Shown here in pieces: positions 1 through 64,000 of a stretch of 64,000 nucleotides of DNA. The notes under the pieces are model-generated. The model was given only the letters and a program-made list of their open reading frames with translations. It searched no databases and was not told the origin of the DNA. The DNA comes from an uncultured bacterium (lineage in GTDB: Bacteria; Patescibacteriota; Patescibacteriia; UBA9570; XYC2-FULL-38-9): NCBI GenBank assembly GCA_937996685.1, contig CALKUP010000001.1:181571-245570 (forward strand), read 5' to 3'. The translations under genes and the position numbers were made by a program. The stretch's first letter is position 1. Each line of letters opens with the position of its first letter.

Positions 1-4
1 GCCA

Positions 5-568
5 GTGGGGGATGACCAAAAACAGCACGTTGAATTAACGCGTGATCTCGCGCAACGAATGAATAGTTATTACAATACGGAATTATTTGTTGTACCTGAG
101 CCAATGATTAAGCCGGATGGTGCGCGGATTATGGGTCTTGATGACGCGACGAAAAAAATGAGTAAGTCCGCTTCTTCAGAATGGAACTATATTTCGTTTG
201 CAGACACGCCAGATGTCATTCGCAAAAAAATCATGAAAGCAGTGACAGACTCTGATGAAACATTTGCGATACGCACTGGAGCCGATAAACCAGAGCTGAC
301 AAATTTATTGACGATTTATTCAGAACTGACTGGCCGCTCAATTGCTGATATTACTTCCCAGTTTGCAGGTCAAAAATACGGTGATTTTAAAAAACAGATG
401 GCGGAAGATGTTGTGGCATTTATGACTCCAATTCAAGAGAAAATGACCGCGCTCCTGCAAGATGAGGCAACGTTAGATGCGTTATTGCGTGATGGAGCTG
501 ACCGGGCGGCAGCGATCGCAAATGAAAAGCTGGAATTTGTCTATAAAACAGTTGGTATCGGTCGATAG
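5..568 (+). CDS. trpS: tryptophanyl-tRNA synthetase, C-terminal part (5' end lies outside the window)
   Basis: KMSKS class-I aaRS motif and a TrpRS-like C-terminal anticodon-binding region; the ORF runs off the window start. Confidence 0.8.
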   Translation: MGDDQKQHVELTRDLAQRMNSYYNTELFVVPEPMIKPDGARIMGLDDATKKMSKSASSEWNYISFADTPDVIRKKIMKAVTDSDETFAIRTGADKPELTNLLTIYSELTGRSIADITSQFAGQKYGDFKKQMAEDVVAFMTPIQEKMTALLQDEATLDALLRDGADRAAAIANEKLEFVYKTVGIGR

Positions 569-604
569 ATTGATTTTTAGATACAAAAATGCTAGTGTTT
601 TAGC

Positions 605-1957
605 ATGATTTCCGCGCGCTCTCTCTTTTATTTTGATTCATATCAATTTGATGCTGCGACAAAAACAGCTTCTTTTGTGTATCGTTATGATGATGAGGTG
701 GTATTAACGGAAACGTTGCGGTTTGAAACGTCTGGTAATAATTGGAATACACCGGCTTTTGATCGGTTGTTATTTTCGCTGCACATCGCGCTCGGCATGA
801 GTTATTGGAAGGCATATTGCCCAAAAGAAATTGTTGTGAATTCTGGAACGCTGTCACCGACAGATGCTGCATTTTGGGAGGCAGTATACACCAAAGGATT
901 AGGTGAGTTTTTTTATCATAATCAGATTGATTTTCACGAACTGGTGCATTTTCCAAGTACAGAAACCGCATCGAATGTGGCGCCTCAGGCTGAGGTTGCT
1001 ATTTCTGCAGATGCGCTTGTTCCGCTTGGTGGAGGCAAGGATTCACTGACAACCGTCACGTTGCTTGAACGCGCTGGCATTGCGTTTGAAACAGTGAGTC
1101 TCGGGCAATACGATGTCATTGAGCAGCAAGTGACATTACTCGGCAGTGTGCATCATCGCGTTCATCGCGTGATTGATCCAGCGTTATTTGCGTTAAACAG
1201 TGCCGGAGCATACAACGGACATGTGCCGATTTCAGTGATTTATGCATTTTCAAGTCTTGCAATTGCGGTGTTGAATAACAAAACCGATGTTGTGCTAAGT
1301 AATGAAGCGAGTGCGAATGAGGGGAATGTGTCATATCTTGGAGTTGAAGTGAATCATCAATGGAGCAAGAGTGTTGAATTTGAAGACATGCTGTCAGCGT
1401 ACCTAGCAGAGCACGAGATCCCAGTGCGTTATTTTTCTCTATTGCGCCCACTGCATGAAATTCAGATTGTTGATGTATTTACACAATCTATCGAGCGTTT
1501 TCGTGGTGTCTTTACGAGCTGCAACCGCAATTTCACACAAACACAACGTACCAAAGAAGTCGGCGCTTTCGCGTATTGGTGTGGCGAGTGTCCAAAATGT
1601 TTGTTTGTCGGGACAATGCTTGCTGCGTCGATTTCTCGCGAGCAGTTGATTGAAATCATTGGAACAAATCCATTGAATAATGCAATAAACCGCGATTGGT
1701 TTTTGGAGCTTTTGGGTGTTTCATTATTTAAGCCATTTGAATGTGTCGGCACGCCAGATGAAATGATTGTTGCGTTAGAGCGTATTCGTACAGAGCCAGC
1801 GTACGCAAATGATCTATTGGTGGTCGAATATAATCAATTACGCGATCAATTGCCAGTAGAAGATGCTGTGAAAGCGTTGGCGCATATTGGTGATACGAGT
1901 CGTATCCCGGCTGCATTCCAAGATTGTATTGAACAAATGAACACGAGTATTCTATGA
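605..1957 (+). CDS. PP-loop ATP pyrophosphatase superfamily protein with a C-terminal Cys cluster (QueC/DPH6-like), function unknown
   Basis: LVPLGGGKDSLTTV matches the SGGxDS PP-loop; a CGECPKC zinc-type motif lies near the C-terminus; 450 aa. Confidence 0.4.
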   Translation: MISARSLFYFDSYQFDAATKTASFVYRYDDEVVLTETLRFETSGNNWNTPAFDRLLFSLHIALGMSYWKAYCPKEIVVNSGTLSPTDAAFWEAVYTKGLGEFFYHNQIDFHELVHFPSTETASNVAPQAEVAISADALVPLGGGKDSLTTVTLLERAGIAFETVSLGQYDVIEQQVTLLGSVHHRVHRVIDPALFALNSAGAYNGHVPISVIYAFSSLAIAVLNNKTDVVLSNEASANEGNVSYLGVEVNHQWSKSVEFEDMLSAYLAEHEIPVRYFSLLRPLHEIQIVDVFTQSIERFRGVFTSCNRNFTQTQRTKEVGAFAYWCGECPKCLFVGTMLAASISREQLIEIIGTNPLNNAINRDWFLELLGVSLFKPFECVGTPDEMIVALERIRTEPAYANDLLVVEYNQLRDQLPVEDAVKALAHIGDTSRIPAAFQDCIEQMNTSIL

Positions 1958-3330
1958 GTGAACAAATCTATTCCGAAAAACTTGATGCATTTTTTACACA
2001 GACTGATGTTGCTGTTGGCGCACAAAAGCGCGTGTTGATTCTTGGAGCAGGACGAGAAGGGCAGGGCGCGGCAATTTTTTTCCGTACGCAATATCCTGAC
2101 ATGGATGTGACAATTGCCGATGAGCAAAAAGTTCGTTTTGCGCTGCCGGGAGTGACTGCATTATTTGGAAAAAAATATCCGGAAACACTCGCAGACTGGG
2201 ACTTGGTTGTTGTGTCGCCAGGCATTCCACCGCAAACTCCACTGCTTGCAACAGCGCGCTTGATGACAAATGCAACAGCCTTGTTTTTACGAGAGTGTCT
2301 CGGGAGTGTTGTGATGGTGACAGGCTCAAAAGGAAAAAGTACTACTTCTGCGTTGATTTATGAAATGCTGATCGCCGGCGGCAAGCAAGCGCACTTTGTT
2401 GGGAATATTGGTATCTCTAGTTTGGAAGAGTTAACCGAGCGCAACACAGTTGAAGATATTTTTGTTGTGGAAACAAGCAGCTACCAAGCGCGGTTATTGG
2501 ATCGCGGTCCTGGCATTGCCGTGCTGACTGAGTTATTTCCCGAGCATATTGATTATCATGGTGGAGTCGAGCAGTATTATCGAGATAAATTGCGTGTCAC
2601 AACCATGCAGTCTGATCATCAATTAGTGATATATAATGCGCACAATGTTGAATTGCAATCACGTATCGCAGAATCTGTAGCTGAAAAAATGCCTGTCCCG
2701 GCAAGCGATACAATGATCGGGGCTCAGCTGATCGGAGAAAATATTCATTTTGACGGCGAGTTGATTACTGACCGCGCGGTGTGTAAGTTGCTCGGCAAGC
2801 ACAACACAGAAAATATTTTACTCGCAGTGACAGCTGCAAAACAGTTGCGTGTGGAGAACGAAGCGATTGCAGAAGCATTGTCGACATTCAAGCCATTGCC
2901 ACATCGATTAGAGCTGATTGGAACGTACAAAGGCGTGACATTTGTGAATGACTCATTGGCGACAACACCGGAAGCGACACTCGCTGCGTTACAATCGATT
3001 GAGAATGTGCAGACAATCTTTTTAGGAGGCTTGGATCGGGGATATGAATTTACAGAACTGATTGCTGAGTTGAAACGTCGAGAAATAAAAAATATTATTT
3101 TGTTTCCAGATTCTGGCAAGACCATTCGAGATCAATGGGGAGAGGTTGTCTATGGAACGCAGTTTTTTGAAACCGAATCAATGCGTGATGCGGTGGAATT
3201 TGCATATACAAACACGCCGTCTGATGGTGTTGCGTTATTGTCGTGCGCCGCGCCGAGTTATTCAATATTCAAAAATTACGAAGATCGGGGAGATCAGTTT
3301 CGAGCAGCAGTGGAAGAGCTTGGAGTATAG
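1954..3330 (+). CDS. murD: UDP-N-acetylmuramoylalanine--D-glutamate ligase
   Basis: N-terminal Rossmann-like VLILGAGREGQG, Mur ligase P-loop VTGSKGKSTTSAL, and HNTENILLAV central/C-terminal Mur domains. Confidence 0.8.
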   Translation: MSEQIYSEKLDAFFTQTDVAVGAQKRVLILGAGREGQGAAIFFRTQYPDMDVTIADEQKVRFALPGVTALFGKKYPETLADWDLVVVSPGIPPQTPLLATARLMTNATALFLRECLGSVVMVTGSKGKSTTSALIYEMLIAGGKQAHFVGNIGISSLEELTERNTVEDIFVVETSSYQARLLDRGPGIAVLTELFPEHIDYHGGVEQYYRDKLRVTTMQSDHQLVIYNAHNVELQSRIAESVAEKMPVPASDTMIGAQLIGENIHFDGELITDRAVCKLLGKHNTENILLAVTAAKQLRVENEAIAEALSTFKPLPHRLELIGTYKGVTFVNDSLATTPEATLAALQSIENVQTIFLGGLDRGYEFTELIAELKRREIKNIILFPDSGKTIRDQWGEVVYGTQFFETESMRDAVEFAYTNTPSDGVALLSCAAPSYSIFKNYEDRGDQFRAAVEELGV

Positions 3331-3338
3331 TCGCGCGA

Positions 3339-4874
3339 TTATTGGAACAACGATTGACCAGTCATTTCGGCTGGTTTTTCGATTTGGAGAATTTCAAGAA
3401 TGGTTGGCGTAACATCTTGTAAGCTGCCTCCGGCTTTGAGTGTGCGATTTTTGAGTCCATCATTCACAATAACAAACGGGATTTTGTTTGCGGTGTGTTG
3501 GGTGTGTGGAGTTGCATCACCATGCTTCATTGCTTCTGCGTTGCCATGATCCGCTGTGATGATGAGTGTTCCGCCAGCTGCCAGCACCGCGTCACTGATG
3601 GTTTTGATTGCAGCGTCAACGGTTTCAATGCCGCGAATTGTTGCGTCATAGTTTCCAGTGTGACCAACCATGTCAGCGTTGCAAATATTGGTGATAATGA
3701 TGTCGTATGCATTTGCGCTGACTTGCTCCGCGATGTCGCTCGCAATTTCACGAGCCTTCATCTCTGGCGCGAGATCAAAGGTTGCAACAGCGTCTGAAGG
3801 AATGAGTTCGCGGGTTTCTCCGTTGACCGCATCTTCACGCATCCCGTTAAAAATTTTGGTGACATACGCCCATTTTTCTGTTTCAGTAATGCGATATTGG
3901 GTGAGCTCGGCGCGTGAAAGTACATCAGGCAAAATGTTTTCTAAAGCGGTTTCTGTGCGGTCAAAGGCTGCTGGGGCGGGCATGGTTTCGTAATAGGGAA
4001 AGGTTGCGACATATTGGATAGTAGGTGCATCTCCACGATCAAAACCACCAAAGTCCGGTTCGATTAAAGCTTGAGTAATTTCAATTTCACGATCAACACG
4101 GTAATTAAAATTGATTACAGCGTCACCGGCACGGATCACTCCATCTGCATCAATAATTGTTGGTTCAATAAACTCATCTGTTTCATTAAGGGCTCGAGCT
4201 TGGGCAATCGCATCTTCAATTGAATCAGCGCTGCGGCCACGGCCATGCACAAGCAGGTTGTAGGCGCGCTCCACTCGGTCCCAATTGTGGTCACGGTCCA
4301 TTGCCCAGTAGCGTCCTTGCAGTGTCGCAATGCGTCCAACGCCGGCTTCGCTCATGACTTCTTGTAAGCGTGCAATATGTTCTGGAAGGGAAGTGCTTGG
4401 GGTGTCGCGCCCATCTGCAAAGACATGCACCATCACTTGGTTTTTTGAAAGCCCTGCCGCGGCCGCCGCTCGAATAAGCGCATGACACAACGCGTCATAT
4501 GAATGCACTCCTGCATTCGAAAGCAAGCCCATCAGATGCAGTGTCGCGCCTGTTTGTTTTGCGTGCGCGATCGCATCGGCAAAGGCTGGCAGTTCGAAAG
4601 CAGCCCCACTTTCAATCGCAGCGGTCACACGCATTTGCGGCAACAGAACATTTCTCCCAGCGCTTATAATCAAATGTCCCATTTCCGTTGACCCTTGATG
4701 ACCAGATGTGAGCCCAATTGCAGTTCCAGACGCTTCAATCGGTGTCCATGGATAATCCGCCATCAGCCGATCAATGGTCGGTGTCGACGCATTGGCAATA
4801 GCATTATGTGGAGAATCTGGAGCAAGTCCCCAGCCATCAAGAATTGCGAGAACAAGTGGAGTAGAGCGCTTCAT
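3339..4874 (-). CDS. gpmI: 2,3-bisphosphoglycerate-independent phosphoglycerate mutase
   Basis: 511 aa, ADGRDTP motif, iPGM family architecture. Confidence 0.88.
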   Translation of the reverse strand: MKRSTPLVLAILDGWGLAPDSPHNAIANASTPTIDRLMADYPWTPIEASGTAIGLTSGHQGSTEMGHLIISAGRNVLLPQMRVTAAIESGAAFELPAFADAIAHAKQTGATLHLMGLLSNAGVHSYDALCHALIRAAAAAGLSKNQVMVHVFADGRDTPSTSLPEHIARLQEVMSEAGVGRIATLQGRYWAMDRDHNWDRVERAYNLLVHGRGRSADSIEDAIAQARALNETDEFIEPTIIDADGVIRAGDAVINFNYRVDREIEITQALIEPDFGGFDRGDAPTIQYVATFPYYETMPAPAAFDRTETALENILPDVLSRAELTQYRITETEKWAYVTKIFNGMREDAVNGETRELIPSDAVATFDLAPEMKAREIASDIAEQVSANAYDIIITNICNADMVGHTGNYDATIRGIETVDAAIKTISDAVLAAGGTLIITADHGNAEAMKHGDATPHTQHTANKIPFVIVNDGLKNRTLKAGGSLQDVTPTILEILQIEKPAEMTGQSLFQ

Positions 4875-4892
4875 GAAAATGAGTGAAGGAAA

Positions 4893-6275
4893 TTATTGTC
4901 GAATCAATGCGAGCACTTCGTCAGTTTTTTCTTTGCATACTGCAGCGGAGGTGGCTTCGAGATTCAAGCGCAATTTTGGTTCTGTGTTACTGCCGCGAAC
5001 ATTAAACCAAAAGTCGGGGTAGGTGATGGTAATACCATCCATTTCATCAACGCTGTCCGCAGCCGCTCCATAGACTTCTTTCACGCGAGCCATCGCAGCG
5101 TCTTTGTCTTCAACGATTGAATTGATTTCGCCAGAGTGGATATATTTGCGATATGGCGCAACTTGAGCGTCAATCGTTCCTTCGCCGTTGCTGAATCGCT
5201 CGAGCAGTTTTAACAAGACAATCACTGGAGTTTCAAATGTTCCAAGCTCGGTACGAACAAATAAATGTCCAGAGCTTTCGCCAGCAAAGACGGCGTCTTC
5301 CGCAATCGCTGTGGCTTTAATAAATGAGTGTCCAACGCGTGTGACAACCGGGCGACCACCAGCTGCGACGATCATGTCACGAGTGATTTTACCTGGACGA
5401 ATGTCATAGCAAATTGTTGCACCTGGATGCTCGGCGAGCATAATTTCTGCCATCAGTCCGCGAACAATCGCTGGAGCGATCATTGTGCCAGTGTTGTCGA
5501 AAAAGAAAATGCGATCACCATCGCCATCAGTAGCAACGCCAAAGTCTGCGCCGTGTTCACGAATCGCGGCTTCTAATTGTGCGTTGTTCGCTTCATGGAA
5601 TGGGTCCGCTTCGTGAGACGGAAAGCTACCATCGAGTTCTGTGTTGAGTTCAATCACTTCGCACGGAAGTTTTGCAAAGGTGGCTTTGAGGTAGGTTGCG
5701 CCCATGGCATTAGCTGCGTCGATGACCACTTTCAATGGTTTTACGCGTTGTGTTACTGCGTCGTGTCCGCCACAAAAATCAAATGCAAAATCAACATCAC
5801 GTTCTACGATATCTGTTTTTTCAGTGACTGTGCCAAAAGCATCTTCTGCGACAGGGGGGAACTCTGTTTCAAGCGCCATATCACGAATTTCAAATAATCC
5901 AGAATCAGATCCAACTGGCATTGCGCCACGACGGACAATTTTAATGCCGTTGTCTTTTCCTGGGTTGTGAGATGCAGTGACCATGACTCCAGCATCAACG
6001 CCTTCACTGGCAACGCCGAAATAAAAGGCTGGTGTGCTGACTAAACCGAAGTCAACGACGTTTGCGCCTTCGGAACATAAGCCTTCAAGGACACGAGCGT
6101 GAAGGGTAGGGGAGGAGAGGCGCATGTCACGGCCAAGAGCGATCGTGATGGTTTCGAGGTTGGCGTCTTTTTTCAAAAATCGGACAGTTGCACGAGCAGT
6201 GCGATACGCAAGGTCATCAGTGAGTTCAGTTCCGTATTCGCCACGAATATCGTAGGCTTTAAAAATTTCCTTCAT
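4893..6275 (-). CDS. phosphoglucosamine mutase / phosphomannomutase family (alpha-D-phosphohexomutase)
   Basis: TASHNPGKDNGIKI active-site serine loop, GDGDR metal loop, 460 aa. Confidence 0.8.
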   Translation of the reverse strand: MKEIFKAYDIRGEYGTELTDDLAYRTARATVRFLKKDANLETITIALGRDMRLSSPTLHARVLEGLCSEGANVVDFGLVSTPAFYFGVASEGVDAGVMVTASHNPGKDNGIKIVRRGAMPVGSDSGLFEIRDMALETEFPPVAEDAFGTVTEKTDIVERDVDFAFDFCGGHDAVTQRVKPLKVVIDAANAMGATYLKATFAKLPCEVIELNTELDGSFPSHEADPFHEANNAQLEAAIREHGADFGVATDGDGDRIFFFDNTGTMIAPAIVRGLMAEIMLAEHPGATICYDIRPGKITRDMIVAAGGRPVVTRVGHSFIKATAIAEDAVFAGESSGHLFVRTELGTFETPVIVLLKLLERFSNGEGTIDAQVAPYRKYIHSGEINSIVEDKDAAMARVKEVYGAAADSVDEMDGITITYPDFWFNVRGSNTEPKLRLNLEATSAAVCKEKTDEVLALIRQ

Positions 6276-6385
6276 AGTATTTTCAAAGATAGAAGATTAG
6301 TAGATACACAAAAAGTGTAGCATTTTTTAACAAAAAGACACAGCAGAGGGATTGGTGTCGCTGTTTCGGCCCCACGATAAGAATA

Positions 6386-6414
6386 TTGACAAAAAGCTAT
6401 TTTTATGATATAAT
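6386..6414 (+). promoter_or_regulatory. consensus sigma70-type promoter (TTGACA-17 nt-TATAAT)
   Basis: Perfect TTGACA at 6386-6391, a 17-nt spacer, and perfect TATAAT at 6409-6414. No + strand CDS lies downstream before the minus-strand gene at 6732. Confidence 0.5.
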
Positions 6415-6420
6415 ATTTCT

Positions 6421-6690
6421 CGCTTGGAGTCGCAGATCTGATCGCTTAAGCCGCTCGCTCTCACAAGGCATAGCGGTCGTGAGCACAGAAAACGATATTC
6501 AAGTAACCACCGGGTTAATTCACTGTTCCTGGGTAGTCGTGTTTCGAGGGAAGGCATGACTATAACAATGCTTCGGCATCGTCAGTGAAATTTCAGGAGG
6601 AATCATGAGTTGATGATATTGCGGGGGAAAATCCGCCAAAACGCCTCGGTTATACGCAAGTGTAATCGGGGCACTTTTTTATTATAAACA
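6421..6690 (+). ncRNA. candidate structured non-coding RNA of unknown class, transcribed from the consensus promoter
   Basis: About 270 nt with no ORF of 60 aa or more. Contains a GC[UUCG]GC tetraloop hairpin (aatgcttcggcat) and several short helices, and ends near ggggcactttttt. RNase P, SRP, tmRNA and 6S signature motifs were not recognised. Confidence 0.3.
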
Positions 6691-6731
6691 AAAAAGCAGC
6701 GAGTTCACATGTACGAGACTCTTTGTGGTAA

Positions 6732-7463
6732 CTAGTCTGTTTTTCGAATAATCGTCACCAAATTCTGCCCTTTGCGGCGAGGGACGTGTAAACCATGGAG
6801 TTCATAATACTGCTGCACAAGCGTCAATTCCGGAGTCTTTTTCACTAATTGTTTGAGTTCTCGTTTGGTGAATGCATGGTAATATCGCTCTGCCAGCACC
6901 TCACGTTGCGCATTTTTCCATGGAACTAAGACATCTCGCCAGCCATATTGCCGCTTTCCATTAAAACGCGCTTTGACCGAATTCCAGCGCAGTCGCCAAA
7001 ACCGGGGTTGTAATAAGTTCCAATTGAGTAGCATGATTGTTCCGCCAGCTTTCACCACTCGCGCCATGTCAGACAGTGCTCGCAGACGCGTTGCTTCGTC
7101 CGGTAAATGATGAAAACTCGCGACGGCAATGATGTGATCAAATGCGCCGTCTTCAAAGGGGAGCGACTGCATGTCCGCAACATGAAATTCCTTCCCTGGA
7201 AACTCTTTTCGACTGCGTTCAATCATTTGCTCGCTCAAATCCACACCAATGTAATTCACCTTGCAATCATCGCAAATTTCGGCTACTCTTCCACCTCCGC
7301 AGCCGATATCCAGGAGTGTCTCACCCGGCCGGACAGTGTGCTCAATCAAAAACCGAACTTCTTCCCATTGCCGAGAGCGGGTATCAGCAAAATGATCCGC
7401 GATCGCGTTATAGGCGTCTCGAACTTCTGCGACAACTGATTGTGCAAACGCATCTTTTGACAT
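6732..7463 (-). CDS. class I SAM-dependent methyltransferase
   Basis: LLDIGCGGGR glycine-rich SAM motif I; 243 aa. Confidence 0.75.
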   Translation of the reverse strand: MSKDAFAQSVVAEVRDAYNAIADHFADTRSRQWEEVRFLIEHTVRPGETLLDIGCGGGRVAEICDDCKVNYIGVDLSEQMIERSRKEFPGKEFHVADMQSLPFEDGAFDHIIAVASFHHLPDEATRLRALSDMARVVKAGGTIMLLNWNLLQPRFWRLRWNSVKARFNGKRQYGWRDVLVPWKNAQREVLAERYYHAFTKRELKQLVKKTPELTLVQQYYELHGLHVPRRKGQNLVTIIRKTD

Positions 7464-7477
7464 AGTCTTACACTACA

Positions 7478-9064
7478 ATGCAAAACCCAATTCATCAAAT
7501 CGTTCTGCGCGCCATTGACCAAAAAGTCACTGTTGATGCGCAATTAAAAAAAATTAAAGGTGCTGTTGCCAAGGAGTTTGGTATTACTGTTGTTCGCAAT
7601 TCTGAATTGATTCGCGCCTACAAAGAGTTGATTGATTCTGGCGAGGCGCAATTTGATCAAACCATGTGGACGCTGTTTTCAAAGCGCAAAATTCGAAACC
7701 TCAGTGGTGTTGCGGTGATTACCGTTTTGACGAAGCCGTATTTTTGCCCTGGTCGCTGTGTCTATTGCCCAACAGAAGCGCGCATGCCGAAATCGTATTT
7801 GGCGAATGAACCGGGAGCTGCTCGAGCCCTGCGACATGAATTTGATCCATATGATCAAGTGTCAGCGCGTTTGAAATCCCTCGCGGTCAACGGCCATTCA
7901 ACCGATAAATGTGAATTAATCGTTCTTGGTGGAACGTGGACAGTCTACCCAAAGGATTATCAGGAGTGGTTTATTAAACGCTGTTTTGATGCTTTTAACG
8001 AAGATCCAAAAGAGGAAGCTCAAGTTCCGACAAAAGATTTGGATGCCGCGAAAACAAAAAATGAAACAGCACCACATCGGGTGATTGGCTTAACGCTTGA
8101 AACTCGCCCAGATCATGTCACGAAAGATGAAGTGAAGCGTTTACGCTGGCTCGGTTGCACACGCGTGCAAATTGGCGTGCAAACAACTGATCAAACAGTG
8201 CTGGATCTCACAAAACGTGATCAAACAAATGAACAGGTGATTCGGGCAACGCGGCTGTTGAAAGAAGCGGGCCTGAAAATTTCGCATCATTATATGCAGG
8301 CGCTTCCAGGTGCGACAGTGGAATCTGACATTCAAACAATCAAAGATGCGTTTTTGACGCCCGATTATCAACCAGACCATGTGAAAATTTATCCGACCGT
8401 GGTGGTGAAGACTGCGCTGCTCTATCAATGGTGGAAAGAAGGGAAGTACACGCCGTATACCGAGGAAGAGTTGGTCTATTTATTATTAGAAATCAATAAA
8501 CTGTTTCCAGAATGGGTGCGGGTTGAACGCCTGATTCGGGATATTCCGTCTGAATCGATTTTTGCGGGCAACAAAAAAACGAACCTCAGGCAAATTATTG
8601 AAAAGGATGGGCCGATTAGTCGCGATATTCGCGCGCGTGAGCCACATAATGCTGAGCCAGTAACACTCGACGATTTGGATTTGGTGGTGCGTGAATATGA
8701 AGCCTCTGGCGGAACAGAGTATTTTATTTCGTATGAATCGAAAGATCGGAAAACGCTCTACGCGTTCACTCGGTTGCGTTTGCAACAGATCGAAAAACAT
8801 TGGTATGAAGCGTTGCAAGACACGGCGCTGATTCGCGAAGTGCATACCTACGGAAAACTGCAGCCGATTACAAAAGAAGGGGCGCAAGGGGAAGCTGTGC
8901 AACATATTGGCATGGGAACGCGCCTCATTGAAGAAGCAGAGCGCATCGCCCGCGAGCATGGCTACAAGCGTGTCGCGATTATTGCCGGCATTGGCGTGCG
9001 TGAATATTTCAAACAGAAGCTTGGATATCGATTGGAAGACGAGTACATGGTGAAGGATGTGTAA
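7478..9064 (+). CDS. Elp3-like radical SAM / GNAT acetyltransferase (tRNA wobble-uridine modification family)
   Basis: 528 aa; CPGRCVYCP radical-SAM cysteine triad; C-terminal GNAT fold (HIGMGTRLIEEAERIARE). Confidence 0.8.
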   Translation: MQNPIHQIVLRAIDQKVTVDAQLKKIKGAVAKEFGITVVRNSELIRAYKELIDSGEAQFDQTMWTLFSKRKIRNLSGVAVITVLTKPYFCPGRCVYCPTEARMPKSYLANEPGAARALRHEFDPYDQVSARLKSLAVNGHSTDKCELIVLGGTWTVYPKDYQEWFIKRCFDAFNEDPKEEAQVPTKDLDAAKTKNETAPHRVIGLTLETRPDHVTKDEVKRLRWLGCTRVQIGVQTTDQTVLDLTKRDQTNEQVIRATRLLKEAGLKISHHYMQALPGATVESDIQTIKDAFLTPDYQPDHVKIYPTVVVKTALLYQWWKEGKYTPYTEEELVYLLLEINKLFPEWVRVERLIRDIPSESIFAGNKKTNLRQIIEKDGPISRDIRAREPHNAEPVTLDDLDLVVREYEASGGTEYFISYESKDRKTLYAFTRLRLQQIEKHWYEALQDTALIREVHTYGKLQPITKEGAQGEAVQHIGMGTRLIEEAERIAREHGYKRVAIIAGIGVREYFKQKLGYRLEDEYMVKDV

Positions 9065-9112
9065 TCCTGAGGTTTGATTTTTTTCAAAAACCGTGCTATA
9101 CTGTTTTACGAA

Positions 9113-10195
9113 ATGAAAAAACGTATTGCATCAATTCCTGCTACACTTTTTTTACAAGACGGTCATCGTTTTACCGGACAGGGCTTCGGCTCCCAAAAAA
9201 ATACAGATGGCGAAGTCGTTTTCGCAACCGGCATGGTCGGATATCCTGAATCGTTTACTGACCCCTCCTTTGAGGGTCAAATTTTTGTTGCAACCTTTCC
9301 GTTAATGGGAAATTACGGTGTTCCTGAACATCCGTTTGAATCAGACGCGGTACATATTCGTGCTGTTGTTTGTCAGCAATATACTGAAGACTATTCACAT
9401 CCGCATGCAAAGCAGTCTTTAAGTGATTGGCTTGCAGACAACGATATTCCTGGTATTTCCGGCATTGATACACGGGCACTCACTCAGCATTTGCGCGAAA
9501 CAGGAAACCAAGTTGGTGTGATTGTGTTTGGAAACAATCCAAAAAAACCAGACTTTAAGAAGATTGTTGATCCGAATACGTTGAATTTGGTTGATGTGGT
9601 TTCTCCAAAAGAGGTGCAAGAATACAATATGCAAAACGCAGAAACCAAAATCCTATTGGTTGATTGCGGAATGAAAAATAATATTTTGCAAGAATTTTTG
9701 AAGCGTGACGTTGGCGTGAAACGTGTGCCGTGGAATTATGATTACCGGGCAGAGCTGAAAGATTTTGATGGATTGTTTGTGAGTAACGGTCCTGGAGATC
9801 CAGCGACACTCACTGAAACAGTTGGGTATTTGCGGGATGCAATGAAAACAGGATTGCCAATTTTCGGAATTTGTCTCGGCAGTCAGTTAATGGGTCTCGC
9901 GTCAGGAGCAAAAACATATAAATTAAAATACGGTCATCGCAGCCAAAATCAACCATGTATCGATACAACAACTGGTCGATGTTATCTCACAACTCAAAAT
10001 CATGGATTTGCAGTTGATGAAAAAACCTTGAAAAAAGATTGGAATGTCTGGTTTTATAATGCGAATGATGGCAGTGTGGAAGGTATTTACCACAAAACAA
10101 AACCGTTTATTTCTGTGCAATTTCATCCAGAAAGCACACCGGGTCCAGAAGACACAACATTTTTGTTTGATGAATTTTTGAAACGTATTCGATAA
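9113..10195 (+). CDS. carA: carbamoyl-phosphate synthase small (glutaminase) subunit
   Basis: CPSase small-chain N-domain plus GATase1 domain (GICLGSQL catalytic Cys, HGF...FHPE). The start was moved to the ATG 10 nt after a TATACT box; ORF-track start is 9074. Confidence 0.85.
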   Translation: MKKRIASIPATLFLQDGHRFTGQGFGSQKNTDGEVVFATGMVGYPESFTDPSFEGQIFVATFPLMGNYGVPEHPFESDAVHIRAVVCQQYTEDYSHPHAKQSLSDWLADNDIPGISGIDTRALTQHLRETGNQVGVIVFGNNPKKPDFKKIVDPNTLNLVDVVSPKEVQEYNMQNAETKILLVDCGMKNNILQEFLKRDVGVKRVPWNYDYRAELKDFDGLFVSNGPGDPATLTETVGYLRDAMKTGLPIFGICLGSQLMGLASGAKTYKLKYGHRSQNQPCIDTTTGRCYLTTQNHGFAVDEKTLKKDWNVWFYNANDGSVEGIYHKTKPFISVQFHPESTPGPEDTTFLFDEFLKRIR

Positions 10196-10201
10196 TCGCC
10201 T

Positions 10202-13200
10202 ATGACCATCCCAAAAAAATTTCAAGGACAACGCACAATGAAAAAGGGGCAAAAAGCCTTGATCCTCGGTTCTGGGGGGTTAAAAATTGGACAAGCCGGC
10301 GAGTTTGATTATTCTGGCTCACAATGTATTAAGGCATTGAAAGAAGAGGGAATTGCGACAGTACTCGTCAATCCGAATATCGCGACAGTGCAAACGAATG
10401 ATGACATGGCAGACCGTGTCTATTTTTTGCCACTGACTGTCGACGTTGTCACTGAGGTGATTGAAAAAGAAAAACCAGATGTATTGTTGCTGTCTTTTGG
10501 TGGGCAAACAGCGTTGAATTTAGGACTTGCCTTAGAGGATGCGGGCGTTTTGAAAAAACATAAAGTGAAAATTCTGGGCACACCAACGTCAGCGATTCGA
10601 ATGACGGAAGATCGTGATTTGTTTGCGCAAGAGCTGCGAAAAATCGGTGTTGATGTCGCGGAAAGTTATGCTGTCACGAACATTGAAGATGGAAAAAAAG
10701 CCGCAAAAAAATTAGGGTATCCGGTGATGATTCGAGCGGCATTTGCACTTGGCGGGAAAGGATCGGGTCGTGTGAATTCAGAGCCGGAGCTCATTACAAT
10801 GTTGCAAGAAGGTTTTGCAAATGTGCCGCAAATTTTGGTTGAAGAATATTTGAAAGGTTGGAAAGAAATTGAATACGAAGTTGTGCGAGATGCGGCGGAC
10901 AATTGCGTGACAGTGTGTAACATGGAAAATTTTGACGCAATGGGCGTCCACACTGGCGAGAGTATTGTGATCGCACCATCGCAAACATTGTCGAACCGCG
11001 AATATCAAATGTTGCGCACGGTCGCGCAAAAAGTGGTGCGTCATTTAGGTGTCGTTGGTGAATGTAACATTCAATATGCTCTCAATGCAGTAACTGGTGA
11101 ATATCGCGTGATTGAAGTGAACGCCCGTTTGTCTCGCTCTTCTGCACTTGCCAGTAAAGCAACAGGCTATCCGCTCGCGTGGGTTGCGGCAAAAATCGGT
11201 CTTGGCTATACATTGCCAGAAATCAAAAACGCCATGACTGGCGTGACATCCGCAGCGTTTGAACCAGCGCTTGATTACGTGGTGATTAAAATGCCACGCT
11301 GGGATTTGCAAAAATTTAAAGCCAGTAGTCGTCGGATTGGAACAGAAATGAAATCCGTCGGGGAAGTGATGGCAATTGGCCGAACCTTTGAAGAAGCACT
11401 GCAAAAAGCGATTCGCAGTATTAGTATTGGCGCAGACGGCCTCACAAGTCATCCACATGAGATTGATCGTCCATTTGATGAAATTGAATTTCCAACTGAT
11501 CGACGGCTGTATGCGATTGCAGACGCGCTGCTCGCAGGCACAGATGTTGCGAAAATCAACAAGTTGTCAGATATCGATCCGTGGTTTTTGAATGGTTTGA
11601 AACGGATTGTTGATGTGCACAAACAGCTCAAGAGCGCAAAAGTGCTGACGCCTGAATTACTCAAAACAGCCAAGCAGCACGGTTTTTCAGATAAACAGAT
11701 CGGTGGATTTTTCAAACAATCTGCAGATGACATTCGAGCGCTTCGAAAAAAGAAAGGCATTGTGCCAGTTGTGAAGCGGATTGATACACTCGCTGGTGAG
11801 TTCCCGGCGCAAAGTAACTATTTGTACATGACCTATCATGGCACAGAGAATGATGTTGTTGCAGGTTCAAAAGATGCGGTCATGGTTCTTGGTGGGGGAA
11901 GTTATCGCATCGGTTCATCAGTCGAGTTTGATTGGTGTTCTGTTGAAGCGATTAAAGCGATCCAAAGCAAAAAACGCCAAGCGATTATGGTCAACTGTAA
12001 TCCAGAGACAGTATCAACGGATTATGATATGTGTGACCGATTGTATTTTGAGGAACTGACACTTGAGCGCGTGCTTGATATTCATGATGTTGAAAAACCA
12101 GCTGGTGTGATTGTTTCAATGGGTGGGCAAATTCCAAACAACCTTGCGATGCCATTGATGGAACGCAAAGTGAAAATTTTGGGAACAGATCCGCACAACA
12201 TTGATCGAGCGGAAGATCGCAAAAAATTCTCACAATTACTTGATCGATTAAATGTCGTGCAACCGGAATGGAAAGAACTTGCCGCACTGTCTGACGCAAA
12301 AGCCTTCGCAAAACGGGTTGGGTATCCGGTCTTGATTCGTCCGTCATATGTATTGTCTGGTGCTGCAATGAACATTGCGCATAACGAAGATGCGCTCACG
12401 CAATTTTTGAAAGAAGCGGCTGATGTCTCAAAAGAGCATCCAGTCGTGATTACAAAATTCATGGAAGATGCGCGTGAAATCGAAATTGATGGTGTTGCGC
12501 AAAATGGTGAATTGGTGATTTACGCGCTGACAGAACACGTTGAAAATGCTGGTGTACATTCTGGTGATGCGACTATTGCAACTCCGCCACAAAAATCATA
12601 TCTCGAAACTGTCCGTCGAATGAAACATGTGACGCGAGAAATTATCGCGCAATTAGAAATCACCGGTCCATTCAATATTCAATTTCTTGCAAAACGCAAT
12701 GAAATTTCGGTGATTGAGTTGAATTTGCGCGCTAGTCGCAGTATGCCATTTGTGAGTAAAGCGACGAAGTATCCGATGATTCAAATGGCGACTCGAGCCA
12801 TGCTCGGAGATGACATCCATGGCAATTACAATACACTCGATGTGGATTATGTTGTTGTGAAAGCACCACAGTTTTCGTATTCTCGTATTAAAGGTGCAGA
12901 TCCAGTGCTGTATGTGGAAATGGGTTCAACTGGTGAGGTTGCAACATTCGGTCGGTATTATCGTGAGGCAGTGCTCAAGTCATTGCTCGCGGCAGATTTC
13001 CGGATTCCAAAAAAGAATGTCTTGCTGTCGATTGGTGGCGATAAAGCCAAACAAGAGCTCGCGCCGTATATTAAAAAGCTTCACAAAATGGGCTTGCATC
13101 TCTATGCGACAAAACATACCGCGCAATTTATTCGCTATGATTTAGGGTTGCCAGTCACTGAAGTTGCGAAAATGTCTGAGCGCGCAACAGATAATACATT

Positions 13201-13438
13201 GTCATTGATTCAAGATGGCGGCGTGGATTGTATCTTCAATATTCCGACGATTGATCCATCAACAGATGATTTGAGTAACGGCTTTTTGATGCGTCGCGCG
13301 GCGATTGATCATAACGTGCAATTGATTGCCAATATGCAATTGACCAAGACGGTGATTATGGCGCTGTATGATTTATATACCGGGGAGTACACATTAGAAG
13401 TGAAAGCCTGGGATGAATACGTGCGGCCAACTAAATAA
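10202..13438 (+). CDS. carB: carbamoyl-phosphate synthase large subunit
   Basis: 1078 aa, duplicated ATP-grasp halves, MGS-like C-terminal domain. The true start may be the internal ATG at about 10238 (MKKGQKALILGSG). Confidence 0.93.
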   Translation: MTIPKKFQGQRTMKKGQKALILGSGGLKIGQAGEFDYSGSQCIKALKEEGIATVLVNPNIATVQTNDDMADRVYFLPLTVDVVTEVIEKEKPDVLLLSFGGQTALNLGLALEDAGVLKKHKVKILGTPTSAIRMTEDRDLFAQELRKIGVDVAESYAVTNIEDGKKAAKKLGYPVMIRAAFALGGKGSGRVNSEPELITMLQEGFANVPQILVEEYLKGWKEIEYEVVRDAADNCVTVCNMENFDAMGVHTGESIVIAPSQTLSNREYQMLRTVAQKVVRHLGVVGECNIQYALNAVTGEYRVIEVNARLSRSSALASKATGYPLAWVAAKIGLGYTLPEIKNAMTGVTSAAFEPALDYVVIKMPRWDLQKFKASSRRIGTEMKSVGEVMAIGRTFEEALQKAIRSISIGADGLTSHPHEIDRPFDEIEFPTDRRLYAIADALLAGTDVAKINKLSDIDPWFLNGLKRIVDVHKQLKSAKVLTPELLKTAKQHGFSDKQIGGFFKQSADDIRALRKKKGIVPVVKRIDTLAGEFPAQSNYLYMTYHGTENDVVAGSKDAVMVLGGGSYRIGSSVEFDWCSVEAIKAIQSKKRQAIMVNCNPETVSTDYDMCDRLYFEELTLERVLDIHDVEKPAGVIVSMGGQIPNNLAMPLMERKVKILGTDPHNIDRAEDRKKFSQLLDRLNVVQPEWKELAALSDAKAFAKRVGYPVLIRPSYVLSGAAMNIAHNEDALTQFLKEAADVSKEHPVVITKFMEDAREIEIDGVAQNGELVIYALTEHVENAGVHSGDATIATPPQKSYLETVRRMKHVTREIIAQLEITGPFNIQFLAKRNEISVIELNLRASRSMPFVSKATKYPMIQMATRAMLGDDIHGNYNTLDVDYVVVKAPQFSYSRIKGADPVLYVEMGSTGEVATFGRYYREAVLKSLLAADFRIPKKNVLLSIGGDKAKQELAPYIKKLHKMGLHLYATKHTAQFIRYDLGLPVTEVAKMSERATDNTLSLIQDGGVDCIFNIPTIDPSTDDLSNGFLMRRAAIDHNVQLIANMQLTKTVIMALYDLYTGEYTLEVKAWDEYVRPTK

Positions 13439-13450
13439 TATCTGAATACT

Positions 13451-14368
13451 ATGAATACACGCAGTCTTATTTCAATCACAGATTTGGACCGCTCTGGCAT
13501 TGAAGCGATTTTGAACGACGCTGCGCTGTTCGCTGAAAAGGGTATTCCGTTTGAATTTTCAGACCGCGCAATGATTGTGGCGAGTCTCTTTTTCGAAGCG
13601 TCCACTCGCACTCGGCTTTCATTTGAAACAGCGGCGAATCGTTTAGGTGCGCGGGTTGTTGGTTTTGATAGCCCTGAAAATACATCATTTTCCCAAAAAG
13701 GAGAAAGTCTTGAAGATACTATTCGGATGATTGATGCGTATGCTGATCTGATTGTGATCCGTCACCCAGAGACAAGCGCTCTGCAAATCGCGGCTGATAT
13801 TGCAACGCATCCAGTGATCAATGCTGGGAATGGAGCAGGCGAGCATCCAACACAGACATTGATTGATTTGTATACAATCAAACAATTATTTGGAAAGATT
13901 GATGGTTTAACTGTTGCGATCGTTGGTGATTTACAGTTTGGTCGTGTCCCGCACTCGCTTGCGCAAGCGTTGACTGTGTTTGATGATGTGAAACAAATTT
14001 GGGTTGCGCCGTCACAGTTGCCAATGCCGGAACATGTGCGAACTGCAGTTGAAGCAACGGGCGCGCATATTGAAATGACAACAGACATTCAACATGCACT
14101 CAACACTGCTGATGTGGTCTATATGACACGCGTCCAAAAAGAGCGGTTTGAAGATAGTGCTGAATATGAGGCGTTGAAAGATGCCTATATTTTGACACCA
14201 GAATTATTGGCAACCGCAAAACCGACAATGAAAATTTTGCATGCACTGCCGCGGCTTTATGAATTACCGACAGCCGTTGACGCGACGCCACATGCGGCGT
14301 ATTTCGAGCAAGCGGCGAATGCAGTTGTTGTCCGAGCGGCGTTGATGCGCTCTATCCTTAATGCGTAA
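13451..14368 (+). CDS. pyrB: aspartate carbamoyltransferase catalytic subunit
   Basis: STRTR carbamoyl-phosphate binding motif, HPTQ, 305 aa; no pyrI follows. Confidence 0.9.
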   Translation: MNTRSLISITDLDRSGIEAILNDAALFAEKGIPFEFSDRAMIVASLFFEASTRTRLSFETAANRLGARVVGFDSPENTSFSQKGESLEDTIRMIDAYADLIVIRHPETSALQIAADIATHPVINAGNGAGEHPTQTLIDLYTIKQLFGKIDGLTVAIVGDLQFGRVPHSLAQALTVFDDVKQIWVAPSQLPMPEHVRTAVEATGAHIEMTTDIQHALNTADVVYMTRVQKERFEDSAEYEALKDAYILTPELLATAKPTMKILHALPRLYELPTAVDATPHAAYFEQAANAVVVRAALMRSILNA

Positions 14369-15503
14369 TACTATGATGACTATTCCTGGAGTGATTGATG
14401 TGCACGTTCATTTTCGTGTACCTGGCGGGGAACACAAAGAAGATTGGAGTCACGGAACGCAAGCGGCATATGCGGGCGGAGTGGTGTATGTGTGCGACAT
14501 GCCGAACACAACACCGGCGATTACGACAGCGGCTGGTGTGCGAGATAAGGCGATGGAAATTGATCGCACCGCACCACATGCAATTGCGCATGGTTTATAT
14601 ATTGGAGCAACAGAAGATAATTTGGAAGAAATTCAAGCGGCTGATCGTGATGGTTTGATTTGTGGTGTGAAGGTCTATTTTGGAACATCGACGGGGCATC
14701 TGACAATGAATAGTCTGCCGGCGCTGCGTGCTCTGATGGAGGCGCGTCTTGGTGTGCCGATTGTGATTCACGCAGAAGATGATGCAGTGATCGCAGCTGC
14801 TCGAGCGGCGTATGAAGCAGAGCATGGAGCAATTACTGATATTGCAGCGCACAGTGATATCCGCTCACGCGATGCGGCGGTCAGTGCTCTGGAAACGATT
14901 CTTGCCTTGGTGAAAGAAACAGCCGCGACCAATGTGCATATTACCCATATTTCAACAGCGCAGGAGGTCGAGTTGATTCGCGCTGCAAAGCAGGCGGGTC
15001 TATCAGTGACATGTGATGTCACGCCACATCATTTGACGTTTACTGTTGCTGATTATGCGCAACACGGCACACGGATTCGATGTAACCCACCAATTCGTGA
15101 ACAAGCAGACGTTGATGCACTGTGGGAAGGATTGCGTGATGGAACAATTGATATTGTCGCATCCGATCACGCGCCGCACACACTCGAAGAAAAAGCCGCA
15201 ACCGAGTATGACGCGATTCCATCTGGTGTTCCTGGTGTGCAAACCTTGCTTCCTGTGTTAGTTGATGGAGTATTGAGTGACAAATTATCGTGGGAGAAAT
15301 TGGTTGCAGTGACAAGCACGAACCCAAGTCAACGTTTTCAGATTCCGGTGCGCGGAGAAGTGGTGATTGATACAGAGGCTGTAACGCAGATTCAAGACAG
15401 CGACCAACAATCACTGTGTGGTTGGACGCCGCTGTCTGGCATGACGCTGCGTGGTGCGATTATTTCAACATCGATTGATGGTGCGTTGTATTATCAGGTC
15501 TAG
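14361..15503 (+). CDS. pyrC: dihydroorotase
   Basis: DVHVHFRVPG metal-binding motif, amidohydrolase fold; overlaps the pyrB stop by 8 nt. Confidence 0.85.
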   Translation: MRNTMMTIPGVIDVHVHFRVPGGEHKEDWSHGTQAAYAGGVVYVCDMPNTTPAITTAAGVRDKAMEIDRTAPHAIAHGLYIGATEDNLEEIQAADRDGLICGVKVYFGTSTGHLTMNSLPALRALMEARLGVPIVIHAEDDAVIAAARAAYEAEHGAITDIAAHSDIRSRDAAVSALETILALVKETAATNVHITHISTAQEVELIRAAKQAGLSVTCDVTPHHLTFTVADYAQHGTRIRCNPPIREQADVDALWEGLRDGTIDIVASDHAPHTLEEKAATEYDAIPSGVPGVQTLLPVLVDGVLSDKLSWEKLVAVTSTNPSQRFQIPVRGEVVIDTEAVTQIQDSDQQSLCGWTPLSGMTLRGAIISTSIDGALYYQV

Positions 15504-15554
15504 CGTTGATTTACTGCTGAAAAAGCGGTAGTATTTGTAATAATAACATCGTGT

Positions 15555-16661
15555 ATGTATAAACTGCTTTTCCCACTCTTACAACAAATTGACCCAGAAG
15601 TGCTGCATAACGGTGCGCGTGATCTTGCGCGGATTGCCGGCAAAACGCCACTCAAAGGTCTTGTGTCAGCGTTGTATCGCTTCGAAGATGAGCGCTTGCG
15701 GCAAGAATATTTTGGGCTGACATTTCAAAACCCTGTTGGTCTAGCGGCTGGCTTTGATAAATATGGTGCATTTATTGATATTGTGCCAAGTCTCGGATTT
15801 GGGTTCATGGAGCTTGGGAGTATTTCCGCGCAACCACGTCTTGGCAATCCGCAGCCGCGTTTGTTTCGATTACCAAAAGATCACGCCATTATTAATCGTA
15901 TGGGCTTGAATAACGACGGTGCTGAAGCAACGAAGAACATGTTGCTCAAACGCGCAGGTGATCGACCAGTGCCACTGGGTATTAGTATTGTCAAAACTCA
16001 TGACCCAAACATTTTGGGGGATGCGGCGGTGGCAGATTTTGTAAAATCATATACGCAACTCGCGCCGCTGGCTGACTACCTTGCATTGAATATTAGTTGC
16101 CCAAATACTTTGGAAGGCAAAACGTTTGAAGATCCACAAGCACTTGAGCAATTATTGCAGGGTATTGCGACAGCAAAAGAACAATTACAAGCAGAGCATC
16201 AACATGTTCCGCCGCTTTTTGTGAAAATATCACCAGATCGGACAGATAGTGAGCTCGTGCATTTGATTGAAGTTTGCAAACGGTTTGCGGTTGATGGATA
16301 TATTTTAACAAACACCACGACAACACGAGATAATCTGCAAACACCGCAAGTGAAATTGCATGAGATCGGGATGGGAGGATTATCTGGCGCGCCGTTATTT
16401 GAGCGTTCATTGCGCATGATTCAAATGGTGCGAACTATTGCGCCGTCTGCCTTTATTGTTGGAGTGGGTGGTGTGCAATCAGCGGCAGATGCCTATGCGA
16501 TGATTTGTGCTGGTGCATCATTGATTCAAATCTATACAGGTTTGATTTATCATGGCCCGGCACTTGTGAAACAGATTAATCAAGGAGTCTTGCGTCATTT
16601 AGAAAGCGATGGTTTTGCAACGCTTTCTGATGCAATTGGTTCAAAAAAAATGCACGCATAA
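15555..16661 (+). CDS. pyrD: dihydroorotate dehydrogenase, class 2 (quinone-dependent) type
   Basis: 368 aa with the N-terminal extension typical of family-2 DHODH; GFDK and NISCPNT motifs. Confidence 0.88.
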   Translation: MYKLLFPLLQQIDPEVLHNGARDLARIAGKTPLKGLVSALYRFEDERLRQEYFGLTFQNPVGLAAGFDKYGAFIDIVPSLGFGFMELGSISAQPRLGNPQPRLFRLPKDHAIINRMGLNNDGAEATKNMLLKRAGDRPVPLGISIVKTHDPNILGDAAVADFVKSYTQLAPLADYLALNISCPNTLEGKTFEDPQALEQLLQGIATAKEQLQAEHQHVPPLFVKISPDRTDSELVHLIEVCKRFAVDGYILTNTTTTRDNLQTPQVKLHEIGMGGLSGAPLFERSLRMIQMVRTIAPSAFIVGVGGVQSAADAYAMICAGASLIQIYTGLIYHGPALVKQINQGVLRHLESDGFATLSDAIGSKKMHA

Positions 16662-16666
16662 CGATT

Positions 16667-17488
16667 ATGATGACAACACTTTCATTTCAAGAAAAAACCC
16701 AGAAACAATGGGACGCCGGAAAATTTTTGTGCGTTGGTTTGGATATGCACGAGTATCTATTAAAAGATATTGCCGGAGATACAGTGTCCGAGCGGATGGT
16801 GCAATTTGCCGAAAAGGTGATTGCAGAAACGTCTGCGGTTGCACATTCATATAAAATCAATACAGCATTTTTTGAGGCGTATGGAAGCGAAGGGATTCGC
16901 GCGTTAGAGCGTGTGTGTGAACGCGTGCGTGCGCTTGCTCCGGATTGCCCGATTATTCTTGATGCAAAGCGTGGTGATATCGGCTCTACCAACGATGGGT
17001 ATGTACGATTTGCTTTTACGGTGTGTGGCGCAGACGCGATTACAGTGCATCCATATATGGGACAAGAATCGCTCACCCCATTTTTAGATCAAACAGACAA
17101 AGGTGTGATTGTCTTGTGTCGCACATCGAACCCGGGTGCGGCGGAATTTCAAAACCAAGCTGTTGGAGATGACGGACAGTCATTGTATTTGGAAGTTGCA
17201 ACTCGTGTGGCTGAGGGGTGGAATGCGAATAATAATTGTTGGCTCGTGGTTGGAGCGACAGTTCCGCAGGAGTGTGCGCAGATTCGAAAAGCCTGTCCAG
17301 ATATTCCGTTCCTGATTCCAGGAGTTGGCGCGCAAGGTGGAGATCTTGAGGCGACAGTCAAAGCGGCTCGTTGTGCGGATGGCGCTGGTTTTGTGATTTC
17401 AGTTTCACGTGCCATTTTGGAAGCACCTGATATGCGCGCGATCGCAGAAGACTATAACGCACAGATTCAAACAATTTTACATCAATAA
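16667..17488 (+). CDS. pyrF: orotidine-5'-phosphate decarboxylase
   Basis: DAKRGDIGST motif of the long-type OMP decarboxylase; 273 aa. Confidence 0.82.
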   Translation: MMTTLSFQEKTQKQWDAGKFLCVGLDMHEYLLKDIAGDTVSERMVQFAEKVIAETSAVAHSYKINTAFFEAYGSEGIRALERVCERVRALAPDCPIILDAKRGDIGSTNDGYVRFAFTVCGADAITVHPYMGQESLTPFLDQTDKGVIVLCRTSNPGAAEFQNQAVGDDGQSLYLEVATRVAEGWNANNNCWLVVGATVPQECAQIRKACPDIPFLIPGVGAQGGDLEATVKAARCADGAGFVISVSRAILEAPDMRAIAEDYNAQIQTILHQ

Positions 17489-17497
17489 TATTTTTTT

Positions 17498-18142
17498 ATG
17501 ACAACACAAGAACGTATCGCAGAAATTTTACTCAACGTCGGCGCTGTAACATTAAATGTTGCCGAGCCATTTACCTATAGCTCTGGAATGCGGAGTCCAA
17601 TTTATTGTGATAACCGTTTGTTGATTTCACACCCACAAGAGCGGCAAGAGGTGATTCAAGCATTTTTGGAAGTATTAGAAAAAGAAGGCGTTGATGCAGA
17701 TGTAATTGCTGGAACAGCAACTGCTGGAATTCCACACGCAGCGTGGATTGCGCAAGCGCTTGATAAGCCAATGATTTATATTCGGGATAAAGCCAAGGGG
17801 CATGGAAAAGGAAATCAAATTGAAGGCTTGGTCAGTGAAGGGGCGAGTGCGGTGATTATTGAGGATTTGATTAGTACTGGTGGGAGTAGTATTCGAGCAG
17901 CGATTGCAGCGCGTGAAGCTGGTTTTATTGTGAGCGATATCGTGGCAATTTTTACGTATGAATTTGAAGCAGGATTGCGTGCGTTCGCAGATGAGCATGT
18001 GCGCGTTCACACGTTGTCGAATTTTTCAACCTTGATTCATGTAGCAAAAGCCAAAGGCGCGCTCACAGACGAAGAGGTCGAAAAAGCGCTGGAATGGAAC
18101 GCGGATCCAGCTGGTTGGGGGAAAAAGATGGGATTGAAATAA
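17498..18142 (+). CDS. pyrE: orotate phosphoribosyltransferase
   Basis: PRTase PRPP-binding loop VIIEDLISTGGS; 214 aa. Confidence 0.85.
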   Translation: MTTQERIAEILLNVGAVTLNVAEPFTYSSGMRSPIYCDNRLLISHPQERQEVIQAFLEVLEKEGVDADVIAGTATAGIPHAAWIAQALDKPMIYIRDKAKGHGKGNQIEGLVSEGASAVIIEDLISTGGSSIRAAIAAREAGFIVSDIVAIFTYEFEAGLRAFADEHVRVHTLSNFSTLIHVAKAKGALTDEEVEKALEWNADPAGWGKKMGLK

Positions 18143-18160
18143 ACCCATTCGATCCAATCG

Positions 18161-18613
18161 TTACGCAATCAAATCGCTGAATTTCATGACGCGGGTTTGC
18201 TGTGTGTCAGCATCGATTGTAATGATCCATACAATGTGAGGGTGTTTAAAGCCAGTTTGAAAAAAATCAACACATTCGTCACACATTTTGACAAGGCCGT
18301 CGTAGTCACGGTCTGGTCGCATATTTGATAACACAAGAACAGCGACAATATCTTCAAAGGTTCCGTCTGACAGAGCAGCGAGCGCGGCAACCCGTTCTGC
18401 GCAGTAGCGGTGTGGGGTTTCTCCTGGAATGAGTTTCCAGTTTGCGCCTTTATAGAGGTGAGTGCCTCCTGTTTCTGATTGAGTTAACACAGCAGCTCCG
18501 ACCTGACGAGAAGCGTGTTGGGCAAATTGTCGTGCACTGGTTGCAACGGCAAGCATATCAGCGACGTGGGCTTGAATTTGCTCTGGGAGTTGTTGTAATG
18601 CAGTGTTGTCCAT
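18161..18613 (-). CDS. cdd: cytidine deaminase
   Basis: CAER zinc-binding motif and a second PC..C-type motif (MCDECVDFF); 150 aa. Confidence 0.75.
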   Translation of the reverse strand: MDNTALQQLPEQIQAHVADMLAVATSARQFAQHASRQVGAAVLTQSETGGTHLYKGANWKLIPGETPHRYCAERVAALAALSDGTFEDIVAVLVLSNMRPDRDYDGLVKMCDECVDFFQTGFKHPHIVWIITIDADTQQTRVMKFSDLIA

Positions 18614-18756
18614 ATGAAATTTGCAATTGTGTTGATTATACGCAGTTTTTTGCTCGCGTCAATATATTGAATAGAAAAAGGGGCAAATACTACAAAGGCA
18701 CCGATGATTTTCGATGTTTGAAGTATCTACCATGAGCGAGCATCGATGCGGTGATG

Positions 18757-19452
18757 TCAGTCCGACAGCACTTTGTCGATTACCTGCTCAACCCGCTTGA
18801 GACTTGAGGCAACCTGAATGCGGTCGATGTCAGCACGGTCAACCGTGCCGAGCCAGGCCATGACTCGCAAGAGCCATGTGACCGGATACCACATCCGGCC
18901 GACCAGGATGATCGGCTTGTCACGATGCCCATTTACCGCCTGCACATGCTGCAGGAAGTAGGCGACTTCGAGCAAGCTGCCGATGCCGCCCCCCAAGACC
19001 ACGAACGCTGCGCAGAGCTGGAGCATCAGCTCCAGGCGCGAGCCGAAGTCGGGTGCGTGCAGGGTCTCGTCCAGGTGTGGATTCGCGGGCTCGTGAAAGC
19101 CCAGGCAGGTGATCCGGATTCCGACAGACTTCTGCGCCGCTGCATCCCGTCGATTGTTGCAAAATGCTTCCTGGGCAAGGTCGACCATGCCTGGACAACC
19201 GCCGCTAAGCATTGATACCTGACGGCGCGCCAAGAGCTTTCCAAGTGCCTTGGCAAATACGTCACCGTAGAGCCAGTGGAGCCACGGCGCCTTGTCGGAA
19301 TCGCGGGCGCTGCCGAACACGCCGATGAACGGCGCGGCATTTTGCGCCAGCTCACGCGCCAGCGCCTTGGTGGCAGCCGCAAACTCGCCCGCCTCCCGTT
19401 CCCAGCGGACAGAGGAGGTTTCGAGAGCAGGAACGGTGTTGAGGTCGGACAT
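18757..19452 (-). CDS. LOG-family (TIGR00730) nucleotide 5'-monophosphate phosphoribohydrolase/nucleosidase-like protein, on high-GC foreign DNA
   Basis: SGGCPGMVD and VLGGGIGSLLE match the LOG GGGxGxM and PGGxGTxxE motifs; 231 aa; GC about 62% against about 46% for neighbouring genes. Confidence 0.78.
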   Translation of the reverse strand: MSDLNTVPALETSSVRWEREAGEFAAATKALARELAQNAAPFIGVFGSARDSDKAPWLHWLYGDVFAKALGKLLARRQVSMLSGGCPGMVDLAQEAFCNNRRDAAAQKSVGIRITCLGFHEPANPHLDETLHAPDFGSRLELMLQLCAAFVVLGGGIGSLLEVAYFLQHVQAVNGHRDKPIILVGRMWYPVTWLLRVMAWLGTVDRADIDRIQVASSLKRVEQVIDKVLSD

Positions 19453-19830
19453 GGTGTCTCTCCATCTCTGCTTTACTGAAAGCAGTTCTTGTTGTTGATG
19501 ATCACGCTTTCGATATCTCTATCTCAGCGCTTTTTTATCCCTGAATTCAGTATTTCAGGTGCAAAAAAGCCGCTGAGAAAGCGGCTAAGGTGTTGGTTTT
19601 TGGGGACGTTTCACCCCAGTTGCATCGACAGTCTGTTTTTGGGTGTGATATGTAGGATTGTTCATTTTTCGCAATGATTAGCAAAATGCTAGATGAAACC
19701 GGAAGAAATATAGCGTAGATTTGCGCATTTGTCAAGAATGATATTTTAGGTTACAGTCGGTGCCAGAGAAGCGTGAACACGTCCTGTGTTCAGCTGCTTT
19801 TGGACACTTCATTGACCTGCGGAGGGCGTC

Positions 19831-20253
19831 ATGAGTCAACCTATTGTCGATCGCAAGCCTGGCGACTTCAGCTTCATCTACCCGACGGGGATCATTGGTG
19901 AAGAGCTGCCTCGGTTCACCGTTGAAGACAAGGTCTTTCCCATTAAAGCGTTCTTCAACTGGGACATTGGTGCAGCCTGCGTTGCTGGCGCTCAAGGGGG
20001 CTTTCCCTTGGTGCGACCGGTTGACTACGAAGCTGCTGTCGCTGAGTGGCATCGTCGGTTTCCCGGGAAGGCATTGCCGCGGACCTTTGCGGAGCTCGCT
20101 GTTCTTCGTGGTGAGTCTGGTGATCACCGCTGGGGCTTGGCGCGGACACTTCGGAGGAGCGAGGAGAACAAGTCCGTCGGACCACGGAAACCCTCCGGAA
20201 CCGCGCTGCAGCGTTGCAGTTGTAGCGACGAATCGCGACCCTGCATGGAGTGA
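19831..20253 (+). CDS. hypothetical protein (high-GC island), preceded by a GGAGGG ribosome-binding site
   Basis: 140 aa; strong SD 5 nt upstream; a rho-independent terminator follows at 20283-20319. Confidence 0.5.
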   Translation: MSQPIVDRKPGDFSFIYPTGIIGEELPRFTVEDKVFPIKAFFNWDIGAACVAGAQGGFPLVRPVDYEAAVAEWHRRFPGKALPRTFAELAVLRGESGDHRWGLARTLRRSEENKSVGPRKPSGTALQRCSCSDESRPCME

Positions 20254-20282
20254 CCCCGTCTTTACGGATCAAGTCGTTTCGT

Positions 20283-20319
20283 ACCCTGTTTGTTTCGTAC
20301 ACAAGCAGGGTCTTTTTTT
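20283..20319 (+). terminator. rho-independent terminator (ACCCTG...CAGGGT followed by T7)
   Basis: 6-bp GC-rich stem, 17-nt loop and a TTTTTTT tract, directly after the 19831-20253 CDS. Confidence 0.6.
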
Positions 20320-20429
20320 ATCCAATAGATTTTTCAAATAAAAAAAGCCTCACAAATGATTCTATATACGGACTACAAATAGGCTATATATAGAGGTTCG
20401 TGAGGTGCGCCTCTCCGCACAGAGAAGCG

Positions 20430-20687
20430 CTACTTGGTGGCGAGAGGGTCTTCGGCGACCCGCACAATTTCGCAGGCCGCGCTGCCGTCGATCACACAGC
20501 GACCGCGGTTGTTATCTCGCATGAAGTCATCGCCCAATCGCCGAGCGGGTATGTCCCCGTGCTCCGCGAGCTGCCACAGGGCCTCGTGCGCCTGCAGTCC
20601 GAGAGCTGCAGGGTTAAGGAGTCGGACCACAGCCCCAGGGAACTGCTGCCGTGCTTGCCAGACAAGCATGCTCTGATTTTCAGACAT
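20430..20687 (-). CDS. hypothetical small protein (85 aa, high-GC island)
   Basis: GGAGG 5 nt upstream of the ATG (MSENQS...). The ORF track extends further to 20711, but the RBS supports the shorter start. Confidence 0.45.
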   Translation of the reverse strand: MSENQSMLVWQARQQFPGAVVRLLNPAALGLQAHEALWQLAEHGDIPARRLGDDFMRDNNRGRCVIDGSAACEIVRVAEDPLATK

Positions 20688-20835
20688 CTTTCCTCCAAAT
20701 TTGTCCGCCACAGTCGTAGCATACTATGTACTCCCTGGCAAGATAATACCTCTCTTTCAAGTGGATAGCTCCATTGGTTGCAGAGCTCTGGATTTTGACG
20801 TATTCTCAATACAATTCATTATTGAGCTTCTTTTT

Positions 20836-21831
20836 ATGAGTCTTACTCCCAAATCACAACACGACACCGCAGCGATATATGCTATTGATGGCGATTTTCC
20901 AGTTGCACGGTTTATTGCAACAACGCCAGAATCTCGTACTATTTGCAATGATCCATTTGTGCTTGGCGTTGATTATACGGAAAAATTGGAAACAGCCGCA
21001 ACAACCGCACTTGCGCTCTTAAAAGAATCAGGAGAAACAGTCGGTGATGATGAAGAGAAATTGGTTGTGTTAAATATTTTACGCGGTGGGTTGAATTATG
21101 GTCTGCGTAATGCAGTACACCGAGCCTATGGTTGGAATAATCATAGTTCTGCATTTATTTCCTCGCAACGCGCGAAAGATGATAATGGTGATTGGTATAT
21201 TTCGGAAAATCGTTATCAAAAAGTCTACCTTCCGAAAGGCGCACACATTTTGTTTGGTGATGTCGTCGCAACAGGCGTGAGCTTGGAGCATGCTGTTTTG
21301 CGAATTATTGATATTGCAAAAGAACAAGGTGGAAGTATTTCAGGAATGACTTTTTTTACCATTGGTGGCGATCGTTCAGAAGAGATTATGAAAAAAATTG
21401 ACGCAACGTGTCGCGAAGCATTTCCTGATTACACCGGCAGTCGTGTCATTTATTTTGAAGGTGTCTTTGGTGTTGCGACGACTGAAACGCCAATGCGTGT
21501 TGCGCTTGATGGAACAGATTTACTGCACTCACCGGCTTTGATGGCGCCAGAATTTATTGCGTCATCAGCCGAGGCATTATCATTTCCGATCGAGCGGTGC
21601 ACTATTTATGATGCTGGTTCACGTGCGTTTCATATTGCTGAGTACCTTGAAGATGTACATGAATATTGGAGCCAGGTGCTTCAATTTGCGCAAAACGGAG
21701 TAACATATAGCGAATACTTGAAAGAGCGGTTTCCAGAAAGTCCGCAATTACAAGACGCAGCGTTTGTTGAGACGCATAATACTACTGCGATTTTAGAAGA
21801 GGTCGCGACACAGCAGCTCGCCAAAAAATAA
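20836..21831 (+). CDS. phosphoribosyltransferase-domain protein (UPRT-like core) with an approximately 110-aa extra C-terminal domain
   Basis: ILRGGL and LFGDVVATGVSL resemble the uracil PRTase ILRAGL and DPMLATGGS motifs. The start was chosen at the internal ATG (MSLTPKSQ) because the upstream part of the ORF-track frame looks like intergenic read-through. Confidence 0.5.
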   Translation: MSLTPKSQHDTAAIYAIDGDFPVARFIATTPESRTICNDPFVLGVDYTEKLETAATTALALLKESGETVGDDEEKLVVLNILRGGLNYGLRNAVHRAYGWNNHSSAFISSQRAKDDNGDWYISENRYQKVYLPKGAHILFGDVVATGVSLEHAVLRIIDIAKEQGGSISGMTFFTIGGDRSEEIMKKIDATCREAFPDYTGSRVIYFEGVFGVATTETPMRVALDGTDLLHSPALMAPEFIASSAEALSFPIERCTIYDAGSRAFHIAEYLEDVHEYWSQVLQFAQNGVTYSEYLKERFPESPQLQDAAFVETHNTTAILEEVATQQLAKK

Positions 21832-21927
21832 TAGATTGTATACCATATACCCATGTTGTGAGATTTCAGCCAGATTTGATCCAAACACAGTTATTGATTG
21901 CGACTCTTTATTTTTAATACTCACACT

Positions 21928-23187
21928 ATGTTTAATTATCCTCATATTACCAAAAACGACCCACTGATTGCTGATGCGTTAAAAAATGAATTGCAACGCG
22001 AACAAGATGGTCTCGAAATGATTCCATCAGAAAATTTCGTGTCTTTACCTGTGCTTGAAGCGCTGGGTTCAGTGGCAACAAATAAATATGCTGAAGGGTA
22101 TCCAGGCAAGCGCTATTATGGCGGCTGCGAATATATTGACATTATCGAACAAGCGGCGATTGATCGCGCAAAAGAATTGTTCGGTGCCGAGCACGTGAAT
22201 GTACAACCACTCTCTGGAGCGCCGATGAATATCGCTGTCTATAGTGCGCTGCTTGAGCCGGGTGATACGATTCTTGGCATGGACTTAGGTCACGGTGGTC
22301 ATTTAACACACGGACATCCAGTGACATTTATGTCAAAGGTGTTCAATTTTGTGCGTTATAACTGTGATCCAGAAACTGGTGACATTGATTATGAGCAGGT
22401 ACGCAGACTCGCGCTTGAACACAAACCAAAATTGGTGCTCTGTGGATTTTCGTCATATACCAAGCAACTTGATTATCAAAAATTTGCCGATATTGCGAAA
22501 GAAGTTGGCGCGTATTCGATGATGGATATGGCGCATATTTCAGGGCTCGTTGCGGCAGGTGTATCGCCAAATCCTGTGCCAGTGATGGACGTTGTGACAA
22601 CGACAACGCATAAATCGTTGCGTGGACCACGCGGTGGAATGATTCTTTGTAAAGAAGAGCTCGGGAAAAAAATTGATAAAGCGGTGTTTCCAGGTTTGCA
22701 AGGCGGACCACATGAAAATCAAATTGCTGCACTCGCGATTGCGCTTAAAGAAGCGCTGTCACCAGAATTTAAAGAATATGGCAAACAAGTAATGGCAAAT
22801 GCAAAAGCGCTGTACACAGTATTTGCAGACGCAGGCATTCGCGTTGTGTTTGGTGGAACGGAAAATCATATGTTGGTGTTAGACCTCTCGCCAATTGGGG
22901 TTGCTGGAAAAGATGCTGAAGCAGCACTGGACCATGTCGGCATTACCGTGAATAAACAGATGATTCCAAATGAGCCACGCTCAGCCTTCGATCCATCAGG
23001 TATTCGGCTCGGAACTCCTGCGCTGACAACTCGTGGGATGAAAGAATCAGAAATGACTCGCATTGCGCAGACAATCGTTGATGTGCTTAAGAACATTGAT
23101 GACACGACTGTTCAAGACGCAGCCCGCGCGACAGTCAAAGAATTAACGAAAAACTTCCCGCTGTATGGCTCTGTGGAAACGCGATAA
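21928..23187 (+). CDS. glyA: serine hydroxymethyltransferase
   Basis: SHMT PLP region (TTTTHKSLRGPRGG); start set at MFNYPHI after a TAATACT box. Confidence 0.9.
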   Translation: MFNYPHITKNDPLIADALKNELQREQDGLEMIPSENFVSLPVLEALGSVATNKYAEGYPGKRYYGGCEYIDIIEQAAIDRAKELFGAEHVNVQPLSGAPMNIAVYSALLEPGDTILGMDLGHGGHLTHGHPVTFMSKVFNFVRYNCDPETGDIDYEQVRRLALEHKPKLVLCGFSSYTKQLDYQKFADIAKEVGAYSMMDMAHISGLVAAGVSPNPVPVMDVVTTTTHKSLRGPRGGMILCKEELGKKIDKAVFPGLQGGPHENQIAALAIALKEALSPEFKEYGKQVMANAKALYTVFADAGIRVVFGGTENHMLVLDLSPIGVAGKDAEAALDHVGITVNKQMIPNEPRSAFDPSGIRLGTPALTTRGMKESEMTRIAQTIVDVLKNIDDTTVQDAARATVKELTKNFPLYGSVETR

Positions 23188-23200
23188 ACAAACCGGCCCC

Positions 23201-24076
23201 ATGATCGGGCCCATTGGGTCACAAGTGCGAGAAGAGCATCGTGTTGATTATGGCGCAACGTTGTTGGACGGCGCTGCGATGGCAGACAAATTGCGTGCAA
23301 GTCTCGCACGAAAAATCGCTGACAGCAAAACGCGTCCCGGGCTCGCGGTCATTCTAGTTGGAGAAGATCCTGCGTCTCAACTCTATGTTGATTTTAAATT
23401 GAATGCGTCAAAACAAGTCGGGATGTATTTGAAAATGATTGCGTTGCCAGAAGACGTCTCGCAAGAAAAGTTGTTAAAAGTCATTCGGAAGTTGAATAAG
23501 AAAAAAAAGATTCATGGGATTTTAGTGCAGTTGCCATTGCCAAAGCATTTGAATGAATTTGCGGTGATGCAAGCGGTCGCGCCAGAAAAAGATGTTGATG
23601 GATTTAATCCAGTGAATATCGGTTGGCTCAGTATCGGTGATCCAGAATTTGTCCCAGCGACAACGCGGGGAATCGCGCGCTTGCTCGCAGCTACAAAAGT
23701 GGATCTCGCAGGGAAGCATGCCGTTGTGGTTGGAACGAGTAATATTGTCGGCAAACCAACGGCGCAATGGCTCTTAAATGAAGGGGCGACTGTCACACTG
23801 TGTAATTCCAAAACAGAGAATTTGGCGTTTCACACGCGTCAGGCAGATGTGCTCGTGACAGCGACCGGTGTTCCTGATCTTATTGATGGTGACATGGTGA
23901 AAACCGGCGCGATCGTGATTGATGCGGGCATTGCAAAAAAAGATGATGTGGTTGTGGGGGATTGTGTATTTGAAGAAGTTGCCAAAAAAGCGAGTTTCAT
24001 TACGCCGGTTCCTGGCGGTGTTGGCCCAATGACTGTCGCGGCATTATTGGAAAATACCTACCTCGCAGCAGAGTAA
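23201..24076 (+). CDS. folD: bifunctional methylenetetrahydrofolate dehydrogenase / methenyl-THF cyclohydrolase
   Basis: N-terminal LLDG...A.K.R, YV.FK, and GRSNIVGKP-type Rossmann motifs; the start codon is uncertain (23165-23201). Confidence 0.85.
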   Translation: MIGPIGSQVREEHRVDYGATLLDGAAMADKLRASLARKIADSKTRPGLAVILVGEDPASQLYVDFKLNASKQVGMYLKMIALPEDVSQEKLLKVIRKLNKKKKIHGILVQLPLPKHLNEFAVMQAVAPEKDVDGFNPVNIGWLSIGDPEFVPATTRGIARLLAATKVDLAGKHAVVVGTSNIVGKPTAQWLLNEGATVTLCNSKTENLAFHTRQADVLVTATGVPDLIDGDMVKTGAIVIDAGIAKKDDVVVGDCVFEEVAKKASFITPVPGGVGPMTVAALLENTYLAAE

Positions 24077-24117
24077 TACGCAGCCATCAAAAAAACACCG
24101 GGAGTTACCGGTGTTTT

Positions 24118-25053
24118 TTATTGCCAATCTTGAAGCGCCTTCGCAAACAACGGGATGACGGAAATTGTTTTGAAGAGTGGGAGTTCTTGTTCAGGTGAAC
24201 GAGCGATCGAGTCAGTTAAGATGAATTCAGTAATTGGCGCGACTGCAAGTCGTTCAATCGCAGGTCCCGACAACACACCGTGTGTACAAGCGACGAAAAT
24301 ATTATTTGCACCTTGTTGTTTCATGATGTCTACAACCCCGACGAGCGTCCCGGCAGTATTCACTTCATCGTCAATAATTAAAATGTTTTTATCAGCAACA
24401 TCTGCAATCAGCTCATCAAAAAACGCGTGATCTTTTTGGTCAACATACCGACGTTTTTTCGCGATAATCATTGGAATGCCTAAGGCTTGTGCATATTCTG
24501 CAGATCCTGGAACCGACCCTTTGTCAGGGGCTAAAATAACAAGGTTTCCATCATTGTGATTTTTAAAGTACTCAACAAATAATGAAGAGGCGGATAGCTC
24601 AACGCACTCAATGCCAACTTCTGTAAAAAATTTACTACTACGATGTTTATGAAGGTCGAGTACCATGACACGATCAATACCGACTGCTTTCATGAGTTGA
24701 GCAATGACAGAAAATGATAACACTTCACCGTGTGTAGTGATTTTTTCTTGTCGTCGATAACCAAAAAATGGCATAACAGCGGTAATGCGTTTTGCTCCGT
24801 GGTCGCGAGCAGCGCCAGCAATAAATAATAATTCCATTAAGTGGTCATTTGCAGGAGCGGAAGTTGGTTGAACGATATACACATCTCGACCAGTAACGTC
24901 TTCTTGAATAACTGTATGAACCTCGCTGTCAGAAAATGTTGATACTTCAACAGGGATGTGCTGCCAGGAAAGTGTGGATGCTAATGTTTCCGCAAATTCC
25001 GGATGAGATCGACCGTGAAGAATAACTGGTTGATTGTTCTTGATCTCTGACAT
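24118..25053 (-). CDS. prs: ribose-phosphate pyrophosphokinase
   Basis: PRPP synthetase signature region (DLHKHRS, IIDDEVNTAGTL); 311 aa. Confidence 0.9.
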   Translation of the reverse strand: MSEIKNNQPVILHGRSHPEFAETLASTLSWQHIPVEVSTFSDSEVHTVIQEDVTGRDVYIVQPTSAPANDHLMELLFIAGAARDHGAKRITAVMPFFGYRRQEKITTHGEVLSFSVIAQLMKAVGIDRVMVLDLHKHRSSKFFTEVGIECVELSASSLFVEYFKNHNDGNLVILAPDKGSVPGSAEYAQALGIPMIIAKKRRYVDQKDHAFFDELIADVADKNILIIDDEVNTAGTLVGVVDIMKQQGANNIFVACTHGVLSGPAIERLAVAPITEFILTDSIARSPEQELPLFKTISVIPLFAKALQDWQ

Positions 25054-25151
25054 ATTGGAATGAAGTATAGCAAAAATAAACGATTTTGTCCAGTTGTGTT
25101 TTCTGCTTTGTTTTGTATACTCAATGAAATTGATTATTCCATACGAGATCC

Positions 25152-26696
25152 ATGAAACAGACTCAAGCTACAAAAATCACAAAAGGACTCCGCCGCATTC
25201 CAGCGGTGATGGCAACGCAACATCCGGATAACGCAAATGCACCATATTGGGAAGTGGACGGAGATGGGTTTATTAGCGCACAAGAAGAAGTGCGTGAAGC
25301 GTTTTCTGCCTATAGTGATCTCGGCGTTGATGAGTATATGTGGGATTGGGAAGGAAAATATGTTGATGAAGCGGTGGTTGAGCGACTGTTTTCTGAATAC
25401 ACGGAATTTTTTCAACAGCATGTGTTGGGGCGTGATCGATTTTTGACATTCCGTATTCCAAACATTTGGGAAGAAAAAGGATATTCGCTGGCGCGCGCAT
25501 TTATGGGAATGCTGACCGCCGCGGACATGGCCCATGATTTGAAGATGCCGGCATATCCGTTATTTGAAGTGATTTTGCCGATGACAAAAAATCCAGAGCA
25601 GTTAATGTATTTGCATGATACGTTTCAAAAGCTCGCGAAAGTGAAGCACGAGCTTTTTGCTGGAGACACAGCTGATTTTGACCATATTGAAATGATCCCG
25701 CTAACAGAAAGTGTTCCGGAAATGTTGAATATCCGCGGGTTTTTAGAATCATATGAGCAGTCATATAAAAAAGCGTTTAAAAAACAATTGCGTTATTTGC
25801 GGCCATTTATTGCACGCTCAGATCCAGCGCTTGTTTCAGGAATGCTCGCTGCGGTGATTGGCAATAAAGTGGCGCTTTCTGAAATGGCGCGTTGGTCAAA
25901 AAAATCTGGCGTGCCAATCTATCCAATTATTGGAGCGGGGAGCTTGCCGTTTCGAGGAGGGCTGTCGCCGGAGTATATCGATCAATTTATTAATGAATAC
26001 CAAGGGGTTCGAACTGTGACAATCCAGTCCGCGTTTCGATATGACTATCCATTAAAAACAGTGCGTCGCGCGTTGAAAAAATTACAACAAGAATTACCAA
26101 GCAGTACTCCTCGACTGATTGATGAAGCATCGCTCGCGGTGTTGGGAGTCATTGCCGAGCGGAGTGCGAAATTGTATCGCAAGACAATTGCGGGTATCGC
26201 AGATGATGTGTTGTCACTTTCCAAACATGTTCCGCGAAGACGTGAGCGCAAACTCCATATTGGATTATTAAAATACGGCCGGTCTGTTGCTGGAAAAGAA
26301 TTTCCACGAGCAATTACATTTACAGCGACGCTCTATAGCTTGGGAGTTCCGCCGGAATTGATTGCCGCGGGCCGCACAATTGCAATGTTGTCTGATGCAG
26401 AAAAAGCGGTGTTTGAAAAAACATATATCCATTTTAAAGATGACATGATTCGAGCGGGTCGTTATTTGAATACAGAAAATGTGTTACGGTTGTCCGCGGA
26501 AAATGCTGTGTGGGAACAGATACATGCGGATATTGTTGCGCTTGAAGCCTATCTTGGCGTGACTTTAGGGCCAAAAACAACGACAGAATTACTGCATCGG
26601 AACGCGACATCGGATGTGTATTTACTGATGCAGAAAAATCTACCCATTGCTGACGTATTGCTGCGCGCTGCCACTTTGCGACAATCTCTCGGGTAA
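25152..26696 (+). CDS. phosphoenolpyruvate carboxylase, archaeal-type (PpcA family)
   Basis: About 514 aa, N-terminal IPAVMATQHPDNA signature of archaeal-type PEPC. Confidence 0.75.
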   Translation: MKQTQATKITKGLRRIPAVMATQHPDNANAPYWEVDGDGFISAQEEVREAFSAYSDLGVDEYMWDWEGKYVDEAVVERLFSEYTEFFQQHVLGRDRFLTFRIPNIWEEKGYSLARAFMGMLTAADMAHDLKMPAYPLFEVILPMTKNPEQLMYLHDTFQKLAKVKHELFAGDTADFDHIEMIPLTESVPEMLNIRGFLESYEQSYKKAFKKQLRYLRPFIARSDPALVSGMLAAVIGNKVALSEMARWSKKSGVPIYPIIGAGSLPFRGGLSPEYIDQFINEYQGVRTVTIQSAFRYDYPLKTVRRALKKLQQELPSSTPRLIDEASLAVLGVIAERSAKLYRKTIAGIADDVLSLSKHVPRRRERKLHIGLLKYGRSVAGKEFPRAITFTATLYSLGVPPELIAAGRTIAMLSDAEKAVFEKTYIHFKDDMIRAGRYLNTENVLRLSAENAVWEQIHADIVALEAYLGVTLGPKTTTELLHRNATSDVYLLMQKNLPIADVLLRAATLRQSLG

Positions 26697-26764
26697 AGAA
26701 TTTTGACAGAATACACATTCATACGTAGTCTGCACTGACAACGATTAGATTCCCATGGAGGCGG

Positions 26765-27028
26765 GTGGTGGAAAACCATTATTATCAGGTGATTGATCGT
26801 AATCATCCTGACGGGGTGTTGGCCCTTGCGGCGTTTCTGGGCTGGATGGTGCTCGAGGCGGCGATCCACAAGACGGTTGTCGTCCAGAATCTCAAAGGAC
26901 CTGAAAGCTTCTTGTTTCTTCTTGAGATCGACCCTTCCAAACAGCCTCAGATTGAGGGCCTGGTATCGGTCAATCGCTTCGGCTGTCTCTACGCAACCAA
27001 CGGGCTTCCAGAAAAGCTTTTTGGTTGA
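26765..27028 (+). CDS. possible small hypothetical protein (GTG start, GGAGG upstream) in an intermediate-GC patch
   Basis: 87-aa ORF with an SD-like GGAGGCGGG 6 nt upstream; overlaps a longer antisense ORF; weak support. Confidence 0.2.
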   Translation: MVENHYYQVIDRNHPDGVLALAAFLGWMVLEAAIHKTVVVQNLKGPESFLFLLEIDPSKQPQIEGLVSVNRFGCLYATNGLPEKLFG

Positions 27029-27155
27029 TGCGAGAGTGTCTGCCGCTGCGCTCGCCACGTCATCGACTTTATTGTTCGATGCTGTGGCCGTTATTCTGTG
27101 TGAAAAAGTCATTTTTCTTGCAGAATAGCGAAAGATACAGTATAGTCTCTCTGAT

Positions 27156-28223
27156 ATGGCATTACAAATCGGCATCGTCGGCCTGCCAAACGTCGGCAAA
27201 TCAACCCTTTTTCAAGCGCTCACCAAAACAGCGGTGCCAGCGGAGAATTTTCCGTTTTGCACAATTGACCCGAATGTTGGTGTTGTTGCTGTGCCAGACG
27301 AGCGATTGGCGCAATTGTCACCACTCGTTAAAACAGATGTTGTTGTTCCGACGACAATTGAATTTGTTGATATTGCCGGATTGGTTGCTGGCGCGCATAA
27401 AGGCGAAGGATTGGGAAATCAGTTTTTGTCACATATCCGTGAAGTGGATGCGATTGCTGAAGTGATTCGTGTCTTTGATGATCCGAATGTGATTCATGTG
27501 GCTGGAAAAGTGGACCCAACAAATGACATGGAGACAATTCATTTGGAGCTTATGATGGCGGACATGCAAGTGCTTGAAAAGCTCATGGCGAATAATGAAA
27601 AGAAAGCGCGTGGTGGTGATAAAACAGCGATTGAAGAGCTTGATGTGATGAAATTATTGTGGGCTGCGCTTGAAAATAGTGAACTGGCAAATACTGTTGA
27701 GCTTACTGAGCGTCAAGAAGAGATCGCTCGAACCTTTCAATTACTGACAAAAAAACCGTTTTTGTTTATTGCAAATATTGAAGAAGGCGGAACAGTTGAT
27801 CAAATTCCTGCTGATATTCAAGCGCTTGAACCAGTGCTTATTTCAGCACGGATTGAAGCAGAGCTCGCGCAACTCGATGATGCGGATCGTGATGAATTAA
27901 TGGAAGGTTATGGGATGACAGAAACAGGTCTGACAAAACTGATTCGACGTGGATATGAAACGTTGCGGCTCAGTACCTATTTCACTGCTGGTGAAAAAGA
28001 AGTGCACGCATGGACGATCACAACCGGTGATACAGCGCCAGTGGCTGCTGGAAAAATTCATTCAGATTTCGAAGAAAAATTCATCCGCGCTGAAGTGGTT
28101 GGATATCAAGATTTTATTGAGAACGGTGGTTGGGTTGGCAGTCGCGATAACGGAAAAGTACGAATGGAAGGCAAAGACTACATCGTGCAAGACGGTGACG
28201 TGATGGTCTTTCACCATTCATAA
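27156..28223 (+). CDS. ychF: ribosome-binding ATPase YchF (Obg-family GTPase fold)
   Basis: GIVGLPNVGKST P-loop and a TGS-like C-terminal domain; 355 aa. Confidence 0.9.
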   Translation: MALQIGIVGLPNVGKSTLFQALTKTAVPAENFPFCTIDPNVGVVAVPDERLAQLSPLVKTDVVVPTTIEFVDIAGLVAGAHKGEGLGNQFLSHIREVDAIAEVIRVFDDPNVIHVAGKVDPTNDMETIHLELMMADMQVLEKLMANNEKKARGGDKTAIEELDVMKLLWAALENSELANTVELTERQEEIARTFQLLTKKPFLFIANIEEGGTVDQIPADIQALEPVLISARIEAELAQLDDADRDELMEGYGMTETGLTKLIRRGYETLRLSTYFTAGEKEVHAWTITTGDTAPVAAGKIHSDFEEKFIRAEVVGYQDFIENGGWVGSRDNGKVRMEGKDYIVQDGDVMVFHHS

Positions 28224-28262
28224 AAAATATACTCGTATTTTGTGTCTTGAAACTTGAAACGA

Positions 28263-28293
28263 ACGCCGTCAAAACCGGCGTTTTTGTTTTTTT
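28263..28293 (+). terminator. rho-independent terminator (ACGCCG...CGGCGT followed by a T-run)
   Basis: 6-bp stem, 7-nt loop, TTTTTGTTTTTTT tract; 40 nt after ychF. Confidence 0.65.
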
Positions 28294-28508
28294 GGATATC
28301 TAATATTAGCACCAAAAACGACTTGTCCCCAGACGGCGCAAATCTGCCATATACAGAATCAATGCAGGTTTTTTATAATTACTGTCATTGGGATTTTGTA
28401 CGATTAAGAAATCCGTGGAAATCAAGTTGGAATTTAGATCTAGGAAGACCAAGTGTAAGTTATTAGCAAATGATTAAAGCTCAATGCAATCCAAGGTAAT
28501 AAAAAAAT

Positions 28509-28889
28509 ATGCAAAAAACGATTCTAGGAATAAAGGTGATTGCCCCCCTTGTACTCATTGCTGGCTTGTGTTTCTTGAAGCGGACTGTGGATGAGTTGGT
28601 TGCGGTGGGTTTGTACGCTGATGAGAACGGAACAGGTGGCTACACAACAATAAGTCAAATGCTTGGGCTTGGTGTCAGTAGTTTGTTTATTATCCTGTCA
28701 TTATGGGTGTGTATGTTGGTTTTTTTTAGAAAAAAACCAATTATGTCCCTTGGTTTATTTATAAGAGAAGAAAAAACAGAAATAATTCAATCACTTGGGA
28801 TCGCTGTACTAACGTTCGTTGTCTATTGCGTATACCCTATTGTTGGTGTGTGTATGTTAGTTTTATTTTTTTTCGCATGGAAAAAATGA
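28509..28889 (+). CDS. hypothetical small membrane protein (3-4 TM helices)
   Basis: Hydrophobic segments; 126 aa. Confidence 0.35.
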   Translation: MQKTILGIKVIAPLVLIAGLCFLKRTVDELVAVGLYADENGTGGYTTISQMLGLGVSSLFIILSLWVCMLVFFRKKPIMSLGLFIREEKTEIIQSLGIAVLTFVVYCVYPIVGVCMLVLFFFAWKK

Positions 28890-28923
28890 CTGAAAATATA
28901 TAAGCAAAGATATGCAGTTTTCG

Positions 28924-30108
28924 TTACCGTTTTTCTAACACAAGAATTTCACGTCCAACAATAGACTGCGGTCTGCGATAATAATATTGCGCAACGAGTT
29001 TTAAGCCTGCGCCTCGAACCAGTGATTCGATTGGCAGGTGGAGGTCATCTGATTTGCTGAAATGCCAAAAGGGAAGTGCGGCGACAATTGTGCCGTCTTG
29101 GCTGATGCTTTTTTGCAAAATACTGAATGTGTCACGATATAGTTGTTGTAATTCAGTAATCTGACGCGTTGCAGAAGCTTTGGCTGGCGTGGTTTTTCCG
29201 AGGTAGCCTTCAAATACAATGGCATCCATCGCTCCTTCAGTAACAATTTTCTTTTTCAAAATATCCCGCACATCAGAATGCATAATCGTTGCGCGTGCGA
29301 CAATAGGACTGTCTGCCTTTGCGAGTGATTCATAAAACCACGCCATATTTTCTTTCGTGTCTTCAATGGCTTTGTCGCTAATATCAGATCCGATAATTCG
29401 AGTTGCTCCGAGTAGTAGTGCTTCTTGTAAGACAGTTCCAGAGCCACAAAATGGATCAATGACGGAAACACCAGATTGCACGCCAGCGAGATTGAGCATC
29501 ATGCGAGCAAGCTTTGGTGGAAGCATTCCAGATTTATCATCCCGTGCTGGTCGTCCGTAGTCTCGTTTGCTCCAGGCTTGAAACGGTTGCACAGCGAGTG
29601 TCGCACCAAATGTCAGTTCGTGCTTGCCTTTCAAGATGACGATTTCAACACCATTTTTCAACAAGCGTTCTTTGTGCACAATAACAGAAGAGAGTGCAAC
29701 GTCGTGACTTGATACAAAGCGACAGGAAATGTTGTCGTCGCGCAATGTTTTTTTCAATGCAATGCCGAGGTTTTGCAATGTCTTGAGCGATTGCTTGACT
29801 GACACGCCAGCTTCACGAGCATACAAGGAAAAGCCAAAATGGAACTTTGAACTTTCATCAACGCGTGAAAATAAATACTCCGTGACAGTTTCTTCATCAA
29901 ATGCTCCGAGCATCTGAACGATTTTAATCGTCCCGCCGAGTAGGGTAATGAGGTGTGGTGCGTCAACAGCGTCTTGAGTAGTGAGGAGTCCAATGTTTTG
30001 TTCAAGTGTGAGCGAGTGTGCGCGGATGGACTGGGAGCGCAAAACGCGTTCGAGTTCGCCGAATGATAGTTTTGGGTGCGACCCGAAGATAAAGGCATAC
30101 GTATTCAT
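28924..30108 (-). CDS. THUMP-domain RNA methyltransferase (Trm14/TrmN/RlmL-like N2-guanine or N6-adenine methyltransferase)
   Basis: DPFCGSGTVLQEA SAM-binding motif and an N-terminal THUMP-like region; 394 aa. Confidence 0.65.
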   Translation of the reverse strand: MNTYAFIFGSHPKLSFGELERVLRSQSIRAHSLTLEQNIGLLTTQDAVDAPHLITLLGGTIKIVQMLGAFDEETVTEYLFSRVDESSKFHFGFSLYAREAGVSVKQSLKTLQNLGIALKKTLRDDNISCRFVSSHDVALSSVIVHKERLLKNGVEIVILKGKHELTFGATLAVQPFQAWSKRDYGRPARDDKSGMLPPKLARMMLNLAGVQSGVSVIDPFCGSGTVLQEALLLGATRIIGSDISDKAIEDTKENMAWFYESLAKADSPIVARATIMHSDVRDILKKKIVTEGAMDAIVFEGYLGKTTPAKASATRQITELQQLYRDTFSILQKSISQDGTIVAALPFWHFSKSDDLHLPIESLVRGAGLKLVAQYYYRRPQSIVGREILVLEKR

Positions 30109-30165
30109 ATGAATACCCTACAGGAACATTCCATTTTCTACAATCTATGATATACTTCTTTTCAT

Positions 30166-31362
30166 ATGAGTCTATTTGGAAACGATCAAACAAAAAGTTA
30201 CGCTGGCGTTGATATTGGTAATTCAGCAGTAAAAGTCGTGGAATTACAGCCAATTCAAGGCCGTCCAAAGCTTCTGACCTACGGGTACTTGGAGCAAGAT
30301 AATGAAATTATTCGCACAGATTCGCCGGCAGCCCGCGCGAGCATTACAGCGGCACTGACGTCGGTGTTTGAAAGTAGTCATGTTCGAACACGCGAAGTTG
30401 TTGCGTCATTGCCGAGCTATGCTGTCTTTACTTCAATTATTCATCTGCCAAAAATGAATAAAAAAGAGTTAACAGAGGCTGTGCAATGGGAAGCGAAAAA
30501 GTTTGTACCATTACCACTTTCTGAAATGGTGCTCGATTGGAAAATTTTAGATGAAAATGCATTTCGTTCGAGTTATGTCAGCTCAACCGGGGATCATGCA
30601 CCGCAATCGCCAGTCGCTCCAAGTCCAATGGCTGCGGCGACAAGTGCATTGAATCGTCAGGCGGTGATTGAATCAAAAGAGCAATCATTCTATAAAATTT
30701 TATTGACTGCAGCGCCAAAAGATTTGGTGACACGGTATGTTGAAATTTTTAAAGCCGCAAAATTAAAACTGGTTGGGATTGAAACCGAAAGTTTTGCAGC
30801 AGAACGCGCGTTGATTGGCAATGATCCAAACCCGGTGATGATTATTGATATGGGTGCGGTCGCGACAAATTTTAGTATTGTGGTTGATGGTGTGCCGATT
30901 ATCCATCGTAGTATTGATATTGCCGGAAATACGATTACAAAAGCGATTGCAAATAGCATGAATCTTCCGGTTGATCAGGCAGAGCAATTCAAACGTGATT
31001 TTGGATTAACGGCGCAACCGATTCAAGGCGGGGGAGATGCGACAGGTGTTGCAGTGCCGCGACACATTGAAGCGCTGCTCGCTGCGGTGATGAACGAAAT
31101 TCAGTATGTATTGAATTTGTATCAAAGTCAGACAAACGGACCGATTGAAAAAATTGTCTTAACAGGCGGTTCATCATGGCTGCCACACATTGTTGAATAT
31201 ATGCGTGAGCGTTTACAAGCGAAGGTATTTATTGGTGATCCGTGGGCGCATATCATGTACCCAGAGCCGTTACGGGATGTATTGGTGCAAGTAGGGCCGC
31301 GTTTATCAGTGGCAATCGGTCTTGGAATGCGACCAATTGTCCCAAGTTCGACGGTGCGGTAA
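30166..31362 (+). CDS. pilM: type IV pilus assembly ATPase-like protein PilM
   Basis: Actin-like fold, N-terminal GVDIGNSAVKVVEL; 398 aa with an inserted low-complexity region. Confidence 0.78.
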   Translation: MSLFGNDQTKSYAGVDIGNSAVKVVELQPIQGRPKLLTYGYLEQDNEIIRTDSPAARASITAALTSVFESSHVRTREVVASLPSYAVFTSIIHLPKMNKKELTEAVQWEAKKFVPLPLSEMVLDWKILDENAFRSSYVSSTGDHAPQSPVAPSPMAAATSALNRQAVIESKEQSFYKILLTAAPKDLVTRYVEIFKAAKLKLVGIETESFAAERALIGNDPNPVMIIDMGAVATNFSIVVDGVPIIHRSIDIAGNTITKAIANSMNLPVDQAEQFKRDFGLTAQPIQGGGDATGVAVPRHIEALLAAVMNEIQYVLNLYQSQTNGPIEKIVLTGGSSWLPHIVEYMRERLQAKVFIGDPWAHIMYPEPLRDVLVQVGPRLSVAIGLGMRPIVPSSTVR

Positions 31363-31422
31363 GGATTGATTAAATGGCACAATTCTTCTATACTAGGCAA
31401 TAGATTAATTATCACTGTATAT

Positions 31423-31923
31423 ATGAATAAAAAAGGCTTTACTCTCGTTGAACTACTGATTGTGATCGGCATTATCGCGCTTCTTTCTATTTTAGTGCTC
31501 GCATCATTAAACACAACGCACCAACGTTCTCGTGACACAAAACGAATCACAGACGTGAAGCAAGTGCAGCTGGCAATGGAAATGTATTGGAATGACAATG
31601 CAAATTATCCAGCAGTGACTCCTGGCCAAACAACCTGGAAATCTTTTGGGGATGAGTTGAGTTCAGGATTTGTCAGTTTTCCAGTTGATGACGTGCAAGG
31701 TCGTGTATATACATATATCGTAAACCCAGAAAATACAGACCAATATTTTTTAGCAGCAACGTTAGAAAAAAAAACGCATGAAAGTTTAGCTGCTGATGTT
31801 GACGGGTTTGTTGGAAGTAATTGGGTGATGGTCAATTCAGAAGGAAAATCAGAAACAGTCCCAGCTGGAGGTTTTGATTGTGGGGATCCTGTCTATTGCG
31901 TTGCTGGCGACGCCACAAAATAA
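31423..31923 (+). CDS. type IV pilin / pseudopilin (prepilin with a class III signal peptide)
   Basis: MNKKG|FTLVELLIVIGII N-terminal methylation/cleavage motif; start moved to the internal ATG. Confidence 0.75.
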   Translation: MNKKGFTLVELLIVIGIIALLSILVLASLNTTHQRSRDTKRITDVKQVQLAMEMYWNDNANYPAVTPGQTTWKSFGDELSSGFVSFPVDDVQGRVYTYIVNPENTDQYFLAATLEKKTHESLAADVDGFVGSNWVMVNSEGKSETVPAGGFDCGDPVYCVAGDATK

Positions 31924-31926
31924 GTC

Positions 31927-32760
31927 ATGACCGTGTACTTGGTATTTTTATTTGCAATTTTAGGCTCCTGTGTTGGGAGCTTTTTGAATGCGACTGCATT
32001 GCGTTGGGGAAGCGGACAGTCTGTTGTGTTTGAAAAAAATACAGATGGCAAAAGCCAAGCGGCTCGGAGTCGCTGTATGTCCTGCGGGCACGCTCTCGGT
32101 GGTTGGGAGTTGATTCCGATTGTGTCATTTGCCATGCAGCGCGGTCGTTGCAGAGTGTGTTATACGCGACTAAGTTCGCAGTATATCGTTGTCGAAATTG
32201 TCGCTGCTGTATTAGGTGCTCTGCCGTGGGTAGTACTGTGGCTTGCGTCAACGCAGGTAGGGTATCCAACTGTGTTTCCGGCAAATGAAATTCAGGCAGC
32301 GGCAATTGCAGTATTTTCATGGGTGCTCTTATTTTTATTTCTGTATGATTTGCGGTATCAAATTATTTTAGATCGCGTCAGTCTGCCCGCAATGCTCCTT
32401 GCAGTAGTGGTGAGTCTCTCTGTCTTTGGGCGCACGTGGGAGAGTATTGGACTCGGGATGTTGGTTGGTGGCGGAGTATTTTTCGTGCAATTTATTCTTT
32501 CACGAGGGAAGTGGATTGGTGGTGGAGATATTCGAATGGGTCTTTTAATGGGCGCGCTGCTCGGACTGCCGAGTACTATCGTCGCATTATTTTTGACTTA
32601 TATTATTGGCGCGATTGTAGCGGTATATTTACTCGCAACAAATCGTGCAAAACGCGACACAAAAATTGCGCTCGGAACATTCATTGCGCTCGGGACAGTG
32701 ATCTGTTTGTATGTTGGTGATGCGCTGGCGAATTGGTATCTCGGACTCTTAGGCTTGTAA
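31927..32760 (+). CDS. pilD: prepilin peptidase (A24 family)
   Basis: N-terminal CxxC...CxxC zinc motif, multi-TM, directly downstream of the pilin gene. Confidence 0.78.
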   Translation: MTVYLVFLFAILGSCVGSFLNATALRWGSGQSVVFEKNTDGKSQAARSRCMSCGHALGGWELIPIVSFAMQRGRCRVCYTRLSSQYIVVEIVAAVLGALPWVVLWLASTQVGYPTVFPANEIQAAAIAVFSWVLLFLFLYDLRYQIILDRVSLPAMLLAVVVSLSVFGRTWESIGLGMLVGGGVFFVQFILSRGKWIGGGDIRMGLLMGALLGLPSTIVALFLTYIIGAIVAVYLLATNRAKRDTKIALGTFIALGTVICLYVGDALANWYLGLLGL

Positions 32761-32780
32761 TAAACAGAGCAGCGCGCAGG

Positions 32781-35750
<2,970 letters not shown>

Positions 35751-35768
35751 TTATATAGACTGCTGCAT

Positions 35769-36743
35769 ATGGAAAGAGTACAATACGGAGCTGTTCGTGC
35801 ATCAGAGCAGGTGCAACCAGTAGAAAACAGGTCTGTGATAACACCAGATATTTTGGCGATGCTCGATCAGTTGCGTGGTTTTGAGTCTGCTGCCAAAGAT
35901 GAGTGGAGGGGTGTTGAGACGTGGGTGCAAAGTCCGTTAGATATTTTTGAAGAAGAAGTCGAAAAATTACTCATCTATCCAGACGATGTGTTTGAGTGGT
36001 TTGCGTCCGGGCGACAAGACCTGGCTCTCCCAGAAGTAAAACAGCGTTGGCAAGAGTTATTGCGCACGCGATTAACAAATCAATTACCGGCAATTATTGC
36101 ACAGCTTGAATCAGGGGTGCCTTTGAATATCACGTTCGAGAAATTATTTGATATTTTTAACCCCACATTTTTATTTCAAAGTATTTGTCGTATCCTCTTA
36201 AAAGAGCGCGGGGGGGAATTGCTTGATATTGAAAGTTTGCGTGTTCGAGAGTTGCCGGCGGATCAATTGTCTGTTGAACAAAAAGCTGAAATGACTGCAA
36301 TTGTTTCGGAAAATTATCGACAACTATCCGGTCTCGCTGATGACTTTCGTCGTCAATTGGAGAGTGGCACTCCAGATGCAACGGTATACCATCTCCTTGA
36401 CCGACGAGTGAACCGGGATCTTTCTGCAGAAGTGCCGCAGATTGATCATGAAGTTATTGGATTTGTGCGTGTCGGGCAGCAAGAGCGCGGTTTTTATATT
36501 AGCGGCTTTCATATGCAGCCAGAACTGCAAGCAAGCGGCATTGGTGTATTGTTGATTGAGTCGGTCATTTCTCAATATCAAAAAGAAGGTGATTTATATG
36601 CACTTGCGGAAGCTGGTAGTCCAGCGTTGAATTTTTATCTGAATGTTCTCGGCGCGCAAGAGGTGCGACGAATTGAAAATACCGATCCAACACGCAGTGG
36701 AGGTGTTGAGGTTGAGATTATGCTTCCGCAAAAAAGAGCATAA
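35769..36743 (+). CDS. hypothetical protein with a C-terminal GNAT acetyltransferase-like domain
   Basis: The C-terminal approximately 120 aa resemble the GNAT fold (QASGIGVLLIE...GDLYALAEAG). Confidence 0.4.
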   Translation: MERVQYGAVRASEQVQPVENRSVITPDILAMLDQLRGFESAAKDEWRGVETWVQSPLDIFEEEVEKLLIYPDDVFEWFASGRQDLALPEVKQRWQELLRTRLTNQLPAIIAQLESGVPLNITFEKLFDIFNPTFLFQSICRILLKERGGELLDIESLRVRELPADQLSVEQKAEMTAIVSENYRQLSGLADDFRRQLESGTPDATVYHLLDRRVNRDLSAEVPQIDHEVIGFVRVGQQERGFYISGFHMQPELQASGIGVLLIESVISQYQKEGDLYALAEAGSPALNFYLNVLGAQEVRRIENTDPTRSGGVEVEIMLPQKRA

Positions 36744-36752
36744 GCCTTCGCG

Positions 36753-37517
36753 TTATCGAGTCGGCAGCGTTGCTTTTGCCCACAACTCTTCAAAGAGTTG
36801 TTTTTGAAATTTTGCGTATACCGGCTGTGTAATTAACCAGCCGTAGATTTGTGTTTCATTCGCGACAATTGTTGAAACAGTGTCGTTGTATATTTCAGTT
36901 GCAAGACTGGTTTTGAATTGCGAGCTAATGAATCGAATATTTGTTAGGTTAGGATCGACAGATGCTGCGTATTCTCGGGCTGCTTTCGAGTGAGGGAGGA
37001 GCATACGTTTTTGAATGCCGGATTGTAAGCGCGCCGTAACATAGTCTGCATTGATTGCTTTGGCATATCGCTCAACAGCATCGTGATCTGTAATGGTTAA
37101 GATTTCCTCTGTTGCTTTTAACGAATCAGCAAGGAGTTCGGTGATTTCAGCTTCACCTTCAAAAAATTGCACACCCGGTCCATGGTGGAGGAGGTTATAC
37201 GCATTTGTTGATTCTCGAATATATAATTGCAAGCGTTCAATGGAGTCGGCGGTCTCTTGTTTTTTGTGTGCAATGATTTGCTCTAATTGTTTTGGGTGGG
37301 CGAGTGAGATTTTGGCAACGCGTCCAATCCGTTGTTCTGTAATAATCCCACGTGTGCGCAATTGTTTCACCGCAGACGAAACTGTCGCTCTACTAAAGCC
37401 GGTATGTCCAATTAATTCAGTAATTGATACGTCGCCTTGTGTCAGCAAGGTTTCAAAAATCTGCTGCATGCTTGCATCAAGCCCAAATTCACTGAAAATT
37501 GCGTTTGTTTTTTCCAT
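36753..37517 (-). CDS. TrmB-like winged-helix transcriptional regulator
   Basis: N-terminal HTH (VSITELIGHTGFSRATVSSAVKQLRTRGII); 254 aa. Confidence 0.55.
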   Translation of the reverse strand: MEKTNAIFSEFGLDASMQQIFETLLTQGDVSITELIGHTGFSRATVSSAVKQLRTRGIITEQRIGRVAKISLAHPKQLEQIIAHKKQETADSIERLQLYIRESTNAYNLLHHGPGVQFFEGEAEITELLADSLKATEEILTITDHDAVERYAKAINADYVTARLQSGIQKRMLLPHSKAAREYAASVDPNLTNIRFISSQFKTSLATEIYNDTVSTIVANETQIYGWLITQPVYAKFQKQLFEELWAKATLPTR

Positions 37518-37639
37518 ATAGAGCTAGTATAGACAAAATAGTATTACATGTCAATACATAAATAGACATATTTGTGTATATCTTTATAGCTAATATTAGA
37601 TATTTTATTGTATTTATAAAAAACATGCATATAGATACA

Positions 37640-37670
37640 TTGACATTTCATGAAAAAATAAGTATCATAC
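37640..37670 (+). promoter_or_regulatory. putative sigma70-type promoter (TTGACA-17-TATCAT) upstream of the high-GC gene
   Basis: ttgacatttcatgaaaaaataagtatcat; the downstream 5' region contains a perfect 13-bp inverted repeat. Confidence 0.3.
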
Positions 37671-37714
37671 TTCGTCATACCTTTGGGTGTGATGCACCTT
37701 TTACAACAAAACAT

Positions 37715-37771
37715 GTTGATTCAGGAATTGAGCGCAAAACAGTGTGTTTTGTATTCACTTCCTGAATCAAC
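37715..37771. repeat. perfect 13-bp inverted repeat GTTGATTCAGGAA / TTCCTGAATCAAC with a 31-nt spacer
   Basis: Read directly from the sequence; lies in the AT-rich leader upstream of the 37962 high-GC gene. Confidence 0.7.
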
Positions 37772-37961
37772 AAGGAATTCGGCTGAAGCAGGCATATTCA
37801 TACAAAGAAGATAGCGCAGGCAAAAATGCCAGAAGTCGCGACCCTTCAACAGAGATGCACGAAACCGTGTGTCGTATGAATGCTTCAAATAGATGTCCAG
37901 CGGGTTTGCTGGGTGTCTATTGCTGAATGGTCTATCAAAGACCAAAAAAATGGAGTTTCCC

Positions 37962-38828
37962 ATGACTGACATCAAGACCGTGACTCCTGCCACCACCATC
38001 TTCGTTCTCGGGGGTGAGGACGGGGAGATGCGTGCGATTCGCGCTCTCCTCCAGCGGTTTGGATACCGCTGGGTGCAGCCCAACCAGGCGTGGGGTGACC
38101 ACGCCTTCACGCCCGCGCAGTGCGGGCTCAAGGTCGAGTCAAAGGAGTTGTCCCGGCAAGGGCACTCCTACCGGGCCGATCAGATCGACGGCCTTCACCA
38201 GGCTGTCTTCGTTGAGTGCCGCGCTAGCGAGAGCGGCTGGCCGACGGACGGCTGGAGGTCTGTGGTCATCGACCATCACGGCTCCCGCTCGGGAGAGGTG
38301 GCCAGCATCCAGCAGGTCATTGATCTGCTCGGGTTGTGGCCCAGGCTCTCCTCGGCCACCCAGCGCTGGGCGGAGCTGATCGCGGTCAACGACTCGGGGT
38401 GGATCCCTGGGTTGCAGGCCTGGGGTGCCACGCTCGAGGAGATCGAGCGCGTCCGCGGGTTCGACCGAGCCGCGCAGGGCATCACGCCCGTCCACGAGAC
38501 AGAGGTCGAGCGGGCGCTCACCGCGCCAGAGGAGTTGATCGGCGCCATCCGCATTGTCCGGATGAGTCACTCGAAGACCTCTCCGCTCGGGGACAGACTG
38601 GCCCTCACCGCAATGCGCGAGGGACGGGAGGCTCCCTCCTACCTCGCGCTCTCCGGCGATGGGGAGGTGAACTTCTCTGGCGACGGCGCTCTCGCCGCCG
38701 CGCTCGCCACTCGGTTCCAGGGCTGGAGCGGCGGCTCCGGCCTCGGCAAAGCCGGGGAGAAGGCCTTCTGGGGAGGGTATCCCTCCCACGAGGAGGTGCT
38801 TGCGTTCATTCGCGAGCACACCGCTTGA
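37962..38828 (+). CDS. hypothetical protein on a high-GC (about 66%) island, with a GGAG ribosome-binding site
   Basis: 289 aa from MTDIKTV; contains a VVIDHHG motif (weakly DHH-like); strong codon GC3 bias. Confidence 0.5.
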   Translation: MTDIKTVTPATTIFVLGGEDGEMRAIRALLQRFGYRWVQPNQAWGDHAFTPAQCGLKVESKELSRQGHSYRADQIDGLHQAVFVECRASESGWPTDGWRSVVIDHHGSRSGEVASIQQVIDLLGLWPRLSSATQRWAELIAVNDSGWIPGLQAWGATLEEIERVRGFDRAAQGITPVHETEVERALTAPEELIGAIRIVRMSHSKTSPLGDRLALTAMREGREAPSYLALSGDGEVNFSGDGALAAALATRFQGWSGGSGLGKAGEKAFWGGYPSHEEVLAFIREHTA

Positions 38829-38928
38829 TTCCCGGCCCCGAGACGGGCTGAAGTAACGCGTCACCTGACGCAACAACGGTCCGTCCCACCTGAGCACACT
38901 TTCTGTAAAAAGATTGTTGTGCTCGGAC

Positions 38929-38970
38929 CGTTTCTTGAGCAGATAACAGCTGTTGTGTCTTCAAGAAACG
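38929..38970. repeat. perfect 10-bp inverted repeat CGTTTCTTGA / TCAAGAAACG with a 22-nt spacer that contains an ACAGCTGT palindrome
   Basis: Read directly from the sequence; about 100 nt downstream of the high-GC gene. Confidence 0.7.
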
Positions 38971-39079
38971 TGAATCATGTCTAGCGTTTAGTAGACAAAA
39001 AGTCTTGTGGTGTAGAGATATGGCAGGATATAATTCTTCCATGACTAATAAAGCGGCATACATATAATCGATACAATAT

Positions 39080-39433
39080 ATGACTGAAAAAAGTACGAAA
39101 CAACAACCGATGATGAGTCCAGAAGAAAGACGATTATTACGAGAGCAGCTAAAGCGTGATAATGATTTTCATGAAGAACAAATTCTTGGATATGAAACAC
39201 AACTTGGAGCAATGCGCCGAACATCCCCGGCTCCAACGGAGACATCTACGCTTATAAGCGATCCTGAAAATAAGCAGCATCATATCTATATTCACGGACT
39301 TGATGCAGCAGGTCCGGCTGGTCCGGTTGTTGAACAAACAGCTGAAGAACTGACAGATGAACAGCGTGCATCCATTGCAGAAAGTGAAGCAAGGAGTGCT
39401 GCAAGAAAGCGGTTCTACGGTTCAGGTCGGTAA
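39080..39433 (+). CDS. hypothetical protein
   Basis: 117-aa ORF with a charged N-terminus and an Ala/Pro-rich C-terminus. Confidence 0.4.
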   Translation: MTEKSTKQQPMMSPEERRLLREQLKRDNDFHEEQILGYETQLGAMRRTSPAPTETSTLISDPENKQHHIYIHGLDAAGPAGPVVEQTAEELTDEQRASIAESEARSAARKRFYGSGR

Positions 39434-39484
39434 TGTTTTTATATATGAAATATAATGAAATTTTCAAAAATATAGTACACGCAT

Positions 39485-41995
39485 ATGGGAGAAAGAAATG
39501 ATCAAAATTTTCGTACGCCGAGTCGTAATGAAATTGAAGCTGAGCCAAATGTTGGTGAATGTATTTTGAATATTGCATTAACACACTCTGGTGATATTCG
39601 AACTTCTGCGGTGACGCCAATTCCAGGGAATACAAAACCGTATGTCATCGCGGCGCGTCAGCATGAAAAGTTAAAGACGTATTTACGCTCTGTGAAGGAC
39701 GTAGAGGCTCAGCAATTTCGGTGTCGTGTTGTTCCTGAACATCCAAGCATTGCTCGATTGCTTCAGCGTGCATGTCTAGTGGAAATAGTTGAAACAATGC
39801 CGCAGCGTGAGTGGAGTATTCAGATGATCAATGCAAAGCCAGCGCTCGTAGCAATTCGAGGAGGAGTTGTCGAAAAAATCATACATGCTGCGGGTTATAA
39901 GAGTAACCCTGGTTTAAGTGTGCAAGATACAAAGCAATTTACAGAATGGGGCTTTGGTGATATCGCGCAGCGGTTTAATGGTTTATGTGAAGAGCATTTT
40001 GAAGAAAAAGCATTGACGTTTGAGGCGCAAGTAGCTGAATGGCGAGAGCTTGTTGTTCATGCAATAGAAAGATTGCCGAAAGGCAGTGGTAGTATTCAAG
40101 ATATTACTATCCCAATTCCAGGTGGAAGAGTTGAAGTGTATTTAAGTCCTGAGGGAGTATATGATAAAGGTGATGTTTTATATGTTGGAGAATATGGAAG
40201 CATTCAAAGTTCAAAATATTTTTCATTCAACCCTCCTATTCCATTGAATGAGGTGCCTGTTGATGTGGCTTCTCCACGAGCCTTCATTGATCAAATGACG
40301 CGTGCTGGATTTGATGCGCCGACAGTGAGTGATATTGATAATGCGAAATATGGAACAATAACAATTCAATGGAAAGGTCCCGATGAACGTAAGAGTATAA
40401 ATAAAACCTTTTCTTGTGAGGTTTTACAAAACGAAGGTTTGTTGCGTACAAGTGATCTATCAGTTCATTCGAATGGCGCTGGTCAACCACCGGTGATCGG
40501 TTTTTCATTGACGATTGACTTTGGATCAGTAGCGCAAATGCGGCCAGAAACTACATGGATTGCAGTTGGGACAATGCCACGTATTTGTTTGCCTGAGCAA
40601 GCACGCATATTTCAGTTACCCTCTATTCAAAAGGGATATATTTATAATCATAAATTTCCAGAACAAGCGGCGATTGCGCGTAAGCGTATTGAAGCGGCTA
40701 TTGAAGATTCGGCATTCATTGAGCGATTTACGCAATCTTTGGATCGACATGCAAATCCTGTTATTGCACAATATGTCTTGATTAAAAAAATTATTGAAGC
40801 GCAAGATCTACGCCAGATAGAACAAAGAACTGTTCGAGAGATGGGATCGGCATCAAGGGACGGGTATCATAGACCACAGGAGTCTTTGGTTAATAAGAAA
40901 TTCATCGGGAAATCTAACATCGTATTTGATGAGAAATATCCTGATCCGTGGGAAGGTTCAAATGCGCATTTACGAAGCATGACGCAGAAAAATCTAGAAA
41001 CACAAAAAGCTGATATCCATTCTTTTTTTGAGACACTGCAGTCAAAAGGGCTTCTTTTTGCTGCACAAGGATCTGGTACTTCAGTTGATGACAAGCTTAT
41101 GATCGAGTATCAGCCCCCCGTCGCTGTTTCTATGGAGAATAGTGAGTACTTACGAAGCGAGTCAGTGATTGGTTCAATTATCGATGTTTTGCGTAAAAGA
41201 GAGCAGAGGATCACAACCGCTCTTCGACTACTTGAAGAAAGCGCTCCTGCGTCTGCATTTGAAGTACTGCAAGAAGGCGGGCCATTAGACAATGATCCGC
41301 TTATGATGTCGACTGAACCGGCTTTGCCTCCTGTAAAAAAAGACCGACCTTCTGTTAATGTCAGTGCGTTAGAAGCGGTGTTTGGGAAGGTGTCACCTTC
41401 TCCTCAAAAACCACAGCCAACAACGCCCACACGACCGACTGAAAAGCGCCCGGAACCTGCGAAAGCGCACATTGAAAAAGTAGAGCCAGCTACAGAAGAA
41501 CAACGCAAGCTGATTCAGAGAAGTGCGCAATATGTCCGAAGTCTCCTTGGAATTGGCCGGTCATTTGGAGCGCCAAGTGCTGACGCAGCGCGACCATCAG
41601 CGCGTGACAGAGCGCTGAGTAATATTGAACGGGTGGCGATCGCAGCAAAAACAGCGTTGAAAGAAATTGACGATTTGATCAAAGCACCGAATGCGCGATA
41701 TGACAGCTTGCAAGGAAAGGTGGCTGCAGTCAAACTAAAAGTAGAAAATGTATTACTTGATAATGCACCAATTCTTGATAAGGGTCTCACGCCTGTCGCA
41801 TTGTCTGCATATGAGGCTATTTGGACAAGTGCTCCTGATGCTATTGATCAAAATGATGACGCTACATATTATATTACTGAAGGCCTGACAACAAAAGAGG
41901 TGATACTCAAGGCGTTGCGAGATGGGGTATTGGACGCTGCAAAACACGGTCTTTCAATTGAGCAGTTGTTGTCGCAAATTATCAGTCAACTCTAA
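39485..41995 (+). CDS. large hypothetical protein (836 aa) with an internal Pro/Thr-rich linker
   Basis: Long uninterrupted ORF with native-like composition and a PQPTTPTRPTEKRPEP low-complexity linker; no recognisable catalytic motifs. Confidence 0.55.
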   Translation: MGERNDQNFRTPSRNEIEAEPNVGECILNIALTHSGDIRTSAVTPIPGNTKPYVIAARQHEKLKTYLRSVKDVEAQQFRCRVVPEHPSIARLLQRACLVEIVETMPQREWSIQMINAKPALVAIRGGVVEKIIHAAGYKSNPGLSVQDTKQFTEWGFGDIAQRFNGLCEEHFEEKALTFEAQVAEWRELVVHAIERLPKGSGSIQDITIPIPGGRVEVYLSPEGVYDKGDVLYVGEYGSIQSSKYFSFNPPIPLNEVPVDVASPRAFIDQMTRAGFDAPTVSDIDNAKYGTITIQWKGPDERKSINKTFSCEVLQNEGLLRTSDLSVHSNGAGQPPVIGFSLTIDFGSVAQMRPETTWIAVGTMPRICLPEQARIFQLPSIQKGYIYNHKFPEQAAIARKRIEAAIEDSAFIERFTQSLDRHANPVIAQYVLIKKIIEAQDLRQIEQRTVREMGSASRDGYHRPQESLVNKKFIGKSNIVFDEKYPDPWEGSNAHLRSMTQKNLETQKADIHSFFETLQSKGLLFAAQGSGTSVDDKLMIEYQPPVAVSMENSEYLRSESVIGSIIDVLRKREQRITTALRLLEESAPASAFEVLQEGGPLDNDPLMMSTEPALPPVKKDRPSVNVSALEAVFGKVSPSPQKPQPTTPTRPTEKRPEPAKAHIEKVEPATEEQRKLIQRSAQYVRSLLGIGRSFGAPSADAARPSARDRALSNIERVAIAAKTALKEIDDLIKAPNARYDSLQGKVAAVKLKVENVLLDNAPILDKGLTPVALSAYEAIWTSAPDAIDQNDDATYYITEGLTTKEVILKALRDGVLDAAKHGLSIEQLLSQIISQL

Positions 41996-42055
41996 AAATC
42001 AGCAGAGGAGTAAGGCGCTTGCTCCAGTAGTAAAAAATTGGTAGTCTGGAATAGT

Positions 42056-42373
42056 ATGAATATTTCAGCAGAAGAGATTAAAAAACTGGCAAGTTTAGCA
42101 AAATTGCATTTGGAAGAAAGTGCAATTCCAAAGCTAACAGTGGACCTGAATAACATCTTTCATCACATCGAAGTGTTGAAGACGTTGGATTTGGGGGAAG
42201 TGCCAGAAACGAACGCTATCCATCATCAATCAACAGTGTTGCGGGCTGATGAGTCGTCGATGACGTTTGCGAAAGAAGACATGTTGCCGACAATGCCGCG
42301 AACAGATGAAGCTGGAAATTTGATCGTGAACGCTGTTTTTCAAGATTCAGATGAAACAACACACGCCGTATGA
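42056..42373 (+). CDS. gatC: Asp-tRNA(Asn)/Glu-tRNA(Gln) amidotransferase subunit C
   Basis: MNISAEEIKKLASLAKLHLEE is a typical GatC N-terminus; immediately upstream of and overlapping gatA. Confidence 0.75.
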   Translation: MNISAEEIKKLASLAKLHLEESAIPKLTVDLNNIFHHIEVLKTLDLGEVPETNAIHHQSTVLRADESSMTFAKEDMLPTMPRTDEAGNLIVNAVFQDSDETTHAV

Positions 42374-43821
42374 ACCTACAAACAATGACACTCCAAGAGC
42401 TGCGCACCGCGCTCGATGCAAAACAGATTTCGGCGCTTGATGTGACAAATAGTTATTTGGCGCAGATTGAAGAAACAAATCCGACGTTGAATAGTTTTAT
42501 TACAGTAACAGCAGAGCATGCTCGTGCTCGCGCAGCGCACGCGCAAAAAGAAATCGATGCCGGCAACAGTGGTCCGTTTACAGGCATTCCGTATGTCGCA
42601 AAAGATTTGTTCGCCACTCGTGGCATTTTAACAACCGCCGCTTCAGACGTGCTTGCAGAATATATTCCGCCATATAATGCGACCGTGATTGAAGATTTGG
42701 TTGACGCACCAATGCTCGGAAAAGCGAATATGGATGAATATGCAATGGGAACAACGGGTGAGTATTCGGCTTTTGGGCCAACAAAAAATCCATATGATCT
42801 CGCGCGTGTGTCGGGTGGCAGTTCATCTGGCTCAGCGGCCTCAGTTGCAAGCGGGCAAACCCCGTGGTCACTCGGAACCGATACTGGTGGCAGTATTCGA
42901 TTACCAGCCGGCTTTACACACACAGTTGGATTTAAACCGACGTACGGAACCTATTCACGGTACGGTGCGATCGCAATGGCGAGTTCGCTTGATACAGTCG
43001 GAACGTTTACGCGGACAGTTGAAGATGCGGCGTATCTGCTGGAACATCTTGCACACCGCGATCCGCTGGACACAACATCACGCGAAACAGTGAATCAGCA
43101 AGGGTTAACCGAGCGTGTGCGACAGGCTGATATCAGAGGCATGAAGTTTGGAGTGCCTCGAGAATTTATGGAATTAGAAGGGATGCAACCAGCTGTGAAA
43201 GAAGCATTCATGCACGCTATTGAAAAAATTACCGCAGCAGGAGGGGAGATTGTGGAGATTTCATTGCCGCACGCAGAATATGCAATTAATGCATATTATA
43301 TTTTAGCGCCATCCGAAGTGAGTAGTAACATGGCGCGATATGATGGCTTGCAATTTGGATCTCGTGCACTTGGAAATTCAATTGACGAGGTGATGATGAA
43401 CGCGCGCGCAAAATTTGGCGCTGAAGTGCAACGTCGTATTTTAATCGGAACATACACGCTCTCTGGAGAGTTTGATGAAAGTTTGTATCACATCGCATCA
43501 AAAGTGCGCACCTTAATCATCAATGATTTTGCAGCTGCAATGACGCAAGTCGACGCAATTATTTGTCCGAGTAGTCCAAGTATCCCATTTGCGTTGGGTG
43601 AAAATGCCAATGACCCACTCGCAATGTGGTTGCTTGATATCTTTACTGTTCCGATGAATCTTGCTGGCGTTCCAGCAGTGACAATTCCGGGACCGCTCGC
43701 ACATGGATTACCAGCCGGCATTCAATGTATTGGTGCGTATGGACGAGACGAGCAAACATTAGTGGCGGCAGCAGCAATGGAAAAGGTCTTGATGAGTACA
43801 TCTCCAGTTCTTGCGGTGTAA
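42370..43821 (+). CDS. gatA: Asp-tRNA(Asn)/Glu-tRNA(Gln) amidotransferase subunit A (amidase signature family)
   Basis: Amidase signature GGSSSGSAASVA; 483 aa. Confidence 0.9.
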   Translation: MNLQTMTLQELRTALDAKQISALDVTNSYLAQIEETNPTLNSFITVTAEHARARAAHAQKEIDAGNSGPFTGIPYVAKDLFATRGILTTAASDVLAEYIPPYNATVIEDLVDAPMLGKANMDEYAMGTTGEYSAFGPTKNPYDLARVSGGSSSGSAASVASGQTPWSLGTDTGGSIRLPAGFTHTVGFKPTYGTYSRYGAIAMASSLDTVGTFTRTVEDAAYLLEHLAHRDPLDTTSRETVNQQGLTERVRQADIRGMKFGVPREFMELEGMQPAVKEAFMHAIEKITAAGGEIVEISLPHAEYAINAYYILAPSEVSSNMARYDGLQFGSRALGNSIDEVMMNARAKFGAEVQRRILIGTYTLSGEFDESLYHIASKVRTLIINDFAAAMTQVDAIICPSSPSIPFALGENANDPLAMWLLDIFTVPMNLAGVPAVTIPGPLAHGLPAGIQCIGAYGRDEQTLVAAAAMEKVLMSTSPVLAV

Positions 43822-43877
43822 GGCGAGTTGGACGATAAAACGATTTCATGGTATAGTGCAGATAATAATATTGATAT

Positions 43878-44255
43878 ATGTCACAAGAAAAACAAACAGT
43901 ATTGCTCGTGGAGGACGACGAGATGCTTCACAACATGTATACCCAGAAATTCACAAAAGAAGGGTATGCGGTTCTTTCAGGGTACACTGGTTCAGAAGGC
44001 ATTCAACTTGCTGAAGAAAAACAGCCAGACATTATTTTGCTTGATATCATCATGCCAAAGATGGATGGTTTTGCCGCATTGAAGAAATTGAAAAAAAACG
44101 CTGCTACAAAAAATATTCCGGTGATCTTGCTGACGAACCTTGGTCAAGAAGAGGATATTCAAAAGGGGAAAGAATTGGGCGCGATTGATTATTTCATTAA
44201 AGCCAACCACACTCCTCAAGAAGTTGTTGATAAGGTGAAATCCGTCCTCTCATAA
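43878..44255 (+). CDS. stand-alone response-regulator receiver (CheY-like) domain protein
   Basis: LLVEDDEM...DIILLDIIMPKMDGF...K acid pocket; 125 aa with no output domain. Confidence 0.75.
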   Translation: MSQEKQTVLLVEDDEMLHNMYTQKFTKEGYAVLSGYTGSEGIQLAEEKQPDIILLDIIMPKMDGFAALKKLKKNAATKNIPVILLTNLGQEEDIQKGKELGAIDYFIKANHTPQEVVDKVKSVLS

Positions 44256-44279
44256 GAGATAGAGCGTCACACACAGTCT

Positions 44280-44306
44280 GAGCCCTTGATCGGGCTCGTT
44301 TTTTTT
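44280..44306 (+). terminator. rho-independent terminator (GAGCCC...GGGCTC followed by T8)
   Basis: Read directly from the sequence after the receiver gene. Confidence 0.65.
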
Positions 44307-44346
44307 GCTACAACTCACAGGTCATTTATTAACTAACTTTATTTTT

Positions 44347-44817
44347 ATGGCAATGGAACAAACTCTTATTATTGTAAAACCAGACGCGTTGCAACGAAAT
44401 CTTCTCGGTGAAATTATTCATCGTTTTGAACGCAAAGGTTTGAAGATCGTCGCATTGAAAATGGGACATATCACGGATGAAAAAGTAGCAGAACATTATT
44501 CACACCATGTTGAACGTCCGTTCTTTCCAGGCTTGAAGGCATTTATGCAAGCAGGACCAGTTGTGTTTGCTGTTCTCGAAGGTGTTGAAGCAATTGAAGC
44601 AGTTCGTATTATTGCCGGTGAAACAAAATCACGTACTGCAGACGCTGGAACAATCCGTGGTGATTTTGCGATGAGTATGCAAGCGAACATTGTGCATGCA
44701 TCTGATTCTCCAGAAAATGCTGTTGCTGAAATTGCTCGATTCTTTGCTCCGGAAGAAGTGCATGAATACAAAAAAGATTCAGATTCTTGGGTGTACTCAG
44801 AAGACGAACTTTCATAG
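44347..44817 (+). CDS. ndk: nucleoside diphosphate kinase
   Basis: MEQTLIIVKPDA, NIVHASDS (catalytic His); start moved to MAMEQT. Confidence 0.85.
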   Translation: MAMEQTLIIVKPDALQRNLLGEIIHRFERKGLKIVALKMGHITDEKVAEHYSHHVERPFFPGLKAFMQAGPVVFAVLEGVEAIEAVRIIAGETKSRTADAGTIRGDFAMSMQANIVHASDSPENAVAEIARFFAPEEVHEYKKDSDSWVYSEDELS

Positions 44818-44945
44818 TTGATTTGGCTTAGGGTGGTTGTCTCTCAAAAACCCGCTCGCGTTGCTCGCTGGCAGCCAAGCTGCTAATTGGTTTTGAGTAG
44901 ACAATACACCCTCCGCCCACCATCTCTATGCAGTGAGTAATCAAT

Positions 44946-45572
44946 ATGCAGAATATTTTTTTAGTTTATATTGGAAGGGATCAAAAAGATGTCCAGGCAT
45001 ACGAGTGTGTATTGTCTTTTTCGCAGCTGACAGTTGAAGAGGCGAGCGGTCGTCAGTTTGACGCCGATGATTTTGTTATTATTACAAGTGGAACAACACC
45101 GTATCACGCAGCAGCAGAAGATCCGGAAATGCAAAGCGTTATTGCGATGTTGCGTAAGCTCTCAAAGAGTCACACGAAGACGCTTGCAATTGGCGTTGGG
45201 ATGTCAGCGCTCGCACTGGCGTTTGACGGGGAAGTGGAAGATCATAGTGAGCGCGCAGAAGCAGGAGTTGTTGAAATTCATCGGCTCGCGCCAGCAGAAG
45301 GGGACGCGGTATTTGGTGATATTCCAGAAACGTTTTCGGCTGTTGCGTATCGGCACGATGACATTATGCAATTACCCATTGAGTTTGTGCCGCTGGCAAA
45401 TTCAAAGATGGCGCAATTTCATGCAATCAAACTCGCTGGGAAACCAGTCTATGGATTGCAGTTTGATCCGTTGTTGTCAGTAGCGCATGAGAATCTTTCT
45501 GTTGTTGATCACGTAACAATTCAACAGATGCTTGTCGATTTGTCACTCCCGGTGAAAAATGTGGATAACTAA
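44946..45572 (+). CDS. hypothetical protein, possibly a degenerate class-I glutamine amidotransferase-like fold
   Basis: A GVGMSALA loop sits where the GATase1 nucleophile elbow is expected (no Cys), and a YGLQFDP His/Glu-like C-terminal region follows; weak. Confidence 0.3.
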   Translation: MQNIFLVYIGRDQKDVQAYECVLSFSQLTVEEASGRQFDADDFVIITSGTTPYHAAAEDPEMQSVIAMLRKLSKSHTKTLAIGVGMSALALAFDGEVEDHSERAEAGVVEIHRLAPAEGDAVFGDIPETFSAVAYRHDDIMQLPIEFVPLANSKMAQFHAIKLAGKPVYGLQFDPLLSVAHENLSVVDHVTIQQMLVDLSLPVKNVDN

Positions 45573-45785
45573 GGGGTTTACACGATAATCGTTATTGTGT
45601 AGTATTAGCGCAGTTAATAATCTTTTTATGAAATCAGTCAAACAATCAGTACATCAATTTTGTTTGAACCTCCTCGTGGTGGCTGATTTTATCGTGTATC
45701 CGTTTGTTGCCATTATTACACGTTGGAACACTCGGGCGCATTTACTGAAAGTATAAGATTATAGAAATTTTATAAGGAATCAGTA

Positions 45786-45818
45786 AACGCCCGAGGAGAA
45801 ATCCCCGGGCGTTTTGAT
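45786..45818 (+). terminator. hairpin AACGCCCG...CGGGCGTT followed by TTTG (weak terminator/attenuator)
   Basis: 8-bp stem. The middle arm can alternatively pair with an upstream CTCGGGCG at about 45745. Confidence 0.4.
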
Positions 45819-46037
45819 TAACAGATGATTATCAAGAGGAGGAAAGTGGTAATTATCTGAGAATCAACAGCATTCTCAGCGCACCTTTTGACAATCTAGC
45901 AACGCACAACAGTGTACTCAATTGACCTATTGAATTGAGCTGTGGTGAGAAGAGACGATGACGTGTTTGTTCGCTCTTTTCACCCCGGCTCTTCAATAGA
46001 GCCATTGCCGCGACGAAAGTCGCATTAGGAGGGACAC

Positions 46038-46382
46038 ATGTCCCACACGTCCGCGCCTGCAGCCTACACGACCGAGAACGCTCGCGCGATTCATTACCTT
46101 CGATTGGTGTACTTGATCACCAATCATCCTAATGACTTTGCTGTTCCCGCTTGGAGGCGGGACGCAAAGCACCTCGCGAATCTCCTGAAGCGCAAGCTCC
46201 AGGCTGATGTCAGCGACCCTGAGAGCCTCCGTGTTTGGGGGTTGGGGTTCCTGGGTCACAACACGGTCGATCGGCAGTTCCTGTCGATCTCTGATCGCGC
46301 GGCTCAGCGCTTGTCTCATCCCCGGACGGAATCTCCTCGTCGCGCTCAGGGCAGCCAACGCGTCTCTCTCGCTGATTGCTGA
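46038..46382 (+). CDS. hypothetical protein (114 aa) on a high-GC island, with a GGAGGG ribosome-binding site
   Basis: SD 5 nt upstream of the ATG; the antisense ORF 45993-46436 was rejected. Followed by two hairpins (CGGAGACC/GGTCTCCG and GGCAAC/GTTGCC plus a T-tract). Confidence 0.45.
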   Translation: MSHTSAPAAYTTENARAIHYLRLVYLITNHPNDFAVPAWRRDAKHLANLLKRKLQADVSDPESLRVWGLGFLGHNTVDRQFLSISDRAAQRLSHPRTESPRRAQGSQRVSLADC

Positions 46383-46597
46383 CCTCTCCTCGGAGACCTT
46401 CGGCTTCAACCCCGCGGGTCTCCGGCATGGCAACACCTTTGTGCGTTGCCCATTTTCCGATGAACATAAATTTTGTGTTTATCGGTTGAGTGAAAAATTA
46501 TGTCTATACAATTCCGTTCAATTCAATCTATTGCAAGCCTCATTATTCTTTTGTGGCAGGATTTGTAGTGGATTGATTCTTTTATCAGCATACTGCA

Positions 46598-46626
46598 AAT
46601 CCTGCGACTCCCGCAGGATTTTTTAT
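46598..46626 (+). terminator. rho-independent terminator (AATCCTGCG...CGCAGGATT followed by TTTTAT)
   Basis: 9-bp stem read directly from the sequence. Confidence 0.55.
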
Positions 46627-46709
46627 TGCTCTTTTTATGTCCGCGCCACTTCCTGATGTGTGATGTATTGGTTGATAGTTGCCAATATATTTCACCTTAG
46701 GAGGATCAG

Positions 46710-46901
46710 ATGGACAACGCGTCTGTAAACGCTCTCACTGTCGCTACTTCTCAAGAGGATGGCGATGCTTCCCTGGATGTCGTCGATCCGCAGTCAGAGG
46801 AGACTTCTTCTCGTACTGTGCACTCCGATTGTGTGTGGGAGGGCGTGCATCGGCCGCTTCCGACTCATCAACCGCGTTGGTGGGGAGAGTGGGCATTCTA
46901 A
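46710..46901 (+). CDS. small acidic hypothetical protein (63 aa), candidate precursor-like peptide
   Basis: AGGAGGA 6 nt upstream; high GC; rich in Asp, Glu, Ser and Thr (TSQEDGDASLDVVDPQSEETSSRT) with a Trp-rich C-terminus (RWWGEWAF). Confidence 0.4.
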   Translation: MDNASVNALTVATSQEDGDASLDVVDPQSEETSSRTVHSDCVWEGVHRPLPTHQPRWWGEWAF

Positions 46902-47492
46902 CGACTAAAATAAAAAAGTCGTTGCATTGAGATGTGCATTTCTGTGTTGCATCTCAATTTTTCTTAGTATGAATAGATTGAAATCCTTTGCTGTCGTTTA
47001 AAATATTTTTTGAACACAGAAAAAGAGGCAAGAAGATGAAACGGGAAGTGGTGTGACAGAGGGTCACGATTTCTGTGTTTCTTCTTCTTGCGGCGGAGGC
47101 GGGGACTCCTGCTGGGAGTCAGTCGGCCAGACCAGCTCGTACGGGTCGTACATGGCATTTCCTTGGCTTGTTATGGCCACCCGGCTCCTCGACGGAGAAG
47201 CACGGAACTCCTGGGACAACAATTTATCCAAGAGGTCCCGCACTTCTCAACGTCTATATCAAAGAACAAGATTCAAAAAAACCGCTCAAGTGGCGGGTTG
47301 ATGATCTATTTGCGAGAACAATCAATTAACCCACCAGCGTGTGTGCAAAAAAGAATCCAAAAAAGAAGGATTGATCTGTGACACGTGTTGTGTGTAAGTG
47401 ATTATTCATACGTACAAATAGAATAGCAAACCATGAAAAATCGTCAAGACGAGCAAGGGATTGTCTGCAATAGGCTGATATCAGCAGAAAAT

Positions 47493-47523
47493 TGACAGAC
47501 AGCTGATTTTTGTTATAGTGATT
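47493..47523 (+). promoter_or_regulatory. sigma70-type promoter TTGACA-16-TATAGT
   Basis: ttgacagacagctgatttttgttatagt; drives an approximately 110-nt transcript that ends at the 47615-47641 terminator. Confidence 0.4.
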
Positions 47524-47614
47524 GCGTTATGAATATCTGCCTCTCATTTTTAAAGAAAGATAAGAAGATGAACCCTTTGCGTGGGTAATGTTTGACAGTG
47601 TCTAAAAACATTTC

Positions 47615-47641
47615 AAACTCCCCACGTCGGGGAGTTTTTTT
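47615..47641 (+). terminator. rho-independent terminator (CAAACTCCCC ACGT GGGGAGTTTG-like stem followed by T7)
   Basis: Near-perfect 9-bp stem, 4-nt loop, long T tract; 40 nt upstream of the 518-aa gene. Confidence 0.7.
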
Positions 47642-47683
47642 ATAACAGACAATTGGTTTTCCGTGTGTGGATAAGAGAGGAAT

Positions 47684-49240
47684 ATGTACACACGGGCAAT
47701 CAAGCCTGACAATCACGTTCTCCTGGGGGAGATCATGACGTCCTTTGATAGCTCTGGTTCTACTGCAACTGTTGCCCTGGCTAAAAATGAAGGCATTGAC
47801 TGGGGTGAATTTAAGCCCCGAAGCCTCGACGAGGTCGCGAAGTTGCTCGGCATTCCGCTGAGTCGCGTGCTCCTCTGTCACCAGTTCGTGAACCATGATC
47901 CGGCGTGGATCATTCGTGAAGCGGACCTTGATGCGTACTTGGTGCGCATGGGCGCGGTTTGGACGCATGGTTTCTGTAGGGGGCAGGTGCTGACAACGCC
48001 GATGCTCCCGGGTGTCGTGCAAGATCATCTGCGCCCCCTTGGCTTCGCTTGTCGGCTCATCGAGAGCGATCGACCTGACTCGAGTCTGCGTCACGGCGAT
48101 GCTTTCCGGTTTGCCGGACACGACAGTGCTCTTGTTCAAGGCTGGGCAGATGACAATCGTGTCCTGCTGGCCAGCTTGGTCAGCCGAGACATGTCTGCAA
48201 GTGGTTTGTCCCGCATTACGCGCGGGGTGAGTCTCATGGTCAACTCCAAGCCGGAAATGCGCCGCGGCGCTGAAAAGTTTGGATTTCGGATGGCACCTGG
48301 TGGTGTCGTTCGGACGCTCGCTGACTGCGAGCGCGTCTGGAGTACTTGCTCCGGTGGCCGCGACGGTGAGGCAGACGGCTTCACCATGTGGTTGAAGGCT
48401 GACGGGAGTGGCTCGGACTTCGTCATTCGAGTGCGTAACCGTTTAGAGCTTCACGTTGCCTGCTTGGAGATGGTCAAGCGCGTGCTCGAGGGTCACGCAA
48501 CCTTGCCGTCTCAATGCAGAAGAGAAGTGAACGGAACTGTAATTCGCGGTTGGCGGGACGTACTTGAACGTGAAGGCCCCTTGCCAGAGGGCTTGGGATT
48601 TCCGATCCCGTTTGTCCTTGAAACGGATGCGACCGTGCTCGGCGAATTAGTCGCTAGCATCTGCTGGCAGGCGTTGATCTGTCTAGACGGTACGACCCGT
48701 GTTGTTGGGCACTCGGATCAGATCTTGTCGCCCGACGGATCGGAATGGTGGGGTTCCAAGCGCTCCTCGCTTGAACTTCCACCAGACTTCCGTGATCAGG
48801 CCGAACGGCTCGTGAAGTGGTATCGCCACTGCGGCTACACCGGCTTCATCGGGCCGGACGCGATCATCGTTCGTAATCGTGAGACCCAGGAACTCCAGAC
48901 GATCTGGATCGACCCGAACGGTCGGGCAGCCATGAGCACGACGGCTTTCATGGTTAGCAACGCGCTGTTTGACGGCGAGGGTGGGTGGATCAACACCAAC
49001 CTCACTTTGAGTGAGCCGCTGCAGAACTACACCCAGCTCCGCCAGCTCATCGGCGGAACGCTCCTCGACCCCGGCGGGGAAGACGGCGTTCAGGGTGTGG
49101 TTCTCGCGACCCGCACTGAGCCGGGCGAGCCCAGTCCGGTTCTCAAGCTGTGGTTCGGAAGTCGAGACGGCAACGGACTCGCGGCCTGCGAGGCGATGCT
49201 CGCCAAGCTCCAAGTCCGTGGAGTCAAGATCGGCAGCTAA
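47684..49240 (+). CDS. hypothetical protein with an ATP-grasp-like C-terminal half (high-GC island)
   Basis: 518 aa. The C-terminal GFIGPDAIIVRNRETQELQTIWIDPNGRAAMSTTAFMV parallels the ATP-grasp Mg/ATP-binding region (compare carB FNIQF...VIELNLRASRS in this window). The N-terminal approximately 200 aa are unassigned. RBS-like AGAGGAA upstream. Confidence 0.45.
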   Translation: MYTRAIKPDNHVLLGEIMTSFDSSGSTATVALAKNEGIDWGEFKPRSLDEVAKLLGIPLSRVLLCHQFVNHDPAWIIREADLDAYLVRMGAVWTHGFCRGQVLTTPMLPGVVQDHLRPLGFACRLIESDRPDSSLRHGDAFRFAGHDSALVQGWADDNRVLLASLVSRDMSASGLSRITRGVSLMVNSKPEMRRGAEKFGFRMAPGGVVRTLADCERVWSTCSGGRDGEADGFTMWLKADGSGSDFVIRVRNRLELHVACLEMVKRVLEGHATLPSQCRREVNGTVIRGWRDVLEREGPLPEGLGFPIPFVLETDATVLGELVASICWQALICLDGTTRVVGHSDQILSPDGSEWWGSKRSSLELPPDFRDQAERLVKWYRHCGYTGFIGPDAIIVRNRETQELQTIWIDPNGRAAMSTTAFMVSNALFDGEGGWINTNLTLSEPLQNYTQLRQLIGGTLLDPGGEDGVQGVVLATRTEPGEPSPVLKLWFGSRDGNGLAACEAMLAKLQVRGVKIGS

Positions 49241-49358
49241 GTCTGTCGCATAGATGCGTTCACAAAACGTAACCGTGTAGACTTACTGTTGATTGGGGTG
49301 ATTGTGTATAACTCTCACCCCTTTTTATTTATTGTAATCAATACCGCTTTCGCGCAAA

Positions 49359-50927
49359 ATGTTCTATCATCATCCTATGAAACAACTTTTTTACAACGGA
49401 CAATTTTACACCGGCACATTTGAAGCTGATCCAACATCAGCTGATTTTGTATCAGCGATTCTGGTTGAAGACGGAATTATCACCCAGGTCATTAAAAATG
49501 AAGCTGACGTTGCAGAATTACAATCGAGCGTGGACGAAGTAATCGACTGCCGTGGACAGTGGGTGTTACCAGTCTTTGAAGATGCGCATAATCATCCAGG
49601 TAGTCATAGCCGTATTATGTTGGAATGTGATTTGCGCGATACAACAATGTCATGGCAAGAGGCTGTGGAGATAATTCGGCAATACAGCAAGACACAAAAA
49701 CCCGGAGATTGGATTGTTGTGCATGGCTGGAATTCAGCGCAATGGCCGGGTCTCTCAAAAATAGAACTTGATACTATTTCAACAGAGCATCCAATTATTT
49801 TGGCAGACCAAAGTTATCATAGTGGTGTGTGTAACACGCTCGCGGCAAAACATTTTGCACAACACCAACCGTCTGTAGTTATAAGTGATCAAGGCATTCT
49901 TGAAGAAGCGTCATTTGAAACAGCGTTTGATTCAACTGCTCCAGGGCCGGAAGTGTATGCTCGCGCAGTTAAACAATTTCAATTGAACGCCGCACAACTC
50001 GGCATTGGTAGTATGCATGAATTGGAAGTGCGTAGTCAGCAGCAGCTGGCCGCGTTTGCTGAACTTGAAAGAAATGATGAGGCGTTTATGGATGTGCCGA
50101 TTTTTATTACGCCTGCAGTATTTGATACTGATGAAAAACGAAATTTTTTGATTCAATTCATAGAAGAACAAAAACAGTGGAAGCATACACAAATCATCGG
50201 ATTAAAACTGATGATCGATGGTTCATTTGGAAGTTATACTGCAGCGCTCGCAGAGTCATATAAAAATCGAAACACGCATGGTGTTATCCGCACGCAGTTA
50301 GATGAAATTGCGTATTGGGTCGCACAAGCTGAGCAGTTCGGTCTCGCGCAGGTTGCAATGCATTGTATTGGTGATAGGGGAATTGAAACAGCACTGACAG
50401 CCATTGAGGCTCTCAAATCACGGCATCAACAGATACAACTGTGGCGCTTGGAACATGTTGAACTTCCAAGTAACGAGCATATACAAAAAGCAAAAGCGCT
50501 TGGTGTTGTGTTTTGTTTTCAACCAAGTTTTTTATGGGATGCGTTGAATTATGAAGATAGGTTAGGTGAGCGTGTGAATGCGTTAATGCCACTACGGTCT
50601 GTTATTGAGCAGGGACTTCCATTTGTGTTTGGTTCTGATGATCAACCAACTGGTCCAATTGCTGGTATCGATTGGGTGACTCGACGTGCGCCGTCATCTG
50701 CGCAACAAGTGACACGCTTAGAAGCGTTTCGTGCTTCAATTATTGATCCTCCAAAATTATTCACGGACACCTCACTTGATAATAATCGAGGACAGTTGCA
50801 GATTGGATATAAGGCGAATATAATGCTATTTAAAAGTGATGTATTTCAGATAACAGATGAAGTCTTTTATCAAGTGAATCCAAGTGCTGTATATATATCT
50901 GGCATGCTCGTAAGTTCGATGGAATAA
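49359..50927 (+). CDS. metal-dependent amidohydrolase (amidohydrolase-3 / YtcJ-like family)
   Basis: FEDAHNHPG metal-binding start of the fold, later His/Asp ligands; 522 aa. Confidence 0.7.
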   Translation: MFYHHPMKQLFYNGQFYTGTFEADPTSADFVSAILVEDGIITQVIKNEADVAELQSSVDEVIDCRGQWVLPVFEDAHNHPGSHSRIMLECDLRDTTMSWQEAVEIIRQYSKTQKPGDWIVVHGWNSAQWPGLSKIELDTISTEHPIILADQSYHSGVCNTLAAKHFAQHQPSVVISDQGILEEASFETAFDSTAPGPEVYARAVKQFQLNAAQLGIGSMHELEVRSQQQLAAFAELERNDEAFMDVPIFITPAVFDTDEKRNFLIQFIEEQKQWKHTQIIGLKLMIDGSFGSYTAALAESYKNRNTHGVIRTQLDEIAYWVAQAEQFGLAQVAMHCIGDRGIETALTAIEALKSRHQQIQLWRLEHVELPSNEHIQKAKALGVVFCFQPSFLWDALNYEDRLGERVNALMPLRSVIEQGLPFVFGSDDQPTGPIAGIDWVTRRAPSSAQQVTRLEAFRASIIDPPKLFTDTSLDNNRGQLQIGYKANIMLFKSDVFQITDEVFYQVNPSAVYISGMLVSSME

Positions 50928-51208
50928 AATTCACTCCATTATCACTAGTTGAAATTGCGTAATAATAGGAGTATATTATCTATACCGTGAGGAATTGACA
51001 TATCCAGCTTCACAAATTGTTTCCTGTATTGATCGTATTTCGAATAGAGCCTTGTTGCTCTCTTCGTTCAGATCACATGCGGTATATACGCGTTTTAATC
51101 AGCACCTGTCCGGGATTTCTCAGATTTGCGTTGTGCGAAACGATGAGCGCTTGCGCAAAGCCCAATTACTTTCAGGAAGCCTGGATATGCAGTTTCGTAG
51201 CGGTGCGT

Positions 51209-51283
51209 GCGGGTATCGTATAGTGGCTATTACGCGGCCTTCCCAAGGCTGAAAGAGGAGTTCGATTCTCCTTACCCGCTCCA
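51209..51283 (+). tRNA. tRNA-Gly (anticodon CCC) with genomically encoded CCA
   Basis: Manual fold: acceptor GCGGGTA/TACCCGC, anticodon stem CGGCC/GGCTG, loop TTCCCAA, T-arm AGGAG-TTCGATT-CTCCT, discriminator U, 3' CCA. Confidence 0.8.
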
Positions 51284-51423
51284 ACAAAGTAGATCACCAA
51301 AGTGCTTTGTATTTATGGGTATTTTGGTCCTAGGAAAATGTACTGATAACAGGAAGGTGCGAACTGATAAGAGAAATATGATATAGTGCTGAGGATATAT
51401 AACAATACACGCATCATCATTCT

Positions 51424-52398
51424 ATGAAAATCATTGAACCGCGTCCCAATATTATAACTGGAGTGAACGAGCAAGTCCCAAAAGAACCTCTATTTGACCC
51501 AAATGTGGTAGAGGCTCGAATGGATGAAACATCTGCCAGGAATTTTCTTTCAAATGAAGGCCCTCTACGCGGAATGGAGCCAGATGCTGCGCGCATTATT
51601 TTGCAATTTTCTGATGATTTTCCTGATGAAATGATTACATGGGCGCAACGGGTTTGTTCCAGTCATGAACGCCGCCGAGCAGGCAGTGTATTGCCTTCAG
51701 ATTATTCAATAAAAGCATGGCCATATGTTGGTGTAGACGGACAAACGTATACAAGGGAAGAATTAGATCGTTTCAGAAAAGAAGCAACGCTTGACCAAGT
51801 TCGTGCATTATTAGGTGATGAGCAATACAAGGAGCGGCGAGAGAAAAGCTACACCATTAGAGATGGTAAACGTTATTTTGAACCAGTAACTAATCCCATT
51901 CGCTCTGTAGAAAATTCAGTTGATGAATATATTAAACGACGTTTTGATGATTATGCATGGGCTGGCTCGCATGCGTTAGAGCTTGCGCGAAGACTCACTC
52001 CCGAAGGGTTTCATCTTGTTGGCGTCGAGTGCGGTAGGGGTATGCAAAAAATTGTGTACGAAATACGACCGAATGAATCTGGGCCGTTTCGTTCAGCACT
52101 TGATTTTATGCCAGAAAATAATAAGTCGGGTGGACGCCAATACACAAGCGATGAGAAAATTGCAGAATACGTAAGAAGCAAGGGGATTGTTGCAAACATC
52201 GTGCTCTATGATGATGGGGCAAATCGCGGGATATATGTTGAAGGCACTGCACCCGGAGCAGATATTTCTGCTATCGAAGCTATTGCTAGGAAGTTTGTTG
52301 GAGATTTTGGAGAAGAATACAATGGAGGTAACTTAGAAACGAACAAAAAGATTATTGCGCCAAATGGCGAGGCAATTGAATTTAATGAACCTATTTAG
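51424..52398 (+). CDS. hypothetical protein
   Basis: 324 aa; no recognisable motifs; native-like composition. Confidence 0.5.
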   Translation: MKIIEPRPNIITGVNEQVPKEPLFDPNVVEARMDETSARNFLSNEGPLRGMEPDAARIILQFSDDFPDEMITWAQRVCSSHERRRAGSVLPSDYSIKAWPYVGVDGQTYTREELDRFRKEATLDQVRALLGDEQYKERREKSYTIRDGKRYFEPVTNPIRSVENSVDEYIKRRFDDYAWAGSHALELARRLTPEGFHLVGVECGRGMQKIVYEIRPNESGPFRSALDFMPENNKSGGRQYTSDEKIAEYVRSKGIVANIVLYDDGANRGIYVEGTAPGADISAIEAIARKFVGDFGEEYNGGNLETNKKIIAPNGEAIEFNEPI

Positions 52399-52406
52399 AA
52401 TACATC

Positions 52407-52468
52407 TCAGCTCTAACGTGGCAGGCGGCCTCTGCTCCAATAAAGTCGCCTCACACGGCGATTTTTTT
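52407..52468 (+). repeat. copy 1 of an approximately 60-nt structured intergenic element (conserved CTAACGTGGCAGGCGG head, hairpin, and a terminator-like tail with a T-run)
   Basis: About 85% identical to the copy at 53571-53633; both are followed by a TATACT box and then the next gene's ATG. Confidence 0.6.
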
Positions 52469-52508
52469 ATTTTTACCTCACAGCAGGAGTCTGATATACT
52501 CTTTTTAT

Positions 52509-53564
52509 ATGAAAGAATCACAGAATCTTACTTCACCATCGGGTATAGCAAAGGCAGAAAAAAAGGCTATTGTTCGACCATTTCCTCTACTACAGGACTT
52601 GTTCAAATTTGCACAAAAAGAAGGCATTCATGATGCTGGTTTTCGTTATCAGGGCGAGAGGGCTGACGTGGTTACCGCTGAGCTTCCAGAAACATTCCAA
52701 CCGCTCACAGAAGATTTTCCAGCAAAATATTTTGTGGTTGCGTATGAAGATCGACGTGGTGAGTATTATGCAGAAGGTACAAGACACCAGCTTGTTCGTC
52801 TTTCTACAGTGGAACGCCCTTCATCCACAGATGCGAGAACACGAGAAATGGATTTGATTCTTCCCGATGATAAACGCGCAGATCGTATCCGGGTGACTGT
52901 GAGAGAAGCAGTGAAAGAAAAAAGTTTTGAAGAGATCAATCAAAAAAATGATGATGGATTAGATCAGCCACACGGCAGCGCGCGGTATACATATGAAATT
53001 GATGCGAGCGGAAAGCGTCACCCAAAGAAGTTTGAATTTGATCGGCTCGATGAAGGGCTCTTTGATCTTGGTGGGGATAATTATAAACCAGTGCGATGGG
53101 TACGCGATCTCTTGATTGAAAAAGGTGAAGATGGTGAGGATCAGATTCAGTACAACGATTTATACATTCTCAATAGAAGCAATAACCCAGGAGATGAAAG
53201 CAGAGCGAGTGTGCAAACATCTTTAATTGGTACATTTGAAAGCCCTCGAAGTGTTGTTGTTGAGATTGGTTTTGGGCCAATGGAAACAGCTCGGGTATTA
53301 TTTCACGATGAAGAAAAAAATATCACATTGTTTTTGCATCAATCAGTGAGAACAGAGGATTCTATTGCAATACTCAAAGACGACCCAGTATACACTGAGC
53401 TTTTAAATGCTTCACCAAAACCAGAAGCATTTATTGAAAAAATCCGCGCAAGATGTCAGATGTTAAAAGATGATTGGGCAAACCCACAGTCTGTCTATGA
53501 TGATTCCCCGGTCATTGCAGAACGACCATTGGTAATTGCTCAGGATGAATCAGCTGTAGAGTAG
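52509..53564 (+). CDS. hypothetical protein
   Basis: 351 aa; acidic; no recognisable motifs; TATACT box 8 nt upstream of the ATG. Confidence 0.5.
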   Translation: MKESQNLTSPSGIAKAEKKAIVRPFPLLQDLFKFAQKEGIHDAGFRYQGERADVVTAELPETFQPLTEDFPAKYFVVAYEDRRGEYYAEGTRHQLVRLSTVERPSSTDARTREMDLILPDDKRADRIRVTVREAVKEKSFEEINQKNDDGLDQPHGSARYTYEIDASGKRHPKKFEFDRLDEGLFDLGGDNYKPVRWVRDLLIEKGEDGEDQIQYNDLYILNRSNNPGDESRASVQTSLIGTFESPRSVVVEIGFGPMETARVLFHDEEKNITLFLHQSVRTEDSIAILKDDPVYTELLNASPKPEAFIEKIRARCQMLKDDWANPQSVYDDSPVIAERPLVIAQDESAVE

Positions 53565-53570
53565 GTATAT

Positions 53571-53633
53571 TCAGTTCTAACGTGGCAGGCGGTTCCTGCT
53601 TCAAGAAAAAGTTGCCTCATAAGGGCGTTTTTT
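53571..53633 (+). repeat. copy 2 of the approximately 60-nt structured intergenic element
   Basis: See copy 1. The differences from copy 1 (G-C to G-T and C-G to T-G) preserve base pairing. Confidence 0.6.
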
Positions 53634-53704
53634 GTAACAAGAAAGATGAGAGTCTTCTAATGCCCAAATGTACAATAGGAGCCTTTTTTTGTTATACTTT
53701 TTAT

Positions 53705-54454
53705 ATGAAAATCCTGACAGTCAATATTTGGAATGGGGGCAGAATCTGGGATTCGTTGATTCCATTTATTCAAAAACTACAACCAGACATCATCTTCATG
53801 CAAGAAGTATTTGACTCTCCCCGTGAAGATGTCGAACAACGCTTCCGCTCAACGCAAGGGATCAGAGATACGCTGAAATATCCCTATGATCATTTTACTC
53901 CAGCGTTTATTAACGCAGTAGAGGTCGGTGATGTAGTAGAAGGCTTGATGATTCTTTCAAAATTTCCGATTGTTGAAAATGATACGTTCTATCTATATGG
54001 TGAGTATGGAAGAAGAGATTTGCAAACACCAGACGGATTTAGGTCGACTCCGCGTATTTTACAGCATGCTGTTGTTGAGTATGAAAACAAGAAATTACAT
54101 CTATATAACATTCACGGGATATGGGACGAGCATGGCGACGACACACCATTGCGCTTAGAAATGGCAAAAGATATCTTGTCATATATCGATGATGCTGAAT
54201 ATGTAATTTTAGGTGGGGACTTTAATGTACAACCAGACACAAAAACAATTCGCATGATAGAAAGCACATTTACTAATGTGCTACGAGGAGAAACGGAAAC
54301 GACGTTTAATATGAAACGAAAAGAAAACCTCGCTTTTGGAAAAGCGATCGCCGACATGTTTTTTGTAAGTAATAATGTGACTGTAACGGAAAAAACAGTG
54401 CACCATGTAGACGTATCAGATCATTTGCCGTTATCGATTGAGGTTGAGCTATGA
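53705..54454 (+). CDS. endonuclease/exonuclease/phosphatase (EEP) family protein
   Basis: MKILTVNIWNG...IIFMQEV N-terminal EEP motif and C-terminal DHLPL; start moved to the ATG after the TATACT box. Confidence 0.7.
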   Translation: MKILTVNIWNGGRIWDSLIPFIQKLQPDIIFMQEVFDSPREDVEQRFRSTQGIRDTLKYPYDHFTPAFINAVEVGDVVEGLMILSKFPIVENDTFYLYGEYGRRDLQTPDGFRSTPRILQHAVVEYENKKLHLYNIHGIWDEHGDDTPLRLEMAKDILSYIDDAEYVILGGDFNVQPDTKTIRMIESTFTNVLRGETETTFNMKRKENLAFGKAIADMFFVSNNVTVTEKTVHHVDVSDHLPLSIEVEL

Positions 54455-54490
54455 AAGAACTAATTAGTGGAATTGCGATTGTGCTGACAT

Positions 54491-54841
54491 TTGCGAGATA
54501 CGATCAAAGGTAAAACACGACCGCATATATACACGTGGTTTGTTTGGGGCTTGGTGCCATTTATTATATTTGCGCTACAAGTGAGCGATAATGCTGGTGC
54601 GGGGTCGTATGTAACACTTGCTGCTGGAGTAGTGTGTATGATTATTTTCAGACTTGGCCTGCGTCAAGGTAAAAAAGACATCACGTTCATAGACACCGCT
54701 TTATTTATTTCATCATTTATTGCTCTTGAACGATACACCATTATTACGGCCGCCTTCCCAGTAACCTGGACAATCGCGAATACATTTTTTGTTCTCTTTC
54801 TTGTGCTACGACGAATGCAGTTGAAGTTGATAAAGAAATAA
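54491..54841 (+). CDS. hypothetical small membrane protein
   Basis: 116 aa, 3 predicted TM segments. Confidence 0.35.
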   Translation: MRDTIKGKTRPHIYTWFVWGLVPFIIFALQVSDNAGAGSYVTLAAGVVCMIIFRLGLRQGKKDITFIDTALFISSFIALERYTIITAAFPVTWTIANTFFVLFLVLRRMQLKLIKK

Positions 54842-55079
54842 CCTCAATTCCACAATTTGTTTGATGCAGATATTTGACGTTGACTTTATTTTATACGGGT
54901 GATACGTTATTGTGTCGCTGATTCTTTTAATTCAGTGCTCTTTTTATCGATCGTTGAGGAAATAAGTCGCTTTCAATATGTGTAAAGGCGTTTTATTCCC
55001 TCAGCGGTCATTCATCGTTATCAATGAGATCAAGTCACATTAATCGTTTGCTGAGGGGCATGCGATTTTGGGAGGATTC

Positions 55080-55484
55080 ATGGAAGACGGACAGTTCGGA
55101 ACTCCTCGTGAACATGCAACGTTCATGGGCATCACCATGGGCTACTGGATCTTCATCATCGCGCTTCTCCTCGGAGGCAGCGCGGTGGTGATGGTGACCA
55201 AGCCGGTCTTCCTCGGCTTCGAGCGGGAGATCTATACCAACTCACGTCAGTACACCGATGCGAAGGACGTGCAACTCCTCGCCTGGATCGCCGAGTACTC
55301 GGAGCTCGTCACGGAGAAGGCGAGGCTCGAGGCGCAGACGGACGTCGACAACACGACTGTGATTGACGGCATCGACAGCCAGATGCACTTCATGCTCGGT
55401 CGTATCCATGCCGAGGCTGCTCGCGTGTCTCCCGAAGCGCTTTCTTCCACGGTTCGCGAATTCCTCGCGCGCCACAATCTCTGA
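55080..55484 (+). CDS. hypothetical membrane-anchored protein (high-GC island), with a GGGAGGA ribosome-binding site
   Basis: 134 aa from MEDGQF; one TM helix (ITMGYWIFIIALLLGGSAVVMV); acidic C-terminal domain. Confidence 0.5.
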   Translation: MEDGQFGTPREHATFMGITMGYWIFIIALLLGGSAVVMVTKPVFLGFEREIYTNSRQYTDAKDVQLLAWIAEYSELVTEKARLEAQTDVDNTTVIDGIDSQMHFMLGRIHAEAARVSPEALSSTVREFLARHNL

Positions 55485-55495
55485 AGGAGGTGAAC

Positions 55496-56080
55496 ATGAA
55501 CAAGGCTTTCCTTCGTTTGGCAGCGCTGCTCCTGATGGCGTTGCTGTTCTTCACTGGCACTGGTTGCGACCAAAGCTCGGAAGAGCGCGACCGCGCAGTC
55601 GTTCAAGACCAGCAGAAGCAGTATGGAATTGCGCAGCCGATCCCGAGCTATGATTGGTCCCCGGAACGGGACAACGTGATCCAGCTCTACGACATCCGTA
55701 TGGGAATTGTCGCCACCCACGCCGTTTGGCGAGGCGACACGTCGATCGTTGAAGGCGACTGTCCGGCGATCGGATATCCGATTCCGTACGACACCCAGCT
55801 CACCAACCCGCTGCAAGTGCTGCCTGACAGTGGCCACGAGGTGGTTGAGCAGGCGGAACCGAACGGCTTGTTCTCTTCAAAAAACAGCACGGGCACGTGG
55901 GTGCTGTGTGTTGAGGGCAAGGCAATCGAACCTGTCCTTGTCGAGGGCAAGGTGACGACCTACCCGTATCCGGTGGTTGTCGATTACACAACCAATCGAG
56001 TCACCCGTGCCGTTGGAGGTCGCTCTTCGGTCAAGTTGAAGGTCAATGACAAGCCGCCTTCTCAGCGGAGCAAGCCTTGA
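55496..56080 (+). CDS. hypothetical lipoprotein (high-GC island), with an AAGGAGGTG ribosome-binding site
   Basis: Signal peptide with lipobox LFFTGTGC; 194 aa. Confidence 0.5.
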   Translation: MNKAFLRLAALLLMALLFFTGTGCDQSSEERDRAVVQDQQKQYGIAQPIPSYDWSPERDNVIQLYDIRMGIVATHAVWRGDTSIVEGDCPAIGYPIPYDTQLTNPLQVLPDSGHEVVEQAEPNGLFSSKNSTGTWVLCVEGKAIEPVLVEGKVTTYPYPVVVDYTTNRVTRAVGGRSSVKLKVNDKPPSQRSKP

Positions 56081-56281
56081 TCATGTCCTACTACGCCTGA
56101 AAACCACACGACGCGTGTGAGCAGGTGTAGTCACGGCGATGAGTTTCCTTAGGGAGTCTCATCGCTGCCGTTCTTAGTGCCTATGAATGCGTTCGTAGAT
56201 AGTAAAAGCGAGTAACTCACTGGATTGCTGAACAGCTCTATATTTGCTAGAATACAACTCTATTATTGATATATACATCTT

Positions 56282-56893
56282 ATGGGAGTGACCGAAATTC
56301 TGGTTGAATATGCAATTCAAATTATTGACGCAATTGGGTATGTCGGTGTTTTTTTGTTAATGACACTCGAAAGTATGGTTGCGCCAATTCCTAGTGAAGC
56401 GGTGATGCCGTTCGCTGGTTTTTTGATTAGCGACGGAACACTGTCTTGGATGGGTGTCTTGCTTGTGAGTTCTGCGGGAAGTCTTTTGGGAAGTGTGTTG
56501 TCATATTATATCGGTAAATATCTTGGAAATGCTTTTGTGATCCGATATGGAAAATATCTTTTACTGAATGAAGAGCATTTGCTGGCGACGGAGAATTTTT
56601 TCGCAAAACACGGTCCATGGTCTGTGTTTGTCTGCCGGTTTATCCCAGTTGTGCGGCATTTTATTTCTATTCCTGCCGGAATTGCGAACATGAATATCGG
56701 AGCATTTGTGCTCTACACGCTCGTTGGTGCAACAGGCTGGAATATGTTCTTGACCTATGTCGGATTTGCATTGCGAGATAATTGGACAACAATCCAACAA
56801 TACACACACGTGCTTGATATCTTGGTCGTGCTCGGGGTTGTGTGTGTTGGTGTCTATTTTGTGTATTCACAATTACGCAAAAAAAAGATCTAA
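56282..56893 (+). CDS. DedA/SNARE-associated (TVP38) family membrane protein
   Basis: GYVGVFLLMTLESMVAPIPSEAVMPFAG is a typical DedA motif. Confidence 0.8.
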   Translation: MGVTEILVEYAIQIIDAIGYVGVFLLMTLESMVAPIPSEAVMPFAGFLISDGTLSWMGVLLVSSAGSLLGSVLSYYIGKYLGNAFVIRYGKYLLLNEEHLLATENFFAKHGPWSVFVCRFIPVVRHFISIPAGIANMNIGAFVLYTLVGATGWNMFLTYVGFALRDNWTTIQQYTHVLDILVVLGVVCVGVYFVYSQLRKKKI

Positions 56894-56902
56894 ATAATGC
56901 AC

Positions 56903-57811
56903 ATGTCAGATTCACGTCAATTTCCAACTGTTTCCGTTATCGTCCCAGCGCATAACGAAGTTGGGTATATTGAAGCGTGTGTGCAGTCACTGCAAGCGCA
57001 AGAATATGCAGGTGATATTGAAATTCTTGTGGTTGATAATGCGAGTGATGATGCAACTGCCCAAGTGGTGCGTGATCTTGGTGTCCGTGTGGTGACCGAA
57101 ACGACGCGGGGAGTGTGTAGCGCGAGGCAAGCTGGTTCACTGGTTGCGCGCGGTGATTTATTTATTTCAACAGATGCAGACACAACCTTTGATCCGTTCT
57201 GGGTGCAACGTATTGTCGCTGCATTTGGGGATGATGAATCAATTGTCGCGGTGTCTGGATCGTTTCAGTTTGAAGATCGCCCGCGCTGGGGACTACATTA
57301 CAGTCGACTGTTGTTTCGTTTAACCCAGTTTTTTTATCGCATGTTTGGTGTCCCGCTGTACGCGCCAGCATCGAATTTTGCATTTCGTCGCGATGCCTTT
57401 TTGTCGCTTGGTGGATACAACACAACCTTAACGCAAGGTGGAGATGAATACGATATGCTGCGTCGATTGCGCCCACTGGGCCGTGTTGTGTATATGCCAA
57501 ACAATCCTGTCTACACATCAAGTCGTCGGCTGAACCGTGGTTTTTTGTACACAATGTTTGTGACCTTTTTCTATTATTACGTCGGCAGTTATGTGTTGAG
57601 TGTTGTATTGAAACGACAAGTGATTGGATCTGCGCCGATTCATCGAGAAACCTCTATCTCACGTGCGCATCGTTTTTTGTTGTCAGTTGGTGTGCTGGTT
57701 GCGATTGCTGTTGCGTGGAAATGCACAACACTCTCTGTTGGGGAAGTCGTTGAACATCGTGGCGCGGTCGCGCATGCTGTGCGCGTGATTCATCATACAT
57801 CAGCGCGGTAA
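56903..57811 (+). CDS. family 2 glycosyltransferase
   Basis: VSVIVPAHNE and DADT (DxD) GT-A motifs. Confidence 0.75.
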   Translation: MSDSRQFPTVSVIVPAHNEVGYIEACVQSLQAQEYAGDIEILVVDNASDDATAQVVRDLGVRVVTETTRGVCSARQAGSLVARGDLFISTDADTTFDPFWVQRIVAAFGDDESIVAVSGSFQFEDRPRWGLHYSRLLFRLTQFFYRMFGVPLYAPASNFAFRRDAFLSLGGYNTTLTQGGDEYDMLRRLRPLGRVVYMPNNPVYTSSRRLNRGFLYTMFVTFFYYYVGSYVLSVVLKRQVIGSAPIHRETSISRAHRFLLSVGVLVAIAVAWKCTTLSVGEVVEHRGAVAHAVRVIHHTSAR

Positions 57812-58521
57812 TGTTGTTTGTTCTGCTGATTATTGCGCTTGCTCTATGTATCATCGCGATGCTGTATTGGCTTTTGATGTCGCCGTGGTCTCAAGTGTGT
57901 GGGCGAGTACATGTGCGCCTCACAACAAGTGAAAAAATTGTTGCATTGACCTTTGATGACGGACCAAATGATCCATACACCACTCAGCTGCTTGATATAC
58001 TGGCGGCAGAGCAGGTGCGCGTGACGTTTTTTGTTGTTGGTGAAAATGCTGCGAACAATCCGGCCGTGATCCAGCGGATGCACGCTGAAGGACACATTGT
58101 TGGCAACCATTCATTGAGTCATCAATTTTCTTTGTATTTCCGCGATCGTTTTTTTCGATCGCAAATTGATGCAACACAAGATATTGTGAAACGCATTATC
58201 GGGGTTGCGCCGCTGTATTATCGCTCGCCGTGGTTATTTCGCACACCATGGCTATTGCGCACAGTGCGAGAGCGAGGCCTTGTTCCAGTGTGGGGAGTGT
58301 TTGGCAGCGAGCGTGAAATTGCGCAAGGTGATCCGAAAAAGATTGCTGATCGTGCGTTCAAAAAAGTGCGCCCGGGAACAATCTTGATTTTTCATGATGG
58401 TTTTGATAATCACGGTGGATTCCGTGGTTCGACAGTCGCGGCAATTGCGCTCTTGATCCCGGAGTTAAAAAAAGCCGGGTATCGGTTTGTAACGGTTGAT
58501 GCGTTGCAAGACAAACACTAA
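57811..58521 (+). CDS. polysaccharide deacetylase (NodB homology domain)
   Basis: ALTFDDGP and HSLSH metal-binding motifs; N-terminal TM anchor. Confidence 0.8.
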   Translation: MLFVLLIIALALCIIAMLYWLLMSPWSQVCGRVHVRLTTSEKIVALTFDDGPNDPYTTQLLDILAAEQVRVTFFVVGENAANNPAVIQRMHAEGHIVGNHSLSHQFSLYFRDRFFRSQIDATQDIVKRIIGVAPLYYRSPWLFRTPWLLRTVRERGLVPVWGVFGSEREIAQGDPKKIADRAFKKVRPGTILIFHDGFDNHGGFRGSTVAAIALLIPELKKAGYRFVTVDALQDKH

Positions 58522-58536
58522 ACAAGTTACATTCTT

Positions 58537-59385
58537 GTGATATACTCAATGAGTATGAAAAAAGAATTACTTACGCAGCTGCAAACAGAGCTTCAAACCA
58601 CGTATCATGGAGATCTGAAAGCACTACTGCGCCATATCGAAAAAACGTTAGAAGGGAAGTCGAGTGTCGATTCGTCGAAGCCGCGACGAGAGCGCACTGG
58701 AGATGAGAGTGTCATTGTTACTGTGTCAGATGTGTCTCGTGAGTATCTATTTAATGGGAATACAGTTCAAGCTCTCAAGCATGCAAATGCTGAAATTCGG
58801 TCAGGTGAAATCGTGGCACTTGTCGGGCCTTCAGGCAGCGGAAAGAGTACGATGCTCCAATTAATTGGAGGACTTGATACGCCGAGTAGCGGCTCTATTG
58901 TTGTTGACGGAAAAGAGTTGTCTGCAATGAAGGAGAGTGCGCGCTCTGAGTATCGTAATCAAACAATCGGTTTTATTTTTCAATTTTTTCATTTGCAGCC
59001 ATATCTCACAGTTGAACAAAATGTAGAAATTCCACTATTATTTGGTGATGTAAACACCGTGGAGCGGAAGAAGCGTGTCGCAGAAGCACTCGCGTCTGTT
59101 GGTTTGTCGGAATATGCGAAACATCGACCCAGTCAGCTCAGTGGAGGACAGCAACAACGCGTTGCAATTGCGCGCGCACTGGTGAATCATCCAAAGGTTA
59201 TTTTGGCAGACGAGCCAACTGGTAATCTTGATCGAGCCAATGCAACAGAAGTAATGAAATTATTACACACAATTAATGAAGAGCGAGGCACAACAATGGT
59301 GATTGTGACCCACGATCACTTTGTGGCTGATTTTGCTGATCGCTCTATCGAATTAATAGACGGGACTTTGAATACACACATATGA
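58537..59385 (+). CDS. ABC transporter ATP-binding protein (MacB/LolD-like)
   Basis: Walker A GPSGSGKST, signature LSGGQQQRVAIARAL, Walker B ILADEPTGNLD. Confidence 0.85.
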   Translation: MIYSMSMKKELLTQLQTELQTTYHGDLKALLRHIEKTLEGKSSVDSSKPRRERTGDESVIVTVSDVSREYLFNGNTVQALKHANAEIRSGEIVALVGPSGSGKSTMLQLIGGLDTPSSGSIVVDGKELSAMKESARSEYRNQTIGFIFQFFHLQPYLTVEQNVEIPLLFGDVNTVERKKRVAEALASVGLSEYAKHRPSQLSGGQQQRVAIARALVNHPKVILADEPTGNLDRANATEVMKLLHTINEERGTTMVIVTHDHFVADFADRSIELIDGTLNTHI

Positions 59386-60821
59386 AACATCGTGATGCAC
59401 TTCGGATTGCCAGTACAAAATTTCGCACTCGAAAAATCCGCACCGCCTTTTTAGTCTTATCATTAGCCGTTGGCTTAACAATGATCGCTGCTCTTGCTGG
59501 AGGAGTTGCGGGAGTGATGAAAACAGCGCGGGCTATTTTTCTTGACGCTGGACAAGGGCGATATTACGCAGTTGAAGTAACAACATTGAACAGATCGGAA
59601 AATACAGTTGTTGAGGCAAAAAAGCCATCCATTGATGTTGGGTCATATATACAAGAGCGAAAAGAACAATACAGTCAGAAAGACATCTCTGTTCAGCAGG
59701 TGCAGATGATTATGGATAATAGTCTCAAGCAAACGCTGACGGAATTGCCTGAACTAACAACAATGAGTGGATTGTTATCGTTTCAAACGAGCGATGCGCA
59801 ATTTATTCAGTCGTATATTATTGACCCGACAATTCAATGGGACACGCCTCAAGACAGTATTGTTCCGGTATTGGTTCCGACAGCGGCGTTAATTGGTGAT
59901 GGTGGTCCAGATTGGTACAACAAGTCCGCGAAAGAGCAATATACCTTTTTACAGGAACAGCAAAAAAAGTACCTTGGAAAAATCGTCCAGTATCATTCAA
60001 TAAAAGCAAAATCAGAGTCGAATACAACTACTACAGAAGTGACTGGCAAAACACAATATAAGATTGTTGGTTTCGCGCCAGAGGATTTATATGCCTCGAA
60101 TCTCTATCAGTCTGGTACTTTTATTGTTCCAAATTGGGCTGCAAAAAACATACCTGAAGTACAAGGATTATTTGAACAAGGAAATTATCGTACACTGATT
60201 GCGTTTGCAAATAAAAAGGATCGTAATGATTTTATAGCAGCAAAGCAAGGGCAGCAAGTACAAGAGGTAGAAAAAAGAACAGACGCTGCTTCAGGCGAGA
60301 CACTTGAGTTTAGTCATTATTTTATGCCTGCACAAGGTCGCTTTGATGCGTTTTCGGAGATTGCAAGTCAGTTTCAAAAATTCTTCTTTGGTGTTGCTGG
60401 TTTCTTGCTCGCCATCGGTGAAATCATGTTGCTCTTAACGGTTGGACGAGTCGTTGCAGATTCTCGGAAAGAAATTGGTGTGTATCGAGCAATTGGAGCG
60501 AGTCGCTCGGATGTGCGTAAAATATTTTTTTGGTACGTTTGTGTGTTAACGGCAGCTGCGACATTCATTGCTGTGGTTCTGGCTATTACTGGGCAAATTA
60601 TCGCGTCTGTGAAATGGGGCGAGCAACTGTTTTATGGACTTGTGCAGTTTAGCGGGAACGCTGCGGTGGTGGCTCAGCCGAAGTATTTGTTCTTAGGAAC
60701 GAATGGTCTACATATTCTTGCATTGTTTGGCTTTGCGTTTGTGTCGGCGCTCGTCGCTTCAGCAATTCCAATTTTCCGCGCCTCACGGATTGATCCAATC
60801 ATCGCTTTAAAAGAAGAATAA
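59382..60821 (+). CDS. ABC transporter permease, FtsX/MacB-type with a large periplasmic loop
   Basis: N-terminal TM, about 250-aa extracytoplasmic domain, C-terminal FtsX-like 3-TM bundle; 4-nt overlap with the ATPase gene. Confidence 0.7.
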   Translation: MKHRDALRIASTKFRTRKIRTAFLVLSLAVGLTMIAALAGGVAGVMKTARAIFLDAGQGRYYAVEVTTLNRSENTVVEAKKPSIDVGSYIQERKEQYSQKDISVQQVQMIMDNSLKQTLTELPELTTMSGLLSFQTSDAQFIQSYIIDPTIQWDTPQDSIVPVLVPTAALIGDGGPDWYNKSAKEQYTFLQEQQKKYLGKIVQYHSIKAKSESNTTTTEVTGKTQYKIVGFAPEDLYASNLYQSGTFIVPNWAAKNIPEVQGLFEQGNYRTLIAFANKKDRNDFIAAKQGQQVQEVEKRTDAASGETLEFSHYFMPAQGRFDAFSEIASQFQKFFFGVAGFLLAIGEIMLLLTVGRVVADSRKEIGVYRAIGASRSDVRKIFFWYVCVLTAAATFIAVVLAITGQIIASVKWGEQLFYGLVQFSGNAAVVAQPKYLFLGTNGLHILALFGFAFVSALVASAIPIFRASRIDPIIALKEE

Positions 60822-60830
60822 CTATTTTGT

Positions 60831-62240
60831 TTGAGTGATATGATTTTTCCAAAACCAACGAAAACACTCTTGCAGCTCCTTGGTCCGTCAATCGTCTTTG
60901 TCGCGCTGTCTTTGAATGGGGGAGAGATGCTGCTGTGGCCGAGCCTGACTGCCAATTACAGTATGCGCATTTTGTGGCCGCTGCTTATTATTCTCACACT
61001 GCAATTTATCGTCAATATTGAAATCGAGCGATATACATTAGTCACCGGAAAAAGTACGGAAGCGAACCTCACACAAAATATTCGTTGGCTATCTGTTGTG
61101 TTTGTGATCGCGGTGCTCGTCTCACTTGTCTGGCCAGCCTGGATGTCAACTGCGGGGAACATCCTCGCGACGCTCGTGCTCCCGCAAGCAGCTCCAGCTG
61201 CGGTGCGAAACGCCGGCTTGGTGTTTACGATTATGTTGATGTGTTTGGTGACAATTGTGTTTGTGATGAAAAACACCTACAAAATTTTGGAGTCTGTCTC
61301 ACGCGTTGGCTTAGTCTTCGCGCTCGGGATTATTTTTTTGGTGGTTGTGTTGAATTTTGACGCAGCCGCCTTATTTGAAGGCGTGCGTGGAATTTTTGCA
61401 TTTGGCTATGTGCCGCAGACACTTCCGCGGTTTGATTTTTTGGGAGCTGTGGCCTATGGCGGTGTGGCTGGTGTATTGAACTTGGTGCAAAGTGAGTGGA
61501 TTGCGAGTAAAAAATATGGCGCCGCAGCGCTCTCTGAAGCAGACCGCATGGCGATTGACTGGAGTGCGTCAGAATCTCAGTCGAATTTTCGACACTGGTT
61601 TTCACTGGTGAATCGTGAACATTTTCTCTTATTCTTTTGCGCAAATCTCTTTACTATTTTTGTTTTGTCATATCTCGGAACACTGTTGTTACCAATTGGA
61701 ACAGCGCAAGGATTTGGTGTGTTGCAAAAAGAAATTGCCGTACTCAATAGTCAGATTCCGTATCTTGGCGTGGCGTTCGGCGCTGCGACCTTTGTTATTT
61801 TTGTGATGGCAAATGTGACCATTTTGGATGCGATTGGCCGTTTGGTGCATCGCGTGATTGAAACAAATGCACCGAATCTTGCGCGTCGTTTACAGCCAAG
61901 TCGCGTCAGCTTGATTGCGATTGGGCTTGGGGTTCTGATTCTCGGACTATCAATCGTCAATGAAAATTTTAAACAACCATATTTTTTGCTCGTGATGTCA
62001 GCGAGCTTGTCTTCATTGGTAATGTGGTTGTATCCGCCGCTGCTTCTAAAACTGAACTTGCAATTACCACAAGCGGCAAGGCCCGCGTTGTGGCGACAAA
62101 TTGGGATTTCTGTGTGCACGCTGTTTTATGGTGGAGTCGGGCTTTGGGCACTGTCGAGTATTGCGCCGCTTTGGAGTGTGATTGTGCTCGGAGTTGTTGT
62201 GACAAGTTACCAGCTCTATATCGTTTTTATAAAAAAATAG
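60831..62240 (+). CDS. polytopic membrane transporter, distantly Nramp-like
   Basis: LGPSIVFVALSLNGGEM...ERYTLVTGKS parallels the Nramp GPG...DPGN and ...GVVTGKDL motifs; at least 10 TM segments. Confidence 0.4.
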   Translation: MSDMIFPKPTKTLLQLLGPSIVFVALSLNGGEMLLWPSLTANYSMRILWPLLIILTLQFIVNIEIERYTLVTGKSTEANLTQNIRWLSVVFVIAVLVSLVWPAWMSTAGNILATLVLPQAAPAAVRNAGLVFTIMLMCLVTIVFVMKNTYKILESVSRVGLVFALGIIFLVVVLNFDAAALFEGVRGIFAFGYVPQTLPRFDFLGAVAYGGVAGVLNLVQSEWIASKKYGAAALSEADRMAIDWSASESQSNFRHWFSLVNREHFLLFFCANLFTIFVLSYLGTLLLPIGTAQGFGVLQKEIAVLNSQIPYLGVAFGAATFVIFVMANVTILDAIGRLVHRVIETNAPNLARRLQPSRVSLIAIGLGVLILGLSIVNENFKQPYFLLVMSASLSSLVMWLYPPLLLKLNLQLPQAARPALWRQIGISVCTLFYGGVGLWALSSIAPLWSVIVLGVVVTSYQLYIVFIKK

Positions 62241-62288
62241 GGTTGCAGTTTTTACACAACGTGATAGGCTAGAGGTCATTAACCCTTT

Positions 62289-62864
62289 ATGTTTATGGCG
62301 TACACACCGCAAGATTTTTCAACCCTGTTAGGACTTCCTGGTTTTTCTGATCAGTTGCTCCAAAACCATTTCAAGCTCTATGAAGGTTATGTGACAAACA
62401 CAAACAAATTAACCGATTTGTTTAAAACACTCGACAAAACAACACCAGAATATGCTGAATTGAAACGTCGTTTTGGATGGGAATTTAACGGAATGCGGTT
62501 GCATGAATTGTATTTTGCGAACATGACAAAAACATCCGCGCCTCTATCTGAAGGAAGTGCGTTGCTCGCAAAGATTGTTGAAACCTGGGGTTCATTTGAA
62601 GCGTGGCAAGAAGATTTTCAAAAGACATCTGCAATGCGCGGCATTGGTTGGACAATTTTATATCGCGATCCAGTGAGCGGTGATTTGTTTAATGCATGGA
62701 TCAACGAACATGATGTTGGACACTTGGCTGGCGGAGAACCATTGCTTGTACTCGATGTATTCGAACATGCGTACATGCTTGATTACGGTGTGAACCGTGC
62801 AGATTATATCGCAGCCTTTTTCAAGGTGATTGATTGGGAAGCAACAGAAAAGCGCTTTGTATAA
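62289..62864 (+). CDS. Fe/Mn superoxide dismutase-like protein
   Basis: C-terminal DVFEHAYMLDY (D-x-W-E-H-A-Y-Y box) and an N-terminal helical domain; one canonical N-terminal His appears substituted. Confidence 0.6.
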   Translation: MFMAYTPQDFSTLLGLPGFSDQLLQNHFKLYEGYVTNTNKLTDLFKTLDKTTPEYAELKRRFGWEFNGMRLHELYFANMTKTSAPLSEGSALLAKIVETWGSFEAWQEDFQKTSAMRGIGWTILYRDPVSGDLFNAWINEHDVGHLAGGEPLLVLDVFEHAYMLDYGVNRADYIAAFFKVIDWEATEKRFV

Positions 62865-62994
62865 AGATTTCCATATTTGGCAAACTTCTGCGTCAAAAAT
62901 TCCGGTGCTCCTTCACCGTAGTTTTACTACGGCTCAGTTCACTCCTCATTTTTTCCTTGAATTTTACTCAAATCTGAAAATCTTTTTTTAAGGT

Positions 62995-63906
62995 ATGCCT
63001 GAACTTCCAGAAATTGAAACCGTCGCGCGTGGATTGCGCACGCACATCCTCGGGAAAACAATTTCCGAGGTTGTTGTGTATGACGCAAAAAAATTCAAAG
63101 GCACACCAAAACAGTTGAAAGAGTATGTGATTGGAAAAAAGGTTGTTGGTATTGAACGTCGTGCAAAATGGCTCTTGCTCCGACTTGAAACTGATTATGT
63201 CTTTATCATTCATTTGAAAATGACCGGACAACTACTGTTCGAACCAGCTGCAGGGAAGCGAGTGCGCAAGACAGAGCCCGAGGCCTATTTTCTTGGCGGA
63301 CATACCATGGAGTCAGATGACGCTGCGCGGCCGACATTTCCGAATTCACACACGCGTGTTGCGTTTGTGTTTTCAGATACATCGACGCTCTATTTTCAAG
63401 ACATGCGCCGGTTTGGATATGTTGAGCTTCATGCACCAGGCAAGGTTGATGCCTATTTTTCAGATCGCAAGCTCGCACTTGAAATTCAAGATGCAGACAC
63501 GACATTTGATTATTTCACACAGCAACTCAGCCGCCGCGCTCGCACCACTATTAAGGCCGCGCTCCTCAATCAGTCTGTTGTTTCTGGACTTGGGAATATT
63601 TATGTTGATGACACGCTGCATCTCGCGAAGATTCATCCGACGCGCGTTGTTGGAACACTGACAGACAAAGAGCTCCGCACGATCTATACCTCGGCTCGAA
63701 AAATAATCAACAAAGCGATTGATCTCGGCGGCACATCATTTAGTTCGTTTTTGCGTGTCGACGGAAAGCTCGGGCAATACTGGGAGAAGCGACGGGTGTA
63801 CGGCCGGACAGGCGAGCCATGTCAAGTCTGTAAAACACCGATTGAAAAAATCCGAGTCGCGGGCCGGGGAACACATTTCTGTCCAACGTGTCAAACAGTT
63901 TCGTAA
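62995..63906 (+). CDS. mutM: formamidopyrimidine-DNA glycosylase
   Basis: MPELPEIET N-terminal catalytic Pro/Glu, H2TH, and a C-terminal CxxC...CxxC zinc finger (CQVC...CPTC). Confidence 0.85.
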   Translation: MPELPEIETVARGLRTHILGKTISEVVVYDAKKFKGTPKQLKEYVIGKKVVGIERRAKWLLLRLETDYVFIIHLKMTGQLLFEPAAGKRVRKTEPEAYFLGGHTMESDDAARPTFPNSHTRVAFVFSDTSTLYFQDMRRFGYVELHAPGKVDAYFSDRKLALEIQDADTTFDYFTQQLSRRARTTIKAALLNQSVVSGLGNIYVDDTLHLAKIHPTRVVGTLTDKELRTIYTSARKIINKAIDLGGTSFSSFLRVDGKLGQYWEKRRVYGRTGEPCQVCKTPIEKIRVAGRGTHFCPTCQTVS

Positions 63907-63910
63907 CAAA

Positions 63911-63937
63911 AAACTGCTCGGAATAGAGCAGTTTTTC
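63911..63937 (+). terminator. rho-independent terminator (ACTGCTC...GAGCAGT followed by T5)
   Basis: Read directly from the sequence after mutM. Confidence 0.6.
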
Positions 63938-64000
63938 TGTATCGCGTGCGACGATTACGCTGCAACAGTTTCACCGTGTGCAGCTGAACGGATGCAACGT

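Follow-up and report, generated by a model that had tools for sequence, protein, structure and literature searches.

A repeated intergenic element ending in an intrinsic terminator: a candidate boundary module of tRNA-Gly-linked gene islets

Why does the same short intergenic sequence stand on both sides of a single gene, each time behind a stop codon and ahead of the promoter of the next gene? The question is raised by two elements in a 64-kb stretch of DNA (64,000 nt, here called the window), an ordinary bacterial chromosome segment that carries murD, pgm, carB, glyA, ligA, pilM and similar genes. A preliminary description had taken the pair for a structured RNA with compensatory base changes and mutually exclusive hairpins, a candidate riboswitch or attenuator, and had named a conserved terminator as the fall-back option. 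We lean, with moderate confidence, towards a different answer: each element may be a mosaic gene-end or boundary module of single-gene islets linked to tRNA-Gly, rather than a sensor RNA.

Extent and anatomy of the two copies

The 17-mer TCTAACGTGGCAGGCGG has exactly two occurrences in the window, both on the + strand (52412 and 53576), and two or more matches to it were found in none of 100 dinucleotide-preserving shuffles. Smith-Waterman alignment of the two neighbourhoods returned a sole significant block, 52407-52469 against 53571-53636, with a score of 59 against a shuffle maximum of 32; a weaker likeness of 78% (MAFFT) spans the entire intergenic regions. The two repeat copies that had been claimed are thus real and far beyond chance. 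Both lie on the + strand, measure ~65 nt and are now ~80-85% identical to each other. They start ~6-11 nt after stop codons, copy 1 at 8 nt past its stop (TAG at 52396-52398 before copy 1 and at 53562-53564 before copy 2), and their terminators follow ~45 nt past the stops. The reported position between a stop codon and a TATACT box also applies to both copies, with TGnTATACT at 52495-52500 and at 53693-53698. The features of the locus are collected in Table 1.

Table 1. Features of the repeat locus, in window coordinates. L044 is a related locus introduced in the following section; EEP, endonuclease/exonuclease/phosphatase.
Feature	Position	Strand	Evidence or remark
tRNA-Gly(CCC), left boundary of the variable segment, ends ...TACCCGCTCCA	51209-51283	+	ARAGORN; Rfam tRNA, 54.4 bits
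Conserved tRNA-Gly 3' flank	51284-51365	+	Likeness to the L044 tRNA-Gly(GCC) flank
324-aa orphan gene, cargo 1	51424-52398	+	ORF, no family
Element copy 1	52407-52469	+	Repeat alignment, folding, terminator scan
Copy 1 head TCAGCTCTAACGTGGCAGGCGG	52407-52428	+	Repeat alignment
Copy 1 small hairpin	52420-52425 paired with 52431-52436	+	Folding
Copy 1 tRNA-3'-end-like GCTCCA	52434-52439	+	Comparison with tRNA-Gly
Copy 1 intrinsic terminator	9-bp stem 52442-52450 with 52457-52465, T7, U-run to 52468	+	Fold, terminator scan
351-aa gene promoter TTTACC, 17 nt, TG-n-TATACT	52472-52500	+	ATG 8 nt past the -10 box, leaderless-type
351-aa gene, cargo 2, bracketed by both copies	52509-53564	+	ORF, no known family
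Element copy 2, including GAGTAGGTA	53559-53636	+	Repeat alignment, folding, terminator scan
Copy 2 GAGTAGGTA, upstream of the head		+	Includes the stop codon of the 351-aa gene
Copy 2 head TCAGTTCTAACGTGGCAGGCGG	53571-53592	+	Repeat alignment
Copy 2 hairpin	53584-53589 paired with 53595-53600	+	Folding
Copy 2 tRNA-3'-end-like GCTTCA	53598-53603	+	Comparison with tRNA-Gly
Copy 2 intrinsic terminator	Stem 53607-53633, then T6	+	Fold, terminator scan
Spacer of ~57 nt from terminator to promoter	53635-53691	+	Ends in second TTTTTTTG; absent at the orthologous L044 locus
EEP gene promoter TGTACA, 18 nt, TG-n-TATACT	53669-53698	+	ATG 6 nt past the -10 box
EEP gene, conserved right neighbour	53705-54454	+	Pfam PF03372, E=2e-17

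Both copies end in an intrinsic terminator, found by folding as well as by a terminator scan, in which a hairpin and a T-run lie at the 3' end of a (predicted) transcription unit. To this extent the fall-back option of the preliminary description holds. The elements resemble Rho-independent terminators, including those that follow tRNA genes, in having a G+C-containing stem-loop and then a U-run past a stop codon, but they differ from them in the addition of a conserved 5' head and a fragment of a tRNA 3' end, and in forming a diverged pair that brackets one gene.

The two genes upstream of the elements are not paralogous to each other, and neither product, of 324 or 351 aa, has a match in Pfam, NCBIfam, PHROG or PADLOC. 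The sole match of the 324-aa protein among 5.8 billion proteins is itself. The 351-aa protein has 21 homologues at no more than 53% identity, including one with a Patescibacteria annotation, and the gene neighbourhood of this family differs in every genome examined; the element is absent from the loci of five of these homologues. An AlphaFold (AF2) model of the 351-aa protein is beta-rich (pLDDT 80, pTM 0.77) and has no fold match in the PDB. Cargo of this kind, an absolute orphan next to a member of a sporadic family with varying contexts, is in keeping with a composite boundary module. Neither the islet nor the ORFs scanned from ~27 to 64 kb yielded an integrase or recombinase.

A TAnnnT -10 box lies 5-11 nt upstream of 18 of the 44 gene starts, against 6.6% of random positions, and a Shine-Dalgarno core precedes only two of the 44. 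The lineage appears to be one without Shine-Dalgarno sequences, and a poorly sampled one. The likeness of the two promoters and ATGAAA starts that follow the elements is therefore in part a genome-wide leaderless pattern.

Public collections yielded chance or coding matches, with unlike flanks, both for the exact 17-mer (15 in GTDB species genomes and 12 in IMG/VR) and for the structured pattern TCTAACGTGGCAGG-N4-7-YCTGC (nine in JGI metagenomes), and the seven IMG/VR matches of a degenerate head-plus-core pattern were all due to chance. In phage and plasmid collections the element had no match; the tRNA-Gly gene alone was matched. Two simple identities of the element can be set aside as well: as coding sequence, the head would be read in frames that are unlike between the copies, with non-synonymous substitutions, and a sigma-54 promoter, suggested by TGGCA...TGC, would have a spacing 2 nt over-long.

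Homology to tRNA-Gly and a mosaic junction

The composition of the elements becomes clearer by comparison with L044, a locus from the related assembly GCA_964492735.1 that was found as an EEP cluster mate at 90% identity or more. Its EEP orthologue region (10086-10966) is 91% identical at the nucleotide level to window positions 53685-54545, and promoter and start of the EEP gene are the same in both (GTTATACTTTTTATATGAAAATCCTG). Upstream of this gene, L044 has a tRNA-Gly(UCC) gene ending in ...TACCCGCTCCA, the terminator AGAAAAAGTCGCCACACACGGCGATTTTTTG (-15.1 kcal/mol, z = -4.3) and then TTATACTTTTTATATG, which holds TTATACT. This EEP locus is without head and without islet and presents the site in its unoccupied state.

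In their right halves, the two window copies are homologous to this tRNA-Gly(UCC) 3' end and terminator. For copy 1, positions 52434-52467 align with L044 10056-10091 at 89% over 36 nt (blastn E=5e-5), the score is 51 against a shuffle maximum of 31, and the terminator differs from the L044 terminator by one base. For copy 2, positions 53595-53633 align with L044 10053-10090 at a score of 36 against a shuffle maximum of 25. R1, the covariance model of the two window copies, also matches the tRNA-Gly(UCC) terminator site (36.9 bits, E=9e-8).

The head, by comparison, leads to another part of L044. A third head-bearing copy lies at 17901-17992 (R1 match at 17912-17992, 20.2 bits, E=0.0017), directly after a 260-aa orphan gene downstream of tRNA-Gly(GCC); the 260-aa protein is unrelated to the 324-aa protein at the equivalent position of the window. 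This copy reads GAGTAGGTAgcATATTCAGTTCTGACGT-cattgacga-CCCCGCTCCAACAAA and continues into another terminator, AAAAACGCCTTCTTTTGAGGCGTTTT. It shares 16 of 17 head positions with the window copies, the upstream GAGTAGGTA and also CCCCGCTCCA, whereas hairpin and terminator differ; its left part (17901-17928) aligns with copy 2 (53559-53583) at a score of 36 against a shuffle maximum of 29. On these alignments, the window copies are mosaics, whose left part belongs to the head family and whose right part derives from the tRNA-Gly(UCC) 3' end with its terminator.

The mosaic junction falls at the tRNA 3'-terminal sequence that is common to all three tRNA-Gly genes (TACCCGCTC). The window's tRNA-Gly(CCC) is 82% identical to the L044 tRNA-Gly(UCC) and co-linear with the L044 tRNA-Gly(GCC): window 51206-51365 and L044 16888-17048, the latter comprising tRNA-Gly(GCC) and ~85 nt of flank, are 80% identical. 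A tRNA gene thus stands at one end of the variable segment in the window (51209-51283), and L044 has an equivalent arrangement. The flank at 51284-51365 may belong to the islet, as its left arm, or be native to the tRNA gene. The tRNA-end repeats themselves are all short, namely GCTCCA in copy 1, GCTTCA in copy 2 and CCCGCTCCA in the L044 element; CCCGCTCCAACAAA, identical at 14 of 14 positions between the L044 element and the window tRNA with its flank, is likewise a short repeat. A descent of the head from a decayed tRNA-Gly body was considered and rejected, with local and right-anchored alignments at p = 0.11-0.8 and no match to a tRNA model.

The homology to the tRNA-Gly 3' end and terminator, together with the mosaic junction, probably explains the sequence conservation of the elements by a history at the DNA level. 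The composite module would consist of three parts: a 5' head of 13-22 nt (TCAGYTCTRACGT...) that recurs at the right-hand margin of small islets of inserted genes, the 3'-terminal 6-9 nt of a tRNA-Gly gene (CYGCTYCA), and a 3' intrinsic terminator native to the downstream side of tRNA-Gly(UCC). The mode of recombination and the succession of events given here are inferred. The ancestral order would have been tRNA-Gly, terminator, promoter and EEP gene, as L044 retains it. An islet with the head at its right end would then have recombined at the tRNA-Gly 3' end in the manner of an att site, which would have placed head, tRNA 3' end and terminator ahead of the EEP gene. Copies 1 and 2 would have arisen later, through insertion of the 351-aa gene and duplication of the entire terminator-promoter linker on either side of it. 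At present, each copy is predicted to terminate transcription of the upstream gene, and a leaderless mRNA of the next gene is predicted to start at an extended -10 promoter of its own.

Islands that stand in tandem between direct repeats of a tRNA or tmRNA 3' end are known, for example the ssrA islands of Dehalococcoides (PMC3146451, PMC5704250), and there is precedent both for a conserved motif that the islands carry immediately before the repeat and for CIME-type islands that lack an integrase (PMC3146451, review PMC5704250). The window resembles the attR boundaries of such islands in several respects: it has what may be a partial tRNA 3' end at the distal boundary and a conserved motif, the head, just upstream of this short sequence. 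The tRNA-Gly gene at the left boundary, the variable, orphan cargo and the unoccupied tRNA-terminator-gene arrangement in the relative L044 together fit the classical picture of islands at tRNA or tmRNA 3' ends.

The differences from these islands are also plain. The islets described here are only 1-2 kb long and contain single genes, no integrase was found, and the sequence shared with the tRNA is limited to 6-9 nt, with 14 nt reached only between the L044 element and the window tRNA flank; these last two observations speak against the composite module. So does the anticodon of the left tRNA, which differs from the predicted one: it is a tRNA-Gly(CCC) of the GCC type, not of the UCC type that the right junction predicts, so that the model requires a further rearrangement between tRNA-Gly loci. 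The internal copy, moreover, resembles a later duplication and not an att hybrid. The right half of copy 1 is of the terminator type and not an attP-type hybrid, so that the copy pair needs a separate duplication step.

Probable linker duplication around the 351-aa gene

This duplication step could also be the whole story. In a plain local duplication, the intergenic linker of 3' UTR, terminator and promoter would have been copied on insertion of the 351-aa gene, through homologous or illegitimate recombination and without any site-specific event; the head would be an older 3' UTR and the likeness to the tRNA 3' end incidental. We regard this as the less probable course, although one to be taken seriously. 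It agrees with the extent of the repeat, which takes in segments that L044 does not have (ACAnnAGGAGyCT) and the promoter plus ATGAAA, and with the lack of an integrase in the islet and the scanned ORFs. The recurrence of the head at a second L044 locus, where it is joined to another terminator and another neighbour, and the switch from head homology to tRNA-terminator homology exactly at the tRNA-Gly 3'-terminal sequence are, however, not easily accounted for unless recombination took place at this sequence.

For the copy pair as such, a later linker duplication around the 351-aa gene is the best explanation also within the composite module, because both copies share the head and ACAnnAGGAGyCT, which are absent from the L044 EEP locus, and because copy 1 has a right half of the terminator type. 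A parallel comes from a 21-kb locus of another genome, L028, in which a homologue of the 351-aa gene is flanked by twin, near-identical terminator-promoter linkers, AAAGCCTCAG...CTGGGGTTTTGT, at 9931-9960 and 11014-11077. This linker type is found nowhere else in that locus and is unrelated in sequence to the linkers of the window. A second member of the 351-aa family between twin linkers of a different sequence points to local duplication on insertion, as a plain duplication would have it, and suggests that insertion of the 351-aa gene duplicates whichever linker is present locally.

A bolder possibility, which we consider doubtful, is that single ORFs move as integrase-less mini-cassettes in this leaderless-mRNA lineage of the Patescibacteria type, with the head TCAGYTCTRACGT and the tRNA-3'-end core serving as the recombination site. 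Such cassettes would insert precisely behind a terminator-promoter linker and ahead of the following gene, or else at tRNA-Gly 3' ends, and would duplicate the entire linker as they do so. The 351-aa family would be one of them, given its twin linkers of different sequence in the unrelated genomes of the window and of L028. A recombinase domain was found neither in the 324-aa and 351-aa proteins nor in the 260-aa protein of L044 or in neighbouring ORFs.

RNA structure and the regulatory readings

Folded alone, each copy forms two independent hairpins in its minimum free energy (MFE) structure, a small one (GGCAGG/YCUGCU with a 5-nt loop) and the terminator. The fold z-scores are unremarkable, at -1.8 and -0.9. 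It is against this background that the originally proposed cis-regulatory RNA has to be judged, namely a conditional terminator, attenuator or riboswitch with AGGCGGY/GUYGCCU as the antiterminator that controls read-through to the next gene. The alternative helix on which it depends can form all seven of its seven standard pairs in both copies, and in copy 1 the fold with this helix forced is near-isoenergetic with the MFE structure (-16.9 vs -17.3 kcal/mol); the segment concerned can pair either upstream or within the terminator, as in attenuators and riboswitch platforms. In copy 2, by contrast, the forced helix costs 8 kcal/mol (-8.6 vs -16.5 kcal/mol) and its pair probability is 1e-4. Mutually exclusive pairings thus exist in both copies as described, but the alternative is competitive only in copy 1.

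The base changes between the copies do not have the compensatory character that was ascribed to them. They are one-sided C-to-U transitions (G-C to G-U, C-G to U-G), and double-sided changes number zero in any helix when copy 1 is compared with copy 2. Two of the substitutions weaken the alternative helix in favour of the competing hairpin, which is strengthened by another change (G-U to G-C), and the terminator stems are retained between the copies only by a register shift. When the L044 copy is added to the two from the window, RNAalifold gives a consensus of only -2.97 kcal/mol and no covariation among the three; the L044 copy has neither the AGGCGG arm nor the 6-bp hairpin. Since this third copy is without hairpin and arm and covariation is lacking, the conserved feature is the primary sequence of the head and of CYGCTYCA, and not a structure.

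Database and model searches point in the same direction. Rfam has no match to the elements at the gathering score or even at E<=10. With filters off, R1 detects no copy in the 64-kb window beyond the two it was built from, and its next-best matches there, at 21 bits or less, are generic terminators such as one at 63.9 kb. Placement is also unfavourable to a switch: the -35 and extended -10 elements of each downstream gene lie 3' of the terminator, and because its promoter comes after the terminator, the element is not part of a 5' leader. The elements thus differ from attenuators and riboswitch platforms in position, in the loss of the alternative pairing from copy 2 and the L044 copy, and in their lack of an aptamer, of covariation and of an Rfam match. 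These data do not support an attenuator or a riboswitch, and we consider control of read-through by the elements very unlikely.

An equally slim chance is given to a 3'-UTR-derived sRNA or a protein-binding 3' UTR, with the head (UCAGYUCURACGU) as its seed or binding site and a 3' end provided by the terminator. The head is indeed kept in sequence across three copies while hairpin and terminator vary, and it is single-stranded in the MFE folds of both window copies. Sites complementary to it are, however, no commoner in the window than expected (22 against 23.6), neither an internal promoter nor a processing signal was identified, and the tRNA-end junction is better accounted for at the DNA level.

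Integron attC sites have an R'' core (RYYYAAC) and a complementary R' core (GTTRRRY) 50-140 nt apart. That the elements are such sites, separating promoterless cassettes, has next to no probability: they are short structured repeats directly after same-orientation ORFs without known function, and their YTCTAAC resembles the R'' core, but its first base is Y and not R, the genes in question carry their own promoters, no intI-like gene or integrase domain occurs among the scanned window ORFs, and the lack of an inverse core (GTTAGAR/GTTRRRY) in 52399-52508 and 53565-53704 effectively refutes this identity.

With the failure of the candidacy as a regulatory RNA, follow-up effort in that direction can be saved. 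The composite module, if our reading of it is correct, offers a clean and small example of how tRNA 3' ends and terminators may be reused as gene-end modules when orphan genes insert beside tRNA genes. Should the twin-linker pattern seen around the 351-aa family prove to be a general signature of insertion, it would represent an undescribed route by which single genes spread in reduced genomes without obvious integrases.

Twin linkers around the 351-aa gene

In L028, a locus from an unrelated genome, we found twin terminator-promoter linkers (AAAGCCTCAG...CTGGGGTTTTGT) on both sides of a homologue of the 351-aa protein, the same arrangement as in the window, and these linkers occur nowhere else in the 21-kb locus. 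The loop of the second linker holds a 34-nt hairpin insertion. The family of the 351-aa gene (window 52509-53564) comprises 21 members; in one locus, L030, the family member is flanked by NifU and cysteine desulfurase genes. The AF2 model of the 351-aa protein is confident (pLDDT 80) and beta-rich, and a search of the PDB returned no fold match for it (best E=0.15).

Coordinates of linkers, gene starts and the small membrane-protein ORF
Feature	Sequence	Position	Strand
Twin linkers around 351-aa homologue	L028	9931-9960 and 11014-11077	
Example leaderless-type starts	window	25053, 37517	(-)
Example leaderless-type starts	window	27156, 30166, 39485, 52509, 53705	
Small membrane-protein ORF, overlapping EEP stop codon	window	54451-54841	
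Small membrane-protein ORF, overlapping EEP stop codon	L044	10852-10992	

Other matches to the element head

A weak resemblance to the head, the short conserved 5' motif of the repeat element, was seen at window 15494-15540, where the end of gene 14361-15503 carries TCAGGTCTAGCGT (2 mismatches) and a hairpin. This site scores 11.1 bits (E ~1) against the covariance model built from the two element copies, and the match is probably due to chance. The exact 17-mer from within the head also occurs inside a conserved phage coding sequence, on 12 IMG/VR contigs (L016-L027) from a single phage family; these matches are unrelated to the element.

Flanking genes in the window and in L044

In the window, a spacer of ~57 nt (53635-53691), whose 3' end is a repeat of TTTTTTTG, separates the terminator of copy 2 from the EEP promoter; L044, the locus of the related assembly GCA_964492735.1, has no such spacer. 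In the window the small membrane-protein ORF has its full length and carries a 20-nt deletion compared with L044; the L044 version is truncated, and homology stops there at a terminator-like hairpin. The co-linear tRNA-Gly genes have different anticodons, CCC for the window gene (51209-51283) and GCC for its L044 counterpart (16891-16963); their 3' flanks are homologous, and the L044 gene lacks an encoded CCA.

Gene content and gene starts of the window

The 324-aa ORF (51424-52398) is an absolute orphan, its sole match among 5.8 billion clustered proteins being itself. The 518-aa ORF at 47684-49240 has no family match across four libraries; G+C-rich patches (53-54% vs ~45% elsewhere) lie at 47684-49240 and 38001-40000. 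An archaeal-type PEP carboxylase (25152-26696; PF14010, E=3e-136) is present in this Patescibacteria-like genome, accompanied in the window by biosynthetic genes including carB and glyA. Window-wide, a -10-like TAnnnT box lies 5-11 nt upstream of 18 of the 44 long-ORF starts, compared with 6.6% at random positions, and a Shine-Dalgarno core precedes only 2 of the 44. Judged from these sequence signals, gene starts in the window look leaderless.
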